64,000 nucleotides of DNA. Origin: Desulfomonilia bacterium (lineage in GTDB: Bacteria; Desulfobacterota; Desulfomonilia; UBA1062). The translations under genes were made by a program, and so were the position numbers. The stretch lies in contig JBEKDT010000001.1 of the NCBI GenBank assembly GCA_050014195.1, positions 96,001 to 160,000 of the forward strand. The letters run 5' to 3'. Of this stretch, positions 1 to 64,000 are shown piece after piece. A model generated the notes under the pieces. That model ran no database searches. It saw nothing but the letters and a program-made list of their open reading frames with translations, and was not told the DNA's origin. Numbering within the stretch: the stretch's first letter is position 1; the number at the start of each line of letters is the position of its first letter.

Positions 1-2
1 CC

Positions 3-2864
3 GCAGCAGCCTACCGCTCGCGGGATAAGCTCTATGATGAACGCCTGGACATGACATTCGACTATACGAAGAAAAAGGACCTCGCCTATGCAGAGATCCT
101 CCTTCCGGAAAATGCACCGGAGAGACTGAAAGACCGGCAGACCCTCTGGAATGAAGTCGAAAGAGTCGAGAAACGAAAAGATGCACGCCTCTCCCGGGAA
201 GTCGAGTTAGCTCTTCCCAAGGAACTGAACTTCGAACAACAGGTAGCCCTCGTAAAGGAATATGCACAGAGTCAATTCGTGGACAGAGGCATGATAGCCG
301 ACATCTGCATCCATAAGAGTGATAAAAATCCTCATGTTCATATTATGCTTACAACAAGAGAAGTTACCAGGGATGGCTTTGGTAAAAAAGTAACCGCATG
401 GAATGATAAAGCAGAACTCCTGAAATGGCGGGAAGAGTGGGCGAATATCCAGAACCGGAAATTGCTGGAAGCAGGTCACGATATCCAAGTAGACCACAGA
501 AGCTTTGCAGATAGAGGCATTGACCTTGAGCCGACATCGAAGATCGGGATAGCAGCAAAATACCTGCCCAAAGGTTACCTCCACCTGCAAGAAACCCGAG
601 GACTTGATCGCCTCGAAGAGTACCAGAGGATATGCCGCGAGAACGGAGAACGTATTATCAACGATCCGATAAAAGCCTTGAAGCTCGTTGGGCATTACGA
701 TGCCGTGTTCAAGCGGGAAGACATCATGGATTTTGCCTTCCGGCACAGCGCAGATGCGGATCAGTTCAACCGTGTTTTCTCTGCCCTTGAGAACAGTCAA
801 GAGCTCATCAAGATCGGGAAAAACGAGAAAGGGGAAGACCTGTTCTCTACCCGCACAATGATGATGAGCGAGAAGACCATGCTCGATAATGCGAGAGTCA
901 TGACATCTTCAAACGGTCACGTCCTGGAGCAGGCTATCATCAACCAGACAGCGAAAAACTACACCATGAGCGAGGAGCAGGAAAAGGCATTCAGAAGTAT
1001 CGCAGAGGGCGATGATATCTCCGTCATGATCGGTCGTGCAGGAACAGGGAAAAGCTACACCCTTGGAGCTGTCAAAGAAGCATATGAAGCAGGAGGATAT
1101 CGGGTAAGAGGCCTTGCACTTTCGGGCATCGCAGCAGAAGGCCTTCAGAATGAAAGCGGCATCGAAAGCACAACCATCTTCAGGCAGTTGGATGATTGGG
1201 AAAATGAGAGAAATCTACTCAACAAAGACCAGATCCTGGTGATCGATGAAGCAGGTATGGTTGGAACAAGACAGATGCATAAGATTCTAGAGCACGCCCA
1301 TGATACAGGAGCAAAAGTGATCCTTGTGGGAGACAATGAACAGCTTCAGTCAATCGAGGCAGGAGGATCATTCAGAGGTATTATCCAGAGAACCGGATAC
1401 GTGGAACTTGCAGAAGTGAGAAGACAACATGTTGATTGGCAGAAACAGGCAACCGTAGAATTCTCAGGCAACAAAGAACAAGCAGAAAAAGCCCTGGAAA
1501 TGTACCACGACCATAGTCATATCCATGAACTCCAGACCAGGCAGGACGCCAAGGATCAGATGCTGAAAGAATGGGCGGATCAACAACAACTTTCAAAACA
1601 GAAACACGAGACCAGCCTCATGATGGCCTACACAAACAAGGACGTAAATGAACTTAATCAGGGGGCAAGAGAACACAGAAAAATGCACGGAGAACTTCGT
1701 GGCTACGAACACACATTCATGACCGAAAAAGGAGAGAGAAATTTCTGCACCGGGGACCGGATTATATTCCTCAGGAACGAGCATTCTTTAGGCGTAAGGA
1801 ATGGTTCTCTCGGTACAGTAGAGAGCATCAACCGGGGAGCCATATCCGTCAAACTCGATAAAGGCGACAGGGTCGCTATCGATACCAGCATGTATAAAGA
1901 TTTCGATCACGGCTATGCAGCCACCGTGCATAAGACACAGGGTTCAACACTTGACCATACCTTTGTGCTCGGCTCACGTCATTTTGATAAGCATACTGCA
2001 TATGTTGCCATGAGCAGACATAGAGAAAATGTGACCATGTACTACGGCAAGGATGAATTCAGGAACTTTGAAGACCTGCAGAGAGTCATGAGCAGAGAAC
2101 GGCCTAAGAGTCTGGTTGTTGATTATGGACTGCCCAGGGGCATTGAAGTGGATAACAGAGTCATCGAGGCTGAGAGGGTTATGACTCACGAAGAAAGACG
2201 CATCCAGGCCCAGGAATGGCAACAGCAAAGAGACCAGGAACAGTATGTCAAACAAATGAAGGAAAGAGGCATTCAAGTTGAATTACCCAAAGATAAATCT
2301 GTAGCCGGATACTTTACGAGAGTGGAAGAGATTGGCGGAAGGAAATATGCAGTTATCGATACCCATGCTAATCCAACCAAGGGGAATCGCTACCTGATAC
2401 CCTATGAGAAGCAATACGACCAGATGCAGATGCACCACTATGTAGCCTATGATGGAAAGGAATTGGGATATGCCAAGCGGAGCAGAACCCCTGAGAAGGA
2501 AATACAACAACAAGTTTCTCAGGAGAAGCAGGGAGAAAAAGGCATATCGACACCCGACCGGAAACTTACTCCGGAAGAATTCAATTACTGCCAGCGCATG
2601 CAAGATAGGGGGCTTAAGGTTGACTTCCCAAGAGAAAGGGCTGTGGAAGGCTATTATACAAAGATCGAGGAACTCGGCGGCAATAAATATGCAGTGATTG
2701 AATCGAAGGGTGTTCGCTACATGGTATCCTATGACAAGCAATACGATAAGATGCAGATGCACCGGTATGTTTCATATGACGGTCAAACGATGCGTTCTGC
2801 AAAGGCTCCATCGATAAAAATAGAAAAAAATCAGGGGCTGGGACTTGGAAAGAAGTTAAATTGA
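3..2864 (+). CDS. traA: TraA-type conjugative relaxase (MobA/MobL MOBQ domain + RecD-like helicase), 5' partial
   Basis: The frame is open from base 3 (AAAYRSR, catalytic Tyr motif). NPHVHIMLTTR HUH motif, GRAGTGKS Walker A, IDEAGM, HGYAATVHKTQG, YVAMSRHR. Confidence 0.92.
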   Translation, partial: AAAYRSRDKLYDERLDMTFDYTKKKDLAYAEILLPENAPERLKDRQTLWNEVERVEKRKDARLSREVELALPKELNFEQQVALVKEYAQSQFVDRGMIADICIHKSDKNPHVHIMLTTREVTRDGFGKKVTAWNDKAELLKWREEWANIQNRKLLEAGHDIQVDHRSFADRGIDLEPTSKIGIAAKYLPKGYLHLQETRGLDRLEEYQRICRENGERIINDPIKALKLVGHYDAVFKREDIMDFAFRHSADADQFNRVFSALENSQELIKIGKNEKGEDLFSTRTMMMSEKTMLDNARVMTSSNGHVLEQAIINQTAKNYTMSEEQEKAFRSIAEGDDISVMIGRAGTGKSYTLGAVKEAYEAGGYRVRGLALSGIAAEGLQNESGIESTTIFRQLDDWENERNLLNKDQILVIDEAGMVGTRQMHKILEHAHDTGAKVILVGDNEQLQSIEAGGSFRGIIQRTGYVELAEVRRQHVDWQKQATVEFSGNKEQAEKALEMYHDHSHIHELQTRQDAKDQMLKEWADQQQLSKQKHETSLMMAYTNKDVNELNQGAREHRKMHGELRGYEHTFMTEKGERNFCTGDRIIFLRNEHSLGVRNGSLGTVESINRGAISVKLDKGDRVAIDTSMYKDFDHGYAATVHKTQGSTLDHTFVLGSRHFDKHTAYVAMSRHRENVTMYYGKDEFRNFEDLQRVMSRERPKSLVVDYGLPRGIEVDNRVIEAERVMTHEERRIQAQEWQQQRDQEQYVKQMKERGIQVELPKDKSVAGYFTRVEEIGGRKYAVIDTHANPTKGNRYLIPYEKQYDQMQMHHYVAYDGKELGYAKRSRTPEKEIQQQVSQEKQGEKGISTPDRKLTPEEFNYCQRMQDRGLKVDFPRERAVEGYYTKIEELGGNKYAVIESKGVRYMVSYDKQYDKMQMHRYVSYDGQTMRSAKAPSIKIEKNQGLGLGKKLN

Positions 2865-2875
2865 AGAGGGAATAA

Positions 2876-3559
2876 TCATCTCAAAACGTGCTCCATGATT
2901 TCAGGAGAATCATTCCGAGGATCGTTCACAAGTTTCGAGACTTCATATGCTTCCATCTCCTCGGCAGGATAAGGCTTAAGGCAATTCAGCAAGGCAGCTT
3001 CCTCTTCTCTCTGTGAACTCAGCCACGACTTGAAGCAATCAGGAGATAGGATAGCAGGCATCCTGTCATGGATCTTTTTGATCAGTGAATTTGCTTCCGT
3101 GGTGATGATCGTGCTTGAGATGATCGTATTTCCGGTTTCCTTATCACGCCACCTATCCCAAAGCCCAGCAAAGACGATGGGCTTTCCGCTTTTTAGCTTG
3201 ATGAGGTAAGGCGTCCTTGTCTTATTCGCAGTATCCCATTCATAAAACCCCATTGCCGGGATGATGCACCTGGTTCGTTTGAGTGGCTCTTTAAAAGACG
3301 GTTTCTGTGTAAGCGTCTCCGCCCTGGCATTTATCAACCGGTTCCCGATGTTCTTATCTTTTGCCCAGTAAGGTATAAGTCCCCAACGAGTGAGGGTAAG
3401 CCTCGGCGTAGGGGTATTAATCACGGTCAGAATATCTTTCGTGGGCGTGACGTTATAGCTCTGGGTAAAGTGACTCAGAGCCTCCTCGTCCACTTCCAAC
3501 TCTGAGAAGCCTACCTCGATCTGCTCTGGGTCAATGATCTGGATGAAACGGCCGCACAT
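2876..3559 (-). CDS. SOS response-associated peptidase (SRAP/YedK family)
   Basis: MCGRF N-terminus (start moved to 3559), WGLIP, INARAET, GFYEW, HDRMP motifs. Confidence 0.93.
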   Translation of the reverse strand: MCGRFIQIIDPEQIEVGFSELEVDEEALSHFTQSYNVTPTKDILTVINTPTPRLTLTRWGLIPYWAKDKNIGNRLINARAETLTQKPSFKEPLKRTRCIIPAMGFYEWDTANKTRTPYLIKLKSGKPIVFAGLWDRWRDKETGNTIISSTIITTEANSLIKKIHDRMPAILSPDCFKSWLSSQREEEAALLNCLKPYPAEEMEAYEVSKLVNDPRNDSPEIMEHVLR

Positions 3560-3700
3560 TATTCGTTCCTCTTCTGATATACTGGGTTGTACATCAAATA
3601 ATGATAAGTTGTCCATGCACAGGAGCTTTGCACGGTTATCCAGATCTCTTCCCCCGCTCTCCTTTACAGTCAACTCCCGTGGTGTTAGTATCTCCTGCTT

Positions 3701-4153
3701 GTGACAAAAATCTCAGAAAAAAACGAATTGCGTGTTACAGGAATCTGGGGCTTCGAAAGCAAGTCTAGCCTCAAGATACCCCTCTTCTCTGTAGGCATAT
3801 CTGCTGGATTCCCCTCACCGGCAGAAGACAGCATTGAAAAGAATCTCGACCTCAATGAGTTTCTCATCAAACATCCGTCTGCAACATTCTTTGTCCGAGT
3901 TGCAGGAGATTCGATGACCGGGGCGGGTATTCATACCGGCGATATCCTCATCGTAGACAGAGCTTTGGAACCAAAATCGGGTAATGTGGTGATTGCCATG
4001 GTCAATGGCGACTTTACAGTGAAAAGGTATAACCACATAGATGGCAGATGTTTCCTCCTGGCTGAAAATTCTCAGTTTAAGCCTATCGAGATAACGGACG
4101 GCATGCAGGTGGAGGTGTGGGGAGTCGTTTCTTACGTAATCCACAAGGTGTGA
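3701..4153 (+). CDS. umuD: UmuD/LexA-family S24 peptidase, Pol V accessory subunit
   Basis: SAGFPSPAED cleavage site, GDSM catalytic Ser, FTVKR catalytic Lys, VWGVV. Confidence 0.93.
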   Translation: MTKISEKNELRVTGIWGFESKSSLKIPLFSVGISAGFPSPAEDSIEKNLDLNEFLIKHPSATFFVRVAGDSMTGAGIHTGDILIVDRALEPKSGNVVIAMVNGDFTVKRYNHIDGRCFLLAENSQFKPIEITDGMQVEVWGVVSYVIHKV

Positions 4154-4156
4154 TCA

Positions 4157-5416
4157 ATGGAACAGATCTTTGCTCTGGTAGACTGCAACAACTTTTATGC
4201 ATCCTGCGAACGTGTTTTTAACCCTTCTATTGATGGTAAACCGGTTGTCGTACTTTCAAACAATGATGGGTGTATCATAGCCAGATCAAACGAAGCTAAG
4301 GCATTAGGCATTAAGATGGGAGAACCTCTGCATCAGTGTCAAACTCTCATCGCAAAAAACAAAGTGCACGTCTTTTCATCTAACTTCCCGCTATATGGCG
4401 ATCTGTCTGCCCGTGTAATGGGGACACTTGCTACCTTTACTCCCGAGATGGAGGTCTATTCAATAGATGAGGCTTTTCTAGATCTCACCGGCATTCCTGA
4501 GAACCTCACTGAGTATGGAAGAATTATCAGGAAGACCGTAAAAAGATGGGTCGGCATCCCTGTGTCCATCGGGATAGCTCCCACCAAAACACTTGCTAAG
4601 GCTGCTGCAAAGCTAGTGAAGAAGCGGAGTGAATATCAAGGAGTATTCGATATCACAGACCACATAGAAACCCTCGCCGACATTGATGTGGGAGATGTAT
4701 GGGGGGTTGGTTGGCAGTATACCAAGCTCCTCAGGCGACATGGGATCTTGACTGCGCTGGATTTGAGGAATGCACCTGCTTCCTGGGTTAGAAAGCACAT
4801 GACTGTTGTGGGCCTGCGCATAGTTATGGAGCTTAGAGGTACGTCCTGCATACCCCTTGATGAAGGAGAGCAACCCAAAAAGTCCATTATGTGCTCCAGG
4901 TCCTTTGGCCGTAAGGTCTATACCCTTAATGAGCTTAAGGAAGCTGTATCCGCTTATACATCCAGGGTATCCGAGAAACTGCGTGAACAGAATTCTGCTG
5001 CATCCATCATCCAAGTGATGCTCATCGAGTTTCCATTCAATGATGGGCATCCAAGGACTCATTTCTGCTCTACCACAATTCCTGTTGCCACCTCGTACAC
5101 CCCTGACCTCATACGGTATGCCAAGGCCCTTCTGGAACGTGTATACCGGAAAGGTCCGGCATATAGGAAGGCAGGGGTAATGCTCTCCGGAATATGTCAG
5201 AGAGGACAGGTGCAAATGAACCTTTTCCACACCAGTCGTGAAGGGGAACAAGAGCTAAAACTCATGCAGACCGTGGATGAAGTAAACAGGCGATGGGGCA
5301 GAGGAACTCTCATCCATGCCTCCTCCGGCTTCGCGCGACCGTGGTGGATGAGGCAGACAAGGCGATCTCCCCAATTCACGACATCCTGGACAGATATCCC
5401 GGTTGTAAAGGCTTAA
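4157..5416 (+). CDS. umuC: Y-family DNA polymerase V catalytic subunit
   Basis: DCNNFYASCE, VLSNNDGC, YSIDEAF, C-terminal W-MRQ-RRSP-FTT-W (DUF4113-like). Directly follows umuD. Confidence 0.95.
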   Translation: MEQIFALVDCNNFYASCERVFNPSIDGKPVVVLSNNDGCIIARSNEAKALGIKMGEPLHQCQTLIAKNKVHVFSSNFPLYGDLSARVMGTLATFTPEMEVYSIDEAFLDLTGIPENLTEYGRIIRKTVKRWVGIPVSIGIAPTKTLAKAAAKLVKKRSEYQGVFDITDHIETLADIDVGDVWGVGWQYTKLLRRHGILTALDLRNAPASWVRKHMTVVGLRIVMELRGTSCIPLDEGEQPKKSIMCSRSFGRKVYTLNELKEAVSAYTSRVSEKLREQNSAASIIQVMLIEFPFNDGHPRTHFCSTTIPVATSYTPDLIRYAKALLERVYRKGPAYRKAGVMLSGICQRGQVQMNLFHTSREGEQELKLMQTVDEVNRRWGRGTLIHASSGFARPWWMRQTRRSPQFTTSWTDIPVVKA

Positions 5417-5477
5417 TTCTCTTTCTTCTCGTTCACCTAAATCAATTTTACATACTCAAAGTTAAGGAGGGTATATT

Positions 5478-6254
5478 TCACTTAGTGCTGTCAATGATTG
5501 CTTTTAACAAAGAAACCGACATAGCCACCTGCTTCAAAGCTTCATCCTCGGTAATGATTCTCTTCTGTGCGTAACACTTATTAGCCAAGCCGATTGAGCT
5601 ATTTGCTATCTTTGATATCTCCCTCTTAAGATCATCAATGGATTTGATTTGAATCGGAGTTACCATCTTTTCAAAAGCTCGCTTCTTTTCAGTGCTAAGA
5701 GGTAAGACGGAGTCTAATGCATCATCAAATTCAGCGTGATGTTCTTTGCTCCACTTGCCTATTTCAGTATATACCTTCCCATCACCGGTAGGAGAGCTAT
5801 CATAGGGGAAATTATGAAGAGGTTGAGATAGATCACCGACATAATGGGCTATGTTACCGAGATAATAATCATACTCCCATCCCCTTGACCCTTTCAGCTT
5901 TTTATAAAGCTGCACTATCTCCCAGTATAAGACCCCGGATGAATCGGGAACTCTAATCTTGATTGGTTGTGATCCTGGGGAACCCAATTTTTGATAAGTA
6001 CCTACGGTTATCTGATACCGGTCAATATATTCCGGAGTAACAATGGTATTAGGAGCAGCATCATGCCAGTGATACGGAACTAATAAGGCATATTCTTCAT
6101 TCCTGGAGAGATCAGGGAAACATGCTGTTTCAGGATCTGCAATACCAGCCTCTTGGGCAATAAGTATGTGGGTTATTGATGACCATGCCTGAGCATTAGT
6201 TGAAAGAATGAGTATTGTAAGGATACTTATAATGGCTCTCGATGAATATTTCAT
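5478..6254 (-). CDS. Secreted S1/P1 nuclease / Zn-dependent phospholipase C fold protein
   Basis: Signal peptide ending AQA, then W-x4-H; PD; WH; HYVGDLSQPLH; HAEFD Zn-ligand pattern. Confidence 0.75.
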   Translation of the reverse strand: MKYSSRAIISILTILILSTNAQAWSSITHILIAQEAGIADPETACFPDLSRNEEYALLVPYHWHDAAPNTIVTPEYIDRYQITVGTYQKLGSPGSQPIKIRVPDSSGVLYWEIVQLYKKLKGSRGWEYDYYLGNIAHYVGDLSQPLHNFPYDSSPTGDGKVYTEIGKWSKEHHAEFDDALDSVLPLSTEKKRAFEKMVTPIQIKSIDDLKREISKIANSSIGLANKCYAQKRIITEDEALKQVAMSVSLLKAIIDSTK

Positions 6255-6411
6255 AATTGACCTCACTTTGTTGGCAGTAGGGAATCACAGTTGAAATGTC
6301 ATATGATACTGAAATAATTATATCATATTATTATGGAATAATCCACTTTGAGCTGACCTCCTGGTTGTTCTAACGTATCTGATTGTATGGTGGTGATGTT
6401 TATATGGTGGA

Positions 6412-6440
6412 TTGAGTCCTTTATGATAGTATGCTATTAT
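6412..6440 (+). promoter_or_regulatory. Sigma70-type promoter
   Basis: TTGAGT (6412-6417), 17-bp spacer, extended TGn, TATTAT (6435-6440). Predicted +1 at ~G6447. Confidence 0.65.
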
Positions 6441-6446
6441 TCAATT

Positions 6447-6770
6447 GGGAGGCGTAGCTTCCCCATCACCTTCAGCCTGAAAAGGCGAAAGGAGGCTTCA
6501 CATGAGTAAGCTCATTGCTTACCTAATGATGGGGCGGCGTTCGTTTGTGGCTGAATTCTCGATTTGAAAAACTCCGGACCGTGGTAGCCCAATAGCTATC
6601 GCGATTCCATTCTCATTCTCGACCGGAGTCACAAGGGGCACCTGTCGTTGCGTCGATGACGCAACGAGCCAAGAAGACTAGCGATTGTCCTATCGTCGCG
6701 GTCAGGCCCAGCAGGTGTTACACACCGCTGTCAGAATTCTGATTGCGAACGTGTGTAGCGCCTCCCTTTA
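6447..6770 (+). ncRNA. Putative ~320-nt multi-stem structured RNA of unknown class (contains a 21-codon sORF at 6502-6567)
   Basis: Terminal GGGAGGCG/CGCCTCCC helix followed by T-tract, at least 7 nested helices, a GAAA tetraloop, G-U pairs favouring the + strand, and an upstream promoter. Confidence 0.65.
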
Positions 6771-6878
6771 ATGGATTTCATAGGAGGCGGTTCTCTGTTC
6801 CCTGTAAGAAGTCGAGGAAGTGCTTGTAGTTGCTGTTGAATCTCAGCGGTGTGGAGTATCATATTAGTAATGAAGAGT

Positions 6879-6905
6879 AAAAGTGCAGTATAGTTATTGT
6901 TGAGC
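6879..6905 (+). other. attI-like integron recombination site (copy in ICE)
   Basis: AAAAGTGCAGTATAGTTATTGTTGAGC matches 53459-53481 at 22/23 nt up to the GTT core. Confidence 0.6.
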
Positions 6906-6939
6906 TACTCAATAATCCTATGAAATTAGGTAGAAACTG

Positions 6940-7719
6940 ATGTCAAATGGCAATTTGAGTGCAAACTCACTTTTTCATTTTACAAATACACTAGATAAAT
7001 TACAAAGCATTTTGATCGATGGTTTTTGGCCCAGATACTCTCTTGAGACTTGGGATATTATTATTGATAACCCTATGGAATATGCATTTCCAATGGTTTG
7101 TTTTTGCGATATTCCGTTAACGCAAACAAGAAAACACACAGATCTTTACGGGCAATATGGCATAGGTTTAGATAAACGCTGGGGCATTAGAAAAGGCATC
7201 ACGCCGGTATTATATGCATATAAGGGCTCCAGAACCACTGCTCTGCTTGCAGCAATATATGATGATATGATTAATAAAGATAAATTAGTTCCTTTGGATG
7301 AGAAACTTCACAAAGATTTTATGGATTTTATTATGTTCACAAAGCCATATAGTGGCCCTATATGGCGTGATGGCAACTATATCCCTGGCGAAATAAGGTT
7401 TTACGATGAAAGAGAGTGGCGCTATATTCCAGACATTATAATGACAGAAGGAATAAGTTTATTATACGTGAATAATGCTATCTATAAACATGAATTTTTG
7501 AATGATCAATATCGAGAGAGCCAAGAAAAATTGCTACAACCTTATAATCTTGTCTTTTTTCCAGAGGATATCCGTTACATTATAGTTAGCAGCGAAGCCG
7601 AGATGTTATCTCTTTTTACTTTTCTTGATAGTGAATTGACACATAAATATAATGAGTTAGATTTGCAACTTCTTAAAACGAAAATTATTTCGGTTGAACA
7701 AATTGTTTCAGACTTTTAA
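6940..7719 (+). CDS. Abortive infection AbiGi-like protein
   Basis: LFHFT...L-SIL--GF-PRYS-E, PMVCFCDIPL, YGQYGIGL-K-WG, FYDEREWRY are typical of the AbiGi family. Confidence 0.8.
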   Translation: MSNGNLSANSLFHFTNTLDKLQSILIDGFWPRYSLETWDIIIDNPMEYAFPMVCFCDIPLTQTRKHTDLYGQYGIGLDKRWGIRKGITPVLYAYKGSRTTALLAAIYDDMINKDKLVPLDEKLHKDFMDFIMFTKPYSGPIWRDGNYIPGEIRFYDEREWRYIPDIIMTEGISLLYVNNAIYKHEFLNDQYRESQEKLLQPYNLVFFPEDIRYIIVSSEAEMLSLFTFLDSELTHKYNELDLQLLKTKIISVEQIVSDF

Positions 7720-8091
7720 TTAAATACATTAACTGTGATTTAATACAAATGGTCGTCAACAAAGGCATTCTCTCTAATTCAAAAAGTTGGCGCTTTTGTC
7801 TAGATAATGCCCGTCATTCAGCAGAGGCAGAGGAGTAATAATGTTTTCATCGAAAATGGTTTTGAGTTTTCCGTGTGAAGGGGGGATGTTTTATCTTCTT
7901 AATCAACACCTTTCCTGTCCGATGATCCCGTGACACATCTCCATTCCAAGTTAATAAGACCATTTACAGAGATTTGTTTCTCAGAACAGTTAGTAGAGAT
8001 CTTCGAATGAAACCTTCAAAATTGGTAAATAGTTGCTGATGGTAGGTTCAAAGAGATGAAAAAGAAAAGTGATATCTGATATCCAAATTAA

Positions 8092-11000
8092 TTATACTGG
8101 TGGTTTTTGAAAATTAATCCCAAAAACACGTAAGTCTTTATTATAATTCTGATGCTTTACCTCAGCGTCAGCGATCTTTTCAAGATGATGTACAAGTTCA
8201 TCATATGACAATCTCATGTTACTTTTATCATCGACCCAATGTTGTTTGTTGCCTTTACCTATATATCCCAAGACATAAACACCAAAGTTTGAATCTGGTG
8301 CTCGAAGATACTTTCCAAGCAATTGATCTATTAATCCTTTATTAAGTTGATCTAGAGACCAATTTTCTGCCCATTTAATTTCTATGGATACAGGTCCCAT
8401 ACCTGGAGCCTCGATGCGTAAATCAGGTTGTTGTTCTAAATCTATTTCCTCTTCTTGAGTTACAGTATAACGACCTCTTGATTTATTACGAAGTTGTCTT
8501 GCTAACCAACTTCGCAATACTGATTCCTCATCATCAATGTGTAGATCATAACGAGAACTAATGTCACCTCGCTCCACCTCGTCTTTGATAGAGAAAAATC
8601 TTTTACATGCTATTTTAAAAAGCTCATAATCTGATTGAGGAGATACCTCGTGTTCATGCATAAAATCCTGAATGTCTTTAGGTTGCCATGGTATTAATTC
8701 GGATGATAGTTCGATCCTCTTTTCGATAAGGTGAAAAATATAATCACGGTAAATGCTAAAAATCGGATCTCCCAGAAATGAACGCAACACATTATCCACT
8801 TCGGGATCTGATAAACGAGAAAACCGTTCAATTAGACTATTTCTAAAATCTTGAGCATGATCACGTGACGTGAGAGTGTATACACCTCCATTTGTTCTAT
8901 CAAGATCATCTTCAAATCTTATATAATGAAATACCATCGGTATGAATTCTTGTAAAAATTCAGTCTTTAAATAATCTGGGTTTTCAATCAAAGGATAACT
9001 TAATTTTGAATGTGTGCTTAGCCCATTACAGATTTCTATAATAAGGTTGGAAGGTTCTTGTATTTGAGTGAGTATATTCTTTAAGGTTGTAATTGCAGAA
9101 ACTGAATCGAGTTGGATCCACACTATCATCCAAAGAACAAATCGAGGGTCATTAATCTGATAATTAGCTATACGTTGAGAAGCAAGGGTACTTAGGGGCA
9201 GTCGTGGAGGATCAGATAGTCTCAAGAGAATAAAGATAGCTGTTTCTAAAACATCGTAATGTGGGGGGTCATTAATCTGTAGGTTTTTTAATATATCAAC
9301 TGCTACTAAAGATCCCACACCTCCCGTATCATATTTTAAAGAACTTAATACCTGATTAAAATGTTCATGATCAGCTGGGATCAGCCACTCTCCATGTATA
9401 CATTCATTTAACACGGCCCGTACAATATCTGGATGATATTTGGCTAGCTCTAGCAACCAATCTGAGAAGCCATTGAGCTCATTCAGTGCATACCTACATG
9501 CAAGATCTGCCTCTGTAGGAGTTATGATACTGAAGTCTAGACTTCCATCAGCTAACGAACTCTTAATACCGCTCAAGCCAATAATGACACGATAATCTGT
9601 TCTATTTGTATTTGCTTTTTCATGAGGTAATGGAGGTTTCCATTGATGCCAAACAACTTTCCATCCAGTGATGGCAGCTCGTGCAATAAGGCCACCTCTT
9701 TTTCTTATTAGTATATGCGCACTATCTGCCCCAAATTGATTCATATTTTCAGTTGCTTCGATAGCAAGTCTATAGAGAGCAAAAATAGCTGTTCCATTAC
9801 GTAGGTTTTGATGGTTCCAGTAAAGCCACATTTTATCGCGTAACTTCGAATAACATTGTCTAATCATATTTTTTGAATTTCTGACTATTTGCTCTATGCT
9901 GTAGATTTTGTGGCGATAGAAAAAAAATCTGATCTTATTTGATATCTTAATGGTAGATTCTTTTTTAAATAGGCGGACAAGCTCATGATCGCACTTGATC
10001 GCACTTTTAAATAATTTCCGAACAGAGCGCTTCCTTCCTGACTGTAGCCATAGATAAACTGCAATTTCCAGAGCAATGTTTTTAATTTCTTGCGAAGAAC
10101 CTTCTTGAATATCTTTAATGAGCCATTCTATATCAGCCTCCCGCAGTTGGACCATATCAAAGTGGTACAAAACTAAAGACGGTGATAGTTCATCAGCTGG
10201 TTTTGTATGATTCATTTGGTTGATACATTCCCACACATAGGCACGCCGCACAGTAGGATGTTTATCAAGAAGAGTATTGAAATTGCCAGATAGATCACGA
10301 TCAAGTTTGCCACACTTCTGAAAAATGCCAAGTAACCAAAGAGCTCTTGCAGCTATACCCATATCATGGTCATCTAGTTGTTGCCAGTGCAGAAGACTAA
10401 TTAGGACCACGGGTATCACTTCGCCAAGCCAATAAAACTGTTCAGAGATAGGAGTTTCTTTATTAGCATAATGAAGATGTGGGGTTTTTTGAGCAAGATC
10501 TATCAACACCTGTAACATTTCTGAAGCTTGTTTGATCGGAAGATGGTCCTGTAGGTGCTTTTTAAGATACCATGGCAGATCAACAAATCGGCTTGCTACT
10601 CTCTCAGCCTTGCATAGAAGAGTGGATAACCCCTTAGGGTCTAAAACATAAGGATAGATTGTCTCACAGATTAATGAACATAAGTGGGTCTCAAACGTAT
10701 TATACTTATTCGCTATTTCTGCCAGTTTTTCTCGTGCATTTTGATCTCCTATATCCCGGATAGCAGCAACCGCATAAGATTTTAGTGTACCAGGTTCATC
10801 TGGCGAATCGACTATGTCTAAGACGACATCGAGGCAATCCAAGAGTTTTCCATGTCGAATCATTTGGATGAGCATGATTCTTATTTCTAGTGGGTTTGTC
10901 CGCTCTCTCAACATAGTTGAGAGCTGGGGAGCCATTTTTTGATCAGCCATGCGGCTTAAAGCTTCGTCTTCTGTGTCTACATATATCCGCTCTCGTCCAC

Positions 11001-12378
11001 GGAAACGAGTGATAAGGTTTTGTAAGAGAGCCTCTCTATATTCAACAGGTAGAGATTCAGCATCTCCGAGTGTCAAGAATAAATCGGGAGCAGTATCTAG
11101 AATCTGTTTACGAAGTCTCAAGTTCCAACTCTCAGTTCCTAGTGCAAGCCAAGCCGCAAATGGCTTAAGGCTAGGACGGATAATTCTATGCCCGTCACGA
11201 CAAGCGAAAAGCAGGACTTCTAGGTCGGGATAAGGGCAGCCCTCCTTCATGCGTTGCTCCAGCCACGATGCCCCTATGTATTCAGCCATACGACGATGGT
11301 GGAATCGTATACGCCCATAGCTCGCTGAATCGAATACAGGACGATTGAGTATAGCCCTGCACATAGCCGGGGTCCATTCAGTAGGCAAACATTGTTCAGC
11401 AACTAATGCACCGCTTGTATCAGTTACAGGAATATTATCAGGGACAAAAAAATTGAAACACCTACATAGATGTACAGCCGCACCTAGACATTCTGCTCCA
11501 AGACGAGATTGTTGCGGAGAAAGAGGATCGTTCTGTATACGATCTGAGGTCTCTCTGAGCTTATTCGTAAGGTTGAATTCAATTAATTCGGATAGAGTTC
11601 CAAATTGGCCATGTTCATGCCAATAGTTGATAAGGACGGCTATATCATTTGGGCGACGAACGAATTCCCAAGCGTGATGGGTATCTATTTCATCTATAAA
11701 AGCTTCAGGATTCTCTAATCCAACTCCTTCTGCAAACGTTCGTACTCGAGAATGGTCCAACGGCATTATTTGGACAACACGAAATTCAGGAGTTTTAACA
11801 ATACCTTCTCCTTCTTCATTAGTTCTCCTCGTGGAAGTGCTACCAAATCGTTGAAGAAGTTCCTCCCGATCCGCATGAACCCGCCATTCAGTTATTCTTG
11901 AACTTATAACAATACGTATTAATCGAGCTTGTTTTGTTCCAACTCCACGTACAAAGTTATCTAAAGCCTGGGCAAAATCTTTTTGTTTTCTAAATTTTGT
12001 CTCATCCACAGAATCTAAAAAAAATATAATCTCACCACCAAGTTTTTCCCATTTTGAAAATTGTTCTATGTCGTTAGAAAGTAAGGATTCTTCTATATTA
12101 GTAGATTCTACCAGGCGGTCCAAATGGATGAAGAATGAAAAGTGTTGCTTTCGCGATAATATGTTGGCTTGGTTACGTAATTCCCATGTCTTCCCGCTGC
12201 CTGCCTCACCTAATATGACCACAATGCGGCTTTCATAAATATCTTTCCATCCAAGCCCTGACTCTTGCCCAGAAAGTAACGATGTGTAACTATGGAATGC
12301 AGCATCTTCATTCTCATTCAATTCTGTAATATCTTGAAAGCGCCTATCTAACTCTATGAATCGATTGAACTCTATCAA
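8092..12378 (-). CDS. Large STAND/NACHT-like NTPase with C-terminal PD-(D/E)XK nuclease, probable antiviral protein
   Basis: LGEAGSGKT Walker A, FFLDSVDE Walker B, ISSR sensor, RFHH winged helix, long helical region, C-terminal EEE...PDLRI...SIEIK. TTG start with AGGAG. Confidence 0.75.
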   Translation of the reverse strand: MIEFNRFIELDRRFQDITELNENEDAAFHSYTSLLSGQESGLGWKDIYESRIVVILGEAGSGKTWELRNQANILSRKQHFSFFIHLDRLVESTNIEESLLSNDIEQFSKWEKLGGEIIFFLDSVDETKFRKQKDFAQALDNFVRGVGTKQARLIRIVISSRITEWRVHADREELLQRFGSTSTRRTNEEGEGIVKTPEFRVVQIMPLDHSRVRTFAEGVGLENPEAFIDEIDTHHAWEFVRRPNDIAVLINYWHEHGQFGTLSELIEFNLTNKLRETSDRIQNDPLSPQQSRLGAECLGAAVHLCRCFNFFVPDNIPVTDTSGALVAEQCLPTEWTPAMCRAILNRPVFDSASYGRIRFHHRRMAEYIGASWLEQRMKEGCPYPDLEVLLFACRDGHRIIRPSLKPFAAWLALGTESWNLRLRKQILDTAPDLFLTLGDAESLPVEYREALLQNLITRFRGRERIYVDTEDEALSRMADQKMAPQLSTMLRERTNPLEIRIMLIQMIRHGKLLDCLDVVLDIVDSPDEPGTLKSYAVAAIRDIGDQNAREKLAEIANKYNTFETHLCSLICETIYPYVLDPKGLSTLLCKAERVASRFVDLPWYLKKHLQDHLPIKQASEMLQVLIDLAQKTPHLHYANKETPISEQFYWLGEVIPVVLISLLHWQQLDDHDMGIAARALWLLGIFQKCGKLDRDLSGNFNTLLDKHPTVRRAYVWECINQMNHTKPADELSPSLVLYHFDMVQLREADIEWLIKDIQEGSSQEIKNIALEIAVYLWLQSGRKRSVRKLFKSAIKCDHELVRLFKKESTIKISNKIRFFFYRHKIYSIEQIVRNSKNMIRQCYSKLRDKMWLYWNHQNLRNGTAIFALYRLAIEATENMNQFGADSAHILIRKRGGLIARAAITGWKVVWHQWKPPLPHEKANTNRTDYRVIIGLSGIKSSLADGSLDFSIITPTEADLACRYALNELNGFSDWLLELAKYHPDIVRAVLNECIHGEWLIPADHEHFNQVLSSLKYDTGGVGSLVAVDILKNLQINDPPHYDVLETAIFILLRLSDPPRLPLSTLASQRIANYQINDPRFVLWMIVWIQLDSVSAITTLKNILTQIQEPSNLIIEICNGLSTHSKLSYPLIENPDYLKTEFLQEFIPMVFHYIRFEDDLDRTNGGVYTLTSRDHAQDFRNSLIERFSRLSDPEVDNVLRSFLGDPIFSIYRDYIFHLIEKRIELSSELIPWQPKDIQDFMHEHEVSPQSDYELFKIACKRFFSIKDEVERGDISSRYDLHIDDEESVLRSWLARQLRNKSRGRYTVTQEEEIDLEQQPDLRIEAPGMGPVSIEIKWAENWSLDQLNKGLIDQLLGKYLRAPDSNFGVYVLGYIGKGNKQHWVDDKSNMRLSYDELVHHLEKIADAEVKHQNYNKDLRVFGINFQKPPV

Positions 12379-12403
12379 TTTCTGCTCCTAATTGAAAACA
12401 TTA

Positions 12404-13321
12404 TTAAGTTTGATTGCCTTGAAAATGCCTTGGGTTCATCGCCCCCCTCATATCATCAGCAATTTCCAAACAGTTGGTATGGGTTATAAGGTTATTGTTA
12501 TGTACAAGGAAAAACTCAAGTTCGAAGTCGGAGGGGTAACTTTTATGATGTTTCCACAAAAAAAGTATTCCATGTATTGTGGAACGGAACATAGAGAACT
12601 TAGCAACAAACTCATGGATTAACGCAGGGTGATCATGTCGATCTTCCTGAAAAAGACCAAAAATATCTCTGCGTGCAAACTCGGGAACCATGGGATCACC
12701 ATAAGTGACGAGCATACAATCAAAATGGTCAATCATACCAAGGTGGAGATCAGAGACCTCAACAACGATTATATTGTAGTCATCTGGCCCACCCAGGGAA
12801 AACTTTATCAGATTTCCTTCGGAGTCCTGTGCTTTGGAGAGAATCAAGCGCTGCAGCCTAAGCGTGTCTGCACGGTCATCATTTCCCCCAAGGTGGACTT
12901 CGTAGAAGTTGGATTGACCAAGTTGTTCATCAATAAGATCTGTAATAGCGAGACGCTGGTTAACTTGCCGCATCTCCATGTAAAGATTTTTCCCAGATGG
13001 GATTCTTCTGTAGAAATCAATTGTCATTTCATCATCAGATCTACATCGTACCTCATAGTTTAAGGGTTTGTTGGCTGATTCAAATTGATAGGCGAACGTA
13101 GCTTCTAGAATAAGACTATGTAGATTTGCCTTGTTATTGGCTGCAAAAAGATTAGATAACAACTTTGAAAAACGGCTGGCCTGACGAAGCAAGAGTAGCT
13201 TCCTTGCTAGCGGAAATAAGATGATCTCAGGCTCCTCTATCGAATGACCGGAAGCAGCAAATGAGGCTGCCAATTTTGGAAGCAGTGTGTCTATAAGAAC
13301 CTCCTTATTTCGACATATCAA
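12404..13321 (-). CDS. Hypothetical protein, possible PD-(D/E)XK-fold nuclease
   Basis: 305-aa ORF with LEA..A / IDF / MEMR pattern. Ends 25 bp upstream of the STAND gene. Confidence 0.5.
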   Translation of the reverse strand: MICRNKEVLIDTLLPKLAASFAASGHSIEEPEIILFPLARKLLLLRQASRFSKLLSNLFAANNKANLHSLILEATFAYQFESANKPLNYEVRCRSDDEMTIDFYRRIPSGKNLYMEMRQVNQRLAITDLIDEQLGQSNFYEVHLGGNDDRADTLRLQRLILSKAQDSEGNLIKFSLGGPDDYNIIVVEVSDLHLGMIDHFDCMLVTYGDPMVPEFARRDIFGLFQEDRHDHPALIHEFVAKFSMFRSTIHGILFLWKHHKSYPSDFELEFFLVHNNNLITHTNCLEIADDMRGAMNPRHFQGNQT

Positions 13322-13578
13322 GGGGCATCTGGTGAACTTGACCGAACAACGACACCTGTTTGCACAATCTGGTACACACCTTTCTGTAGCAAGTTTACCA
13401 CCATACCATCGGAAGTACGTAACTCCTTAACCCCTTCAGTAACAGCGTTTGGATTTTCGAAGCTACTGGCGTCGAGAAGATCAGTGTAAATATAGATGGT
13501 GTATTGACGTCCATCGTCTCCCTTGGCTTTGATACTTTCAGTCTTTCTCTTCATAAGAGTGTCTCCTCTGACAAACAA
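13318..13578 (-). CDS. Small hypothetical protein
   Basis: 86-aa ORF overlapping the next gene by 4 bp; AGAGGAG before an internal ATG. Confidence 0.55.
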   Translation of the reverse strand: MFVRGDTLMKRKTESIKAKGDDGRQYTIYIYTDLLDASSFENPNAVTEGVKELRTSDGMVVNLLQKGVYQIVQTGVVVRSSSPDAP

Positions 13579-13717
13579 TACTATACTACAATATTATAAT
13601 TCTCAAATTTAAGATAATGTGAAGATCTTGTGCCATACTCAACGCTATGATTAAACTGGATAATTACATTGATAATCTTCAAAAGTTAACAAGTCAGGGG
13701 GCTGTTAATTTCTATAA

Positions 13718-13927
13718 TTATAGTTGTTTCTCAATCCACTGCAAGGCATCATTGGGGCTATCAAAAACCTTAGCGGCCCGCTCTTCTTCTCCACCCTTAT
13801 CGATTGCTGCCTGATACTTATCACCGGACAAACCCTTTTGTTTATGGATATGACCAATGAGGATATTATTCTTATAAACTTTAAATGAAGCGCCATCACT
13901 AGATGTAGATTTCAATGCGATCATCAC
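13718..13927 (-). CDS. Small hypothetical protein
   Basis: 69-aa ORF co-oriented with, and 10 bp downstream of, the 126-aa ORF. Confidence 0.45.
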   Translation of the reverse strand: MMIALKSTSSDGASFKVYKNNILIGHIHKQKGLSGDKYQAAIDKGGEEERAAKVFDSPNDALQWIEKQL

Positions 13928-13936
13928 TGCCCATTC

Positions 13937-14317
13937 TTATGTGCGAGGTATAGAAACAAATCTTATGGCCCTTAGAATAACAACTCCTTTGATTATCATC
14001 AAGATGCCAATGAGGTTTACCAAACATCCAAGTACTATCAGCCATGTCGTAGAACCCAATATCACAAAAATACCGCAAGCAAACACAAGAATCCCGGCTA
14101 GTAGATGAAGTATATAGGACTGGTGCCATATGATCTGCTTCGAGATATTGTAACAGGCATATGGAATGATAAGCCCACACCGAAAGAACCCAGCAACAGT
14201 CACCTGGTCTCCATTACTTACAACCGGAGGTTCTCCTGATAGTACCTTTACAAAACAGTCTCCAACCTTGAATAGATTATACTTGGCTTCAGAGGCGCTC
14301 CCTTCACGCTTTACCAC
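13937..14317 (-). CDS. Hypothetical membrane protein
   Basis: Abuts the trbB stop; two C-terminal hydrophobic helices. Confidence 0.45.
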   Translation of the reverse strand: MVKREGSASEAKYNLFKVGDCFVKVLSGEPPVVSNGDQVTVAGFFRCGLIIPYACYNISKQIIWHQSYILHLLAGILVFACGIFVILGSTTWLIVLGCLVNLIGILMIIKGVVILRAIRFVSIPRT

Positions 14318-15274
14318 TTATCCCTCCAGAAACCTCAAAATATACTCATCGTCTCTGCAGCTATCAACAGTGGCAATGCTATCAACCTTTCGCCCGTGCC
14401 CTTCTCTCTTGATGTACACCAGGACATTTACTGTTGCAGCGATCAGGCTCCGTGGCACTCCGGGTACAACCTCCTGAACCAGTTGCTCTATCCGAATGAG
14501 CCCTTCCCTTGGACCATTTGCATGGATAGTACACAGCCCACCTGGATGGCCGGTGTTCCATGCTTTCAGGAGGCCCAGGGCTTCACCACCCCGCACTTCT
14601 CCGACAATGATTCTGTCGGGTCGTAGCCGCATGGTTGCTTTCAGCAAGGTGGTGATATCTGCTGCATCACAGGTCCTCAGAGAGACACAATCCTTAACCT
14701 CGCACTGAAGTTCAAGGGTATCTTCTATGAGCACAATACGATCCTCGTATTGTGCTATCTCGGCAAGGATGGCATTAGCCAGTGTTGTCTTTCCGGAGCC
14801 GGTCCCGCCCACAACAAGGATGTTCTGTTTATCCCGGACCGCCTCTTTCAGGAAGTCGGCAGCTTCACCGATCATGATTCCCTGGCTCACATAATCATCC
14901 AGGGTGTAAACCATAAGGGCCTTTTTACGAATTGTGATGGTTGGCCTTTCAACAACCGGAGGGAGCATCCCCTGAAATCGTTCTCCTGATCCCGGAAGCT
15001 CCGCAGAGAGAATAGGGTTATCCGCATTGCATATGGTGTTCGTCTTCGAGCTGACTATCCGTATGATTCTTTCTGCATCAGCAGTGCTCATGTCCTGACC
15101 TGTATAGGACCGTCCTGAACTTAACCGGTCAACCCACAGACAACCATCAGGGTTGAGCATAATCTCGATCACATCTTTATCCTGCATAAGATCCTGAATA
15201 GTTGGGCCGAAGGAGCTCGTGAGCATGTCGTAGACCCTACTGTTCATTTGCTGTTCACGTTTTCTAAAATCCAT
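14318..15274 (-). CDS. trbB: P-type conjugative transfer ATPase TrbB (VirB11)
   Basis: GGTGSGKTT, IEDTLEL, MRLRPDRIIVGEVRG, WNTGHPGG-TIHAN. Confidence 0.95.
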   Translation of the reverse strand: MDFRKREQQMNSRVYDMLTSSFGPTIQDLMQDKDVIEIMLNPDGCLWVDRLSSGRSYTGQDMSTADAERIIRIVSSKTNTICNADNPILSAELPGSGERFQGMLPPVVERPTITIRKKALMVYTLDDYVSQGIMIGEAADFLKEAVRDKQNILVVGGTGSGKTTLANAILAEIAQYEDRIVLIEDTLELQCEVKDCVSLRTCDAADITTLLKATMRLRPDRIIVGEVRGGEALGLLKAWNTGHPGGLCTIHANGPREGLIRIEQLVQEVVPGVPRSLIAATVNVLVYIKREGHGRKVDSIATVDSCRDDEYILRFLEG

Positions 15275-15287
15275 ATGAGCAGCTCCT

Positions 15288-17075
15288 TTAACACACAGCT
15301 TGTGAGATGCTTTCTTCTTCTCCGGCAGGAGAGGACTTCTCAACCTTTTCAACCTTCGGTGTAGGTTTCAAAAGGAGATTTTCCCTCATAACAAACACCG
15401 GTGCTTTATCCGGATAAATCTTGTATTTGAAAGTGCTTATCAGTGGATCATACGACTTGAACCTTACTATGGCTGTAAGGTCAGTGAGTTTCATGAGTTC
15501 TGCGGGCAGGAAGAGACTTTCTCTCTTTGTCCGCTCAGCCAGGGAAGTCCCATCCCGATTATCGTTCACACCCATGGACCGGGTCTTGTTCATTTCAATA
15601 TATTCTGTTTCACTCAAGATATCGGTGCTGATCCTTGCAGATATCGGGTCATCCACGTTAAACATAATCTTATTTCCACAGGCATTGATAATGCTCTGCC
15701 GGTGATTGACAGAATATGTCTGATCGATCTGCCCGTAGTCCTGGATGCCGATGAAGACACATCCTCCCTTGCTCCGGGCCATGGTCAGTAGCTTGACAAT
15801 CGTGGGAAGTCTCTGTAGGGTCCCAAACTCATCCAGGAAAAAAAAGATCCTCCTCTCTGTTGACTCAGACAGAGATAACACCTGCCTCCCGAGCAAATCC
15901 ACAAAGAGGGATAGGATGGGCCGGAGGGCCTCCTGAATGATCGAGTAATTTGTGATGTAGATCATGCCTTTACCATTCTGCAGCCAGTCCTTGATTTTGA
16001 ATGGGCCATCGATTTGAGACATGTACTTGAGGCCCTTTGCGTATTCCATCAAGGTTCCGAAAACTCCCAGGGCTTGGGTAGATCCAGGCAATTCAATATG
16101 TTTTGCCGCCCCTTTGCCTTCATCAATGCTCTGCAGCTTTTCTAGAACATATTCTGCCTTTGAAGTAACGATATCCCAGATATGCTTATTGTTGGTCTGA
16201 TTCTCACTGTACAGGTAATGAAGAATCCCAGCAAAAACATCCCGCGCCGCATCCGGGAAGAATGTATCCATCTGTGAGATGGAATGAGGAATAAGGGAAG
16301 TTGCCATGGCATCAATATCCATAGGGGTCTCGATCTCGTTGAAAAGATTCCAACCAACGGATCTTGCATCGAGGGGATTGAAGATGATGTCCTTTTCCTC
16401 GTCATAGAATCTTCTGAGATAATCGCCTTTGAAGTCATAGATGATTGCCTGTGCATTCCGTTTCTTCAAGTCTTCAATGATCTGGGCTGCACAATTTGTT
16501 TTTCCAGCTCCTGGTCCCCCGATAATAAACGTGTGCCTTGGTTCTAAAGATTTGGGCATACGGACACTGCCAATATGCAGTCCGGGCTCATCTTTCCTTT
16601 TCTTCACTTCATAATTGAATTCTTGAATCGTACTGAGTCTTGATCCTCGGATATGTCTCCGGTCAGACTGATACTTTGCCTTGTCATGAAAGAACATCCA
16701 GGTCGGGATATAAAAAATGTACACAGATGAACACCAGAAGAAGATGTTACGCATGGTATGAAATATGTAGATTGAATAAGTTCGCAGGGGAGCACAGGCT
16801 GCGATTCTCTGGGCAGGGGCATATACTATTGTGCCATTAGGGTTTATGAACTTCAATCTTGCTGTCGGCCACATGATGTATGCAAAGAGCCATTGAGAGG
16901 CTGAACGGATTGAGGCCTTATCGATTTTGTACCAGCAGGCGAGGAAGAACAGCAGTACATGGAAGCAGAAGAGTATGGTTATAATCTTGGTATGCATCTG
17001 GATGGACATGCGGACTTGGTTCCACCAGGTTTCGAACCCTTCATAGCTCTGGCTTTGTACCGGGTATTTTTTCAT
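15288..17075 (-). CDS. Type IV coupling protein, TrwB/TraD-like
   Basis: Two N-terminal TM segments, HIRGS, GGPGAGKT, IYDFKGDY, FNPLDARSVGWN, FLDEF, GIQDYGQ. Confidence 0.88.
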   Translation of the reverse strand: MKKYPVQSQSYEGFETWWNQVRMSIQMHTKIITILFCFHVLLFFLACWYKIDKASIRSASQWLFAYIMWPTARLKFINPNGTIVYAPAQRIAACAPLRTYSIYIFHTMRNIFFWCSSVYIFYIPTWMFFHDKAKYQSDRRHIRGSRLSTIQEFNYEVKKRKDEPGLHIGSVRMPKSLEPRHTFIIGGPGAGKTNCAAQIIEDLKKRNAQAIIYDFKGDYLRRFYDEEKDIIFNPLDARSVGWNLFNEIETPMDIDAMATSLIPHSISQMDTFFPDAARDVFAGILHYLYSENQTNNKHIWDIVTSKAEYVLEKLQSIDEGKGAAKHIELPGSTQALGVFGTLMEYAKGLKYMSQIDGPFKIKDWLQNGKGMIYITNYSIIQEALRPILSLFVDLLGRQVLSLSESTERRIFFFLDEFGTLQRLPTIVKLLTMARSKGGCVFIGIQDYGQIDQTYSVNHRQSIINACGNKIMFNVDDPISARISTDILSETEYIEMNKTRSMGVNDNRDGTSLAERTKRESLFLPAELMKLTDLTAIVRFKSYDPLISTFKYKIYPDKAPVFVMRENLLLKPTPKVEKVEKSSPAGEEESISQAVC

Positions 17076-17099
17076 AACATTCCATTCCTCCTTTGCAGA

Positions 17100-17627
17100 T
17101 CAATTAGAGCCAAATACAATCAGCGGTTTCTCTACCCATCTAATATTTTCTTTTCTGACTGTTCCGAAATACCTGCTGTCAAAGCTGTTGTTGTACGTGC
17201 TGGCAAAGAAATACTCCCCCTGCCTAAGAACATATTTGCAATATATTCTGGGTAACGGGAGGCCCTGTGAATCATTTTGCTTCACCGGCCCAAAGTACTT
17301 ACCGTTAATGTAGAGCCCGGCTGTAGAGACCTCAACAACATCACCCTGCTTTGCAACCACAGGCTTTGTGAGGTAGAAATTCAGGTGTTCAGGAAGCCAT
17401 CCCCTTGTCTTCATCAGACCATTAACATTCCGGGGTATGTCAAAAACACAGATCATTCCTTTATCAATCCGGTCCGGATGATCGATCCGGTAGATACCCT
17501 TAGGGAGGCTCGGCGTTATCTGGAACATAATCTTATAGCTCAAAGCCTTACACACAATCATAAATCCCACTACTACCAGGAGAGCATGGATCAGGGGTTT
17601 CAGCTCGGGCTTTTTTCTCCACATCAA
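17100..17627 (-). CDS. traF: Conjugative transfer S26 peptidase TraF (pilin maturase)
   Basis: TPSLPKGIY, KPVVA-QGD, NSFDSRYFG. Confidence 0.9.
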   Translation of the reverse strand: MMWRKKPELKPLIHALLVVVGFMIVCKALSYKIMFQITPSLPKGIYRIDHPDRIDKGMICVFDIPRNVNGLMKTRGWLPEHLNFYLTKPVVAKQGDVVEVSTAGLYINGKYFGPVKQNDSQGLPLPRIYCKYVLRQGEYFFASTYNNSFDSRYFGTVRKENIRWVEKPLIVFGSN

Positions 17628-17640
17628 TTACACTCATCAC

Positions 17641-18951
17641 TCATTGAAGCGAATACGGCCTCAGGATCATATCGCGGTTCACCATCACATTGAACTTGTA
17701 CCCCGGTCTGATTTCGATGGTGGGGGCAACATTGAGCTCACGATCAAGGAGCTTCTGCCCGGCCTGGTTGATTCCACTCGCCGCATCTCCTGCCATCTGC
17801 TGTCTTGTAGTGGGATAGTTGCCTTCAGAGTTATTGCCACCAGCCTGACGGGCTCCGACGCTTAAGAACGTGCTCAGAAGGACAGCACCCGCAATCCTGC
17901 CATAGTGATAATTCACTTGGTCCTTTGCCCCGGCATACCCGGAAAGGTCGGTCCCCTGCATGCCGTTCAAGAGGATGGATGACCCGTCCGGGAATATCAT
18001 TCTGGTCCAAACCTGCATGACTCTGTCCTGCCCCCAGGAGATCTGATTGTCATAGGTCCCGATCAGCTTGGTTCCCTGCGGGACCAGAAGATATCTCCCC
18101 GATACCGAATCATAGACGTTCTCCCGGAGCTGGGCGATGATCTGCCCGGGCAGATCGGAGTTTATGCCTGTGATCAGGACTGCAGGGAGGACAGTTCCTG
18201 CCATGACCTGGTAAGGGGATGCAGGCTCCTGGATCTGGTGCTCCAGGTATATGGCTTCATCGGATTTTTTTGATTCATCGAGGAAGGCCCTCTTCCGGGC
18301 CTGGTCAGTATAAGGCTCCTGGCCGCCCGGGGCCTGGGCCAGCATCATACCCGGAGGCATTGAAGGCATGTTCGGCGCTTGAGATAAGGCAGCTGCAGGG
18401 GATGCCTGTTGCATTCTCGCGGGAGTGCTTGTCTCTGAGAAAAAGATCTTCGATTTCCGGGCCTCGTCAAGCGCCTGTTTCTTCGAGTCTTGTGTCCCTG
18501 CTCCCCCTTGGGAGGGCTGATTGTACGGGTCATATGGCTGGGTCTTTCCGTATCGTGGATCACCAGCATTAAAGCCGTATTGATAGGGCTGCTGAGGACC
18601 TGGCTGACCATTATTCATGCCGGGCATGTTGGGGTCCATGTAAGAGAAAGGCTGTCCGTTCTGTGCCACATCTCCTGCCTTGCTCCCTCTCACCTGTTCC
18701 CCATATGTCTTTGGAAGTTTATCAAAAGATTCCAGGTTCACTTTATCCCGTGGCTCGGCTGCTATCTCAGGGGCCGTTGAAGGCTGAATGGTTTCGGTAG
18801 CCCCGCTCTTTTTTGGCCCGAAACCGATCCCGAACAGGACAAAAGCGAGGAAGAAAACACCGCAGAGGAGGCCTACAACCATCTTCTTGTTTATCTTGCT
18901 GATGCCTTCAGGTTTCAGTCGTATGTTCTCAAGCATGTTCTTATCCTCCAC
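17641..18951 (-). CDS. trbI: TrbI / VirB10
   Basis: AGTVLPAVLITGINSDLPG, VYDSVSG, D-SGYAG-KDQVN, PTIEIRPG. Confidence 0.95.
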   Translation of the reverse strand: MEDKNMLENIRLKPEGISKINKKMVVGLLCGVFFLAFVLFGIGFGPKKSGATETIQPSTAPEIAAEPRDKVNLESFDKLPKTYGEQVRGSKAGDVAQNGQPFSYMDPNMPGMNNGQPGPQQPYQYGFNAGDPRYGKTQPYDPYNQPSQGGAGTQDSKKQALDEARKSKIFFSETSTPARMQQASPAAALSQAPNMPSMPPGMMLAQAPGGQEPYTDQARKRAFLDESKKSDEAIYLEHQIQEPASPYQVMAGTVLPAVLITGINSDLPGQIIAQLRENVYDSVSGRYLLVPQGTKLIGTYDNQISWGQDRVMQVWTRMIFPDGSSILLNGMQGTDLSGYAGAKDQVNYHYGRIAGAVLLSTFLSVGARQAGGNNSEGNYPTTRQQMAGDAASGINQAGQKLLDRELNVAPTIEIRPGYKFNVMVNRDMILRPYSLQ

Positions 18952-18985
18952 GCCATGTTGATATCAGTTCACAAAACTCTCCTGA

Positions 18986-19975
18986 TCAAAGGCCGCCCAA
19001 GCTGAACTCGTTTGCACTGTTGCGGTAGATGTACACCTTCTCCGGGCTCGACGTGCCGAGCTGCAGCAAGGCTTTGTCGAAAAGACGGTCCACAATGTAG
19101 TAATGCTTCTGATAGCGGTAGTTCACGAGCTGAGAGTCGCTCTCCTTGGTCACGATGAACAGGGGCGGAAGCTCTCCCTGCTCGATGTCAGCAGGGAACT
19201 GGATGAATACCTTCTTTCCGTCATCGAAGGCCCTCAAGGGTTTCCAGGATGCACTGCCCTTGATGGAGTAGTTGAAGTTGAGATCCGAGATCTTGAGGTT
19301 CGCTATGATGTCCATCTTCGTGTCATTAACGGCATTGATCCTGTTCGTAATACTAGCAAGTTGGTCCTTGGGGTAATACCAGGACACACCTGCCTGGTAG
19401 GTTTCATTGAAGCTCTGGCACTCAAGGTGATAGATATGCTTGTCAGTAGATACAGCGATGTTAGTGTGAAGGTTCGGAATGTGTGGTTTCAGAAAGATGT
19501 GCACTCGCTGGTCCTTTCCAGTCCCGCTTGTAGTAACGTCCAATGACCACCTGGCGGTGTCACCTGCAGCGGGCGGGCTCGTAAGTGTTTCACCCGGCTG
19601 GAGCATAATGTCCGTCACGTGGAATGGTGCGCTGTAGATCTCATAGAGGGCTCCTTCCATGTAGTCATAAACGGTTACGGCGTTGATGTACCGGTCCTCA
19701 GTGGGCTTCTGGGCTGCCTCTTTGTTCGCCTCATCTATCACTTTAGCCGGGTCCTCGTTCTTCTTCTTGGATGCCTTAGCCTCCAATTTCTTGAGCTGAG
19801 GACTTGCCACTTTCTTGTAATTCGCCTGGGGCACGGGATCAGCTACGGGGATATCGAATGTGGACCCCTTCTGAGTAGGCGCTTTCACCTGCCGGGCAGG
19901 TACGATTTTTTCGTTCTGGGCACATGCTGATATTACAAAAAGACTTATGAGTACGATGACGATACACTTCTTCAT
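18986..19975 (-). CDS. trbG: TrbG / VirB9
   Basis: Lipoprotein-like signal, VTDIMLQPGE, AGDTARW, WKPLRAFDDG, LVNYR, YIVDRLF. Confidence 0.93.
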   Translation of the reverse strand: MKKCIVIVLISLFVISACAQNEKIVPARQVKAPTQKGSTFDIPVADPVPQANYKKVASPQLKKLEAKASKKKNEDPAKVIDEANKEAAQKPTEDRYINAVTVYDYMEGALYEIYSAPFHVTDIMLQPGETLTSPPAAGDTARWSLDVTTSGTGKDQRVHIFLKPHIPNLHTNIAVSTDKHIYHLECQSFNETYQAGVSWYYPKDQLASITNRINAVNDTKMDIIANLKISDLNFNYSIKGSASWKPLRAFDDGKKVFIQFPADIEQGELPPLFIVTKESDSQLVNYRYQKHYYIVDRLFDKALLQLGTSSPEKVYIYRNSANEFSLGGL

Positions 19976-19993
19976 GAATTCACTTCCCTCCTC

Positions 19994-20683
19994 TCAATTC
20001 ACCTTGGATATGTTGAAAAAATCGATGAAGATCCCGAGCGGATTGGTCCGTAGAAGCTTCTCATCCTTCGGGGTATGAAAGACCAGGTTGAATATGCCTG
20101 TATAAGCCTGCCTGGTTGAAGGCGTACCGTTGTTCTCGAAATCCTGCTCATACCAGTTCACCTGGTAGCTGTTCTCGCTCATCTTGACAGCGCTTGACAC
20201 TTCCACGGACACAGCCCTCTTTCCAAGCTGTTTGAACGGGTCCCATTCCTTTGCGTACGCATTCAGCGTGTTCGACCCTTTGGGTGTCAGGAAATTGTAA
20301 GATGCAAGATAGTTGTGCCTCATAATAATCGCATCCGTCGGGATGGACCGTATCTGTGTCACGAACTGACCCAGAAAATACTCTGTTGCCGCTTCATTTG
20401 GTCTGTATAGCTTGTCAGCCTTGCCGACGAGGTTGACGGACCCATGTTCATTGACCTCAACGATATAGGGCACTACAGAGGAATTTAACGCTAAAAATAT
20501 GAAGCCAACCAACAAAACGGTTATGACAGCGAGCTCCCCGAATGCGATAAGCCTCCAGTTAGCAGCCTGCACCCTGGCCGCACCGATGAAGTCATCGAAC
20601 TCCTGTTTCGCCCTCTGGTACGGGGTTTCCGGTTCGCCTTCCGGTGTGAACTTCAACTTTTTAACTATTGCCAGTTTTTCCAT
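19994..20683 (-). CDS. trbF: TrbF / VirB8
   Basis: PETPYQRA-QE, ARVQAANWR, PYIVEV, SYQVNW-E, NPLGIFI. Confidence 0.93.
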   Translation of the reverse strand: MEKLAIVKKLKFTPEGEPETPYQRAKQEFDDFIGAARVQAANWRLIAFGELAVITVLLVGFIFLALNSSVVPYIVEVNEHGSVNLVGKADKLYRPNEAATEYFLGQFVTQIRSIPTDAIIMRHNYLASYNFLTPKGSNTLNAYAKEWDPFKQLGKRAVSVEVSSAVKMSENSYQVNWYEQDFENNGTPSTRQAYTGIFNLVFHTPKDEKLLRTNPLGIFIDFFNISKVN

Positions 20684-21671
20684 TGTTGTTTGTACCCCCT
20701 GCCCCTGGTTTGACTTCAGGGGCTTTTCCTGTATTGTCTCCGCCGCCCTTTACTTTATTGTAGCCATATTTCCCTGCTCCTAAGACCATCTTCACTGTCC
20801 CCACGCTTCTGTTTACCGCTGTAGCTGCAGCTCTATCCCCGGCAAAACCAAATGCCGCTGCCCCTGTCAGAAAATGTGATCCTGATAGATTAGGCCCGCC
20901 TGATATGATTCCGGCTGCGAAATTTGGAGCACTCCAGCAGAGGTATGCGATGACGCACATCAAGGAAACAGCACAATAAAGCTGGTAATGGCTTGTGGAT
21001 GCGGTTGTCAGATCCAATCCGCCCATGATGTCGTAAGTTATGCTGACAATGAAAGCCAGAACCATCAATTTAACACCTATTGTAAAGGTTCCTCCTATAG
21101 CTCTCTCAGCCAGCCATGCAGTGGGTTTGAACACTGCAAAAGGGATCAGTATGACAGAGCATACCGTGAACAGATAGAACTCGATGATTACGACAAACAG
21201 ATTCCAGGCGATGAAGAAGTAGGAAAACAAACCTATCAGCCCTGCTAGAAACTGTAACGCACAATTTACAGTGTGCTGGTAGATATTAACAAAACCACCG
21301 ATGTCATCAAAAATGGGCTTAGTGGTCCTGAATCCCATGTCTATTATTGATGATGGGTCGAAGAGGTTAGACAATGTAATTGTATTACCACCAGCTACAA
21401 GTCCAGCCTGGGCAAAGGACATGATGAGTACATGGGACAAGGTCTTCATCTCAGTTACAACCCAAAGGAAAAAACCTATGGCTGTGATCTTCTTGATGGC
21501 AGTGACCGTGATATCGCTTTTGCCAAGAGCCCAGAAAACACCCATTATTACAATCTCTATGGCGACTAAATATCGCATGAGTACCAGTGCATCAGGGAGT
21601 ATTCTTGCATAGCCAAGTGAAAGTCTTCCAGCCAACTGATTTAACACAGTGGTTAAAATACCGGCTTCCAT
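20661..21671 (-). CDS. trbL: TrbL / VirB6
   Basis: Polytopic membrane protein; IEFYL...LIPF...LAERAIG; AAGIISGGPNL. Confidence 0.9.
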   Translation of the reverse strand: MEAGILTTVLNQLAGRLSLGYARILPDALVLMRYLVAIEIVIMGVFWALGKSDITVTAIKKITAIGFFLWVVTEMKTLSHVLIMSFAQAGLVAGGNTITLSNLFDPSSIIDMGFRTTKPIFDDIGGFVNIYQHTVNCALQFLAGLIGLFSYFFIAWNLFVVIIEFYLFTVCSVILIPFAVFKPTAWLAERAIGGTFTIGVKLMVLAFIVSITYDIMGGLDLTTASTSHYQLYCAVSLMCVIAYLCWSAPNFAAGIISGGPNLSGSHFLTGAAAFGFAGDRAAATAVNRSVGTVKMVLGAGKYGYNKVKGGGDNTGKAPEVKPGAGGTNNNGKTGNS

Positions 21672-21698
21672 GCTTCTACCTCACGGTTATTCCATTCT

Positions 21699-21839
21699 TC
21701 ACGGAAGATCCTTCATTGGTGTGGCTGTTGATTTCTTTGTTCCCCAATCTCTCATGGGGTCTTTTTTCGAGTTATCCGAACTACTGCAACTGGCAAGAAC
21801 CAATATGATAACTCCACAGGCTATTACTTTCTTAATCAT
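21699..21839 (-). CDS. trbK: 46-aa lipoprotein, probable entry-exclusion TrbK (not in ORF track)
   Basis: MIKKVIACGVIILVLASC lipobox, GGAGG SD, position between trbJ and trbL. C-terminus duplicates that of TrbJ. Confidence 0.75.
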   Translation of the reverse strand: MIKKVIACGVIILVLASCSSSDNSKKDPMRDWGTKKSTATPMKDLP

Positions 21840-21869
21840 TCTCTACCTCCATGCATCAGCTTCACTGCC

Positions 21870-22619
21870 CTATGGAAGGTCATTCATGGGCGCAGCTGTT
21901 GACTTCTTACTTCCCCATTCCCTCATCCGATATTTATAGTCCTGTTCCATTTCGTAATTCTTTGCCTGTTCTTCGGCGAGCCGGGTTGAATCAAGACGGT
22001 TCTGTACAGCAAGGAGCTGCTGGGTTTTGATCTGCTGTTTGATCTGCATGGCGGCTAACTCGTTGCCGTACTGCTGGGCGTCGAGATTTCCTGAAGCATG
22101 CCTGGAACCCATCAATACCTGGTCAGTAGCAATGATATCGTCGTTGATTCCCGCTACTTCCTGTGCCTGAACATTCATGGCATTGATATTGGCATTGGAG
22201 GTTGCCACGATCTGGGACAATCTCTTGGCTTGTATGTCGCTGGGAGATGAACCTTGTATTTCTTGTCCAAACTGCTGATAAAGATCCTGATAGCTCCTGT
22301 CCAGAGTCTGGATGGAATACCCGACGCCTTGTATCTTGCCCAACATGTCATCAATCTCTTGGGCAGTCTGCATTGGTGTATCTCCAATATTCGCCTGGAG
22401 AGCCTTGAGATTTTGATACTCATTATTAATCATGGTGACCTGGTTTTGTAATTGTTGGAGCAACTTCTCGTTTTGCTGAACCGCCTGGTAGGCTTCATAG
22501 AAGTTTTCCGCCCAGTTCCACGGGTCGTATACCGTTTCGAAGCTATATGATGCAGCGGTAATGGATAGGGTGAGAACCGAAATAATTACAAAGCTCCTTA
22601 TGAAGTTGCTCTTGCGCAT
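21870..22619 (-). CDS. trbJ: TrbJ / VirB5
   Basis: Signal peptide, VYDPWN, Gln-rich coiled coil, SG-L-A-Q--N-LAA-Q; follows trbE. Confidence 0.88.
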   Translation of the reverse strand: MRKSNFIRSFVIISVLTLSITAASYSFETVYDPWNWAENFYEAYQAVQQNEKLLQQLQNQVTMINNEYQNLKALQANIGDTPMQTAQEIDDMLGKIQGVGYSIQTLDRSYQDLYQQFGQEIQGSSPSDIQAKRLSQIVATSNANINAMNVQAQEVAGINDDIIATDQVLMGSRHASGNLDAQQYGNELAAMQIKQQIKTQQLLAVQNRLDSTRLAEEQAKNYEMEQDYKYRMREWGSKKSTAAPMNDLP

Positions 22620-25024
22620 TGCAATACCTCCTTTGTCCCCGTTTTTAGGTCGAGCCATCTGTTCAAAAGGTCATCTTTCCCCTCTTCAAGCAAATCATCC
22701 ATAAGCCTGTGGTCCTCCTTAGAGCTTGAAGCACATACCGCGAGCGAAACAGGATCGAGCCCCAGGTCAAACAGTCTGTTCCCGGCATCGGACTGGCAAT
22801 AATACTGCCTCTTGGGCATGGCATTGACGAGAATCTCGATCTGACGGTGATTCAATCCGAACCTCTGGTACTGCTCATATGCCTCCGGTTCGAACGCCTT
22901 GCGGTTCGGCAGGAAGATCCTCGTTGGACACGACTCATTCAAGGTGCTAAAGATAGGGCTCTTCACCATGTCAGCTACAGACTGAGTAGAAAAGACGACA
23001 GCGACATTGGCTTTCCGCAGTGTCTTGAGCCAGTCGCGAATCTTGTTCGAAAAGATTGGATGATCCAGGAATAGCCAGGATTCATCCAGCAGGAGCAGGG
23101 TAGGGTCACCAGTGAATCTCTGGTCAAGTCGGTGGAACAGGTAGGAAAGCACCGGAGGCACTGCATTGTGCATAGAGACCATGAGATGGTTCATCTCAAA
23201 GCATTGAAATCTTCCGTATTCAAGAGTGTCGCTCTCGGCATCCAGGAGTTGACCGTATGATCCCTGCAGGGTGTACAGGAAGAGGGCCTCCCGGATCTCT
23301 TTGTTTTGCACCAAAGTGACAAGACCGGTGATGGTCCTTTGTCTTACCGGAGAAGTTGAAAGATTTGTAAGGGCTTCCCAGAGCTCATTTCTCAAACTCG
23401 GTGTTACTACAACATTTTGCTGAGCCAGGATTTCCGTGACCCACTCCAGAGCCCAGGATCTCTCACTTTCTTTATCGATATTCATCAGAGGCTGAAATGC
23501 CAGGTCAGTATTTTCTCCCAGGTCGTAGTGATCTCCTCCCGTGAGAAGGGTCGTGATTCTTGCAGACTTGTCCTTGTCGAATATATAAACCTGGGCGTTC
23601 CTGTACCTCTGGAACTGCGTAGCCATAAATGACAACAGAGCTGATTTCCCTGCACCTGTAGGACCAACAATCATCGTATGTCCGACATCCCCAACATGTG
23701 TGGAATATCTGAACGGGGTGTTGCTCAGGGTCTTTGCATAGAAAAGAGGCGGGCCGTTCAAGTGCTTGTTCTTTTCCGGGCCCGCCCAGTCTGAAGAGAG
23801 TGGAATGAGATGTGTAAGATTGAGAGAATGGACAAGAGGCCTTCTTATGTTTGCCCAGCAGTGACCCGGCAGTGAGCCTAACCATGACTGAATAACATTC
23901 AAAGACTCATTCCTGGTAACGAAGCCTGCAGAGTTGGTAATCTGCTCGACACTGCTGACTTTATCATGCAAAGCGTCGAGGTCCTTGTCCCACAGGACGA
24001 TACAGGAGGTATAGTACCCGGCTGATACGAGCCCTCCCGCGACCATCTCTGCGACCGCATCGCAATCGTAGGACTTATTCACCGCATCGGTATCTTCCTT
24101 GCCGTCGTCGATCTCGTTCATGAAGGACATCTTTACCAGGCTCCACAGGGAACGTTTCTTGGAAAACCATTGTTTCGAATACTTCTTCAGCTCTCTGATA
24201 GCCTCGTTCTTTGACAGGCAGATGAACCGGGTGGACCAGCGATATTCACACCCAAGGCCGTCCAGGTCCTTCAATATCTGGGGATCGGACTCCAGGGGGA
24301 AACCGTCAATCGAGATGACCTTGAGAAAGGATTCTCCGAGTTTCGGCTGAAAGCCCCCTATCAGGAGCTCGTCGGGAAGAAGATAGTCCAGAAAGACCGG
24401 TGTCTTTGGTGTCTTCACCGGATGATACTTTGTAGAAATACAGGAGTGGAGGTAGGTGAGAGTTGCATCATCATCGAGATACTCGACATAGGGGAATATG
24501 GTCTTCAGGATATCAACGATCTTCCTCACCTCGTCCTGGAAGTATTCCAAGTGCTTTGTGTAATCGATCTTCTGCTGATCCATGAACTTGTTGAGGATCT
24601 TCTGGGACTGCTCAGAGGGCGACATATACGTGAAGGTCAGGTAGTACGTGCTCGTGAAGTGGTGCCCGTCATCGAGAAAGATCCGCTTCCTTTCCTCATC
24701 GACCAGGCTGCTTGCCTGATTCGGGAACTCGGAATCAGGGTAGTAGTTGTACTTCCGCCTTTGTACTTCGATAAAGTAAGCCCAGGGAGAAGGGAGCCTC
24801 ATCAGTGCGTTGTTTACCTGTGCTGCGACCGCGTCGAGTTCCTCCTCTGTCGAGGAGTAGAGATCAGGTCCGTTGAAGATGATTGTTGATTGAAAGGAGC
24901 CTGTCTTGTTGAGGACGACTCCAGGGGCAATGATTATGGCCCAGGGAAGCCTATGGGCCAGTTTGTTCGGTGTTTCCCTGTACTCCTTAAGATGCAGCAC
25001 CAATACCTCCCCCGCCCAATCCAT
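22598..25024 (-). CDS. trbE: TrbE / VirB4 ATPase
   Basis: LPWA, WLGSLPG, DVGHTMIVGPTGAGKS, LDESW, WLKTLRK, ESCPTRIFLPN. Confidence 0.95.
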   Translation of the reverse strand: MDWAGEVLVLHLKEYRETPNKLAHRLPWAIIIAPGVVLNKTGSFQSTIIFNGPDLYSSTEEELDAVAAQVNNALMRLPSPWAYFIEVQRRKYNYYPDSEFPNQASSLVDEERKRIFLDDGHHFTSTYYLTFTYMSPSEQSQKILNKFMDQQKIDYTKHLEYFQDEVRKIVDILKTIFPYVEYLDDDATLTYLHSCISTKYHPVKTPKTPVFLDYLLPDELLIGGFQPKLGESFLKVISIDGFPLESDPQILKDLDGLGCEYRWSTRFICLSKNEAIRELKKYSKQWFSKKRSLWSLVKMSFMNEIDDGKEDTDAVNKSYDCDAVAEMVAGGLVSAGYYTSCIVLWDKDLDALHDKVSSVEQITNSAGFVTRNESLNVIQSWLGSLPGHCWANIRRPLVHSLNLTHLIPLSSDWAGPEKNKHLNGPPLFYAKTLSNTPFRYSTHVGDVGHTMIVGPTGAGKSALLSFMATQFQRYRNAQVYIFDKDKSARITTLLTGGDHYDLGENTDLAFQPLMNIDKESERSWALEWVTEILAQQNVVVTPSLRNELWEALTNLSTSPVRQRTITGLVTLVQNKEIREALFLYTLQGSYGQLLDAESDTLEYGRFQCFEMNHLMVSMHNAVPPVLSYLFHRLDQRFTGDPTLLLLDESWLFLDHPIFSNKIRDWLKTLRKANVAVVFSTQSVADMVKSPIFSTLNESCPTRIFLPNRKAFEPEAYEQYQRFGLNHRQIEILVNAMPKRQYYCQSDAGNRLFDLGLDPVSLAVCASSSKEDHRLMDDLLEEGKDDLLNRWLDLKTGTKEVLQCARATS

Positions 25025-25061
25025 GGGCAGTAAGCAAAGCTGTCGCTATAGCTTTTGAAAG

Positions 25062-25301
25062 CTATGGCTCTAGGTAGTCGTCTTCATTGACATGAGAGAC
25101 CAAAACTTCAAGGAGGTATGGATCTGATTTATATAACACAACAAGAATAATATAAACGGGTATGAGAACCAAAATCATCCAGGCATTTTGCATGCCCAGC
25201 ACCAGAGCACCGCCTAGCGTTCCCCCCAGGATCGCTACATTCCGGGGTACTCCGGCAATCATGTTCCTTTCTATGAGACCTCGGTGGATTGGGACCTTCA
25301 T
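25062..25301 (-). CDS. trbD: TrbD / VirB3
   Basis: VPIHRGL...IAGVPR..AI...DP pattern; lies between trbC and trbE. Confidence 0.88.
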   Translation of the reverse strand: MKVPIHRGLIERNMIAGVPRNVAILGGTLGGALVLGMQNAWMILVLIPVYIILVVLYKSDPYLLEVLVSHVNEDDYLEP

Positions 25302-25305
25302 AAAT

Positions 25306-25608
25306 TCAGAACCCCAAACCTCCGCTGAACCCGAAGAATGAAAGACCCCACCCGGTAGCAGCGCAAGCTACGGAAAGACCAAGCACCGCCTGCAAGGACC
25401 TCTTCAGAATCCCGCCTGTCTCACCGAAGGCCAGCATGAAGCCCACGGCCATAATTGCCGCAACGCTTCCGAACCTAAGCCATGGGCCGGTCAGAGAGTT
25501 CAGGATTTGATCGAGAGGGCCTTCCCAGGGCATGCCGCTTCCTGCAGCAAGAAGCATGGATGGGATCAAACAAGAAACAAGTGTAGTTGCCAACAAGCTC
25601 CATTTCAT
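25306..25608 (-). CDS. trbC: TrbC / VirB2 pilin
   Basis: GMPWEGPL-QILNSLTGP, LAFGE, two TM helices. Confidence 0.92.
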   Translation of the reverse strand: MKWSLLATTLVSCLIPSMLLAAGSGMPWEGPLDQILNSLTGPWLRFGSVAAIMAVGFMLAFGETGGILKRSLQAVLGLSVACAATGWGLSFFGFSGGLGF

Positions 25609-25640
25609 AAAACCTCCTCATTCCATGTGGAGATGATAAA

Positions 25641-25669
25641 AAAATAAACTGTTTCAAATTCATTGTCAA
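25641..25669 (-). promoter_or_regulatory. Putative trb operon promoter
   Basis: Minus strand TTGACA-17 bp-TATTTT, 33 bp upstream of trbC. Confidence 0.5.
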
Positions 25670-25927
25670 CGCATTTTAAAAATATATATATGCTATATTA
25701 TTTATATTATATTGTTAGTCATCGCATATAATGAATAGAAACCTACCAAATCGGAAAGGAAATAAACCCTATACATCGTGAGGAGAATCAGAGCGCGAAT
25801 CATCTTGCCCAAATCAAATAGAAAAGTAGGGTGAAATTATAAACAGAATTGAAGCATGTCATTCATGAATCTGTAACACCCTCTCCGCTCGCCTCCTAAG
25901 TATTATGCCAACAGAGAACCTATTGTT

Positions 25928-26293
25928 ATGCCGCTGCTTGTAGCAAACTCCATACTGGGCAAACAAGATGACGAGAACCAAGAGTATGATGGCAGCTTAT
26001 ATAACACAAAAGCGATCTGGGATTATCTGGCCAATGAACGTGAGTTGGATAAAGAAGAGGGATTGACTGCCCTGTTCCTGCCGGCAAGTTCCATCCGGAA
26101 CTGCAGTGGCCGTCTCACACCTCTGGTGGTCAACCAGCTCTGGGCTGAGGTGTGCTCTCTCACCCAGGTATCAGGCAAGACCCCGCATTCTGCTCGGCAT
26201 GCTATGGGGTGACACATTATTGAGAAGACAGGGAACATCGCTGCGGTCCAGAAACAACTCGGGCATAGGAACGTTGCTTACGTCGAGCATTGA
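25928..26293 (+). pseudogene. Tyrosine recombinase C-terminal remnant
   Basis: [34 protein letters not shown] retains HxxR and LGH boxes, with an in-frame TGA at 26210-26212 and no N-terminal domain. Confidence 0.8.
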
Positions 26294-26576
26294 AATTAAG
26301 AGATCATTTGAGAATAAAGTGAGAATATAGGGTTGTTTGAAGTCGGATCAACCCTTTTATTGATGTCCATGCTGTTCTCCATTGGAATGATCTGAAGAGA
26401 CTAAGGGTCAACCTTGTTCTTAATAAAGCGCCGAGTACGTAAAGATTAAGGACTAAGATTTTCATAGAACTTGCCAGTGTCTCTGCAACGTTTTTAGCTG
26501 TTTTTTTAGGTAAATCATTGTTTATGCTTAATAACTATGTTGACATCTCATTCGAAGTAATAATAAATTAAATGAT

Positions 26577-27257
26577 ATGTCAGATATGTTAGAACTCCAT
26601 GACTTTCCTCTTTGCAATATATCAAAATTAATGATGGACAATCTTATTTATGATTATTTCACACAAGAGTTTTTAATATTCAACAAAAATATTGATAATA
26701 AAATCAATTATAAAAAATACTATTTGGAAAGAGAAAATAGAAAACGCAAATTAAATAATAAATTACAGATAATTTCTCCAAGTGAATCAATCGTGGCCAT
26801 GTTCATAATAGATAAGTTTCTTTATGAGTGCAGGAACTTTGCAAAATGCCCTATATATCCTGATTATTGTGATGAATATATTTCAAAAATTAATATCCAA
26901 GATGCAAAATCTTTAAAAGCATATTTTATATCAAAGGAGGTAATGAGGGATAAGAAATCAAGTTTTTATGAAATGCAGCAAGATTATTACATGGCATGCG
27001 AACATCTGCTTGGTTTTTGTTATAAATTAAAAAAAGACACATCTTTAGCAAAAACATGTGCTTTTTATCATAGAATGTATAAAATTCTTGATAGAAGAAA
27101 AAATATTCGAAGAACTACTGACATAATAAGAATATCTGTTAGATCAATTAACGATGCAAACAATGAGAAAAACCAATTAATTGACAAAAGAAGGTCTGAC
27201 AATGATAGAAGAAACATTAATCATCTAGGATATTTCGCAACAATATTTGAATCATAA
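26577..27257 (+). CDS. Hypothetical protein (very AT-rich)
   Basis: 226-aa ORF; TTGACA upstream at 26540; no recognisable motif. Confidence 0.45.
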   Translation: MSDMLELHDFPLCNISKLMMDNLIYDYFTQEFLIFNKNIDNKINYKKYYLERENRKRKLNNKLQIISPSESIVAMFIIDKFLYECRNFAKCPIYPDYCDEYISKINIQDAKSLKAYFISKEVMRDKKSSFYEMQQDYYMACEHLLGFCYKLKKDTSLAKTCAFYHRMYKILDRRKNIRRTTDIIRISVRSINDANNEKNQLIDKRRSDNDRRNINHLGYFATIFES

Positions 27258-28477
27258 TATTTTCTTATATTTTCTTGTCTTTGCTTTGCTAAAGTTAGAA
27301 TATCATCATAAGTGACAACTTCAATCTTTGGGTCACGACTTCGAAGTTTTTGTCTATCTATGCCATCTCGGAACTCAGATGCTCTTCCAATTATTACCAT
27401 AAGTCTTGGTCGATATATTTCCATTTTAAACTTAGCTTTCAGCTTCGTTCTATTTTGAGGAATTTCAAACCAATCACAGTATTCTAGGAGTTGAGTTTTG
27501 GCTTCCATAACTGCATCGGCAAATCGCGTTCGATTATTTTGATGTCTGACTATCTTATGGGTTGGTTTCTTAAGCTCAACTATTGCAGCATCTTGAGTTT
27601 CTTGATTTGTTATAATGAAATCTGGGATAAGAGAGCTTTCTTGTTCTCGTGTTAAATAAACGTGGGGATACACTTCTCTAAGATCCCAATTACGTAGAAA
27701 ATGTGTATGTTTCTCAAAGAATATTTGATAGTCTGCTTCAGTAGCCTTTTGATTATTTAACATATCTTCAAGCTCCTCGATTTCATCTAATGTAAATGTC
27801 CCAAATTCATTATGTGAAATTATTGCTCGCTGTGGCACCAAGATTCCAGACTGTCCATGTTGTACATAGTCATCGAGGATACTTGTTATACGAAACTTTA
27901 TTTTGCCCTCTTCTTTTGTTATAATATACTGGAAATCCTCAGCACCATCTTCTAACTGTATGAGAACCTTCAGAAAATCATTTACCTCAGGGATCTCACT
28001 TAGTTGTGTATCAAGTTTACCAGTATATGAGAATGATAATAAATCTATTATAGTGGGACGATCTGAATAGTTATCTCCGGAATCGAATCCCATTTCTATA
28101 ACTGCTCTAAGAAAATGTCGTACTCCTAAGGTATTTTGTCCTTTTGCATAACTGATAGCTCTTAACATCACATCTCTTAGGATATTTCCTCTTGAGCAAA
28201 GAACTGTCTCAGGATCTGGATGTGGCTGTTTAGCAAGAGACACATCTTCATCTATGCCACTAAAAACTTTTAGAATTGCTACGATATCAAGTTTTAGGAA
28301 ACGAGCACTTATAGTATTAAGCTGATAGAGAGCTAAAAACAGGCGCCAATCATGAATCATGGAACCAATATTATTCCTGACTGCTTCAACAATGAGTTGA
28401 TCTGGTTCGAATCCTGCCTTTCTAATCTCACTTAGGAATGGTTTACCAGTGAAAGTTGCAACCATATCTAACTCCAT
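27221..28477 (-). CDS. Shedu-like (DUF4263) anti-phage nuclease with N-terminal extension
   Basis: E-DYQ-FFE-H, IPDFII, IVELKKP, A--EA--Q---Y, IIGR, VVTYDD pattern of SduA. Confidence 0.8.
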   Translation of the reverse strand: MELDMVATFTGKPFLSEIRKAGFEPDQLIVEAVRNNIGSMIHDWRLFLALYQLNTISARFLKLDIVAILKVFSGIDEDVSLAKQPHPDPETVLCSRGNILRDVMLRAISYAKGQNTLGVRHFLRAVIEMGFDSGDNYSDRPTIIDLLSFSYTGKLDTQLSEIPEVNDFLKVLIQLEDGAEDFQYIITKEEGKIKFRITSILDDYVQHGQSGILVPQRAIISHNEFGTFTLDEIEELEDMLNNQKATEADYQIFFEKHTHFLRNWDLREVYPHVYLTREQESSLIPDFIITNQETQDAAIVELKKPTHKIVRHQNNRTRFADAVMEAKTQLLEYCDWFEIPQNRTKLKAKFKMEIYRPRLMVIIGRASEFRDGIDRQKLRSRDPKIEVVTYDDILTLAKQRQENIRKYYDSNIVAKYPR

Positions 28478-28691
28478 GCAAACAAACTAATATATAAGAA
28501 ATTAATATATTTAACTTATATCATAGCAATCAGATCTTTCCTATAAGGGGGAACCCCGATTAGGGCGTATGACTCAGATAAGAGATAAATAACACGATGA
28601 ACATACAACTTAGTCTTCATGCTGATTAATGGCACCACTTTGACTCCGTATAAATTCGATAATCTTGGTTTTTCTAATGAGTTCAAAAGAT

Positions 28692-30086
28692 TTATTTACC
28701 TTTTCTACTCCTATTCTTTGGCTTTTTATCATCCATTTTTGGTTTTTGATTTGATCCGGTAAGTTTTTCAAAGATATCTATAGTCTCATAAAGTTTCTCA
28801 CCTAATTTGTTTAGAGAGATGTTATCTGTGTTAGAAGGCTTAAAATCCAATTCCAGTTGAGTCTGTTTAGAATAGCTACTCTCTCTAAGTTCTGATTTTG
28901 GAGGCCAGGAAACAAGTGTTGATATACCTGGAACCAATTCAATAGTTAGACTATTTGCATAATCAGTATTAAAAGATGTATCTGGGTTATCTAACTTCAA
29001 TAACAAATCAAACTCATTGAAGCTAATATCGGAGGTTGGGCTTTCAAATACAATTGATTTACTTAATAATTGTCTTGAAATCCTCCATCCCAATCCGTAA
29101 TTGTATGACATTATATCCGAATTTGGAGTAAGACCCGCACATATACCATACCAGATATAAACTCCAGGGTAATTCCGGAAATACGGTTCTAAAAGTGCCT
29201 GATGCTTAAAGCTTCCAGGTGTGATTTGGTTTGCCAGACATGCAATAGTAAAAGATGCTGATTGTGGATGTATTTGTTTGTTTGAAGTAAGAATTTCACA
29301 GACTTTCTCGTATTGTTCCACACGCACTTCGATCTTAGAATATGTCGAAGGTATCTCGGGGAAATCTATAGGGTGGTGTAGTATTTCTGCAATTTGTGCT
29401 CGAGTTATTTCAAGACCATTGGCTATGGAATTAAGGACATTTTTAATCGGATAAAAGAATAATCTCTCTTGGAAGAAGTTATTATCGTCTAAATTGGCTA
29501 CAATAGCAGAAAGCAAGTTCTGCCAAATACCTTGTAAGTACGTTGAATAAGAAGGCCTAATCGATAGATAAGCAAGCTTGCGAACTGTATCATATCTTCT
29601 TGCAATCTCCATTTTATTATAAGGAGAATTAAGAATGTATGCCATAGCAATAGCATAAGAAAAAGTGCTTCTTGCTGCCATAGAATTCTGGTGCTTTATA
29701 CTTCCATATTTATATAACTCAAATATTTCTCCAATTATTGATCCAACTAATACATTTTCAATTTGAATAGGGAGATCCATTGGTTTAGTATGCTGAAGCA
29801 TTTCAAATTCATTAATATCAATTATTCTTGTGAATGCAGTAACTGGCTTTAACGTCTTGAGGTATGTAGAAGTCCATGCGATAAGTTCCTTTTCTTTCCC
29901 TGTTGGAGTACAAATATAGATGGGAAAGTAGTTATTATGGGAGGGTTCATCTTTCCAAATAAGTAGGAGTTCTTCATCTTTTAGAGATGGAATTAACGGA
30001 AACTGTTGAATACTAAATATGTCTTTGGCATTTCGGCTCTGTAGTAAATCAAGAAATGATTTTTTATCTGCTTTTGCAAAAAACAT
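28692..30086 (-). CDS. Hypothetical protein, third gene of kinase-helicase operon
   Basis: 464-aa ORF; its ATG directly abuts the helicase stop. Confidence 0.7.
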   Translation of the reverse strand: MFFAKADKKSFLDLLQSRNAKDIFSIQQFPLIPSLKDEELLLIWKDEPSHNNYFPIYICTPTGKEKELIAWTSTYLKTLKPVTAFTRIIDINEFEMLQHTKPMDLPIQIENVLVGSIIGEIFELYKYGSIKHQNSMAARSTFSYAIAMAYILNSPYNKMEIARRYDTVRKLAYLSIRPSYSTYLQGIWQNLLSAIVANLDDNNFFQERLFFYPIKNVLNSIANGLEITRAQIAEILHHPIDFPEIPSTYSKIEVRVEQYEKVCEILTSNKQIHPQSASFTIACLANQITPGSFKHQALLEPYFRNYPGVYIWYGICAGLTPNSDIMSYNYGLGWRISRQLLSKSIVFESPTSDISFNEFDLLLKLDNPDTSFNTDYANSLTIELVPGISTLVSWPPKSELRESSYSKQTQLELDFKPSNTDNISLNKLGEKLYETIDIFEKLTGSNQKPKMDDKKPKNRSRKGK

Positions 30087-31256
30087 TTAGTTCTCCACCT
30101 TTTTAAAAAGGTCTTCTACTACAGGTAGTGACGGAGGCCGTTTCAAAGATGCATAAGCCTGTTCAAAATAACCTGGCAATCCATCAATGTGATAAATATA
30201 TAGAGCAGTCTTTGCCCTAGTAACTCCTGTAAAACAAGTATTTCTTTGTTTAGGGAACTTCTTAACATATTCTAAATAACACAAATGAAGAGCGCGGAAT
30301 TCTAACCCTTTTGCACTATGTATTGTTGATACTACTATCGGGCGTTCATAATCAATTTCTCCAGCAATATCTTCGCGCATTTGTATTTTACCTTGCTTAT
30401 AGAAAGATGTACCTCTAAGTAATTCTGAAATACGCCTTAGTTCATCTTTGCGCGGCGTCAATATCCCAATAAACTCAGATGGATACGCTTTAAGTTGAAG
30501 ATCAATTTTACTCAAAACTTCATTGAACATCTCATCTAGAGAATCACATTCATAGTTGTCAACAGATGATGGAGCTACTTTCTCATTATAATTTGAAGTG
30601 CTCGCCATCGAAATGTAATCTTCGGTTTGTTTTGCAATGCCGTCAGCAAGATAGCATATCTTAAGTCCATTTCTGTAGTGATGTTTTAATTGGTGTATAT
30701 TATTTTCGTCGATATAAGTTCTTAGATAGGAAAGGCCGTCATCTCCACTATAAATCTTCTGCTTGATATCACCTACGGCAAATATATTACGCGCCAAAGC
30801 GCGAAACGCATCAATTTCGGCTGGTAAATAATCCTGCACTTCATCAAGCAGTATGTATTCATAAAGGTTCCGGAGCTTTTTATTTTTAATTAATAAATCG
30901 AGTTCTCGACTTAATTGAATCCTGCTCTTTTCAAAATCGTCTGATATGTTGATCTGAATATCGTTTTCTCTAAGAAGTTCAAATGTCCAAGCTCTGCTTG
31001 TTCGGATTTTAGTAGCTGAAAAAGAATAATGAGAAGAACCCGATCTCATAAAGTCTTGTAACTGCCTTGTAAAAACCAATATAATCGAATTGGGATTACC
31101 TGATCTTTGCAAAAAATCAGCTCGTAAGAGTAACAAATTTGATTTTCCAGAGCCTGGAGGACCTAGAACCAGGTGGCTTTGGTTTAATGGCAATGAAATG
31201 ACTGTTTTCTGGTCATCATCAAGCTGATTGGGATTTACCCACCATGTGCTATCCAT
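30087..31256 (-). CDS. Compact UvrD/SF1 helicase-like ATPase
   Basis: GPPGSGKS, LLDEVQD, VGDIKQKIY, HYRN, STIHSAKGLEF, GVTRAK. Confidence 0.88.
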   Translation of the reverse strand: MDSTWWVNPNQLDDDQKTVISLPLNQSHLVLGPPGSGKSNLLLLRADFLQRSGNPNSIILVFTRQLQDFMRSGSSHYSFSATKIRTSRAWTFELLRENDIQINISDDFEKSRIQLSRELDLLIKNKKLRNLYEYILLDEVQDYLPAEIDAFRALARNIFAVGDIKQKIYSGDDGLSYLRTYIDENNIHQLKHHYRNGLKICYLADGIAKQTEDYISMASTSNYNEKVAPSSVDNYECDSLDEMFNEVLSKIDLQLKAYPSEFIGILTPRKDELRRISELLRGTSFYKQGKIQMREDIAGEIDYERPIVVSTIHSAKGLEFRALHLCYLEYVKKFPKQRNTCFTGVTRAKTALYIYHIDGLPGYFEQAYASLKRPPSLPVVEDLFKKVEN

Positions 31257-32694
31257 CCTGGTCTTTATCCTCCTCTAATCTGTAAACAATCCAAGGATTG
31301 GAGCAAGTTATACTTCTATCAGTTAGTGTAGACTGTGAGTCACATTTGAGCTGTGCTTGATCAAGTACAACGTGCAGCATTTCCTCGATGGAAGCTTTCA
31401 ATTTTACATCATCAATAATATCTTCATAAAATAGAGAAAGATGTTGAATTGCCTGATTAAAATTGATTTTATCTTCCAGAATAGCAGCGCATTGAAGCTG
31501 GATCAACTTAGTGGATAAGTCCACAATAGAAGCTGTAATTAACACAGTGAGATCAGTAGTAAGAGAATGTCTTAATGAAGATGCGAAGCTTACAATTGCT
31601 AATATATCAAATATCTCCTTACTTGGAAAGAATTGGATGATTAGCTTTGGAAATAAGCCATTCCCTATACAGGTTTCTCGAATAGCTGAATCAAGAATAC
31701 TTTGCATGTCATATTTAAATTGCTCGGTTAATCGGGTAGAATCTTCTTTCTGGGCTTCTTGTTTGGTGCAATGCAAAGTTGATTCACTTCTATGTTGTAT
31801 TCGTGCTTTCACTTGCTTCAAATGGTTTGTATTTTTGCGTGGGAATTTAAAATCGTCCCAATCTATCATTCGCAATCTCAATTTCGGCGGCTTTAGAAGA
31901 CACAGTCGGGCAAGGTGGATTAAGTCTGGATCAACATCTTCACAAAATAGCCCAGGGGTCTCGTATTCAATTGCATGTACAAGTTTTGCAAAAGGCTCAG
32001 TTTGACCTTCAAATATTGGTACGCGCATTATCATATCGTGAAGGACTGCTCCAATTTGATAAAAAGTCACTGCTCGCCATCCATCGCGTGAATTTTCTTC
32101 TAAACGAAATAAAAACTCTGGAGAACTATATCTAAGGGTCCCAACAAAACGCTGAGTATTAGTTGAATCGGTTAGTTCATTTTTACCCAAAGGTTTAATA
32201 ACTCCAAAATCAAGCAATACTGCTTTGGAATAATCACGACTTACTACTATATTATCTGGCTTAATATCACGATGAGCCAAATCAAGTGATTCAATGAACT
32301 TAGCGGCGGAAGCAATTTGAGTAACAAGTGTCCCGATTTTATTACGAGGAATCTTCTTGATAAGACTGGATAATGGGACTGCGTCAATATGCTGCATCAC
32401 GAGAAAGTAGCATTTAATCTCTTTTGAATATCCGCCACCATATATTTCAATAAGATTTGGATGTTTCTTGGAAACTAGTGTCAACTGCCTTTCTAACCGT
32501 ATTTTTAATTCCTCAATTTCATTCTTCCCAAGAAAGTCAGTCTCAAATATTTTTATTGCTGAGATTTTGTCATTATTCCTAGCTTCGCATACGAAGGCCG
32601 TCTTGCCAGATCCAATGTAATCGCCAATTGTCCAGTCGGAGATAGTTTTAGTCTTAATCTCACTGGCTCTCTTTTTTGCAAGTTCTTCATTCAT
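31249..32694 (-). CDS. Hanks-type Ser/Thr protein kinase with C-terminal unknown domain
   Basis: IGSGKTAFV, AIKI, HPNLI, HRDIKPDN, LLDFG, GTLRYSSPE. Confidence 0.9.
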   Translation of the reverse strand: MNEELAKKRASEIKTKTISDWTIGDYIGSGKTAFVCEARNNDKISAIKIFETDFLGKNEIEELKIRLERQLTLVSKKHPNLIEIYGGGYSKEIKCYFLVMQHIDAVPLSSLIKKIPRNKIGTLVTQIASAAKFIESLDLAHRDIKPDNIVVSRDYSKAVLLDFGVIKPLGKNELTDSTNTQRFVGTLRYSSPEFLFRLEENSRDGWRAVTFYQIGAVLHDMIMRVPIFEGQTEPFAKLVHAIEYETPGLFCEDVDPDLIHLARLCLLKPPKLRLRMIDWDDFKFPRKNTNHLKQVKARIQHRSESTLHCTKQEAQKEDSTRLTEQFKYDMQSILDSAIRETCIGNGLFPKLIIQFFPSKEIFDILAIVSFASSLRHSLTTDLTVLITASIVDLSTKLIQLQCAAILEDKINFNQAIQHLSLFYEDIIDDVKLKASIEEMLHVVLDQAQLKCDSQSTLTDRSITCSNPWIVYRLEEDKDQDG

Positions 32695-33282
32695 AACTGG
32701 ACCAGCATAAGATTAACCAAATTAGAAGCTTCAATAGTTTTATCCCTCCTATATAATTATATCATTTATATATGGCAGTGTAAAACCAATTAAATTTTAT
32801 GCGTTAACTCTTAATTATCATGGTATCATTTAATGCTTGAATGGAATGTAAGTAAATGGCCTAGTAAAAGACTTAAGATAAAAAAATATGTTCAGTATTA
32901 AATCGCCGATAACAAGGAATACGTACTGCTGCAGGGCCAGAGTATTAAATATGAATGGGCCAGAACTGACAATTTGAACATGTGACCTGAAAAGCATAAA
33001 TCTCAAGAGGTTCATAATATTAACTGTAAGAAAAGCTTATATTAATCGCAAGTATATGAACTCTGATATAGTATTTAATAAACATCTCATGATATAAAAT
33101 AATAGGTTGCGGACCTGTGGTTCCACACCATGAAATCGTTGATCATGGTCTATGCGAATGGGAGGTAATCTGTTTATCCAAGGTAATGAGAATGAAATAT
33201 CCGTGTCGGTCATTATATATTCTGATACGCTGCTGATCCGTAGCTCTTAATGGCAAATTGAACTCGGTACCGGGGGAAAACA

Positions 33283-34833
33283 ATGAATCATAACGGCAAC
33301 AACATCGAAGCCCAGCTGTGGGACGCAGCAGACGAACTGCGAGCTAATTCCAAGCTGAAGTCTTCGGAATACTCCGTCCCGGTGTTGGGGCTGGTCTTTC
33401 TACGCTATGCCGACCACAAGTTCCAGGTGGCGGCGAAAGAACTGGCGGGCACAAGCGCCGGACGGCGCACCATAGGCCCGGCTGACTATCAGGCGCGGGG
33501 CGTGCTCTATCTGCCCGAGACAGCACGTTTCTCGGCGCTGATACAATTGCCCGAAGGGGCCAACATCGGTCAGGCCATCAACGACGCCATGCGCGCCATC
33601 GAGACGGAGAACCCTGACCTCAAGGACGTGTTGCCCAAGGCCTACAACCGCTTCGAGAACGCCCTGCTCAAGGAACTGCTCAAGACTATGAACTCCGTCC
33701 CCATGGACATCGAGGGGGACGCCTTCGGCAAGATTTACGAATACTTCCTCGGCCACTTCGCCATGAGCGAAGGCCAAAAGGGTGGCGAGTTTTTCACCCC
33801 TATTGCCATCGTCCAGCTCATCGTCGGCATCATCGAACCCTTCCATGGGCGCATCTTCGACCCGGCCTGCGGCTCCGGCGGCATGTTCGTGCAGAGCGCC
33901 AGCTTTGTCGCCGAGCATAAAAAGAACCCCAGTGCCGAGCTGAGTGTCTATGGCCAGGAGAAGGTGGCTGAAACCGTCCGGCTGGGCAAGATGAACCTAG
34001 CGGTGCACGGACTGGCCGGGGACATCCGCCAGGGCAATGCCTACTACGAAGACCTACACCGCTCCACCGGCAAGTTCGACTTCGTGATGGCCAATCCACC
34101 CTTCAACGTTGACCGGGTGAATAAAGACCGGCTCAAGGATGACCCGCGCTTTCCCTTCGGTCTACCCCGCACCGACAACGCCAACTACCTCTGGATTCAG
34201 CTCTTCTACAGCGCGCTTTCTGACACCGGCCGCGCCGGATTCGTCATGGCCAACTCCGCCTCCGACGCCCGCGGCTCGGAACAGGACATCCGCAAGCAAC
34301 TCATCGAAGCCTGCGCCGTGGATGTAATGGTGGCAGTCGGCTCCAACTTCTTCTACACGGTGACGCTTCCCTGCACACTTTGGTTCTTCGACCGGGGCAA
34401 GCGCAAGACTGCCCGTACCGACCAGGTACTCTTCATTGACGCCCGCCACCTCTACCGCCAGATAGACCGTGCCCACCGCGACTGGACCCCGGCCCAGATC
34501 GAGTTCCTAGCCAACATCGCACGGCTCTACCGAGCCGAGGCAGTCGAGAACCTGCACGACAGCGGCGGGCTAATGGCCCAGCATTTCCCTGATGGCACAT
34601 ACACCGACGTGGCAGGGCTGTGCAAGGTGGCGACGCTGGCAGAGATCGAAGCCCAGGGCTGGAGCATCAACCCCGGTCGCTATGTGGGTGTAGCCGCCCG
34701 CACCGAGGAGGATTTCGACTTCAAGGAGCGGCTGGAGGATCAGAACGAAGAATTGGAAACCCTCAACGCCGAGGCCCGGGAACTGGAAGAGCGGATCGCG
34801 GAGAATGTGGCAATGTTGTTGGAGCGGGAGTGA
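33283..34833 (+). CDS. hsdM: Type I RM methyltransferase
   Basis: [29 protein letters not shown]. Confidence 0.95.
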
Positions 34834-36116
34834 TGAAAGGAAATCCCAGGCGCTCCGTTAAACTTGGCGACCTTTTCACAATCAAGCATGGTTATGCGTT
34901 CAAAGGGGAACACTTCGGCACAGAGGGCTCACACATCGTTCTTACTCCTGGCAACTTCTTCGACGAAGGTGGCTTTAAGAAGAAGGGGGACAAAGAAAAA
35001 TGGTATTCGGGCAAAATCCCCGAGGACTACATCCTGTTTCGCGGTGACCTTCTTGTAGCCATGACCGAGCAAGCGGAAGGACTTCTCGGAAGTTCCGCAA
35101 TAGTTCCTGAAGGCGGCCGTTACCTCCATAATCAGCGCCTTGGACTCATCCAGAATTTTAACGATGTTGATAAGCGCTTCCTCTACTATCTCTTCAATTC
35201 GCAAACGGTCAGACAGCAAATCAGAGCCAGCTGCAGTGGGGTCAAAGTTCGGCATACATCACCATCTCGGATTTACGATGTCAAGGTGGCTATCCCCCCC
35301 CTCCCTACGCAGCGGAAGATCGCGGCAATACTCTCGGCTTACGACGACCTGATCGAGAACAACCTGCAGCGGATCAAGATTCTGGAGAAGATGGCGCAGA
35401 ACCTCTACCGCGAGTGGTTCGTTAAGCTCCGATTTCCCGGCCACCAGCACGCCCGCTTTGTCGATTCTCCTCTCGGCCGGATTCCGGAGGGGTGGGAGGT
35501 GGTGGCCTTGGAAGACGTTTGCAGTAGAATTACTGACGGATCACATCACAGCCCTAAGTCCGTCGAGTTCGGATATCCAATGGCATCAGTCAAAGATATG
35601 CACGATTGGGGAATCAACATCGATACATGCCGAAAAATCAGTGAAGATGATTTTCAAAACCTGGTTCGTAATGACTGCAAGATGCTGAAGGATGACGTGC
35701 TTATAGCAAAGGATGGCAGCTACCTAAAGCACTGTTTTGTAGTCGAGAAAGATCTTGATGTCGCATTATTATCATCAATAGCTATGCTTCGGCCTAACAA
35801 AAGAATTAATCCTCATGTTTTAGCGATGATACTCCGGGAGCCAGACATGAAGATTAGAATGACAGGTTTTGTTTCTGGCGCAGCTTTGCCCAGAATAATT
35901 TTGCAAGCTTTCCGACAGTTTCAGATCATATTGCCGCATATTGCACTACAGGAACGATGGGCAGCATCTGCTGAGCCTATGATTCAGCTTTGTTGGCGTT
36001 TGCTCAATGCGAATGCAAACCTCCGCTGCACCCGCAATCTGATGCTGCCCATGCTCATCTCCGGCGAAGTGGACGTGTCAGAACTGGATATCACTGTTTC
36101 CGAGGAGGCTGCATGA
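34833..36116 (+). CDS. hsdS: Type I RM specificity subunit
   Basis: Two TRDs; PPLPTQRKIAAILSAYDDLIENN, IPEGW, LP-LISGE. ATG overlaps the hsdM stop. Confidence 0.93.
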   Translation: MKGNPRRSVKLGDLFTIKHGYAFKGEHFGTEGSHIVLTPGNFFDEGGFKKKGDKEKWYSGKIPEDYILFRGDLLVAMTEQAEGLLGSSAIVPEGGRYLHNQRLGLIQNFNDVDKRFLYYLFNSQTVRQQIRASCSGVKVRHTSPSRIYDVKVAIPPLPTQRKIAAILSAYDDLIENNLQRIKILEKMAQNLYREWFVKLRFPGHQHARFVDSPLGRIPEGWEVVALEDVCSRITDGSHHSPKSVEFGYPMASVKDMHDWGINIDTCRKISEDDFQNLVRNDCKMLKDDVLIAKDGSYLKHCFVVEKDLDVALLSSIAMLRPNKRINPHVLAMILREPDMKIRMTGFVSGAALPRIILQAFRQFQIILPHIALQERWAASAEPMIQLCWRLLNANANLRCTRNLMLPMLISGEVDVSELDITVSEEAA

Positions 36117-36826
36117 GTGAGGTCTTTAATATTTACTGTGATGAGTCCTGCCATCTGGAAAACGACAAGCAAAAGGTAATGGTTCTGGGTGCTGTGTGGT
36201 GTCCTCAGGATAAAACACAGGAGATCGCGATACGGCTGCGTGAAATCAAGAAAAAACATGGTATGCCAACCCCGTTCGAGGTGAAATGGACCAAGGTTTC
36301 ACCGGCCAAAAAGGACCTTTATCTCGACCTCATCGATTATTTTTTCGATGACGACGATCTCCATTTTAGGGCGCTGATCGTACCGGAGAAGGACAAGCTG
36401 CAGCATGATGCCTTTCCAGGGCAGGACCACGACACTTGGTATTACAAGATGTACTTTGACATGCTCAAGGTCATCCTCCGACCGGATGCTCGATATCGGA
36501 TCTATCTTGACATAAAGGACACTAAGGGGGCTAAAAAGGCCGCCCAACTTCATGATGTGCTATGTAATAACATGTACGACTTCTCCCGCGAGGTGATCGA
36601 GCGTTTACAGTTGGTTCACTCACACGAGATCGAGCAGTTGCAGTTGGCGGATTTAATGATCGGTGCTATCGCTTATCTGAACCGGGGCCTAAGGGGTAAT
36701 GCCGGGAAAATAGCCTTGATAGAGAGAATGCAACAACGGTCAAGATATAGTTTGACGAAAACAACACTTTTACAGGAGGAGAAGGTCAATCTCTTTCGCT
36801 GGCATGCGATGGAGGTTCAGGGATGA
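36113..36826 (+). CDS. DUF3800 family protein (RNase H-like fold)
   Basis: IYCDESCHL, EVKW, QLADL motifs; ATGA overlap with hsdS. Confidence 0.85.
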   Translation: MSEVFNIYCDESCHLENDKQKVMVLGAVWCPQDKTQEIAIRLREIKKKHGMPTPFEVKWTKVSPAKKDLYLDLIDYFFDDDDLHFRALIVPEKDKLQHDAFPGQDHDTWYYKMYFDMLKVILRPDARYRIYLDIKDTKGAKKAAQLHDVLCNNMYDFSREVIERLQLVHSHEIEQLQLADLMIGAIAYLNRGLRGNAGKIALIERMQQRSRYSLTKTTLLQEEKVNLFRWHAMEVQG

Positions 36827-37323
36827 GCAATTCGTCCGACTGGCTGCCGTCGTTGGTTCTGTTAAAGGATTTCAAGGGGAACTGGGATGCCTACCTAGAT
36901 GCCATTTATACGTATTTCAAACAGGATTTCATAGAACATAAGCCGGTATTTCAGGGACGACGTCTCGGATTAAAACGGCATCCGCTATCTCATGGCAAAG
37001 AAGCAACATTCTGGCACATGATCCAAGAGGGTACGGTCGAAGAGGAACGTACTCCGGATTTACGACGTTGCGAGCGGATTCGCTGGCCGAAGCCAATTAT
37101 TGAGCATGATGAAGATCCTAAAGTCAAGTACTGGGTATCCGTCAAGAACAAGGAGGATCGAATTCATATCTGGCTGGAAGAGGAGAACTACTTGGTGGTA
37201 CTCGCTGACAGAAACGGATATCTGCTGCCTTGGACGGCTTTTCTGGTAACAAGGGAACACACACGGAAAAAACTGATGAGAGAATGCGAAGTGTACTGGA
37301 AGAACCAGGCTCTAAATAGCTGA
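36823..37323 (+). CDS. Conserved hypothetical partner of DUF3800, possible RelE/PBECR-like RNase
   Basis: FWH, PDLRRCERIRWPKPIIE, YLVVL, W-AF; 4-bp overlap with DUF3800. Confidence 0.6.
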   Translation: MSNSSDWLPSLVLLKDFKGNWDAYLDAIYTYFKQDFIEHKPVFQGRRLGLKRHPLSHGKEATFWHMIQEGTVEEERTPDLRRCERIRWPKPIIEHDEDPKVKYWVSVKNKEDRIHIWLEEENYLVVLADRNGYLLPWTAFLVTREHTRKKLMRECEVYWKNQALNS

Positions 37324-37377
37324 TGCCGCCTCGAGAGACGGCATCGTAACTCCTTCCACACATGGTGGATGAGCTAT
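37316..37377 (-). ncRNA. Putative small structured RNA downstream of the DUF3800 pair
   Basis: Closing ATAGCT/AGCTAT stem enclosing GATGCCG/CGGCATC and TCCAC/GTGGA hairpins. A G-U pair and TTGACT upstream favour the minus strand. Confidence 0.55.
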
Positions 37378-37530
37378 ATGCTTTATCGGGCTATTGAGCA
37401 TAAAAGTCAAGTATGATCACGTTGGGGGATGATAATTGACGAATTACTTGGAAAACACCATAGTTGGACAACCGGCAGTCACCTTGCTAGCGGCCCCGGG
37501 CCTCAGCATTCCCGAGGAGGCCAGCGTACT

Positions 37531-38304
37531 ATGAACCTCCATTATGACAAAACACCCTACGATACAATCGCCGCGGCGATCCCTATGTATGGCGGAAGAG
37601 AATTTCAATCACCGACCCGCTCAACTGTGCCTTTATTGTCCTGGCTGAAGTATGAACAACCGATGGTAAATTCACTGTTGCGAGACATGGGCCTGCACCC
37701 AGACTGTACTCTGCATCTCGAATACACTGTTGCGCCTCAGCAAGGGGCAGGTGTGGCGTCACATACCGATCTGATGGTGAGACAGCAAGGATGCGCCCTT
37801 GCCATTGAAGCCAAATGGACTGAGCCACGCTATGACACGGTTAGCAAGTGGTTAAAGAAGGGATCAAATCTTCAAAATCGCAAAGATGTGCTTACTGGTT
37901 GGCTGGGCTTGCTCCAAAAACATGCAATGCATGAGCTACACATAGAAGATTTTTCTGGAGCCATTTACCAAATGGTGCATCGTGCGGCCTCCGCTTGTGC
38001 GGTTGGGGAAAAGCCCAAATTGGCGTATTTAGTGTTCAAGCCCTCACCTGATCCAAGAACAGCAGTTATACAGACGATCCGTGATGATCTCACGCATTTG
38101 TGGAACTTGTTGGGCTGCCCCAAAGGATTTCCCTTTTATGTGGTTGAGTTGTCCCTCTCTCCGACGGCTGCATTCGATGCGATTGCGTCGCTGCCGAAAG
38201 GGAAGGAGGCAACGGACGAGACTGTGCGAGGTGCCTTGTTTAACGTACAGCTCTTTGATTTTTCAGAGTATGAATTGCGCACCGTAAACGGAGGTTGTGT
38301 CTGA
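37531..38304 (+). CDS. PD-(D/E)XK nuclease-like protein (DUF6946-like)
   Basis: LEY...SHTDLM...AIEAK--E, YQMVHRAASA; GGAGG SD before ATG 37531. Confidence 0.65.
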   Translation: MNLHYDKTPYDTIAAAIPMYGGREFQSPTRSTVPLLSWLKYEQPMVNSLLRDMGLHPDCTLHLEYTVAPQQGAGVASHTDLMVRQQGCALAIEAKWTEPRYDTVSKWLKKGSNLQNRKDVLTGWLGLLQKHAMHELHIEDFSGAIYQMVHRAASACAVGEKPKLAYLVFKPSPDPRTAVIQTIRDDLTHLWNLLGCPKGFPFYVVELSLSPTAAFDAIASLPKGKEATDETVRGALFNVQLFDFSEYELRTVNGGCV

Positions 38305-40418
38305 TGAAAGCCACAGAAGCCAAATTTTTGGACTTTATTAAAAAATCGCCGCAGTTTGTCATACCTATCTACCAGCGCACCTATTCATGGACTGAGCGGG
38401 AATGCCGGCAACTCTGGGACGATATTGCGCGCACCGGCGAGAACGAAGCGGTGTCGGCCCATTTCGTCGGCTCCATCGTGTATATCGAGAAGGGATTGTA
38501 TCATGTGACGAGCCAGTCGCCCCTTTTGGTCATCGACGGCCAGCAACGCCTAACCACGATAGCGCTGATGATTGCTGCCCTGGCGAAGGCGCTGGAGAAT
38601 CTTCCCGAGGGCAACCGGGAGCCGGTGGACGGCTTTTCACCGCGCAAGCTGCGCAATTACTACCTCATAAACCCTGAAGAAGAAGGCGAGCGGCACTACA
38701 AACTCATCCTCTCCCAGACCGACAGAGACTCGCTCATTGCTGTTGTTGCCGGAAACGAGTGGCCTAAAGAATATTCCCGACGCATCACGGAAAACCATGA
38801 ACTTTTCGAATCATGGATTGCAGGATGTAAAGGCAACCTAACCGCATTGTGCAAAGGTATCGCCAAGCTGATGGTGGTGGACATAGCGCTGAGCCGGGAT
38901 CAGGACAATCCGCAGTTGATCTTTGAAAGCATGAATTCCACTGGACGGGAGCTGACCCAGGCCGATTTAATCCGCAACTTCATTCTGATGGGGCTGGAAC
39001 CGACACTGCAGACCCGCCTCTATGAGAACTACTGGCGGCCTATGGAACTGTATTTTGGGCAGGAGGCCTACGGCACACACTTTGACGGTTTCATGCGCCA
39101 TTATCTGACGGTTAAGACCGGTGATATTCCAAGATTGGACGCAGTGTATGATGCCTTCAAGGCTCACGCCCGGTCTCCTGAAGTGGCGGGGGCAGGAGTG
39201 GAATCATTAGTGGCCGACATTCGAGACTTTGCACGATATTTTTGTGCCATGGCTCTGGGGGCCGAGACCGATTCTGTTCTTAAGCTCGCCTTTCATGATC
39301 TGCGCGAGCTGAAGGTGGATGTTGCCTATCCCTTCCTGTTGGAGTTGTATCACGATTATGTTGGGGATAAGTTATCGAAGCAAGATTTTGCGGCGGCAGT
39401 GCGGCTGATCGAGGCGTATGTCTTCCGCCGAGCCATTTGCAACATCCCTACCAATTCGCTTAACAAGACCTTTGCGACCTTTACAAAGGTTCTGAAAAAA
39501 GATCGCTATCTGGAAAGCATCCAGGCCCACCTACTTCTACTGCCCTCCTATCGGCGCTTTCCGAACGATGAGGAGTTCAAGCGGGAGTTGCAAGTACGTG
39601 ATCTTTACAATTTTAGAAGTCGCAGTTACTGGCTGAGGCGACTGGAAAACCACGGGCGCAAGGAGCGTGTGGAGGTGGACGAATATACGATTGAGCATAT
39701 ACTACCTCAGAACGAGAACCTGTCCAAAGTGTGGAAGGAAGCTCTGGGAGCGGAATGGGAACGTATCCGTGAAACCTGGCTGCATACCCTCGGTAATTTG
39801 ACACTGACTGGTTATAACTCGGAATACAGTGACCGGCCTTTTATCGAGAAGCGCGATATGCCAGGCGGCTTTAAGGAAAGTCCCCTCAGACTGAATCAAG
39901 GACTTGGTCCGCTTGAACAGTGGAATGAGGAAACGATCAAGGCGCGCGCTCAACGCTTGAGCGAGGCTGCGGTGACGGTCTGGCGTGTGCCACAACTGGC
40001 CGCCGATGTGCTGACCACCTATCAGCCCCGCGCGAAATCACCCTCGGATTATTCGATAGAAGACCATCCTCATCTGTTAAGTGGTGTGGGACGAGAACTG
40101 TTCGAAGCGTTTCGCAAGGAAGTGTTGGCGCTCGATCCCGTCGTCAGCGAGGAGTTTCTCAAGCTCTATGTGGCTTACAAGGCCGAGACCAACTTTGTCG
40201 ATGTGGTTCCGAAGGCAAAGCGGCTGCGGTTATCACTGAATATGCCTTTTGCCGACATTACCGATCCCCGCGGCCTGTGTAAGGATATTACCGGCATTTT
40301 TCGCTGGGGCAATGGCGATGTGGAAGTGGGATTCACCTCGTTGGAAGAACTGCCTTATATTATGGGGCTGGTGCGCCAGTCCTTTGAGCGGCAAATGGGG
40401 AATGGGAGTGAGCAATGA
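38304..40418 (+). CDS. GmrSD-type (DUF262-DUF1524 HNH) modification-dependent nuclease with C-terminal DUF5655-like domain
   Basis: IPIYQRTYSW, IDGQQRLTT, IFESMNSTG, IEHILPQ, LGNLTL---N. Confidence 0.9.
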   Translation: MKATEAKFLDFIKKSPQFVIPIYQRTYSWTERECRQLWDDIARTGENEAVSAHFVGSIVYIEKGLYHVTSQSPLLVIDGQQRLTTIALMIAALAKALENLPEGNREPVDGFSPRKLRNYYLINPEEEGERHYKLILSQTDRDSLIAVVAGNEWPKEYSRRITENHELFESWIAGCKGNLTALCKGIAKLMVVDIALSRDQDNPQLIFESMNSTGRELTQADLIRNFILMGLEPTLQTRLYENYWRPMELYFGQEAYGTHFDGFMRHYLTVKTGDIPRLDAVYDAFKAHARSPEVAGAGVESLVADIRDFARYFCAMALGAETDSVLKLAFHDLRELKVDVAYPFLLELYHDYVGDKLSKQDFAAAVRLIEAYVFRRAICNIPTNSLNKTFATFTKVLKKDRYLESIQAHLLLLPSYRRFPNDEEFKRELQVRDLYNFRSRSYWLRRLENHGRKERVEVDEYTIEHILPQNENLSKVWKEALGAEWERIRETWLHTLGNLTLTGYNSEYSDRPFIEKRDMPGGFKESPLRLNQGLGPLEQWNEETIKARAQRLSEAAVTVWRVPQLAADVLTTYQPRAKSPSDYSIEDHPHLLSGVGRELFEAFRKEVLALDPVVSEEFLKLYVAYKAETNFVDVVPKAKRLRLSLNMPFADITDPRGLCKDITGIFRWGNGDVEVGFTSLEELPYIMGLVRQSFERQMGNGSEQ

Positions 40419-43400
40419 CCCCTACCGGATACACCGAAGACGCCCTGATCGAACAACCGGCCATCGCACTGCTGGCAGAGCTAGGTTGGGATACGGTAAA
40501 TGCATTCGGAGAGTTTGACCACGGCGCAAGTACGCTGGGCCGCGAGACCCGGGCAGAGGTCATCCTCACCGTTCGCCTGCACTCAGCATTGACACGACTC
40601 AACCAAGACGCTCCGCCCGAAACTATCGGCCAGGCCATTGAGGAATTGACCCGCGACCGTTCGCGCATGAGTTCTGTGGCCGCCAACCGCGAGATCTATC
40701 ACCTGCTCAAGAACGGTGTGCGAGTGCCTGTACCCGATCCCTATGGCGACGGCGAAACAGTGGAAGTGGTGCGTGTGGTGGATTGGGACAACCCGGCCAA
40801 TAACGACTTTCTGCTCTGTTCGCAGTTCTGGGTCACTGGCGAGATGCACACCCGCCGGGCCGACCTGGTGGGTTTTGTCAACGGTTTGCCGATGCTGTTC
40901 ATCGAACTCAAGGCCGCCCACCGCCGCCTGGAGACCTCCTTCACCGGAAACCTGCGTGACTACAAGGACACCATCCCGCAGCTATTTTGGCCCAATGCTC
41001 TGATCGTTCTTTCCAATGGCAGCCAGAGCCGCGTGGGCAGCGTGACCGCCGGGTGGGAGCACTTCGCCGAGTGGAAGAAGGTGGGCAGCGAGGACGAGGC
41101 GGGCCGGGTGTCGCTGGAGACCATGCTGCGCGGTGTCTGCGAACCGGCGCGGATGCTGGACCTGGTGGAGAACTTTTGCCTATTTCAGGAAGTCCCTGGC
41201 GGGCTGATCAAGCTGACGGCCAAAAACCACCAGTACCTGGGCGTCAATAACGCACTGGAGGCCCTGGCTGACATCCGGCAAAGGGATGGCAAGCTGGGGG
41301 TGTTCTGGCACACGCAGGGCAGCGGCAAGAGCGTTGCGATGATGTTCTTCGCCCAGAAGGTGTTGCGCAAGATGCCGGGAAACTGGACCTTTGTTATCGT
41401 CACCGACCGGCAGGAGCTGGATGGGCAGATTTACAAGCACTTTGCCTCTGCAGGGGTGGTGACCGAAGGCCGCGCACAGGCGGAAAGCAGCAAGCATCTG
41501 CGGCAGTTGCTCACTGAGGATCACCGCTACATCTTCACTCTGATCCACAAGTTCCGGGAACAGGAAGAGGTGTCCCCCCGCGACGACATCATTGTCATCA
41601 CCGATGAGGCGCACCGCAGTCAATACGACACTCTGGCGCTGAACATGCGAACGGCCCTGCCCAACGCCGCATTCCTGGCCTTTACCGGCACGCCACTAAT
41701 TGTCGGTGAGGAAAAGACCCGCCAGGTCTTTGGCGATTACATCAGCGTGTATGACTTCCAGCAATCGGTGGCCGATGGTGCGACAGTGCCCCTCTACTAC
41801 GAGAATCGCATCCCCGAACTTCAACTGGTCAATGAGAACCTCAACGAAGACATGGAGCGATTGCTCGAAGAGGCGGAACTGGACGAGGCGCAGGAGAAGA
41901 AATTGGAGCGGGAGTTTGCCCGAGAGTACCATCTGATCACCCGCGACGACCGTTTGGAAGCAGTGGCAAAAGACCTGGTGACCCATTTCACCGGGCGGGG
42001 CTTTCAGGGTAAGGCCATGATGATCTGCATCGACAAGGCCACGGCCATCCGCATGTACGACAAGGTAAAGAAGCATTGGGGCAAGAAGATTGCGGCGTTG
42101 GAGGCGGAATGGACAGGGGCGAACAGCGATGCGCGGCAGGAGATCGAAGAGCGCATCTCAAGGATGAAAGAAACCGACATGGCCGTGGTCGTCTCTCAGG
42201 GACAGAACGAGATCGCCGAGATGACCGACAAGGGGCTGGATATAAAACCACACCGCCAGCGCATGGTAGAAGAGGATCTGGAGACTAAGTTCAAGAACCC
42301 GGACGACCCCTTCCGTCTGGTCTTTGTCTGCGCCATGTGGATGACTGGCTTTGACGTTCCGAGCTGTTCGACCCTCTACCTCGACAAGCCCATGCGCAAC
42401 CACACGCTGATGCAGACCATAGCCCGAGCCAACCGGGTGTATCCCGGTAAGGTGAGCGGCCTGATCGTGGACTATGCCGGAGTGTTTCGCAACCTGGAGC
42501 GGGCACTTGCCATCTACGGCGCGGGCAGCGGCGGAGACAAACCGGTGGAGGACAAGGCCGCGCTGGTGGCGGCACTGCAGCAGGCGTTGGGAGAAACCCG
42601 GGGCTTATGTCAGGAACAAGGGGTTAACCTTGCGGCTATTCAGATCACCGAGGGATTTGCCCGTGTCGGCCTGCTCGATGACGCTGTGGAGGCACTGGTG
42701 GCTTCTGAGGAGATCAAACGTCGCTATCTCGATCAGGCCAACACTGTGCAGCGTCTTTATAAGGCTGTGCTGCCAGACCCGTCCGCACGGGAGTTTGCCA
42801 ATGAGGTGACACCCGTGCAGGTCATCGCAGATAAAATTCGTGCGCTGATACCACCGGCGGACATCTCCCAGGTCATGCAGCAAGTGGAGGGACTGCTCGA
42901 CCGCTCTATCGCTACGGAGGGGTACATCATCCGCGATCCGAGCGCGCCTCATAGCGACGAGCATTGGATCGACCTGAGCGGGATTAATTTCGAGGCCTTG
43001 GCCGAGAAGTTCAAGACGAGCCGCAAGCGCACCATGAACGAGAAACTCAAAGGAGCTGTGGCACAGAAGCTAATGGCGATGGTGCGGCTCAACCGCACGC
43101 GCATGGATTATCTTGAGCGATTTAAGGCGATGATTGACGCCTACAATGCAGGCAGTCTCAACGCCGAAGAGTTCTTCCAGCAACTGGTGGTCTTCGCCAA
43201 GAGTCTGAATGAAGAAGAGCAGAGGGCCGTGGGCGAACAACTGAATGAAGAAGAATTGGCGCTTTTCGACCTCTTGACCAAGCCGCAGATTGATATGAGC
43301 GACATGGACCGGGACAAGGTGAAGTCCACGGCCCGAGAGTTGTTGGCCACGCTTAAGGCGGGCAAACTGGTGCTCGATTGGCGTAAGCGCCAGCAGGCCC

Positions 43401-43555
43401 GCGCCGAGGTAAGGGTGACCATCGAGAAACTGCTGGACCAGAGATTGCCGAGAGCCTACACGCCAGAGTTGTTTAAACAAAAGACCACCGCCGTGTTTCA
43501 GCACGTCTATGACGCTTACTATGGTGCTGAGCGAAGTGTGTATGCAACGGCATGA
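40415..43555 (+). CDS. hsdR: Type I RM restriction subunit
   Basis: DLVGFVNG-P--FIELK, WHTQGSGKS, DEAHRSQY, AFTGTP, TGFDVP, QTIARANR. Confidence 0.96.
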   Translation: MTPTGYTEDALIEQPAIALLAELGWDTVNAFGEFDHGASTLGRETRAEVILTVRLHSALTRLNQDAPPETIGQAIEELTRDRSRMSSVAANREIYHLLKNGVRVPVPDPYGDGETVEVVRVVDWDNPANNDFLLCSQFWVTGEMHTRRADLVGFVNGLPMLFIELKAAHRRLETSFTGNLRDYKDTIPQLFWPNALIVLSNGSQSRVGSVTAGWEHFAEWKKVGSEDEAGRVSLETMLRGVCEPARMLDLVENFCLFQEVPGGLIKLTAKNHQYLGVNNALEALADIRQRDGKLGVFWHTQGSGKSVAMMFFAQKVLRKMPGNWTFVIVTDRQELDGQIYKHFASAGVVTEGRAQAESSKHLRQLLTEDHRYIFTLIHKFREQEEVSPRDDIIVITDEAHRSQYDTLALNMRTALPNAAFLAFTGTPLIVGEEKTRQVFGDYISVYDFQQSVADGATVPLYYENRIPELQLVNENLNEDMERLLEEAELDEAQEKKLEREFAREYHLITRDDRLEAVAKDLVTHFTGRGFQGKAMMICIDKATAIRMYDKVKKHWGKKIAALEAEWTGANSDARQEIEERISRMKETDMAVVVSQGQNEIAEMTDKGLDIKPHRQRMVEEDLETKFKNPDDPFRLVFVCAMWMTGFDVPSCSTLYLDKPMRNHTLMQTIARANRVYPGKVSGLIVDYAGVFRNLERALAIYGAGSGGDKPVEDKAALVAALQQALGETRGLCQEQGVNLAAIQITEGFARVGLLDDAVEALVASEEIKRRYLDQANTVQRLYKAVLPDPSAREFANEVTPVQVIADKIRALIPPADISQVMQQVEGLLDRSIATEGYIIRDPSAPHSDEHWIDLSGINFEALAEKFKTSRKRTMNEKLKGAVAQKLMAMVRLNRTRMDYLERFKAMIDAYNAGSLNAEEFFQQLVVFAKSLNEEEQRAVGEQLNEEELALFDLLTKPQIDMSDMDRDKVKSTARELLATLKAGKLVLDWRKRQQARAEVRVTIEKLLDQRLPRAYTPELFKQKTTAVFQHVYDAYYGAERSVYATA

Positions 43556-43695
43556 AGCCACCTAATAGGTCTGCTTTTGTTGAAATAAGGTATGCTAACG
43601 CAAAGAATTATATGAGGATGAAAATCGACGATAATTAAGGATAAGTAAAATAGCATCAATATATATAGGCTACTCTAGATTATTCGAACTGTGAT

Positions 43696-43984
43696 TAACG
43701 GTTTTGCAGACAGCAATTTGTAAGTTACCCCGTAGCTGCCCAGTAAAGTCGGAAAAGCAGGGAACACCTAGAAGAAATTGTTTTCAAATCCTACTTCATT
43801 TCCGCACCACCTCCCTCTTACAATCAATTTGAGTTTATTTCTAACATTCTCTAGTAATTCTCTAGTAAGTTGATAGATGAGTGAATTCTGAAAAACATCT
43901 GATCTCTTGGAAACTAGGGCTGGAGCAGGTTTCAAAACTGGAGGCGGCAACCGGATTTGAACCGGTGAGTAACGGTTTTGCAGA
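43696..43984 (-). repeat. tRNA-Cys(GCA) 3' fragment (43939-43984) with 15-bp direct repeat of its core (43696-43710): att-site scar
   Basis: Minus strand reads TCTGCAAAACCGTTACTCACCGGTTCAAATCCGGTTGCCGCCTCCA with no 5' half. TAACGGTTTTGCAGA occurs twice. Confidence 0.75.
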
Positions 43985-44182
43985 TTATAATTGCTGTTAA
44001 AAACATGTGCTTCCACAAAGAGTAACCTGTGACATGACTGTGCTAAAATTGTGCTAGAATCCAAGGAAAAACATGAGAGTAGATAGACTGTAGAGGAATA
44101 GATGGAAATCTTAAAATGAATTGAAATTAATCACTTACGGGAAATCAGACCTAATATCGATGGGTTTGATTTTTTAATTTTA

Positions 44183-44225
44183 CGGACTCAAAATCCGAAG
44201 TCCCTTACGGGTAGGGATTCGAAGC
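44183..44225 (+). other. Degenerate tRNA-Leu(CAA)-like fragment
   Basis: CGGACTCAAAATCCG anticodon arm, CCC-TTAC-GGG variable arm, GATTCGA T-loop remnant. Confidence 0.5.
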
Positions 44226-44403
44226 AAGATCTTCAACGTAGGTCATCTATAATCGCCGGGAGTTGCAAAGCATCTGCGGAGCTGCATAAACACTTTGCGG
44301 TCGGGGGTTAGATTCCTCCCCGCGTTCATTTGTTATATAATATGATATAGTGGTGCCTATGTGGTGCCCTATTGCTATAAAGCTAGGCCGGGCATGGTTG
44401 TCA

Positions 44404-44431
44404 GGAGGTTCAAATCCTCCCCCCGCTACCA
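44404..44431 (+). other. tRNA-fMet-like 3' end (probable attR of island)
   Basis: GGAGG-TTCAAAT-CCTCC T arm + CCCCGCT-A-CCA acceptor strand; 5' half absent. Confidence 0.7.
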
Positions 44432-44626
44432 AAATCAATTTTACACAACTTTGCTTGTGCCGTTTTGAGTCGGCTTGTTGGGTAACACTCCTTAAGATAT
44501 AATTCTCCAAGATAAGACTACCACGATTGAGCAGTGCCTGGCTTTCATCATGATCTCCCCGGATAATCCCAGCAAATCAACCTTAGGTCCGATGAAATCG
44601 AGTCAGTATGAAAGGAGGAGGTTCAT

Positions 44627-45430
44627 ATGACGGGAAAGAAAGAGGCTACGGGGCTGAAGCAAACCAGGGGCAAGAAACGCGGCTACGGCTGGGTGCCTGA
44701 TGTACCGGATCAGCGCGACTATCTGCTCAGCGCTGTGCTCCGTGTGCCTGCCAGGCTGCCTGCATCAAAGGACTTGCGGCCGCTGTGTCCCAAGGTCGAA
44801 GACCAGGGTAATCTGGGCAGCTGCACGGCGAACGCCCTTGCCGGGGCCCTGGAATTCCTCGAAATGAAGGATAATATCGCCTTCGAGGATTTCAGCAGGC
44901 TGTTCATCTACTACAATGAGCGTGCAATCGAACACACTGTCGCATCCGACTCCGGCGCCATGATCCGCGACGGCATCAAGACACTCGCGAAACAGGGGGT
45001 CTGTTCGGAAAAGAAATGGCCCTATACGATATCGAGATTCACCGTGAAACCGGGTGCTGCATGTTACAAAGAGGCCTTGCAGCACCAGATTACCTCTTAT
45101 CATCGCATCATCACGGTGGACGAAATGCGTACGTGCCTTGCCGAAGGCTACCCGTTCGTCTTTGGATTTTCGGTATATGAAAGCTTTGAATCACAGGCTG
45201 TTGCTAAAACCGGGACAGTGAATATGCCAAGACCGGGTGAGCGGAATCTGGGCGGGCATGCGGTACTTGCCGTGGGCTACGACGATTCGAAGAAGCGGTT
45301 CATCGTGCGTAATTCATGGGGGAACAGGTGGGGGATGAAAGGCTATTTTACCCTTCCTTACCAGTACCTTTCAGACCGAAACCTGTCGGATGATTTCTGG
45401 ACGATCCGCAGGGGCAAGCTGATGCTCTAA
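44627..45430 (+). CDS. Papain-family (C1) cysteine peptidase
   Basis: DQGNLGSCTANA, GGHAVLAVGY, RNSWG--WG--GY. Confidence 0.93.
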   Translation: MTGKKEATGLKQTRGKKRGYGWVPDVPDQRDYLLSAVLRVPARLPASKDLRPLCPKVEDQGNLGSCTANALAGALEFLEMKDNIAFEDFSRLFIYYNERAIEHTVASDSGAMIRDGIKTLAKQGVCSEKKWPYTISRFTVKPGAACYKEALQHQITSYHRIITVDEMRTCLAEGYPFVFGFSVYESFESQAVAKTGTVNMPRPGERNLGGHAVLAVGYDDSKKRFIVRNSWGNRWGMKGYFTLPYQYLSDRNLSDDFWTIRRGKLML

Positions 45431-45471
45431 AGACTAAGGGCGTAAGAGGGCGAGGAGAAAGCCTTTAAGAG

Positions 45472-45642
45472 GTGTCCTTGTGCTCTTCGTGGTGTGGTAT
45501 CCCTGCCCATTGTTCTCACCACGAAGGACACGAAGAGCACGAAAAAGATCTAAGAAAAGCAGAACGGCATTCTTGGATTTCTTTCCCCAGTTCGAGATTT
45601 CAAGAGGATTCTTTTCTTCGTGCTCTTCGTGGTGTGGTATCC
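45472..45642. repeat. CACGAAG-unit interspersed repeat (REP/MITE-like)
   Basis: 23-bp direct repeat at 45480-45502 and 45620-45642, with inverted CACCACGAAGGACACGAAGAGCACGAA between them. The same units recur at 53120-53144. Confidence 0.7.
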
Positions 45643-45909
45643 ATCTGCGTACTCCTCAATGATCCGAGTATGCTTAACAATGATGGTCCCTTTTAAGATA
45701 CGGCTACGACCGAGAAATCGGAAAGGATGGTCTCCTGTGCATAATTTCAATAATACTATAAATGATCATGCCCTAAGTCAAACCAATCAATCATGTAGGC
45801 ATTGCATCGGATTTCTAAAGCTCTTAGCCCCCTACTATCCGAGACCCTGCACAGGAGACATGGCCCTTATACTCGCTGAATTATCAAAAATCAACTTGGA
45901 ATTGTTATC

Positions 45910-48900
45910 TCAGCCGATATCGCGGTGATACTCCTGCAGTGACTTGATGGTGCCCTTGCCCTTCCGGGAAGCGGCAATCCCTTTGGCCGCCGCAACGGCT
46001 GCGGACAGCGTAGTGATATAGGGCACCTTGTAGCTGATGGCGGCCTTGCGGATGTAGGAGTCATCGTGCTTGGAAAGCTTGCCGCTCGGTGTGTTGATGA
46101 TGAGTGCGTATTCCTTGTTCTTGACGCCGTCGATGATGTTCGGCCTGCCTTCATGGAGCTTGAGTACCATCTCGGATGCGATTCCGTTCTCGGCCAGGAA
46201 TGCATGGGTGTGGCGGGTCGTCTTGATCTTGAAGCCCAGCTCGTTGAAGAGCCTTGCCACCTCGAGCACTGCAGGCCGCTCGCGCCGGGACACGGTCAAC
46301 AGCACGCATCCATCCATTGGAAGGTACTGGGAAGCGGCCTCGGAGGCCTTGTAGAACGCCAGGCCGAAGGTTTCTGCCATGCCGAGCACCTCGCCTGTCG
46401 AGCGCATCTCGGGGCCCAGCAGCGGGTCTACTTCGGGGAATACATTGAAGGGGAATACCGCCTCCTTCACCCCGAAGTACGGGATGTTCTTGGGCTTGAG
46501 ATCGAAATCGGCAAGCCTCTTGCCCAGAATGATCCGGGTTGCGATATCGGCCATGGGGATGTTGCATACCTTGGAGACCAACGGCACGGTCCTGGATGCC
46601 CTCGGGTTTGCCTCCAGGACATAGACCGTGTCCTTGTGGATGGCACATTTCATGTTCATAAGGCCCTTAACGCCAAGCTCCACGGCAATGCGCTTGGTGA
46701 ATTCAATAATGGTGTCCAGATGCCGGGGAGATATGCTGATGGGCGGGATTACACACGCCGAGTCGCCGGAGTGGACGCCGGAGCGCTCAATGTGTTCCAG
46801 GACGGCGGGCACAAAGGCATCATAGCCGTCCGAGAGGGCATCCGCCTCGGCCCCAATGGCATTGTCCAGGAACTTGTCGATGAGGATGGGCAGCCCCGGA
46901 GTCGGGTCAACAACTGCGCGCATGTATTCCCTGAGCATGTCCTCATCGTACATCACCTCCATGCCGCTCCCGTCGAGCACATGGGAAGGCCGCACCATGA
47001 GCGGGTAGCCGATGCGGTCGGCAACGGCTTTTGCTTCATCCAGGGTGCTTGCCGTACCGGACTCGGGCATGGGGATGCCGAGCTTGGCCATCATCTTACC
47101 GAACCGCCCCCGATCCTCGGCCAGGTCGATGGCCTGGGGCGTAGTCCCCAGGATCTTCACACCCGCCTTCATAAGCTCATGTGCAATATTCAGCGGGGTC
47201 CGGCCGCCGAACTGGCATATGACACCTTGGGGCTTCTCCTTGTGATAGATGCCCAATACCTCTTCGCCGGTCAGCGGTTCGAAGTAGAGCTTGTCGGATG
47301 TGTCGTAGTCGGTGGAGACCGCCAGAGGGTTGCAGTTCACCATGATGGACTCATACCCCATGTCCTTGATGGCGAATGCCGCGTGCACGCAGCAGTAGTC
47401 GAACGAGCCGCCCTGTCCGATACGGTTGGGCCCGCCGCCTAAGACCATGATCTTGGGCCTGTCGCTCACTGCAACAACATCCGGGGCATTGTAGGTGGAG
47501 TAGTAATACTCGGCGTTCTCCACGCCGCTCACACTCACCTTCTGGTAGCCGTGTACCAAACCCAGCTTGATACGGCGGTCCCGAATTGCATCTTCGGTGA
47601 GACCCAGGAGCCCGGCAAGGTAGCGGTCGGCGAAACCGTCCTTCTTGGCCTGGATGAACACCTCATCCGGCAATGTCTTCCCGCTGTAGGCGAGTATCTT
47701 CTCCTCAAGGTCCACGAGCTCTTTCATCTGCCCGATGAACCAGGCCTTCAAATGGGTCTTCTGTTCGAGGTCTTCGATTGTTGCACCCTTGCGCAGGGCC
47801 TCGTACATGATGAACTGCCGTTCGCTGGATGGCTCGGAGAGCATTTCCAAAAGGGTCTCGAGGTCCTTCTCATGAAAGTCTTTGGCATGGCCCAGGCCGT
47901 AACGCCCGATCTCCAGTGAGCGAACAGACTTCTGGAGGGCCTCTTTATAGGTCTTGCCGATGCTCATGACCTCGCCCACCGCCCTCATCCGGGTGCCGAG
48001 CCTGTCCTGGGACCCCTTGAACTTTTCAAAGGCCCATCTGGAGAACTTCACCACCACATCCTCGCCAAAGGGCTCGTATTTGTCCAGGGTCCCGCACTGC
48101 CGGCAGGGTATTTCATCCATGGTGAGCCCCGCAGCGAGCTTGGTTGATACAAAGGCAATGGGCAAGCCCACGGCCTTGGATGCCAGGGCGGAAGACCGGG
48201 ATGTCCGGGGGTTGATCTCGATGACCACGAGCCTGCCATTTAAAGGGTTGTGGGCGAACTGGATATTGGTGTTTCCGGTCACCTCAGCGGCCTCCACGAT
48301 GTCGTAGGCGTACTTCCGGAGCCTTCTTTGGAGATCCGTGTCGATGGTGAGCATGGGCATGGTGCAGAGGCTGTCGCCGGTGTGCACGCCCATGGGATCC
48401 ACGTTTTCGATGAAGCAGACGGTGATTATGTTGTTCTTGGCGTCACGCAGCACCTCGATCTCCAGTTCTTCCCAGCCCAGAACGGACTCCTCCACGAGCA
48501 CCTGGCCGATGAGGCTTTCAGAAATACCCCTTCTTGCAACGATCCTCAGCTCCTCCACATTATAGACAAGCCCTCCGCCGGCACCGCCCACGGTATAGGC
48601 CGGTTTGATGACCACCGGATAACCCAGCCCGGAGGCGATCTTCTCGGCCTCTTCCACACTATAGGCAAGCTCGCTCATGGGCATTTCTATCCTCAGGCGG
48701 GTCATGGTTTCTTTGAATGCACGCCTGTCTTCGCTGCGCTCGATGGCTGCAATGTTCACCCCGATAACCTTTACGCCATACTTGTCGAGGACACCTTTGC
48801 GGTGCAGTTCGGAGGTGAGATTCAATCCCGACTGTCCCCCCAGGTTCGGCAGGATCGCATCGGGACGCTCCTTGGCGATGATGGATTCCAGTACCGCAGC

Positions 48901-49110
48901 ATTGAGGGGCTCGATATAGGTGGCATCCGCCATGCCCGGGTCGGTCATGATGGTTGCCGGGTCGGAGTTGACGAGAACAATTTTATAACCCAGCTCATGC
49001 AGGGCCTTGCAGGCCTGGGTCCCGGAATAGTCGTATTCGTTACCCTGGCCGATGACGATCGGCCCGGAACCGATGATCATTACCTTGTGGATGTCGTTTC
49101 TCTTAGGCAT
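45910..49110 (-). CDS. carB: Carbamoyl-phosphate synthase large subunit (divergent, no adjacent carA)
   Basis: MPKR-DI---IIGSGPIVIGQ, two ATP-grasp halves (IEINPR, LEANPRASRT), C-terminal MGS domain. Confidence 0.93.
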   Translation of the reverse strand: MPKRNDIHKVMIIGSGPIVIGQGNEYDYSGTQACKALHELGYKIVLVNSDPATIMTDPGMADATYIEPLNAAVLESIIAKERPDAILPNLGGQSGLNLTSELHRKGVLDKYGVKVIGVNIAAIERSEDRRAFKETMTRLRIEMPMSELAYSVEEAEKIASGLGYPVVIKPAYTVGGAGGGLVYNVEELRIVARRGISESLIGQVLVEESVLGWEELEIEVLRDAKNNIITVCFIENVDPMGVHTGDSLCTMPMLTIDTDLQRRLRKYAYDIVEAAEVTGNTNIQFAHNPLNGRLVVIEINPRTSRSSALASKAVGLPIAFVSTKLAAGLTMDEIPCRQCGTLDKYEPFGEDVVVKFSRWAFEKFKGSQDRLGTRMRAVGEVMSIGKTYKEALQKSVRSLEIGRYGLGHAKDFHEKDLETLLEMLSEPSSERQFIMYEALRKGATIEDLEQKTHLKAWFIGQMKELVDLEEKILAYSGKTLPDEVFIQAKKDGFADRYLAGLLGLTEDAIRDRRIKLGLVHGYQKVSVSGVENAEYYYSTYNAPDVVAVSDRPKIMVLGGGPNRIGQGGSFDYCCVHAAFAIKDMGYESIMVNCNPLAVSTDYDTSDKLYFEPLTGEEVLGIYHKEKPQGVICQFGGRTPLNIAHELMKAGVKILGTTPQAIDLAEDRGRFGKMMAKLGIPMPESGTASTLDEAKAVADRIGYPLMVRPSHVLDGSGMEVMYDEDMLREYMRAVVDPTPGLPILIDKFLDNAIGAEADALSDGYDAFVPAVLEHIERSGVHSGDSACVIPPISISPRHLDTIIEFTKRIAVELGVKGLMNMKCAIHKDTVYVLEANPRASRTVPLVSKVCNIPMADIATRIILGKRLADFDLKPKNIPYFGVKEAVFPFNVFPEVDPLLGPEMRSTGEVLGMAETFGLAFYKASEAASQYLPMDGCVLLTVSRRERPAVLEVARLFNELGFKIKTTRHTHAFLAENGIASEMVLKLHEGRPNIIDGVKNKEYALIINTPSGKLSKHDDSYIRKAAISYKVPYITTLSAAVAAAKGIAASRKGKGTIKSLQEYHRDIG

Positions 49111-49325
49111 CGTAAAAAGTCTCCCCCATTAAACATGAGCTTGCACTATAGGGAATGCTTAAGTTGTCAGTCAAGCGCAAAGGGTATTGGGGGATGAGGA
49201 GCCGGCAGCCCGTGGGCGGGAGTCGGAAATCATCTGCGGCTTGTAAAGTATAAACAAATCCGGGTGAGAGGGCTTGTGATTCCTCTGCACCCGGATGAGC
49301 GGTTCTTACGTGATCGTGAGGATCT

Positions 49326-50342
49326 TTATTCGGGGATGCCCTTGCCTGCGATGAAATTCGCCAGGTCTGCAACCCTGCAGGAATAGCCCCACTCGTTGTC
49401 ATACCAGGCAACCACCTTGGCCAGGTTGTTCTGGATCACCTGGGTGTACTCGATATCGACAATGGAGGACATCTCGTTGCCCTTGTAGTCGATGGAAACC
49501 AGCTTCCTGTCTTCGCATCCCATGATGCCCTTGAGCGACGTCTTGGCGGCGCGTTTAAGGGCGGCCCTGAGCTCATCGGTAGTGGCCTGCTTTTTAAGCT
49601 GGACCGTGAGGTCGACCACCGAGACGGTGGGCGTGGGCACACGAAGCGCGTACCCGTCGATGCGGCCCTTCAGGTCGGGGATGACTAAAGAGAGCGCCCT
49701 TGCCGCACCCGTTGAGGTGGGGATGATGTTCATGGCCGCGGCCCGTGCGCGCCGCAGGTCTTTATGCGGCATGTCCAGGATCCGCTGGTCATTGGTGTAG
49801 GCGTGCACCGTGGTCATCCAGCCCTTCTCGATGCCGAAGGCCTTGTTGACGACGAGCGCGGGAGGTGCAAGGCAGTTCGTGGTACAGGATGCATTCGAGA
49901 TGATGTTGTGCTTCTTGGGATTGTACTTGTTATGGTTCACTCCCATGACAATGGTGATATCCTCCTGCTTGGCAGGGGCGGAAATGATCACCTTCTTGGC
50001 ACCACCGTAGATGTGGGCGGAAGCTTCCTGTTTGCCGAGGAACAGACCCGTCGACTCGATGACGATATCCACACCCTCATCATCCCAGGGGATGCTCGCA
50101 GGGTCCCGCATGGCAAAGCTCTTTATCTTGTTGCCGTTGATGATGAACGCCTCCTTCCTTACCTTTACCTCTCCGGGGAAGTGTCCGTAGTTCGAGTCGT
50201 ACTGGAAGAGGTGCGCATTGGTATCAACATCGAACAGATCGTTGACCGCAACGACCTGCAGAGATTTCGGATAGCGCTCCATTATAGCCTTTAAAACCTG
50301 GCGGCCGATGCGGCCGAAACCGTTTATTCCAACACGAGTCAT
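49326..50342 (-). CDS. gap: Type I glyceraldehyde-3-phosphate dehydrogenase
   Basis: [39 protein letters not shown]. Confidence 0.97.
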
Positions 50343-50358
50343 GTCGTGCCTCCTCTCA

Positions 50359-50928
50359 TCAATTGTCATCGAGCCTGTATTTATGGGCTACGAGCAGGTC
50401 ATAATTGGTCTGAAGGGCCTGGTGGTAGCGGGCGTTTTCAAGCGCCAGCGCGCTCAGGCTCGCCACGGCCTCCAAGAACTGGATCTCATGTGCATTGAAT
50501 TCCCGCACCTTGTCGGAGTAGACACGGAGCACACCGATGACCGTCTTTGCACAGATCAGGGGGGCCACTATCACCGACTTGATGCCCTCGGCCTTGGCGC
50601 CGGAACCGTACTGGAAGTCCGGGTCGGTCTGGGCGTTCTTGATGTAGATGCGCTCGCCCTTCAAGACCTTCTGGTCGAGGCCGCTCTCTTTGATGAGCAC
50701 GGGGCCTTTCTTGACATAGCCCTTGGACAGCCCGCAGGATGCCCCCATGACAAGCGCCCTCTTCCGGGAATCAAGAAGCCTGATGGAAGATGCCTTGACG
50801 CCCATGGTATCTACCACGGCCTTTACAACCTCCTGGAGAACGGTGCTCACATCGAGCGACGAATGGACGACCCGCACGACATCGTACAACGCGGTGAAGT
50901 AGTTCTTTTCCTTGTCTTTCACATCCAT
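50359..50928 (-). CDS. Stand-alone GAF domain protein
   Basis: SSLD---VL--VV, GLS--Y, DPDFQY----AEGIKS--APL, LENAR. Confidence 0.85.
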
Positions 50929-51179
50929 TACCCCCCTTCTGGGAAAATTATCTTGCTATGAAGCGACATCGAAGCCCAAGGCGTTGAAGCATATTTATCA
51001 TGATAGTTTGGGTATCTTATGTTGCTTTAATAAATACCACCGTCATAGCAGTCAAGCCTGCTTTTCGGAATCCCCTGTATCTTTCTTGAATTGCACCATA
51101 AAAAGTCGGCCTGTCGGATACGACCCGCGCATGGCTAAAGGATTCCGGACATAAGCCGGCTTTTTCATGTGGGCTGTTC

Positions 51180-52430
51180 TTATGAGCGTTCCAAGGCCTC
51201 GATACGTTGGGCGAGCGGAGGATGCGAGTAGTAGAACCAGGCATAGAGCGGATGGGGGTGGAGGTTTGCAAGGTTATCCTTGGCAAGCCGCTTCAGGGCC
51301 CGTGCAAGGGGAACGGTTGATCCGGTCAGCTCTCGTGCATAGGCATCGGCCTGCCGTTCATACCTGCGTGAGATCATGGACCCGATGGGGATGAAAAAGA
51401 AGGTGAAGGGTTTTCCAATGATGGTGATCAGGAAGAGACCGGCAAAGGGGATGATGGTCTGGAATCCGAATGTCATATACAAGGCCGGCCAGGCTAAAAG
51501 TTTTGCGACTACATAGAGCACGGCAAGCGATAAGACGACTGATGCCGCGAGCTGCTTCCTGACGTGGCCTTTCTTGAGGTGGCCCAGCTCATGGGCCAGG
51601 ACGGCCGTGATCTCTTCAGGGGTGTGGGTGTTGATGAGGGTATCGAAGAGCACGATCCGTTTGAACTTGCCTATGCCGGTGAAATAGGCATTCGTATGCC
51701 TGCTCCTGGTGCTTGCATCCATCTTGAAGAGACCTGTCAGGTGGAAGCCTGCACGTTCAAGAAGCTCTCCGATGCTTTTCTTAAGGGTTTCATCTTCGAT
51801 CGTCTCGAACTTGTTGAACAGCGGGGCGATCACCTTGGGATAGAGCCAGGTGAGCAAAAGCTGGAACAGCACAAAGCATACCCAGGCAGGCAGCCACCAC
51901 AGGCGGGGCAGGGAATAGAGCAGCTCAAGGAACACGGCGAGGATGATCCCCATGATCAGGCCCGAGAGCAGTAATGTCTTTATCTGATCCTTGAGCCATA
52001 GCTTGAAGGTGATGGTGCTGAAGCCGAATCTGCGCTCGATCACAAAGGTGCCGTACAGATCAAAGGGGACCTCTATCACCCCGAGCAGGAACGAGCAGGC
52101 GAACATGAACACGATCCCTGCGAGCACCGGATTGAGGCCCGACAGAAGGTGCGTGCCTGCGAGGTAAGGCAGGAATCCGCTCAGGATAATCACCAGATCG
52201 GCCAGGTCATCGACAAGGATTTCAATGGAGCCCAGGTTGCTTACGGCTACGGTATAATCCCGGATGCGCTTTAAGGTGTCCGGCTCGATCTCGCCCTTAA
52301 ATACATCGGGCACCACATGACCGTATCGCGTGAGGTGCTGTCTGTTCAGAAACCGCAAGCCCAATCGCACCAGCATGCTTACGATGAATAAGGCGAGGAA
52401 GGTTATGAGTAAGACATTCCATTGAATCAT
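51180..52430 (-). CDS. M48 (Ste24-like) membrane zinc metallopeptidase
   Basis: NAYFTG, RIVLFDTL, AHELGH, E-QAD, SHPPLAQRI. Confidence 0.93.
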   Translation of the reverse strand: MIQWNVLLITFLALFIVSMLVRLGLRFLNRQHLTRYGHVVPDVFKGEIEPDTLKRIRDYTVAVSNLGSIEILVDDLADLVIILSGFLPYLAGTHLLSGLNPVLAGIVFMFACSFLLGVIEVPFDLYGTFVIERRFGFSTITFKLWLKDQIKTLLLSGLIMGIILAVFLELLYSLPRLWWLPAWVCFVLFQLLLTWLYPKVIAPLFNKFETIEDETLKKSIGELLERAGFHLTGLFKMDASTRSRHTNAYFTGIGKFKRIVLFDTLINTHTPEEITAVLAHELGHLKKGHVRKQLAASVVLSLAVLYVVAKLLAWPALYMTFGFQTIIPFAGLFLITIIGKPFTFFFIPIGSMISRRYERQADAYARELTGSTVPLARALKRLAKDNLANLHPHPLYAWFYYSHPPLAQRIEALERS

Positions 52431-52557
52431 AATCGTATTGTCTGCTCCTAGCGCGAAAAAATAATGAACGCTTGGATCTAAAACACTAGGGTACAGGATG
52501 TCAAATAATTATTACATCGAGGCAATTGCAAAACTCAAAAAATGGAACTCCCTTTCA

Positions 52558-53025
52558 TCATCCCCCGTCCGTCTGGGCAAAGGATGCGTTCGAGTAAAGA
52601 TACTCGACCTTTTCCTTGTGGTTCATCTCCTCACTGGCCATCTTGAGAAAGACCTGCCTGAGCTCGCCTTCGGGATGCAGCCCGGCAAGCCCCTTGTAGA
52701 AGTTGTATGAATTCAACTCCCGGTGGGCCGCCACCAGGAAGACATCTTTGGACAACATGTCTTTGCTGATATCCGGTTTGTCCATGTGCTCAGCGATCTT
52801 ATAGTCAACAGGATGGTTCATGCGCAGCGCATCAGCACCGAATCCCCCGTCGCGATAGCTGATGAGGAATGCCTTGTGTTTCTTTTCATCGGCCGCAAGG
52901 AGCTTGAGCGCGTCCTTTGCGCTGTCGTCCTGCACATTATTAAGGAGTCCCATGTAGAACTCATGGGCCTCCTGCTCCCTCTGGATCGCGATATCGATAT
53001 AGTCCCCAAGCCTCTGCTGTTCCAT
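52558..53025 (-). CDS. Ferritin-like / rubrerythrin family protein
   Basis: E--A-EFY...E-KH and E-NSY-FY...EE--H diiron motifs. Confidence 0.85.
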   Translation of the reverse strand: MEQQRLGDYIDIAIQREQEAHEFYMGLLNNVQDDSAKDALKLLAADEKKHKAFLISYRDGGFGADALRMNHPVDYKIAEHMDKPDISKDMLSKDVFLVAAHRELNSYNFYKGLAGLHPEGELRQVFLKMASEEMNHKEKVEYLYSNASFAQTDGG

Positions 53026-53119
53026 GCAATGCCTCCCTTTCAGATAATATATATAAGGGCAAGGTTCATCACAGTAAAGCATACTTAGATCATTGAGGAG
53101 CACACAAAGGGATATCTAA

Positions 53120-53144
53120 CACGAAGAGCACGAAGGACACGAAG
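53120..53144. repeat. CACGAAG-unit repeat, second copy
   Basis: CACGAAGAGCACGAAGGACACGAAG. Confidence 0.65.
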
Positions 53145-53191
53145 AAAGGAATACAAGAAAGTCCGTTCTGCTTTTTTATATTTCTGATTCT

Positions 53192-53221
53192 TTGACAGCT
53201 CTCACATCTTCCTGCTATAAA
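53192..53221 (+). promoter_or_regulatory. Candidate cassette promoter (Pc-like)
   Basis: TTGACA-18 bp-TATAAA with TGn extension, pointing into the array. Confidence 0.55.
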
Positions 53222-53458
53222 TACAGTCTAAGCCGATTTGTAGAGCAGCATGGAATTGAATGTTAAGAGCTTACCTGTCTTTGAAGGAGGGTCCACAAAA
53301 ACTCCACGAATCCACCCTTTGGGCACGGAGTTTGGGCTCTTGAAGCTGAAATACGTTACTATCAGGAATATTTATGTCTATATATCTATAACAGGGTAAT
53401 GCCTTGCACTCAATATCCGGATATACTGCAATCGTGCATCAAATATTGGATATGCTGC

Positions 53459-53485
53459 AAAAGTGCAGTATAGTAATTGTTAGGC
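53459..53485 (+). other. attI-like site heading the array
   Basis: The GTTAGGC core at 53479-53485 is complementary to GCCTAAC of the first attC and has no attC palindrome upstream. Confidence 0.7.
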
Positions 53486-53548
53486 TAAGAGGTAATATTT
53501 CAAAATGAGCTAGATAAAAAGCAACTTCTAATATGAATGGAGTGATAA

Positions 53549-54607
53549 ATGAAAATTGAATTTATAAATCATAAATCCTGTATATTATTTGTCTTCATCG
53601 TAGCATGTCTTCTTTCACCTAGAATATCTCTGTCAGAATCAGATCTTCCAGACGACAATCTAGCCTACCCGGTACTGTTAATAAGCAAGGAGGGAGGGAC
53701 AGGAAGTGGCTTTTTCTATAATAAGGATGAAGCTATATATCTAATAACAGCAAGACACGTTCTATTCAATGAAACGTCTATACGTGTACCAGAAGCAGTT
53801 ATTGTCCCGAAAAATCTAAGGTGTAAGTTATATTGTATAGAGGATAAAGGGAAAAAAGATAAAAAGGAATTCATACTCACTTTCTATGGTGTCATGTTGG
53901 AGAGCGAAAAAAACGAACTTATTAAGGCGACTCCAAAGACTGATAACTTCAACTTCATTCCAGTTATTGAACGACTTTATAAAGAATCCCAAAAACTTAA
54001 ACTGAGAAGTACTGAACTTACATTATTCTCATATGATAGAAAGGTTAACAAAGGTGGAATAAACGAATTCGAAGTTCAACTGATGGATCTTTATAATAAC
54101 GGTCAAATTAAATACCACCCAACACATGATGTTGCTTTTATTAGAATTGGAATCCCTAAAAAAGTAAAAGGCGAAGATATAATGAAATTGCAGAAAGGAG
54201 TAATAAAGAAACAAGGGACAGGGGTGGGTGGCTTAAGTAAAGACAACTTCAAACTTTTTAAGGATGTTATCGTGGGCAACCAAGTGTTCGTTTTTGGTTA
54301 TCCTACATCAATATCAGGAATAAACCCGTGGCTTGATACTAAATTACCTTTGCTCAGAAAAGGGACTATCGCTGGAAAAAATGAAAATCTTAATGCAATC
54401 ATATTGGACTGTCCAGCCTTTCAAGGAAATAGTGGTGGACTTGTAATAGAAGTTGAACAAGAATCAATTGATAAAATAAAATATAAAGCAATTGGTTTGA
54501 TTACAAATTTAGTGCCTTATGCAGGTGCATGGATTCAGAATTCGGGTTATTCCATCGTTGTCCCTATGGATTTCGTAGAGGAATTATTAAATGCACAATC
54601 TAAATAA
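53549..54607 (+). CDS. Cassette 1: secreted trypsin-like serine protease
   Basis: Signal peptide, GSGF, ITARH, HDVA, GNSGG. Confidence 0.85.
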   Translation: MKIEFINHKSCILFVFIVACLLSPRISLSESDLPDDNLAYPVLLISKEGGTGSGFFYNKDEAIYLITARHVLFNETSIRVPEAVIVPKNLRCKLYCIEDKGKKDKKEFILTFYGVMLESEKNELIKATPKTDNFNFIPVIERLYKESQKLKLRSTELTLFSYDRKVNKGGINEFEVQLMDLYNNGQIKYHPTHDVAFIRIGIPKKVKGEDIMKLQKGVIKKQGTGVGGLSKDNFKLFKDVIVGNQVFVFGYPTSISGINPWLDTKLPLLRKGTIAGKNENLNAIILDCPAFQGNSGGLVIEVEQESIDKIKYKAIGLITNLVPYAGAWIQNSGYSIVVPMDFVEELLNAQSK

Positions 54608-54626
54608 CAATGTTTTGGCTATCATA

Positions 54627-54683
54627 GCCTAACCATCGCATCCACCGGACGGCTAAAGCCGCCGGTGATGCACATCGTTCGCC
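54627..54683 (+). repeat. attC 1
   Basis: GCCTAAC...GCATCCACCGG..CCGGTGATGC...GTTCGCC. Confidence 0.9.
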
Positions 54684-54701
54684 AAATAATCTGAGATTAA
54701 A

Positions 54702-55763
54702 ATGAGTACGCCAATAATAACAACATCTGATTCAATTAAAATTGCAAGAGGTGTATTCGAGAGATCAAAGTACGAGGTTACTGAAGAATGCATTATAGAC
54801 CTTTCAAAAAATATAACACTAGTAGAAGAAAAAGGTTTATCCAAGTTAAACAATAGGCTGATTGCAGGCGGTAGACATATCCAGGATACACTAGTCGAGC
54901 ATAATTATGCTGCCACAATATTACCTATTCTTGGACCTGAGGCATCTATCGAATATGAACCCGAGGGTTTACATCGACCTCCAGACTTTAAAATAGTTAG
55001 GGAAGGCATTACTTATTGGATTCAAATAAAAAATTTATCAATATTGGAAAGAGAGAATCGGCAAGATAAGATTCTCCAAGAAATTGAGAGACAGATAAGA
55101 GAAATCGAAGTCGGGATGTTCCTTGGATGCCAACTCAATGATGACTTTTCTAGAGATGATATCGAATCACTTTTAACTTTTGTTAGGAGTATTATTAATG
55201 AAGCTAATATAGGGCAAGCGTACTTCTTTCCAAATGAGTCAACACCCAAAGCAAAAATAGAATTCTGGCTTCCAAATAAATTACAATTATCTCATCTCAC
55301 CTTGGGCATATCCGGTGACATTGATATTGTTGAACAGACAGGGCTTGCTCAAGAACAAATAAAAAACAGTATCGTTAATGCAGCAGGTGCTTTTAAATGG
55401 ATTTCTGATGAAAAAACTATCAATCTCATAGCCATGGACTGTGGCCGATATGATGATATTGATATTTGTGATGCATTATTTGGAACAGAATATGATGAAA
55501 TATCTCAGAGCGGTAGACATTGTTGGTGTCGAAAAGAAAATGGTTTATTTAAAAAATCCCCGTATGATGAAACAGTATTCGGTGTGATTTCACTTAGGAA
55601 AAAAGATAAGTGGGCCCCTATTATTAGCACATATACAATGTCCTTTTTCTTGAATGATACTTATAAAGATTCTCTTGATTGTGTAACGAGCCTTTTCCCT
55701 TTCGTGATAATTGTTCAATATAATATGAGACCCCCTATAGGCCATGCCAATTTCATAATCTAA
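54702..55763 (+). CDS. Cassette 2: hypothetical, PD-(D/E)XK-like
   Basis: VEH..A / YEP / PPDF / IQIK pattern. Confidence 0.6.
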   Translation: MSTPIITTSDSIKIARGVFERSKYEVTEECIIDLSKNITLVEEKGLSKLNNRLIAGGRHIQDTLVEHNYAATILPILGPEASIEYEPEGLHRPPDFKIVREGITYWIQIKNLSILERENRQDKILQEIERQIREIEVGMFLGCQLNDDFSRDDIESLLTFVRSIINEANIGQAYFFPNESTPKAKIEFWLPNKLQLSHLTLGISGDIDIVEQTGLAQEQIKNSIVNAAGAFKWISDEKTINLIAMDCGRYDDIDICDALFGTEYDEISQSGRHCWCRKENGLFKKSPYDETVFGVISLRKKDKWAPIISTYTMSFFLNDTYKDSLDCVTSLFPFVIIVQYNMRPPIGHANFII

Positions 55764-55794
55764 AAAATGGAATAAGATATTGGGGGAGAATAAA

Positions 55795-55854
55795 GGCGAA
55801 CAAATCATTTCAGCGGACGCGGCGGGGCCGCGCCGCTGATGCCCGCCGTTCGGT
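55795..55854 (+). repeat. attC 2
   Basis: GGCGAAC...TCAGCGG.CGCGGC..GCCGCGCCGCTGA...GTTCGGT. Confidence 0.9.
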
Positions 55855-55862
55855 GACAAGAT

Positions 55863-56924
55863 ATGATGAAATTGATTGATCTAGGTTTTGATCCCTGGTT
55901 TGAAGCACATGTCGATGACATGCGCCGAGAGGATCAAGGAATTGCACGTGTGTCAGCAGTTGACCGCAACTCGTACATTATCAGGAATGAGATCAGAGAG
56001 ATCCCAGCTGAACTTGCAGGGAAGTTCTATTTCCATGTTGAGTCCTCGATTGAGCTGCCATGTGTCGGCGATTGGGTCACCGTGCAGTATCATAATGATG
56101 ACACCTCGGCAATCATCCATGGGATTTTTCCACGAAGGACGTTTTTACGCCGCAAACGTGCCGGCGTAGAAGTGGACTACCAGATGATTGCAGCCAACAT
56201 TGACATCGCTTTCATTGTCCAGTCATGTCACTTTGACTTTAATCTACCTAGACTGAATCGGTATTTAGTAATGGCAGCTGACGGACATGTTGAGCCGATT
56301 GTCATTCTTGCCAAGACGGACTTGATCTCCCACGATGAGCTGCAACAGAAGCTTGCGGCTATTAGACAGGCTGGCATCACGACGAGAGTTATTGCTCTCA
56401 GTAACATAACCGGCTCCGGGTTTGACGAATTCCAGCAGGTATTAATGTCGGGGCGCACATATTGCCTGCTCGGGTCATCCGGAGTCGGCAAGACTACACT
56501 GATCAACCATCTGATTGGACGAGATGATCTTGATACTAAAGCTGTCAGTGGAACAGGAGAAGGCACACACACAACAGCGCGTCGGCAACTCATTGTTCTT
56601 GATAAAGGCATGATGTTCATTGATACACCTGGAATGAGAGAATTAGGCCTTCTGGGCGCCAGTGAGGGAGTAAACAAAGGGTTTGAAGATATTATTGAGC
56701 TTTCCATGACTTGTCGCTATGCCGATTGCAGCCATACTCAGGAATCAGACTGCGCAGTTCTTACTGCAATTACAAACGGCGAGTTGAGTGAAGAGCGCTA
56801 TTCTAGTTATTTGAAACTCAGGAAAGAGTCAGAGCACTATGAGATGTCGTACTTGGACAAACGTAAAAAGGACAGGGCATTCGGACGCTTCGTTAAGACA
56901 GCAAAGAAGAATATGAAAAAATGA
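55863..56924 (+). CDS. rsgA: Cassette 3: ribosome small subunit-dependent GTPase A
   Basis: CVGDWV, IAANID, KTDL, GSSGVGKTT, HTT, IDTPGMRE, C-x4-C-H-x5-C zinc finger. Confidence 0.92.
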   Translation: MMKLIDLGFDPWFEAHVDDMRREDQGIARVSAVDRNSYIIRNEIREIPAELAGKFYFHVESSIELPCVGDWVTVQYHNDDTSAIIHGIFPRRTFLRRKRAGVEVDYQMIAANIDIAFIVQSCHFDFNLPRLNRYLVMAADGHVEPIVILAKTDLISHDELQQKLAAIRQAGITTRVIALSNITGSGFDEFQQVLMSGRTYCLLGSSGVGKTTLINHLIGRDDLDTKAVSGTGEGTHTTARRQLIVLDKGMMFIDTPGMRELGLLGASEGVNKGFEDIIELSMTCRYADCSHTQESDCAVLTAITNGELSEERYSSYLKLRKESEHYEMSYLDKRKKDRAFGRFVKTAKKNMKK

Positions 56925-56933
56925 ATGCCGTGC

Positions 56934-56992
56934 ACCGAACAATCGGCTCCAGCGGACGCGGTGAAACGCGCCGCTGACCCATGCCGTTCGGC
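56934..56992 (+). repeat. attC 3
   Basis: ACCGAAC...CAGCGGACGCG..CGCGCCGCTG...GTTCGGC. Confidence 0.9.
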
Positions 56993-57008
56993 AGGTGAGG
57001 CGCTTATA

Positions 57009-57980
57009 ATGGCACCACGCAAAGAAGACATCCCGGAATGGCGTCAGTTCGAGCAATTAGTGGCCAGAATCGAGGCTGATGCTGGTCCTCTCGGTTTGAT
57101 CGTGACTTCTCCTGATCGCATAAAGTGCAGGACCACTGGACGCTTACGCGAGGTCGATGCAAGTGTGCGAACACAGATAGGGACATCGAGCATTCTGATC
57201 ACGATTGAATGCCGGAAACGTCGAGTAAAGCAAGACGTTACTTGGATTGAGCAACTTTCGACCAAAAAACATGCGATCGGGGCTGCCCGCACTATTGCCG
57301 TTAGTTCCTCCGGGTTTTCTCAGGAAGCTGAAGCAGCGGCCCTCCAGCACGGCATAGATCTGCGACGATTATCCGATGTATCCGCCGCAGAGATAAACGA
57401 ACTAATAAGGCTAGATTTCGTTTTATTTACACACAAAAGATGCGCCCTGGCTCGTGTTGGCCTCCGACTTTTCCGGTCTTTGGACTGGACGGTGCCCGAT
57501 CCAGAAAACGTAGACCTTATTTTACCGCCAAGCACGGACCCGTTTGCCACTATCTTCAGGAATACGGAGACAGGAGCGACTTGGTCGCTCAATGACCTAT
57601 GGCTGCAATTGCAAGAAGTAACTAATCCGTTTGCCGATGTCGAGAAGGGCTGCGCTCCAGTTATCAAAACTGCTTGTTTTCCTTTTCCTGGCAATGTCAT
57701 CGTGAACACTCCAGACGGGCAGAAAAAGATTGGAGATGTGTTGCTTAGCGTGGCGCTGTCGCTTGAAGTGGAGCAAGTTGATCTGGAATCCGCCAAGAAA
57801 GTTGAATATACGTCTCCAGATGGTGCCGCGATCCAACGAGTGGAGTTTGCCTCTCGTGAACCCGGCGCAGAGGATTGGCATCTTTCGCTACAGATTCCCA
57901 AGGATTCAGTGGATATAAGCCAGCTCAGAACAGGAGGGAACTGGCCAGTAACAAAGCAAACTGATCAAAAGGGCCACTGA
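57009..57980 (+). CDS. Cassette 4: Mrr-like restriction endonuclease domain protein
   Basis: WRQFEQLVA, REVD, IECR, VSSSGFS--A. Start placed after the attC. Confidence 0.8.
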   Translation: MAPRKEDIPEWRQFEQLVARIEADAGPLGLIVTSPDRIKCRTTGRLREVDASVRTQIGTSSILITIECRKRRVKQDVTWIEQLSTKKHAIGAARTIAVSSSGFSQEAEAAALQHGIDLRRLSDVSAAEINELIRLDFVLFTHKRCALARVGLRLFRSLDWTVPDPENVDLILPPSTDPFATIFRNTETGATWSLNDLWLQLQEVTNPFADVEKGCAPVIKTACFPFPGNVIVNTPDGQKKIGDVLLSVALSLEVEQVDLESAKKVEYTSPDGAAIQRVEFASREPGAEDWHLSLQIPKDSVDISQLRTGGNWPVTKQTDQKGH

Positions 57981-58024
57981 GTCGGTGGGTTCAATCTGCC
58001 AACTGCGCGTGCTGATAGCGATAA

Positions 58025-58083
58025 GCCGAACCAGTAAATTCAGCGGACGCAAAAAGCCGCGCCGCTGATGCCCACCGTTCGGT
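58025..58083 (+). repeat. attC 4
   Basis: GCCGAAC...TCAGCGG...CCGCTGA...GTTCGGT. Confidence 0.9.
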
Positions 58084-58104
58084 GTCTAAGGAGGAGGCGT
58101 AATA

Positions 58105-58353
58105 ATGAATGGGAATAAAGGTGACCACCCATTAACAGATATCCTTATCCATAATATTGAAGTCTATGGCAAAGAAGCAGATGATCTGATTCGTAAGATT
58201 AGTTCCTTATCAAGCAGGAGAGAACTAGATGAGTGGTGGGAAAAGGAAATTAACTGGTCATCAGATAAAACACTAGCCTTACAGAAATCTCAATTGAGAT
58301 ACGAAGAACTTCTTGATCGAGCAAGAAAAAGTGGATGGGAAATTGATGAGTAA
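58105..58353 (+). CDS. Cassette 5: small hypothetical protein
   Basis: 82 aa, AGGAGG SD, NG--GDHPLTDIL motif. Confidence 0.75.
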   Translation: MNGNKGDHPLTDILIHNIEVYGKEADDLIRKISSLSSRRELDEWWEKEINWSSDKTLALQKSQLRYEELLDRARKSGWEIDE

Positions 58354-58355
58354 TC

Positions 58356-58449
58356 ACCGAACAAGCAAATCCAGCGGACCACTGGGGCCGTTTGTCCTTG
58401 CTGATTCAACGCTCACCTGCCCCAGTGGCCGCTGATCCGCACGTTAGCC
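58356..58449 (+). repeat. attC 5
   Basis: ACCGAAC...CAGCGG.CCACTGGGGC...GCCCCAGTGGCCGCTG...GTTAGCC. Confidence 0.9.
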
Positions 58450-58456
58450 AGGAGAA

Positions 58457-59338
58457 GTGATGAATTATTTCTCATACAATACTGATGGTGGGCAACGTAG
58501 GTTCGATGTCCTAATCAAAAAAGGACTAGCTGCAACTAGTGGAGATGAGAAGTTTGGTAAACAACTTGGCAAGCTTAATATAGATGACATTCTTCTCATG
58601 TATGAGGATGGATTAGGAATTGTTGCCATCGGAGAAGTTCAAGAAGAATGGGACGGGAAACCTTATAGTAAACCCATATACTATATTCCCGGTAAAGAGT
58701 TTCCCGAAGGTGCAAATGAATATAGAATAAAGGTCAAATGGTTTCTAAATATCTCTGATTCTCCATTGAGCGTTAAGGAACTAAAAGAGCGTATTGGTTA
58801 CATTCCACGTGGTGCAGTAACACCATTCATTAAATGGAGGTATGAGATTGAAAAAATTATTGCTGAACTTAGAGCTCGCAACCCAGAAACTGTTCAAGAT
58901 GCTATTGATGATCTTGAATCTCATAAAAGAGAGTTTAAGTTACTCGATAAAACTGAGCAAGAGTCAATTATCAAAAGCCGAATTGGCCAAGGGATATTTC
59001 GAGAAGAGCTTATCAAAATCTGGGGTAGCTGTTCTGTAACCGGGCTAACCAATCTTTCTCTGTTGCGGGCTTCTCATATAAAACCATGGCGGGAGTGCTC
59101 TAATCAGGAACGCTTAGATCCGATGAACGGACTTTTACTGCATCCTACTTTGGATCATTTGTTTGATTCTGGATTTGTCACATTTGATGCTGATGGGAAA
59201 ATCCTTATATCAAGGAAGTTATCGGAAAAAGATGTTGAGATCCTGCATATTGACCAAAATAGTTATTTGAGGATAATGCCACGAAGGTTAAAGAACTACA
59301 TGCAGTATCATCGAAAGAATGTTTTTAAACCTGGCTAA
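58457..59338 (+). CDS. Cassette 6: HNH endonuclease with N-terminal PUA/EVE-like domain (type IV restriction-like)
   Basis: RIGQGIFR, CSVTG, ASHIKPW, NGLLL---DHLFD-G. Confidence 0.85.
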   Translation: MMNYFSYNTDGGQRRFDVLIKKGLAATSGDEKFGKQLGKLNIDDILLMYEDGLGIVAIGEVQEEWDGKPYSKPIYYIPGKEFPEGANEYRIKVKWFLNISDSPLSVKELKERIGYIPRGAVTPFIKWRYEIEKIIAELRARNPETVQDAIDDLESHKREFKLLDKTEQESIIKSRIGQGIFREELIKIWGSCSVTGLTNLSLLRASHIKPWRECSNQERLDPMNGLLLHPTLDHLFDSGFVTFDADGKILISRKLSEKDVEILHIDQNSYLRIMPRRLKNYMQYHRKNVFKPG

Positions 59339-59389
59339 CCAGCCACTTCAGCCGACGGGCTACGCCCGCGGCTGACCGGCACGTTGGGC
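59333..59389 (+). repeat. attC 6
   Basis: GGCTAAC...TCAGCCG.CGGGC..GCCCGCGGCTGA...GTTGGGC. Confidence 0.9.
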
Positions 59390-59441
59390 ATAGAATCTGC
59401 GGGGACCACCGTTTCCTCGCTTTTTCAAAGGAGAATTCAAT

Positions 59442-59756
59442 ATGCGTTGGAATCATTACGTCTCTTACTTTTTTGGCGGAGCCTTTCTCACAAATGCGAT
59501 CCCGCATTTTGTGAGCGGCGTTACAGGGCACCCTTTCCAAAGCCCTTTTGCCTCTCCCCCGGGGCAAGGGCTCTCTTCCGCCGTGGTGAATGTGCTTTGG
59601 GGCTCGCTCAACCTTGTTATCGGCTACTTGCTCGTATGCCGCATTGGACAATTTGAGTTGCGTCGGACAAGGCATGTTCTCATTGCGGGATTGGGGGGCC
59701 TACTCATGGCCGTGATGCTTGCGCATGTATTTGGTCGCTTCTATGGGGGGCTCTGA
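59442..59756 (+). CDS. Cassette 7: small membrane protein
   Basis: Three hydrophobic segments; N--PHFVSG--G-PFQSPFA. Confidence 0.75.
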   Translation: MRWNHYVSYFFGGAFLTNAIPHFVSGVTGHPFQSPFASPPGQGLSSAVVNVLWGSLNLVIGYLLVCRIGQFELRRTRHVLIAGLGGLLMAVMLAHVFGRFYGGL

Positions 59757-59773
59757 AATATGGGAAACGATTT

Positions 59774-59836
59774 GCCCAACAATTCATTCCAGCGGACGGG
59801 CCACACGGTGGCCCGCCGCTGAATTTGTCGTTGGGC
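59774..59836 (+). repeat. attC 7
   Basis: GCCCAAC...CAGCGG.CGGGCCAC..GTGGCCCGCCGCTG...GTTGGGC. Confidence 0.92.
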
Positions 59837-59872
59837 ATAATACGTAATTTATGATTCTTAGGGAGAACTATC

Positions 59873-60673
59873 ATGAAAGTTCTAGCGCTCAATGGAAGTC
59901 TTCGGGGTGACAGGGGAGCTACAGGTAAGATTCTTCAGAGTATGGGTGCGGGCGTCGAGAGGGCAGGTGGAATTTGGAATGTGGTTCATCTTTCGGAACT
60001 AAAGATTGAAACTTGCCGCGCATGCAATCACTGTCAGAGAACAAAAACTTATAAATGTATCTTTGACGGTAAAGACGACGCCGAAGAGATCTTCAACAAG
60101 ATGAGGGGTACGGATATTCTGATTTATGCATCTCCCGTTTATGTGTTTGGTGTGTCAAGTCTTCTCAAACGTTTTCTTGAGAGAATTCATTCTCGCGCTC
60201 CTGTTGCGGAGATTCTATTAACGAAATCCGGATTATTCTTTCATGCCACAGATCAATCACTTTCAGGCAAACCTTTCATTTCCATAGTAGTGTGCGACAA
60301 TATTGAAAATCTCACAGTTCGCAATACGAAAGAGTACTTCCGAATTTTTGGACGCTTCATGGACGCGCCACATGTGGCACATATGGAACGTCGGAGTGCG
60401 GCGGCATGGATGGCCGCACTGGAAGGAACCGGCAAACAGGCGAAAAATAATGCAGAGAACGTTCTGGCTGCCTATGTACGCGTGGGAGAGGAATTGGTGT
60501 TAAAAGGAAGCATCTCGAGAAAATCGAAGAAAATTACAGAGCGGCCTTTCATAAAAATTCCACTTCCGGTGCGTATGGGACGGCACATTCCAGCATTCAA
60601 ACCTTTTATTGAAAAGGAAGTTCGCAGACGGTCGAGTAAAATAAGCAGCATGATTGGAGTAAAAGGAGAGTAA
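59873..60673 (+). CDS. Cassette 8: iron-sulfur flavoprotein / NADPH-dependent FMN reductase family
   Basis: LNGSLR--G-T, C--C--C...C cluster, ASPVY. Confidence 0.85.
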   Translation: MKVLALNGSLRGDRGATGKILQSMGAGVERAGGIWNVVHLSELKIETCRACNHCQRTKTYKCIFDGKDDAEEIFNKMRGTDILIYASPVYVFGVSSLLKRFLERIHSRAPVAEILLTKSGLFFHATDQSLSGKPFISIVVCDNIENLTVRNTKEYFRIFGRFMDAPHVAHMERRSAAAWMAALEGTGKQAKNNAENVLAAYVRVGEELVLKGSISRKSKKITERPFIKIPLPVRMGRHIPAFKPFIEKEVRRRSSKISSMIGVKGE

Positions 60674-60698
60674 ATGTGGACGGTTCTACCAGTGGCTG

Positions 60699-60761
60699 GC
60701 CGAACCAGTCAATCTAGCTGACCCGGCGCAAGCGCCGGGCAGTTGATCTCCGCCGTTATGC
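60699..60761 (+). repeat. attC 8
   Basis: GCCGAAC...CCCGGCGC.GCGCCGGG...GTTATGC. Confidence 0.85.
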
Positions 60762-60834
60762 ACCTCCAGTTTCAATATTTCGAGCATTGTTAATAATGAC
60801 AGTTAAGGCTATATTAAATGTGAAATGAGGAAGC

Positions 60835-61116
60835 ATGCTTATTTTTGAGTGGGACCCAGAGAAAGCAAAAAGTAACTTAAAGAATCACAGGGTGTCCTTC
60901 GATGAAGCGAGTACTGTTTTCAGCGATACTATGTCTTTGACAATTCATGATCCTCTCCATTCAGATGAAGAAGATAGATTTGTCATTATCGGGAATTCAT
61001 ACAAGAACCGTCTTGTACTGGTTGTTCATGTCGAGAGGGGCAACAGAATAAGGATTATCAACGCAAGGAAAGCGACAAGGAAGGAAAAGAAACAATATGA
61101 AGAGAATGAAAACTGA
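60835..61116 (+). CDS. brnT: Cassette 9: BrnT family toxin
   Basis: FEWDPEKA-SN--H-VSF-EA-VF-D, EDRF--IG, RIINARKAT. Confidence 0.9.
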   Translation: MLIFEWDPEKAKSNLKNHRVSFDEASTVFSDTMSLTIHDPLHSDEEDRFVIIGNSYKNRLVLVVHVERGNRIRIINARKATRKEKKQYEENEN

Positions 61117-61306
61117 TCCAGAGATGTTGGAAGAATATGATTTCAGCAAAGGTATCAGGGGAAAATATGCACAAAAGTATTCAGAAGGAACAAACGTTGT
61201 TGTAATTGAACCTGATGTTTCAAAGTTTTTCCCTGATCATGATTCTGTAAATCAAGCTCTCAGGTCTTTAGCTGACATCATCAAAGGGCAGAAAAAAACT
61301 GCATAA
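61097..61306 (+). CDS. Cassette 9: cognate antitoxin (BrnA-like)
   Basis: EYDFSKG-RGKYA, PDV---FPD--SVN-ALR; overlaps the toxin gene. Confidence 0.85.
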   Translation: MKRMKTDPEMLEEYDFSKGIRGKYAQKYSEGTNVVVIEPDVSKFFPDHDSVNQALRSLADIIKGQKKTA

Positions 61307-61432
61307 CAAGCCAATGCACCGGACCGCAAACAGCTCGGGGGCATGCTTCCGGCCCTGCTCCGCCTTCAGTCCAGTGGTGCATTCTGGTTTGGTGCTCCGC
61401 TCCGTTTGCGGCAGGTGATCCGCACGTTGGGC
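61301..61432 (+). repeat. attC 9 (long, 132 bp)
   Basis: GCATAAC...CACC.G.CCGCAAAC...GTTTGCGGCAGGTGA...GTTGGGC. Confidence 0.85.
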
Positions 61433-61450
61433 TCAACAGAGGATAATAAC

Positions 61451-61864
61451 ATGCTGAATAGATCTCTTATCATTGTGATATGTTTTTCATTGATTTCTTG
61501 TTCAAACCTTAGAGAAAATGAAAAGATCAATCAAAATAATTATAAAAAAACTGATTCAGACGTGAAGCTTTTAGAGTTGTCAAAAGAGGCGTTAACAACA
61601 TTTCTTAAAAGCCGTCTCACAGCATCTGGATGGACAATAACAGTTAATCCTGACAAAAATATAGTTGAGACTAACTGGTATAGAGAACACAAAGGAGAGG
61701 TTGTTGTAAAATCTGAAATCAGGATTCATGAGGGACTTATCCGTGTAGATGTATGGCAACGTGTTGGATTACTATTTACTTCTGATATTAAGAACGAAAG
61801 AACTAGATATTTTGAGTGGGCTATACAAAAACAAATAGAGAAAACACGTTCACAGTCTCAATAA
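61451..61864 (+). CDS. Cassette 10: putative lipoprotein
   Basis: Lipobox LISC after a hydrophobic signal; start placed after the attC. Confidence 0.7.
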   Translation: MLNRSLIIVICFSLISCSNLRENEKINQNNYKKTDSDVKLLELSKEALTTFLKSRLTASGWTITVNPDKNIVETNWYREHKGEVVVKSEIRIHEGLIRVDVWQRVGLLFTSDIKNERTRYFEWAIQKQIEKTRSQSQ

Positions 61865-61866
61865 AA

Positions 61867-61923
61867 GCCCAACCATGGCATCCCCCGGACGGCTTACAGC
61901 CTCCGCTGATCCGCCCGTTATGC
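61867..61923 (+). repeat. attC 10
   Basis: GCCCAAC...CGGA.GGCT..AGCCTCCG...GTTATGC. Confidence 0.8.
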
Positions 61924-61969
61924 AACGAAAGAAAAAGGCATGTATCAGTAAATGAGGGTGGGGGTCATC

Positions 61970-62491
61970 ATGCAAAAAGAAGAAGATCACTCTGGAGAAT
62001 TGGGCAAAAAATTTGCCGCTGTATGTGGCCTTTACTGTGAGGCGTGCTCATGGTTCATTGCCACCACTGAAGATCCTGAAAGGCTCAAAAGGCTTGCGGC
62101 ACAATTGCATTTTTCGGAGGAAGAGAGCAAGTGCTATGGATGCCGGTCGGACAAGAGGTTGCCTTATTGCGAGAAATGCAAGATGTTCGCTTGCGCAGCT
62201 GAACGAGGTATCGACTTTTGCAGCGAATGTGAAGAGTATCCCTGCGACGACCTAAAACAGTTTCAATCTGCAATGCCTCATCGGATCGAGCTTTGGGCCA
62301 ATCTGGAACGAATCAAGTCTATTGGTTATAAACATTGGCTCAAGGAAATTCGGGAAAACTATGCCTGCCCACGGTGCCACATCATCAATTCCACCTACGA
62401 CTTGAAATGTAGAAAGTGCGGCGAAGAGCCTAGCTGCAATTACGTAGCCAAACACCAGCAGGTAATCGAGGAGTATTTGAAGAGTAGATGA
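61970..62491 (+). CDS. Cassette 11: DUF3795 Cys-rich protein
   Basis: AVCGLYC-AC, CYGC, C--CA--RG-DFC-EC-EYPC. Confidence 0.85.
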   Translation: MQKEEDHSGELGKKFAAVCGLYCEACSWFIATTEDPERLKRLAAQLHFSEEESKCYGCRSDKRLPYCEKCKMFACAAERGIDFCSECEEYPCDDLKQFQSAMPHRIELWANLERIKSIGYKHWLKEIRENYACPRCHIINSTYDLKCRKCGEEPSCNYVAKHQQVIEEYLKSR

Positions 62492-62492
62492 T

Positions 62493-62596
62493 GGGGTCGC
62501 CGGGGTCTCAACATATGACAAATTTGTTGATTGTTGAGACCCTGACCCCGGTGCTTCGCCCGACGTTTTGCCTGCCTGTGATTTGCGACGTTATGT
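62493..62596 (+). repeat. Disrupted attC 11: GGGGTC...GACCCC REP-like hairpin replacing left arm
   Basis: GGGTCTCAACA (62503-62513) / TGTTGAGACCC (62532-62542) inverted repeat. The right core GTTATGT (62590-62596) is retained; the expected GCATAAC is absent. Confidence 0.7.
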
Positions 62597-62612
62597 GAAG
62601 GAGAATAAAAGA

Positions 62613-63032
62613 ATGAGAGATGCGAGCAAAACAATTGGCAATCTGATCGAAAGAGCAAGCGTTTCTATTATCAGTTCCGTTGATGAAGACGGTTTTCCTA
62701 ATTCAAAGGCAATGCTTCCACCGAGGAAAAGGGAAGGCATAAAGCATATCTTCTTCACGACCAATACATCCTCAATGAGAGTAAGGCAATATCTCAATAA
62801 CCCGAAAGCGTGCGTATATTTCTTTGATAATAGATTCTTCAAGGGCATTATGCTGAGGGGCACCATGGAAGTCCTGCATGATAGCGCATCTAAGGAAATG
62901 ATCTGGAAGCATGGCGACGAAATGTATTATCCAAAGGGTGTAACTGATCCCGATTACTGCGTGCTCAGGTTCACTGCTCAAAGTGGAAGGTATTACAGCA
63001 ATTTTAAATCTGAGAATTTTGAAGTTGAGTAG
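62613..63032 (+). CDS. Cassette 12: pyridoxamine 5'-phosphate oxidase-like / general stress protein
   Basis: SSVDEDGFP, FTTNTSS, NPKACVYF, YYPKGVTDPDY-VL-F. Confidence 0.87.
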   Translation: MRDASKTIGNLIERASVSIISSVDEDGFPNSKAMLPPRKREGIKHIFFTTNTSSMRVRQYLNNPKACVYFFDNRFFKGIMLRGTMEVLHDSASKEMIWKHGDEMYYPKGVTDPDYCVLRFTAQSGRYYSNFKSENFEVE

Positions 63033-63046
63033 AGACCCAAGCTATC

Positions 63047-63110
63047 ACATAACCAGCGCATCCAGGCAGACGCGTCGTGTCCGCCGCGCCGCTGATTCGC
63101 AATGTTCGGT
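63047..63110 (+). repeat. attC 12
   Basis: ACATAAC (complements GTTATGT)...CGCG...CGCGCCGCTGA...GTTCGGT. Confidence 0.82.
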
Positions 63111-63244
63111 ACACTTGATTGGATCGTCATCGTGACAAGAGGGTGTTCTTTTGTTGCTGCATATCTGAGCGCTCATAGTTGTTTTCCGTTCGCTGCTTTT
63201 CAGGCGTACGGTCAGCCAATATAGAGAATGCTGGAGGATGAACC

Positions 63245-63538
63245 ATGAACGACAATTTCGAAAAGAGGCTTTGGGCCGCAGCGCTGGCAGGATGGTGGAC
63301 CTTGCTGGTGGCCGCAGGGGTTCTGATGCTTCAGTGGATCGTCTACCTGCTGGTTATGTCCGGACGACCCATGTGGTTTCTTTCCCTCTGGGGGCCTGAT
63401 GTCAGCTGGCATGACGTTCATAACATCTGGTTTCTGGGCTTAGGGTTCTTCAAGGTCTGCTTGCTACTTTTGGCGGTTGTGGTTCTCTGGCTTACCTTGT
63501 GGGCCAGGCGATTACGAAAAGGGGCTGGCAGTTCATGA
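63245..63538 (+). CDS. Cassette 13: small membrane protein
   Basis: GGAGG SD; two TM helices. Confidence 0.7.
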   Translation: MNDNFEKRLWAAALAGWWTLLVAAGVLMLQWIVYLLVMSGRPMWFLSLWGPDVSWHDVHNIWFLGLGFFKVCLLLLAVVVLWLTLWARRLRKGAGSS

Positions 63539-63674
63539 AGTCTTGAATTCGCTCTCGCTCGCTTTTCCACAAACAGTCAGGTCGTCGCTGCGATCGCAAT
63601 TAGAGAGCAAAGGACGGAGTTATCTCGTAAGTGCGCCCAACTAGGGCGTTGGGTCAAAGGAAGGAGATACAAGA

Positions 63675-64000
63675 ATGTTCAGAAGAATAGTGTGTTTTGC
63701 AGTCATTGGACTTGTCCTTGGTACTGCTGCTCTCATGGCTGACGAATCCGATAGGGGGAAGGCTGCAGTTGCTTCAGCTGAAGAATGGCTTGGAATTGTT
63801 GATGAAGGTAACTATATTGAGAGCTGGAAGGAATCGTCTGAATATTTTCAGCAAGCCATCAAACAGGATCAGTGGGAACAAGCAGTTCAGGCGGTACGGA
63901 AGCCCCTCGGCAAATTGGTTTCAAGGAAAGTGATGAGTGCCTCATACAGAACGTCTCTCCCGGGAGCACCCGATGGGCAGTATGTGGTAATCAAATTTAA
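63675..64000 (+). CDS. DUF4019 domain exported protein (3' partial; not in ORF track)
   Basis: MFRRIVCFAVIGLVLGTAALMA signal; A--WL--VD-GNY--SW, R-PLG-LVSR, SLPGAPDGQYVVI. Confidence 0.85.
   Translation, partial: MFRRIVCFAVIGLVLGTAALMADESDRGKAAVASAEEWLGIVDEGNYIESWKESSEYFQQAIKQDQWEQAVQAVRKPLGKLVSRKVMSASYRTSLPGAPDGQYVVIKF

What the first reader, a model, noticed from the sequence alone, without database searches (positions are those of the whole stretch)
6412..6770. Unannotated, promoter-driven ~320-nt multi-junction RNA inside the ICE defence block
Seen in sequence: a near-consensus promoter (TTGAGT-17-TGnTATTAT) puts +1 at ~6447, exactly where GGGAGGCG starts, and this pairs with CGCCTCCC (6759-6766) followed by TTTAA. 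Nested helices: CCCCATCA/TGATGGGG enclosing GCCT-GAAA-AGGC and GTAAGC/GCTTAC; CGTTCG/CGAACG; GAATTCT/AGAATTC; ACTCCGG/CCGGAGT enclosing CGTGGTAGC/GCTATCGCG; GCACCTG/CAGGTGT enclosing a perfect TCGTTGCGTC/GACGCAACGA hairpin and GCGAT/ATCGT. G-U pairs support the + strand, and the segment is GC-richer than its AT-rich flanks. I do not recognise it as tRNA, tmRNA, RNase P, 6S, SRP or a retron (no RT nearby). Inference: a novel large ncRNA, possibly the RNA component or antitoxin of a defence system with the downstream AbiGi-like gene, or a ribozyme.
Basis: partly seen in the sequence, partly recalled or inferred. Interest (0 to 1): 0.85.

Follow-up and report, generated by a model that had tools for sequence, protein, structure and literature searches.

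The report
Mobile clamp-folded RNA with conserved mini-ORF
The flagged stretch is a real, conserved, intricately folded RNA gene of an undescribed family that carries its own tiny protein-coding frame and travels on mobile DNA, and it is not tied to the neighbouring AbiGi defence gene.

Summary
Window 6447-6766 (+) folds far better than shuffles (-139.2 kcal/mol, z -6.8) and matches no Rfam family. It is not an orphan. I found 28 further distinct homologues in Thermodesulfobacteriota, Nitrospirota and sediment or peat metagenomes. On 19 of them the fold is strongly supported by covariation: 87% of cells paired against 41-50% when slid, and 37 pairs with double changes. A covarying loop-loop contact adds to this.

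No larger protein shares this motif.

The neighbouring genes differ from locus to locus. Copies sit beside attC-like hairpins, inside IS1595-type transposons, or, as here, in an ICE. A partnership with AbiGi is therefore not supported.

My best guess at the mechanism, at low confidence, is a translationally locked mini-ORF RNA that works like a type I toxin mRNA, as a self-contained addiction or defence module. The function is untested.

The parts
6412..6440 (+). Promoter-like site: -35 TTGAGT 6412-6417, TG 6432-6433, -10 TATTAT 6435-6440. It predicts a +1 near 6447.
   Evidence: 9 of 12 matches plus TG; not significant on its own. The closing helix of the window copy ends at the predicted +1, whereas it runs 12-16 bp further out in 15 of the 22 rows.
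6447..6766 (+). The whole structured element, about 320 nt.
   Evidence: A profile built from 19 homologues without the window finds it at E 1.5e-28 and finds nothing else in the 4.2-Mb genome.
6447..6454 (+). P1 5' strand, GGGAGGCG (the end clamp).
   Evidence: Seven of its eight pairs are invariant in 19 of 19 homologues; the outermost G-C is G-U in 2. It pairs with 6759-6766.
6759..6766 (+). P1 3' strand, CGCCTCCC, which contains the anti-SD-like CCUCC.
6461..6534 (+). P2 three-way junction. P2 is 6461-6468/6527-6534; P2a is a GNRA hairpin at 6475-6486; P2b is a hairpin at 6506-6522.
   Evidence: P2 shows C-G to G-C and U-A changes. P2a is variable or absent in homologues.
6491..6495 (+). 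Shine-Dalgarno GGAGG, 6 nt before the AUG.
   Evidence: spacer 5-8 nt in 20 of 20. The predicted unpaired probability is 0.45 here and averages 0.16 across the family.
6502..6567 (+). Mini-ORF MSKLIAYLMMGRRSFVAEFSI plus a TGA stop.
   Evidence: No Pfam or NCBIfam match.
6544..6635 (+). P3 (6544-6552/6627-6635) enclosing a variable domain with a hairpin at 6580-6603.
   Evidence: P3 has 5 of 8 pairs with double changes in the family.
6638..6718 (+). P4 (6638-6644/6712-6718), whose loop is expanded in the window by a perfect hairpin at 6645-6667 and a further hairpin.
   Evidence: The homologues have a short P4 hairpin, CACCC...GGGUG.
6720..6756 (+). P5 hairpin (6720-6725/6751-6756).
   Evidence: P5 has 5 of 7 pairs with double changes in the family.
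6553..6559 (+). GAATTCT, complementary to AGAATTC at 6733-6739 in the P5 loop. It is a candidate tertiary or alternative pairing, not a nested helix.
   Evidence: In type-A homologues a hairpin loop of the P3 domain and the P5 loop are complementary and covary. Treating this window pair as the equivalent is an inference.
6783..6789 (+). A further copy of GGAGGCG, 17 nt beyond the element, which could pair with the P1 3' strand as an alternative hairpin.
   Evidence: Read; picked up as an inverted repeat. Its role is unknown.

Best explanation
Window 6447-6766 (+) is a gene for a structured RNA of an undescribed, horizontally mobile family.

Shown by the calls:
- An invariant 8-bp clamp, GGGAGGCG/CGCCUCCC, joins the two ends of the RNA.
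- Inside it, a 5' three-way junction presents a Shine-Dalgarno site, an invariant AUG and a conserved mini-ORF of 17-21 codons, MSKLxAYLMMGRRSF.
- A 3' scaffold (P3, P4, P5) is kept by covariation and by a covarying loop-loop contact.
- The module occurs once per genome, in changing neighbourhoods: beside attC-like hairpins, inside IS1595-type transposons, and here in an ICE accessory block. It is therefore self-contained and is not a partner of AbiGi.

Inferred mechanism:
- The fold keeps the mini-ORF translationally locked. The SD is half-paired to a local pyrimidine tract, codons 2-13 are buried in P2b, P2 and P3, and the ends are clamped.
- The peptide, or its translation, is therefore released only when the fold is opened or processed. 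This is how type I toxin mRNAs of the hok or AapA1 kind work.
- On that reading the module is an addiction or abortive-infection-like cargo that benefits the mobile element carrying it.

In most homologues the clamp continues into a duplex of 20-25 bp. That would let the RNA be cut out of a read-through transcript, for instance by RNase III; this step is also inferred. The window copy lacks the extension and has a promoter-like site instead.
For: Fold:
- z -6.79 on the + strand.
- Across 19 distinct homologues: 69 pairs, 87.2% of cells paired against 41-50% when slid, 37 pairs with double changes against 18-26, covariation score 0.337 against about 0.10, and 0 of 500 shuffles as high.
- 126 G.U cells against 39 A.C cells.

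Loop-loop contact: the best hairpin-loop complementarity lies between the P3-domain hairpin and the P5 hairpin in 14 of 19 type-A sequences, with at least 8 different sequence pairs.

Mini-ORF:
- ATG sits one base before the hairpin in 26 of 26 distinct rows, although the search pattern did not include it.
- The SD spacer is 5-8 nt in 20 of 20.
- Two members found by BLAST, so free of the pattern, keep the peptide (MSKLLAQFMMRRRSFENDG and MKKILSYLMMRRRSFEF) while the hairpin over codons 2-7 has a different sequence and register.
- L016 has a 12-nt, frame-keeping insertion.
- 10 of 29 distinct peptides are exactly 19 aa.
- In 1.84 billion representatives, the 6 true hits among 8 are all short ORFs or miscalled upstream extensions, and no larger protein carries the motif.

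Locked state: the SD has a mean unpaired probability of 0.16 over 20 sequences.

Mobility:
- One copy in the host genome and none in 60 relatives.
- Found in 3 of 400 and 4 of 400 other genomes sampled from two phyla.
- An attC-like hairpin lies within 150 nt in 8 of 27 loci, where 2.1 are expected.
- In L016 and L040, terminal inverted repeats of 35-36 nt enclose the IS1595 transposase, a P63C gene and the element.
- The neighbours are often toxin-antitoxin or defence genes: MazF, HEPN, a SecB-like protein, AbiGi and a STAND NTPase.
Against: - The peptide is not a typical type I toxin. It has only about 9 hydrophobic residues, then a basic motif and a variable tail.
- No conserved antisense promoter lies inside the element, and no antitoxin RNA was identified.
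- A covarying tertiary contact and a large scaffold are more than a simple translational lock needs. They fit a ligand- or protein-binding RNA as well.
- Many conserved ORF positions were fixed by my search pattern. Unbiased support for the peptide rests on the few BLAST-found members.
- Peptide constraints and RNA constraints overlap and cannot be fully separated.
- There are no expression data.
- The attC calls come from a crude home-made criterion. No integron integrase lies near the element in the five genomes checked.
Confidence: 0.4

Rival explanations
1. A purely non-coding functional RNA, such as a ribozyme, a ligand- or protein-binding scaffold, or an oligomerising RNA. The SD, AUG and 'ORF' would then be structural sequence and would not be translated.
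For: The fold is complex and covarying. A covarying loop-loop contact is typical of compact or multimeric ncRNAs. The tail of the ORF and its length beyond codon 16 vary from 17 to 94 aa. The conserved codons coincide with helices P2b, P2 and P3.
Against: The AUG is invariant and the SD keeps correct spacing in all members. The peptide is kept when the hairpin sequence and register change. L016 has a frame-keeping insertion. A stop at codon 20 occurs in 10 of 29 peptides.
Confidence: 0.22
2. A cis-acting leader with a regulatory leader peptide (attenuation or ribosome stalling) that controls whatever gene lies downstream. In the window that gene would be AbiGi.
For: Only the first 15 or so codons are conserved, as in stalling leader peptides. 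In several loci an ORF on the same strand starts 25-50 nt after the element (3' flanks of L018, L021, L038; of L055). The next gene downstream is often on the same strand.
Against: The downstream genes are unrelated to one another. In L013, L030, L048 and L040 an attC-like hairpin or a transposon end separates the element from the next gene. In L002, L014, L030 and L034 the next gene is on the opposite strand. The ends are clamped into a closed module. In the window a 170-nt gap lies before AbiGi.
Confidence: 0.13
3. An RNA toxin of the CreT kind. The strongly initiated mini-ORF would trap ribosomes or a particular tRNA, so the RNA rather than the peptide would be the effector.
For: It has a mini-ORF with an SD, consecutive Arg codons at positions 12-13 and a structured RNA body, and it sits on mobile or defence DNA. 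What CreT is like is recalled; I read no paper on it here.
Against: In the host, CGG (19%) and AGG (27%) are not rare Arg codons. The SD is predicted to be mostly paired. No CRISPR-Cas genes were seen among the neighbours.
Confidence: 0.07
4. A single-stranded DNA structure that acts in transfer or recombination, such as a single-strand origin or an oriT- or attC-like site of the ICE, integron or IS.
For: It rides on elements that pass through ssDNA stages. A MobA/MobL relaxase-helicase lies 3.6 kb upstream. Covariation cannot by itself tell RNA from ssDNA (passages of PMC5737381 read).
Against: Conservation of the SD, AUG and peptide is not explained. The G.U excess is on the strand that carries the ORF. 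The element is much larger than attC sites and is not repeated along arrays. No match in plasmid or phage collections.
Confidence: 0.05
5. A miniature inverted-repeat transposable element, or the remnant of an IS, whose 'ORF' is the start of a lost transposase gene.
For: There are terminal inverted repeats of 20-25 bp, the locations vary, and IS1595 transposases lie nearby in 3 loci.
Against: There is one copy per genome. The inner 8 bp are invariant while the tips vary and covary, which is the opposite of transposase-bound ends. Interior helices covary. No protein of any length shares the N-terminus. In L016 and L040 the transposon has its own, different terminal repeats.
Confidence: 0.03
6. 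One reading: the RNA component or antitoxin of a system formed with AbiGi.
For: In the window it lies 170 nt upstream of AbiGi on the same strand.
Against: None of the 28 other distinct loci has an AbiGi homologue within 3 kb.
Confidence: 0.03

Closest known systems
Type I toxin mRNAs with a 5'-3' fold-back lock (hok of plasmid R1, recalled; aapA1 of Helicobacter, PMC6733600, of which I saw only the search listing and the start of the abstract)
   Same: A small ORF with an SD inside a highly structured RNA. A long-distance pairing joins the 5' and 3' ends. The SD is sequestered. The helices covary. Both are carried on mobile DNA among toxin-antitoxin and defence genes.
   Different: The peptide is not a hydrophobic membrane toxin. 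No antisense RNA was found. This RNA has an additional tertiary loop-loop contact and an invariant GGGAGGCG/CGCCUCCC clamp. There is no sequence or Rfam similarity.
Dual-function (coding) small RNAs such as RNAIII/hld, SgrS/SgrT and SR1/SR1P (recalled)
   Same: A structured RNA of a few hundred nucleotides that also encodes a peptide of under 50 aa.
   Different: Those are chromosomal regulators that base-pair with targets. This one is single-copy mobile cargo with clamped ends and no known target.
CreT RNA toxin of CreTA modules (recalled)
   Same: A mini-ORF with an SD and Arg codons in a small structured RNA that acts as a selfish or guard module.
   Different: CreT is much shorter, sits next to CRISPR-Cas and relies on rare codons. 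Here the Arg codons are common in the host and no cas genes are nearby.
tmRNA
   Same: It is 250-430 nt long, its 5' and 3' ends pair, and it has an internal short reading frame followed by helices or pseudoknots.
   Different: This RNA has no tRNA-like domain and no CCA end, and ARAGORN finds nothing. Its frame has its own SD and AUG.
Non-protein integron cassettes and candidate structured motifs in cassette arrays (the DUF1874 motif, PMC5737381, passages read; promoter-bearing ORF-less cassettes, PMC6557892, listing only)
   Same: Some copies lie between attC-like hairpins, as a cassette would.
   Different: It is not repeated in consecutive intergenic regions. It does not match the Rfam model of any such motif. 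It is also found in IS1595-type transposons and in an ICE.

Membership tests
Any Rfam 15 family | A score at or above the family's gathering threshold. | tested here: not met
   0 matches in the whole window. In E-value mode on 6250-6950 there were only two chance-level hits (14 bits, E of 3.3 and 6). In 13 homologous loci nothing falls on the element.
Type I toxin-antitoxin (toxin mRNA) | A small ORF of under 60 aa with a ribosome-binding site. | tested here: met
   The window has a 21-aa ORF at 6502-6567 with GGAGG 6 nt upstream. The ORF is conserved in 29 distinct peptides.
Type I toxin-antitoxin (toxin mRNA) | A hydrophobic, membrane-spanning toxin peptide. | tested here: not met
   The consensus MSKLxAYLMMGRRSFxxxx has a hydrophobic run of only about 9 residues followed by basic residues. 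That is too short to span a membrane.
Type I toxin-antitoxin (toxin mRNA) | An antisense RNA antitoxin with its own promoter. | tested here: inconclusive
   No promoter-like site recurs at one alignment position on the - strand in 19 homologues. Only 18 nt of flank were scanned, and there are no expression data.
Type I toxin-antitoxin (toxin mRNA) | A translationally inert fold, with the SD sequestered and the 5' and 3' ends paired. | tested here: met
   By prediction only. P1 is conserved and the SD has a mean unpaired probability of 0.16 in 20 sequences.
Type I toxin-antitoxin (toxin mRNA) | Toxicity of the peptide, neutralised by the RNA antitoxin. | not testable with these tools
   This needs expression experiments.
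tmRNA / tRNA | A tRNA-like acceptor and T arm, and a tag frame without a start codon. | tested here: not met
   ARAGORN finds no gene in 5400-8200. The frame has its own SD and AUG.
Retron or other RT-associated ncRNA | An adjacent reverse transcriptase gene. | tested here: not met
   No RT domain among the 9 window proteins or among 30 flanking proteins of other loci.
Integron gene cassette | An attC recombination site bounding the unit, and an array next to intI. | tested here: inconclusive
   By a home-made criterion, an attC-like hairpin lies within 150 nt in 8 of 27 loci, where 2.1 are expected. None flanks the window copy; the only hit in window 4000-9500 is a - strand inverted repeat at 6744-6803 that overlaps the element's own 3' clamp. 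In 5 genomes no integrase scoring above the cut-off lies near the element. A proper attC model was not available.
AbiGi/AbiGii-linked RNA | Co-occurrence with AbiGi across homologues. | tested here: not met
   0 of 28 other distinct loci.
CreTA RNA toxin | A mini-ORF built on rare codons, next to CRISPR-Cas. | tested here: not met
   The Arg codons used are common in the host. No cas domains were seen among the neighbours.

The most novel reading that the evidence does not exclude
This is a new class of RNA-only mobile module. A clamp-closed, tertiary-folded RNA has a 3' scaffold that acts as a sensor, for a ligand, a protein, an RNase or a phage cue, and that gates translation of its own 17-21-aa mini-ORF. 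The unit of about 260-320 nt hitch-hikes as an integron-type cassette, an IS1595 passenger and ICE cargo. It would be the smallest self-contained addiction or defence unit with a riboswitch-like level of structure.
Probability: 0.3. Interest if true: 0.9.

Novelty: categorically new. Interest (0 to 1): 0.78.

Why it matters
Large bacterial RNAs with complex, covariation-supported folds and no assigned function are rare. They have repeatedly led to new biochemistry.

This one has three unusual properties together:
- a tertiary-structured scaffold;
- a conserved translated-looking mini-ORF wrapped inside that scaffold;
- movement as a unit of 260-320 nt between integron-like cassette sites, IS1595-type transposons and an ICE, across two phyla.

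If it is an addiction or defence module, it would be one of the most compact known. It would also extend RNA-gated toxin logic beyond the classic hydrophobic type I toxins.

It also gives a directly testable system. The element is short and could be moved into a laboratory host, and clear mutants are available: the AUG, the clamp and the loop-loop pairs.

For annotation, the lesson is that 'ORF-less' cassettes and intergenic gaps in mobile elements can hide conserved RNA genes.

Tried and rejected
- BLASTN of the element against the plasmid and phage collections found no match.
- A pattern scan of viral contigs found 0 matches.
- Sequencing runs: no RNA holder is listed, so expression could not be examined and read laying was not used.
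I built no model. Instead I used RNAalifold, the count of structure pairs and an nhmmer profile.
- The search for homologous proteins with the 79-aa ORF of L023 returned only itself.
- The peptides have no Pfam match. Their only NCBIfam matches are two far below cut-off (E 0.047 and 0.14), both to the 79-aa ORF of L023.
- A scan for a conserved antisense promoter found none.
- A scan for an intrinsic terminator found 2 sites in the region where 1.9 are expected. One lies on the - strand at 6592-6574. It is not significant.
- A rare-codon trap is not supported.
- Integron integrase next to the element: none on the same contig above the cut-off in 5 genomes.
- A search for direct repeats that would mark arrays of similar attC sites was uninformative.
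- Five short BLAST matches (L005-L009, 20-27 nt) were not followed up.
- Four pattern hits (L010, L012, L015, L020) are unrelated sequences.
- Three literature searches found no description of this element. The supplements of PMC5737381, which list the motifs, could not be consulted.
Full report
**1.

Folded as RNA, the + strand 6447-6770 gives -139.2 kcal/mol against -102.1 +/- 5.5 for 100 dinucleotide-preserving shuffles (z -6.79, none as good). The - strand gives z -3.86.

No tRNA or tmRNA is found. No Rfam 15 family reaches its threshold anywhere in the window. In E-value mode on 6250-6950 only two chance-level hits appear, at 14 bits with E of 3.3 and 6.

GC is 0.52-0.54 inside the element and 0.33-0.40 in the flanks. 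The host genome as a whole is at 0.50.

The promoter-like site TTGAGT-17-(TG)nTATTAT at 6412-6440 is picked up by the scan. The 2.8-kb region has 17 such sites where 10.7 +/- 3.1 are expected, so the site alone proves nothing.

**2. It belongs to a family**

The host genome holds one copy. None was found in 60 relatives of the same genus, family or class.

BLAST over 400 other genomes of the phylum gave three real partial matches, L002, L003 and L004. Each covers about 50-60 nt at 83-85% identity around window 6487-6547.

I derived a pattern from those four sequences and scanned the collections with it:
- In the species-representative genomes it hit 14 stretches. Ten are family members, three of which repeat the BLAST hits, and four are unrelated.
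- In metagenome contigs it hit 28 stretches, all with the family's features. Two of these are the window's own DNA.
- In viral contigs it hit none.

BLAST with a Nitrospirota member over 400 genomes of that phylum found three further genomes with the element. These hits do not depend on the pattern.

The titles of the named records place members in Thermodesulfobacteriota (Desulfobacteraceae, Desulfobacterium sp. N47, Syntrophaceae, Syntrophorhabdales, ORM2a) and in Nitrospirota.

In all there are 29 distinct versions of the embedded peptide, counting the window's. A profile built from 19 homologues without the window finds the window element at E 1.5e-28, and nothing else in the 4.2-Mb genome.

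**3. The fold is conserved by covariation**

On the 19-sequence alignment A3, the consensus of 69 pairs in 9 helices has 87.2% of cells paired. With the 3' partners slid by 1-3 columns the figure is 41-50%. There are 37 pairs with changes on both sides against 18-26 when slid. The covariation score is 0.337 against about 0.10. None of 500 shuffles reaches any observed measure.

The anatomy, in window coordinates:
- **P1.** The end clamp, 6447-6454/6759-6766. Seven of its eight pairs are invariant as GGGAGGCG/CGCCUCCC in 19 of 19 homologues; the outermost G-C is G-U in 2. In 15 of the 22 rows the helix continues outward for another 12-16 covarying pairs.
- **P2.** 6461-6468/6527-6534.
- **P2a.** A variable hairpin at 6475-6486, absent in some members.
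- **P2b.** A hairpin at 6506-6522.
- **P3.** 6544-6552/6627-6635, enclosing a variable domain.
- **P4.** 6638-6644/6712-6718. Its loop is expanded in the window by two extra hairpins, which accounts for 320 nt here against 245-275 nt elsewhere.
- **P5.** 6720-6725/6751-6756.

This family arrangement is exactly the window's MFE. Those two are therefore not supported as nested helices.

G.U cells outnumber A.C cells 126 to 39, so the + strand is the folded one.

Two subtypes exist. Type A includes most members and the window. Type B (L003, L018, L023, L036, L042, L048) differs in the P3 domain and in P5.

**4. A tertiary contact**

In type A, the loop of a hairpin inside the P3 domain is complementary to the P5 loop, and the two change together. 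The pairs seen are GUCA/UGAC, UAGUC/GACUA, UAGCC/GGCUA, GUGGCU/AGCCAC, UGGUC/GACCA, AGAAG/CUUCU, UGGCU/AGCCA, UCAUCA/UGAUGA and UGUCCA/UGGACA.

I compared all hairpin loops of each unconstrained MFE. This loop pair is the best match in 14 of 19 type-A sequences. Two more, L016 with 7 nt and L049 with 8 nt, show it in the aligned columns.

The window copy does not show this pair. Its GAATTCT (6553-6559) and AGAATTC (6733-6739, in the P5 loop) may be the equivalent contact, but that is an inference.

**5. The RNA is not simply non-coding**

In the junction between P2a and P2b lie a Shine-Dalgarno sequence (window GGAGG 6491-6495) and, 5-8 nt later, an AUG (6502). The AUG is present at the same place in 26 of 26 distinct rows, although the search pattern did not include it.

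The frame reads MSKLIAYLMMGRRSFVAEFSI in the window. The family consensus is MSKLxAYLMMGRRSFxxxx.

My pattern fixed many of these codons, so the unbiased evidence matters most:
- L055 encodes MSKLLAQFMMRRRSFENDG and L056 encodes MKKILSYLMMRRRSFEF. Both use different codons (AGC for AGT, AAA for AAG, and others). In both, the hairpin over codons 2-7 is rebuilt with another sequence and register: GAGCAA/UUGCUC in L055 and GGUAUGAAA/UUUCGUACC in L056.
- L016 carries a 12-nt insertion that keeps the frame.
- Ten of the 29 distinct peptides are exactly 19 aa. Beyond residue 15 or so, sequence and length vary, from 17 to 94 aa.

A profile of the peptides searched against 1.84 billion protein representatives gave 8 hits at E of 0.001 or better. 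Two are repeat proteins. The other six are short ORFs of this family or miscalled upstream extensions. No larger protein carries the motif. A word-indexed search with the 79-aa version found only itself. The peptides have no Pfam match, and only two far-below-cut-off NCBIfam matches to the 79-aa version.

The SD is predicted to be mostly paired, to a short pyrimidine tract just upstream (CCUU or AUCUC). Its mean unpaired probability is 0.16 over 20 sequences and 0.45 in the window. Codons 2-13 lie in P2b, P2 and P3.

**6. Genomic context**

The window shows, in order: a MobA/MobL relaxase-helicase, an SRAP peptidase, UmuD, UmuC, an S1/P1-nuclease-like gene (5478-6266, - strand), the element, AbiGi (6940-7719) and a STAND NTPase.

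Elsewhere the neighbours differ. They include MazF, HEPN, a SecB-like protein, Nif11, a D12 methylase, a hydantoinase, DUF4238, a polysaccharide export protein and several proteins with no family.

I clustered all ORFs within 3 kb across 28 other distinct loci. No AbiGi homologue turned up. The only recurrent neighbours are:
- an IS1595-type transposase, in L016, L017 and L040;
- a P63C protein, in L016 and L040;
- an S1/P1-like nuclease, in the window and L024 (32% identity, E 2e-26);
- UmuC, in the window and L021.

In L016 and L040, inverted repeats of 35-36 nt with a shared core (ACGGAATGTCCCA.ATTAAG) enclose the transposase, the P63C gene and the element. The element sits about 20 nt inside one end.

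By a crude criterion of my own (an unbranched hairpin of 48-150 nt, closed by AAC...GTT), an attC-like hairpin lies within 150 nt of the element in 8 of 27 distinct loci. From the density of such hairpins in the surrounding 3 kb, 2.1 would be expected. Several more look similar by eye.

No integron integrase above the curated cut-off lies near the element in the five genomes checked. The cassette context is therefore suggestive, not established. No such hairpin flanks the window copy; the only hit in window 4000-9500 is a - strand inverted repeat at 6744-6803 that overlaps the element's own 3' clamp.

**7. Interpretation**

*Shown:* this is a conserved, single-copy, horizontally mobile RNA gene. 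It has clamped ends, a covarying multi-helix and loop-loop architecture, and an embedded conserved mini-ORF with translation signals.

*Inferred:* the fold keeps the mini-ORF locked, and opening or processing the fold releases translation. That logic matches type I toxin mRNAs with 5'-3' fold-back. With its residence among toxin-antitoxin and defence genes on mobile DNA, it suggests an addiction or abortive-infection-like role.

The extended clamp of 20-25 bp seen in most homologues would suit excision from read-through transcripts by a double-strand-specific RNase. The window copy lacks that extension and has a promoter-like site that places +1 where its helix begins. Both points are inferences.

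I put about 0.9 on the structural and family claim and about 0.3-0.4 on the mechanism. The peptide is not a hydrophobic toxin, no antisense partner was found, no expression data exist, and the elaborate scaffold would fit a sensing or binding RNA as well.

The rivals are weighed in their own sections: a pure ncRNA, a leader with a regulatory peptide, a CreT-like RNA toxin, an ssDNA site, a MITE, and an AbiGi partner.

**8. Comparison and novelty**

The element fails the tests for every family I could test:
- Rfam;
- tmRNA and tRNA;
- RT-associated RNAs, since no RT lies nearby;
- AbiGi-linked RNA (0 of 28 loci).

It meets two of the defining features of type I toxin mRNAs, fails one (a hydrophobic toxin) and leaves one open (an antisense RNA). 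It may work like one, but I do not file it as a member.

Three full-text searches and the integron passage of PMC5737381 showed no description of it. Supplementary motif lists could not be consulted.

I rate it as a new RNA family that lies outside known kinds. Its function is still open.

Noticed in passing
L016:2610-4937 and L040:6330-8573: Two diverged IS1595-family transposons (transposase genes about 69% identical in DNA) share terminal inverted repeats of 35-36 nt. Each carries a P63C-domain gene and the RNA element as passengers, with the element about 20 nt inside one end. L017 has an IS1595 transposase that ends 10 nt before the element.
   Followed up: partly
window 5478-6266 (-) and L024:1778-2356 (+): An S1/P1-nuclease-like protein lies next to the element in two otherwise unrelated loci (32% identity, E 2e-26). 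Its position and orientation relative to the element differ between the two. This could be chance or a loose functional link.
   Followed up: partly
window 6783-6789: A further copy of GGAGGCG lies 17 nt after the element. It can pair with the 3' clamp strand CGCCTCC, which gives an alternative hairpin. In about half of the homologues, codons 11-13 also read GGAGGCG. A switch between alternative partners of the 3' strand is conceivable.
   Followed up: no
L013:3339-3399, L032:6920-6991, L042:3-58, L030:681-745, L048:599-665, L044, L051 and L040 (oriented coordinates): Hairpins of 56-72 nt, closed by AAC...GTT and with bulged bases, lie directly before or after the element. They resemble integron attC sites and suggest that many copies are, or once were, gene cassettes.
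   Followed up: partly
L049:5084-5164 and 5468-5548: In this locus the element is flanked by two direct repeats of 81 nt at 79% identity. Each contains the start of a small gene on the opposite strand, as if the element sat between tandem paralogues.
   Followed up: no
window 6565-6572 and homologues: The stop codon of the mini-ORF is usually followed by an A-rich run (UGAAAAAC, UAAAAAC, UAAAAAG). Either the position of the stop or this A-rich junction is itself conserved.
   Followed up: no
window 51-5416: A MobA/MobL relaxase fused to a RecD-like helicase is followed by an SRAP peptidase gene and umuD-umuC. This is a mobile-element backbone with its own translesion polymerase. UmuC also lies 1.7 kb from the element in L021.
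   Followed up: no
L004, L046 and L050 (identical copies): This variant has lost the 5' clamp strand and the P2 5' strand. In their place it has a near-consensus promoter, TTGACA-17-TGAAAAT. Its flanks carry GGGACAATCC motifs that resemble the IS1595-type ends seen in L016 and L040.
   Followed up: no

Follow-up and report, generated by a model that had tools for sequence, protein, structure and literature searches.

The integron site attI is multi-copy in one peat-bog genus of Desulfomonilia, where its copies are often orphaned from intI and front different, often defence-like genes. The attI-type junction carried by an ICE of this genus is most likely a scar rather than a working dock, and the specific claim we make for it is modest. 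Integrons and conjugative elements are two principal routes for the exchange of accessory genes among bacteria, and each is now known to hold anti-phage systems. A joint linking an integron to an ICE would reveal how a sedentary cassette gains the ability to be transmitted. The multiplication of attI across the genus lies outside the standard picture of integrons and may matter more than the ICE stub. It fits recent laboratory evidence that attI sites and stubs of attI can take the place of attC (PMC12901181), and the genus is a natural system in which to ask whether genes flanked by attI move.

The window is the whole stretch of DNA that was analysed, 64 kb long. Coordinates without a contig prefix are positions in this window; G000 is the genome that contains it (4.2 Mb, 29 contigs), C followed by a number denotes one of its contigs, and L other loci or contigs. 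The features discussed below are collected in Table 1.

Table 1. Positions of the features described in the text.
Feature	Position	Strand	Remarks
Delta-attI stub	6876..6901	+	last 23 nt (6879-6901) are the exact attI core; up to 3 extra bases match weakly; GTT is 6899-6901
Leader, crossover to AbiGi ATG	6902..6939	+	38 nt; first-cassette-like geometry
Lone AbiGi-family gene	6940..7719	+	259 aa, full length
Non-coding stretch after AbiGi	7720..7972		no attC; contains the CGTCAAC/GTTGGCG pair, 7754-7792
Pre-attI fragment	7973..8042	+	70 nt, ~250 nt past AbiGi; cut off after ...CTGATGG
Spacer, ICE backbone to stub	6377..6878		502 nt, unique, non-coding, hairpin-rich
Variable defence-cargo hot spot	6377..13627		AbiGi, 1428-aa STAND-like NTPase, ORFs of 305 aa and 86 aa
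Full-length orphan attI	53382..53481	+	profile positions 5-102, E 1.4e-22; heads the chromosomal cassette array
attC of the first chromosomal cassette	54625..54689	+	covariance model 67.4 bits; fold z -4.76
ICE-2 and ICE-3	C1:300048-325001 and C7:92417-125809		same genome; ICE-3 circularly permuted relative to ICE-1
attI copies near ICEs	C1:81451-81541, C1:85489-85591 (- strand); C1:295808-295895; C7:130335-130435		

An earlier note on this DNA had reported a near-identical pair of 23-mers, one in the ICE (6879-6901) and one in the chromosome (53459-53481), whose identity ends at a GTT triplet. Both observations held. Each site, on the plus strand, fits the pattern AAAAGTGCAGTATAGTWATTGTT exactly, none of 100 dinucleotide-preserving shuffles matched it, and the two copies diverge directly after the triplet (GTTGAGC in the ICE, GTTAGGC in the chromosome). 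The genome-wide search for the 23-mer that had been proposed as a check gave 15 matches at three mismatches or fewer and none for a reversed-pattern control, and the shuffles and this control together rule out a chance match. The view that a single chromosomal attI had been copied once was abandoned. Alignment of the copies and their flanks revealed a conserved element of ~100 nt whose 3' end is the 23-mer; conservation ends at GTT, and a different ORF follows each copy. An nhmmer profile of the element found 19 near-full-length copies and one half copy in this genome; short copies at C6 and C2 and in relatives were internal-deletion variants of it. The element was found in 9 of 41 genomes searched (this one, seven of 14 from the same genus, and one from another genus of the family), and it was usually multi-copy where present, at 6-19 copies per genome in the genus.

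The earlier note had also taken the motif for the crossover-proximal core of a genuine attI, and this was borne out. In G008, a genome of the same genus, the full element (L058 2530-2627, E 2.9e-21) lies ~70 nt from the start of a divergent intI at 2460 and is followed by attCs at 3158-3206 and 3853-3905. In the window, the R'' of the first cassette's attC (GCCTAAC, 54627-54633) mirrors all seven bases at the junction (GTTAGGC, 53479-53485) as their reverse complement. Because the G008 homologue adjoins intI and the junction heptamer is mirrored in the attC, the chromosomal site is, by these comparisons, a true attI. A survey of the junctions of 20 copies (the 19 full copies and the ICE copy) showed that nine end in GTT in register, and for six of these nine an exact reverse-complement heptamer was located 650-1148 nt downstream, where an attC-like site directly follows the first ORF. 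The full element was beside intI at one of eight IntI loci examined, that of G008; three more share only its last 14-23 nt.

Other identities for the element were considered and rejected. An unusual attC was discarded, as the element shows no R''/R' hairpin fold and merely a local 9-bp palindrome. A general regulator box in front of ordinary genes was discarded as well, since every copy of the palindrome with two or fewer mismatches falls within attI-family matches. For a known RNA family, Rfam searches at E<=1 over four attI loci returned only chance-level hits to mir-3914 (E 0.72) and CsrC (E 0.43); at the gathering threshold there was no match in the whole window, and at E<=1 there was nothing over 6270-8100. 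An IS91-type element sits at the crossover in G002 and G003, yet it is absent from this genome and was rejected as the agent that spread attI. In these two relatives, three attI copies (L033, L051 and L056) have an insertion exactly at the crossover, which encodes first a tyrosine recombinase of 286 aa and then an IS91-family transposase. Separately, a palindromic repeat of ~50 nt containing CACTCGCTCACCGGGTTCAA adjoins, in both orientations, the upstream side of the attI copies at C15, C9:38770, C28, C6, C2 and C3:203292; it also occurs after an attC and resembles a REP- or MITE-type element.

The statement that neither site of the window has an adjacent intI was confirmed, and the genome-wide search for intI suggested along with it showed that nothing in this genome exceeds the TIGR02249 cut-off. 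The lone trace was a relic of 60 residues from an IntI C-terminus (C10:179413-179571, minus strand), 43% identical to the G008 IntI, which adjoins an attC array at the contig end. A tblastn search with the G008 IntI for decayed intI beside the orphan attI copies recovered only Xer-like genes and the same relic. True IntI above the cut-off was present in 8 of the 14 same-genus genomes. Since this host lacks IntI, the suggestion that a host integrase acts in trans does not apply to it, and the ICE site is unable to capture cassettes there.

The ICE had been credited with a copy of attI, and the alignments reduced this to a stub of 23-26 nt. Only positions 78-102 of the attI profile aligned (nhmmer, 13.2 bits), and the 85 nt upstream of the stub had an attI score of 18, shuffle-like compared with 20.1 +/- 2.9 for shuffles and 64-89 for four diverged true copies. 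The ICE copy thus fails as a complete attI, as the upstream repeats of all full copies are missing. The stub itself is 23/23 identical to the attI copy on C15. It is a 3'-terminal piece of attI that ends at the crossover and is detached from intI, as in a delta-attI site, but it does not replace a cassette attC within an integron array. The G+C content drops at the stub from 0.482 (6377-6878) to 0.346 (6879-7972), and that of the first chromosomal cassette is 0.352. The gene after the stub had been said to begin 35 bp past the core in the manner of a cassette; its first-cassette geometry was upheld, with a measured distance from GTT to ATG of 38 nt, and at other attI copies the ORF starts ~15-70 nt past GTT. 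The spacer upstream of the stub gave RNA fold z values of -4.94 (plus strand) and -3.91 (minus strand). It had no real match among the 121 other genomes of the class and none in Rfam.

The AbiGi-like identity of the gene after the stub was well supported, with full-length matches to Pfam PF10899 (E 5.7e-36; 124.7 bits against a cut-off of 22.4) and to the PADLOC AbiGi model (E 1.2e-54, covering 14-260 of 260). AbiG is a two-gene abortive-infection system of Lactococcus, composed of AbiGi and AbiGii. No AbiGii partner was detected; the neighbouring ORFs at 8092-12378, 12404-13321 and 13318-13578 had no PADLOC match of any kind, and 6270-8090 contains no further ORF. The G+C content of the gene, 0.346, is as low as that of a cassette.

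A collapsed attC remnant had been proposed for 7754-7792, and this reading was not sustained. The region 7745-7800 folds at -2.8 kcal/mol (z -0.32), with 64 of 200 shuffles folding at least as well, whereas true attCs here reach z -3.9. The attC covariance model, trained on 13 sites having R and L pairs and run with filters off, recovered 10 attCs in 54625-63116, one of them outside the training set. Over 6900-8100 it returned nothing at E<=10, an nhmmer attC profile likewise gave no match, and in 1-44000 the covariance model detected neither an attC array nor a lone attC at E<0.1. The expected R'' (GCTCAAC) does not occur within 6 kb downstream of the ICE junction, and the CGTCAAC at 7754-7760 agrees with it at five of seven positions. 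Lacking an attC, AbiGi is, to judge from these searches, not a mobilisable cassette now.

We also looked for AbiGi elsewhere. The search for its source turned up no locus where AbiGi follows a full attI, and the gene was present in none of the 121 other genomes of the class; its closest relatives in genome contigs were 39% identical. A metagenome scan recovered two loci 100% identical to the window in the same ICE context, plus two distant short contigs. One metagenome contig (L093, 98-930) carries a 37%-identical AbiGi relative; GTTGGCA lies 48 nt ahead of this gene, and 13 nt past its stop codon comes TGCCAAC. From these bounds, AbiGi genes may travel as integron cassettes in other phyla. 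The earlier note had advised a search for AbiGi homologues flanked by attC; cassette-like bounds were seen in one of the three distinct AbiGi contexts examined, that of L093, and the AbiGi of the window itself has no attC.

The first 25.6 kb of the window is a conjugative element (ICE-1), with a MobA/MobL-TraI relaxase, a TrwB/VirD4 coupling protein and homologues of the type IV secretion proteins VirB2, B4, B6, B8, B9, B10 and B11. The shared ICE backbone contains no integrase; an integrase-gene-like stretch of 273 nt lies just outside it, at 26009-26281. A 29-nt direct repeat, 90% identical, is found at window positions -4816 and 25872, and ICE-2 has a 411-aa integrase nearby. Backbone identity to window 21-6376 and 13628-25619 is 88-91% for ICE-2, and ICE-3 matches at 68-81%. 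Because the sister identity stops and resumes at its borders, the stretch between was taken as a cargo hot spot. In ICE-2 this hot spot holds Gabija (GajA and GajB), and in ICE-3 a D12 methyltransferase, an ORC/CDC6-like protein, a CARF protein and a NERD protein. The nhmmer profile detected no attI in the hot spot of either sister. Comparison of related ICEs, which had been put forward as a check, showed differing cargo at the hot spot, and this variability does not involve attI, absent from both. The borders of the hot spot (6376/6377 and 13627/13628) were considered as integron-type junctions and rejected, since neither is a G|TT joint.

Contigs from four metagenome runs were examined at the stub. 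In each run one contig bridges it with the same AbiGi arrangement, and in none of the four was an alternative gene or joint found after the stub. Rare variants are lost from contigs, and the source sample may be run X12. Loose ends in these contigs belong to other genomic copies (C29, C9 and ICE-2).

A second piece of attI-region DNA lies on the far side of AbiGi. Positions 7973-8042 are 87% identical to C29:7448-7517 and 90% identical to C9:8507-8456, and at both of those loci the homologous 70-nt block stands 26 nt upstream of a full attI copy. AbiGi therefore has the 3' end of an attI to its left and the 5' flanking DNA of an attI region to its right, both truncated on their outer sides. 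The left break falls within attI and the right break within the 70-nt block, and neither is at the point where G|TT is cleaved. The presence of this second fragment points to import of a pre-assembled piece of DNA rather than to capture of a cassette at the ICE. There is a hint that the pre-attI block is homologous to the intI-attI spacer of G008, with which it is colinear but only weakly similar, as shuffles equalled or beat the score in a fraction of 0.021 with the C29 copy and of 0.42 with that of the window.

Our preferred explanation, held at slightly better than even confidence, is that the ICE site is a relic, namely a delta-attI stub that belongs to an attI-gene-attI fragment of ~1.16 kb imported without an integron integrase. 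In the genus, an integron attI of ~100 nt has multiplied to ~20 orphan copies per genome, some of them as attI-gene-attI tandems. The fragment at 6879-8042 would comprise the last 23-26 nt of one attI, AbiGi, and the first 70 nt of the region upstream of a next attI; it would have been cut from such a tandem or from its excised circle and have landed in the defence-cargo hot spot of the ICE by integrase-independent recombination. AbiGi may still be read from residual promoter activity, through the retained TATAGT -10 box together with the new upstream DNA. An attI-ORF-attI tandem without attC is present in this genome (C9:8433-6744) and supports the relic, as do the truncated match to the attI profile, the two break points away from G|TT, the drop in G+C at the stub, the missing attC after AbiGi, the attI-free cargo of the sister ICEs and the lack of IntI. 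That the stub, AbiGi and the pre-attI piece arrived together, and by this route, we infer rather than observe, because no source locus with a full attI before AbiGi was found. Other observations count against the relic. The stub is exactly the part that the two attI sequence variants share with each other and with the attIs next to IntI in relatives, a pattern that selection for function would equally produce. Its junction lies precisely at GTT with the ORF in the position of a first cassette, as in a joint made by IntI. Finally, AbiGi occurs in one of 122 genomes of the class, with no full-attI source locus.

A rival proposal is that the stub is a working minimal attI, which keeps the simple site for IntI. 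AbiGi would have been inserted as a cassette while the ICE was in an IntI-positive host and its attC later lost, and the ICE could take up more cassettes each time it enters such a host. The exact G|TT junction and the 23/23 identity agree with this proposal, as does the finding that the last 14 nt of the stub are identical, or 13/14, in the IntI-adjacent attIs of three further relatives; true IntI exists within the genus, stubs of class 1 and 2 integrons with 8-12 nt left of the crossover are IntI1 substrates (PMC12901181), and the AbiGi relative on L093 has cassette-like bounds. We nevertheless regard it as unlikely, given that neither attC nor R'' follows AbiGi, the host has no IntI, the upstream repeats of all full copies are missing, the sister hot spots lack attI, and the site is invariant in all four metagenome runs, though contigs drop rare variants. 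The downstream pre-attI fragment, moreover, plays no role in this scenario. The landing pad of the earlier note, integrase-less and used by the ICE to capture and export defence genes, is a form of this proposal; the activity of short attI stubs in class 1 integrons (PMC12901181) leaves it a small likelihood, but nothing observed here supports or calls for it, and several observations are neutral or contrary.

There is a slightly smaller chance that attI itself is mobile, such that attI-gene-attI units of this genus act as cassettes of an attI type, excise as circles carrying a whole attI and reinsert at secondary sites, including those in conjugative elements. Mobility of this kind would explain the ~20 orphan attI copies per genome, many of them before defence-type genes, and it would also explain the circularly permuted order in the ICE, in which the 3' end of attI comes first, followed by AbiGi and the 5' flank of attI. 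If this were true, integron platforms and ICE defence hot spots would swap genes through attI-bearing circles, and one such exchange would have left the stub as its scar. As a side observation, attI copies, full or diverged, were present within 4-10 kb of all three ICEs. The copies ending at C1:81541 and C1:85591 are probably outside ICE-1, as its backbone and the 29-nt repeat begin at about C1:91184. The copy at C7:130335-130435 stands before a 1355-aa ORF without a Pfam match and is divergent from the gene of a tyrosine recombinase of 364 aa.

It is doubtful that the 23-mer was instead kept as a portable promoter, with its -10 box (TATAGT, ending 7 nt before GTT) and start region driving expression of AbiGi. 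The chromosomal attI does contain a promoter-like TGGATA-16-TATAGT at 53447-53474, a 20-bp palindrome overlaps the -10 box in the manner of an operator, and conservation stops near the expected transcription start. The ICE copy, however, lacks the -35 box and the left arm of the palindrome, a promoter scan found no promoter-like site over the stub (6866-6894), and no copy of the palindrome with two or fewer mismatches lies outside the attI family. Because six of the nine GTT-ending copies are true cassette junctions, recombination, and not transcription, sets the 3' edge of the element. It is quite improbable that some or all of 6377-6901 is a cassette of delta-attI type placed before a resident AbiGi, with the stub as its 3' recombination site, since, although such cassettes with a stub in place of attC are documented (PMC12901181) and 6377-6878 is discrete, unique and of different G+C, that segment has by eye only a 21-codon ORF, its left end (6376/6377) is not a G|TT junction, and AbiGi has the low G+C of a cassette and attI DNA on its other side too.

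We compared the relic with known systems. The published delta-attI stubs, as described in PMC12901181, retain 8-12 nt left of the crossover (one retains 238 nt), lie within integron arrays and were shown to recombine. They and the ICE stub are alike as short 3'-terminal pieces of attI that end at G|TT, lie away from intI and abut a gene. The published stubs are downstream of an ORF and replace its attC, whereas the ICE stub is upstream of its gene, retains ~20 nt left of the crossover and lies in a cargo hot spot with no array or attC. The attI1 of class 1 integrons, according to that report (PMC12901181), has the direct repeats DR1 and DR2 as well as L and R boxes over 65 bp. The full element described here resembles it in having repeated motifs upstream of the crossover, a GTT end, a position adjacent to intI in G008 and cassettes joined at G|TT; it differs in showing no sequence similarity, in its length of ~100 nt and in being present at 6-19 copies per genome in the genus.

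A cluster of attC sites without an integron integrase is termed CALIN (Cury et al. 2016, PMC4889954). The chromosomal attI resembles this in heading an intI-less cassette array, and the genome contains several further small arrays; the ICE locus differs in having no attC at all, and is neither a CALIN nor a single-attC site. Descriptions of CALINs are not known to include a multi-copy attI. A CALIN headed by an attI-like site is noted for a Shewanella prophage (PMC9892861). Genome-wide insertion of cassettes at attG sites (Loot et al., bioRxiv 10.1101/2022.09.11.507474) is similar in offering a route for cassettes outside integrons, including into mobile elements, but it leaves an attC at the 3' end of the cassette and host sequence at the 5' end, and the ICE locus shows the opposite. 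A limited literature search found no description of a multi-copy orphan attI or of an attI stub in an ICE hot spot.

Several further features of the window were recorded. A block at 6279-6375, in the promoter region of an S1/P1-like nuclease, recurs in relatives at ~82-85% identity; in G003 (L080) and G004 (L081) it is in the opposite orientation, ~33 nt upstream of attI-like sites. The block may be a shared regulatory module, perhaps of SOS type, a guess suggested by its adjoining umuDC and SRAP. Within the relaxase gene, a 77-nt direct repeat (2379-2455 and 2706-2782, 81% identical) indicates a duplicated C-terminal module. A low-G+C defence island at 26577-32694 encodes Shedu SduA, a serine/threonine kinase and a UvrD-like helicase, and at 33283-43555 a type I restriction-modification locus is broken up by DUF3800, DUF6946 and GmrSD genes.
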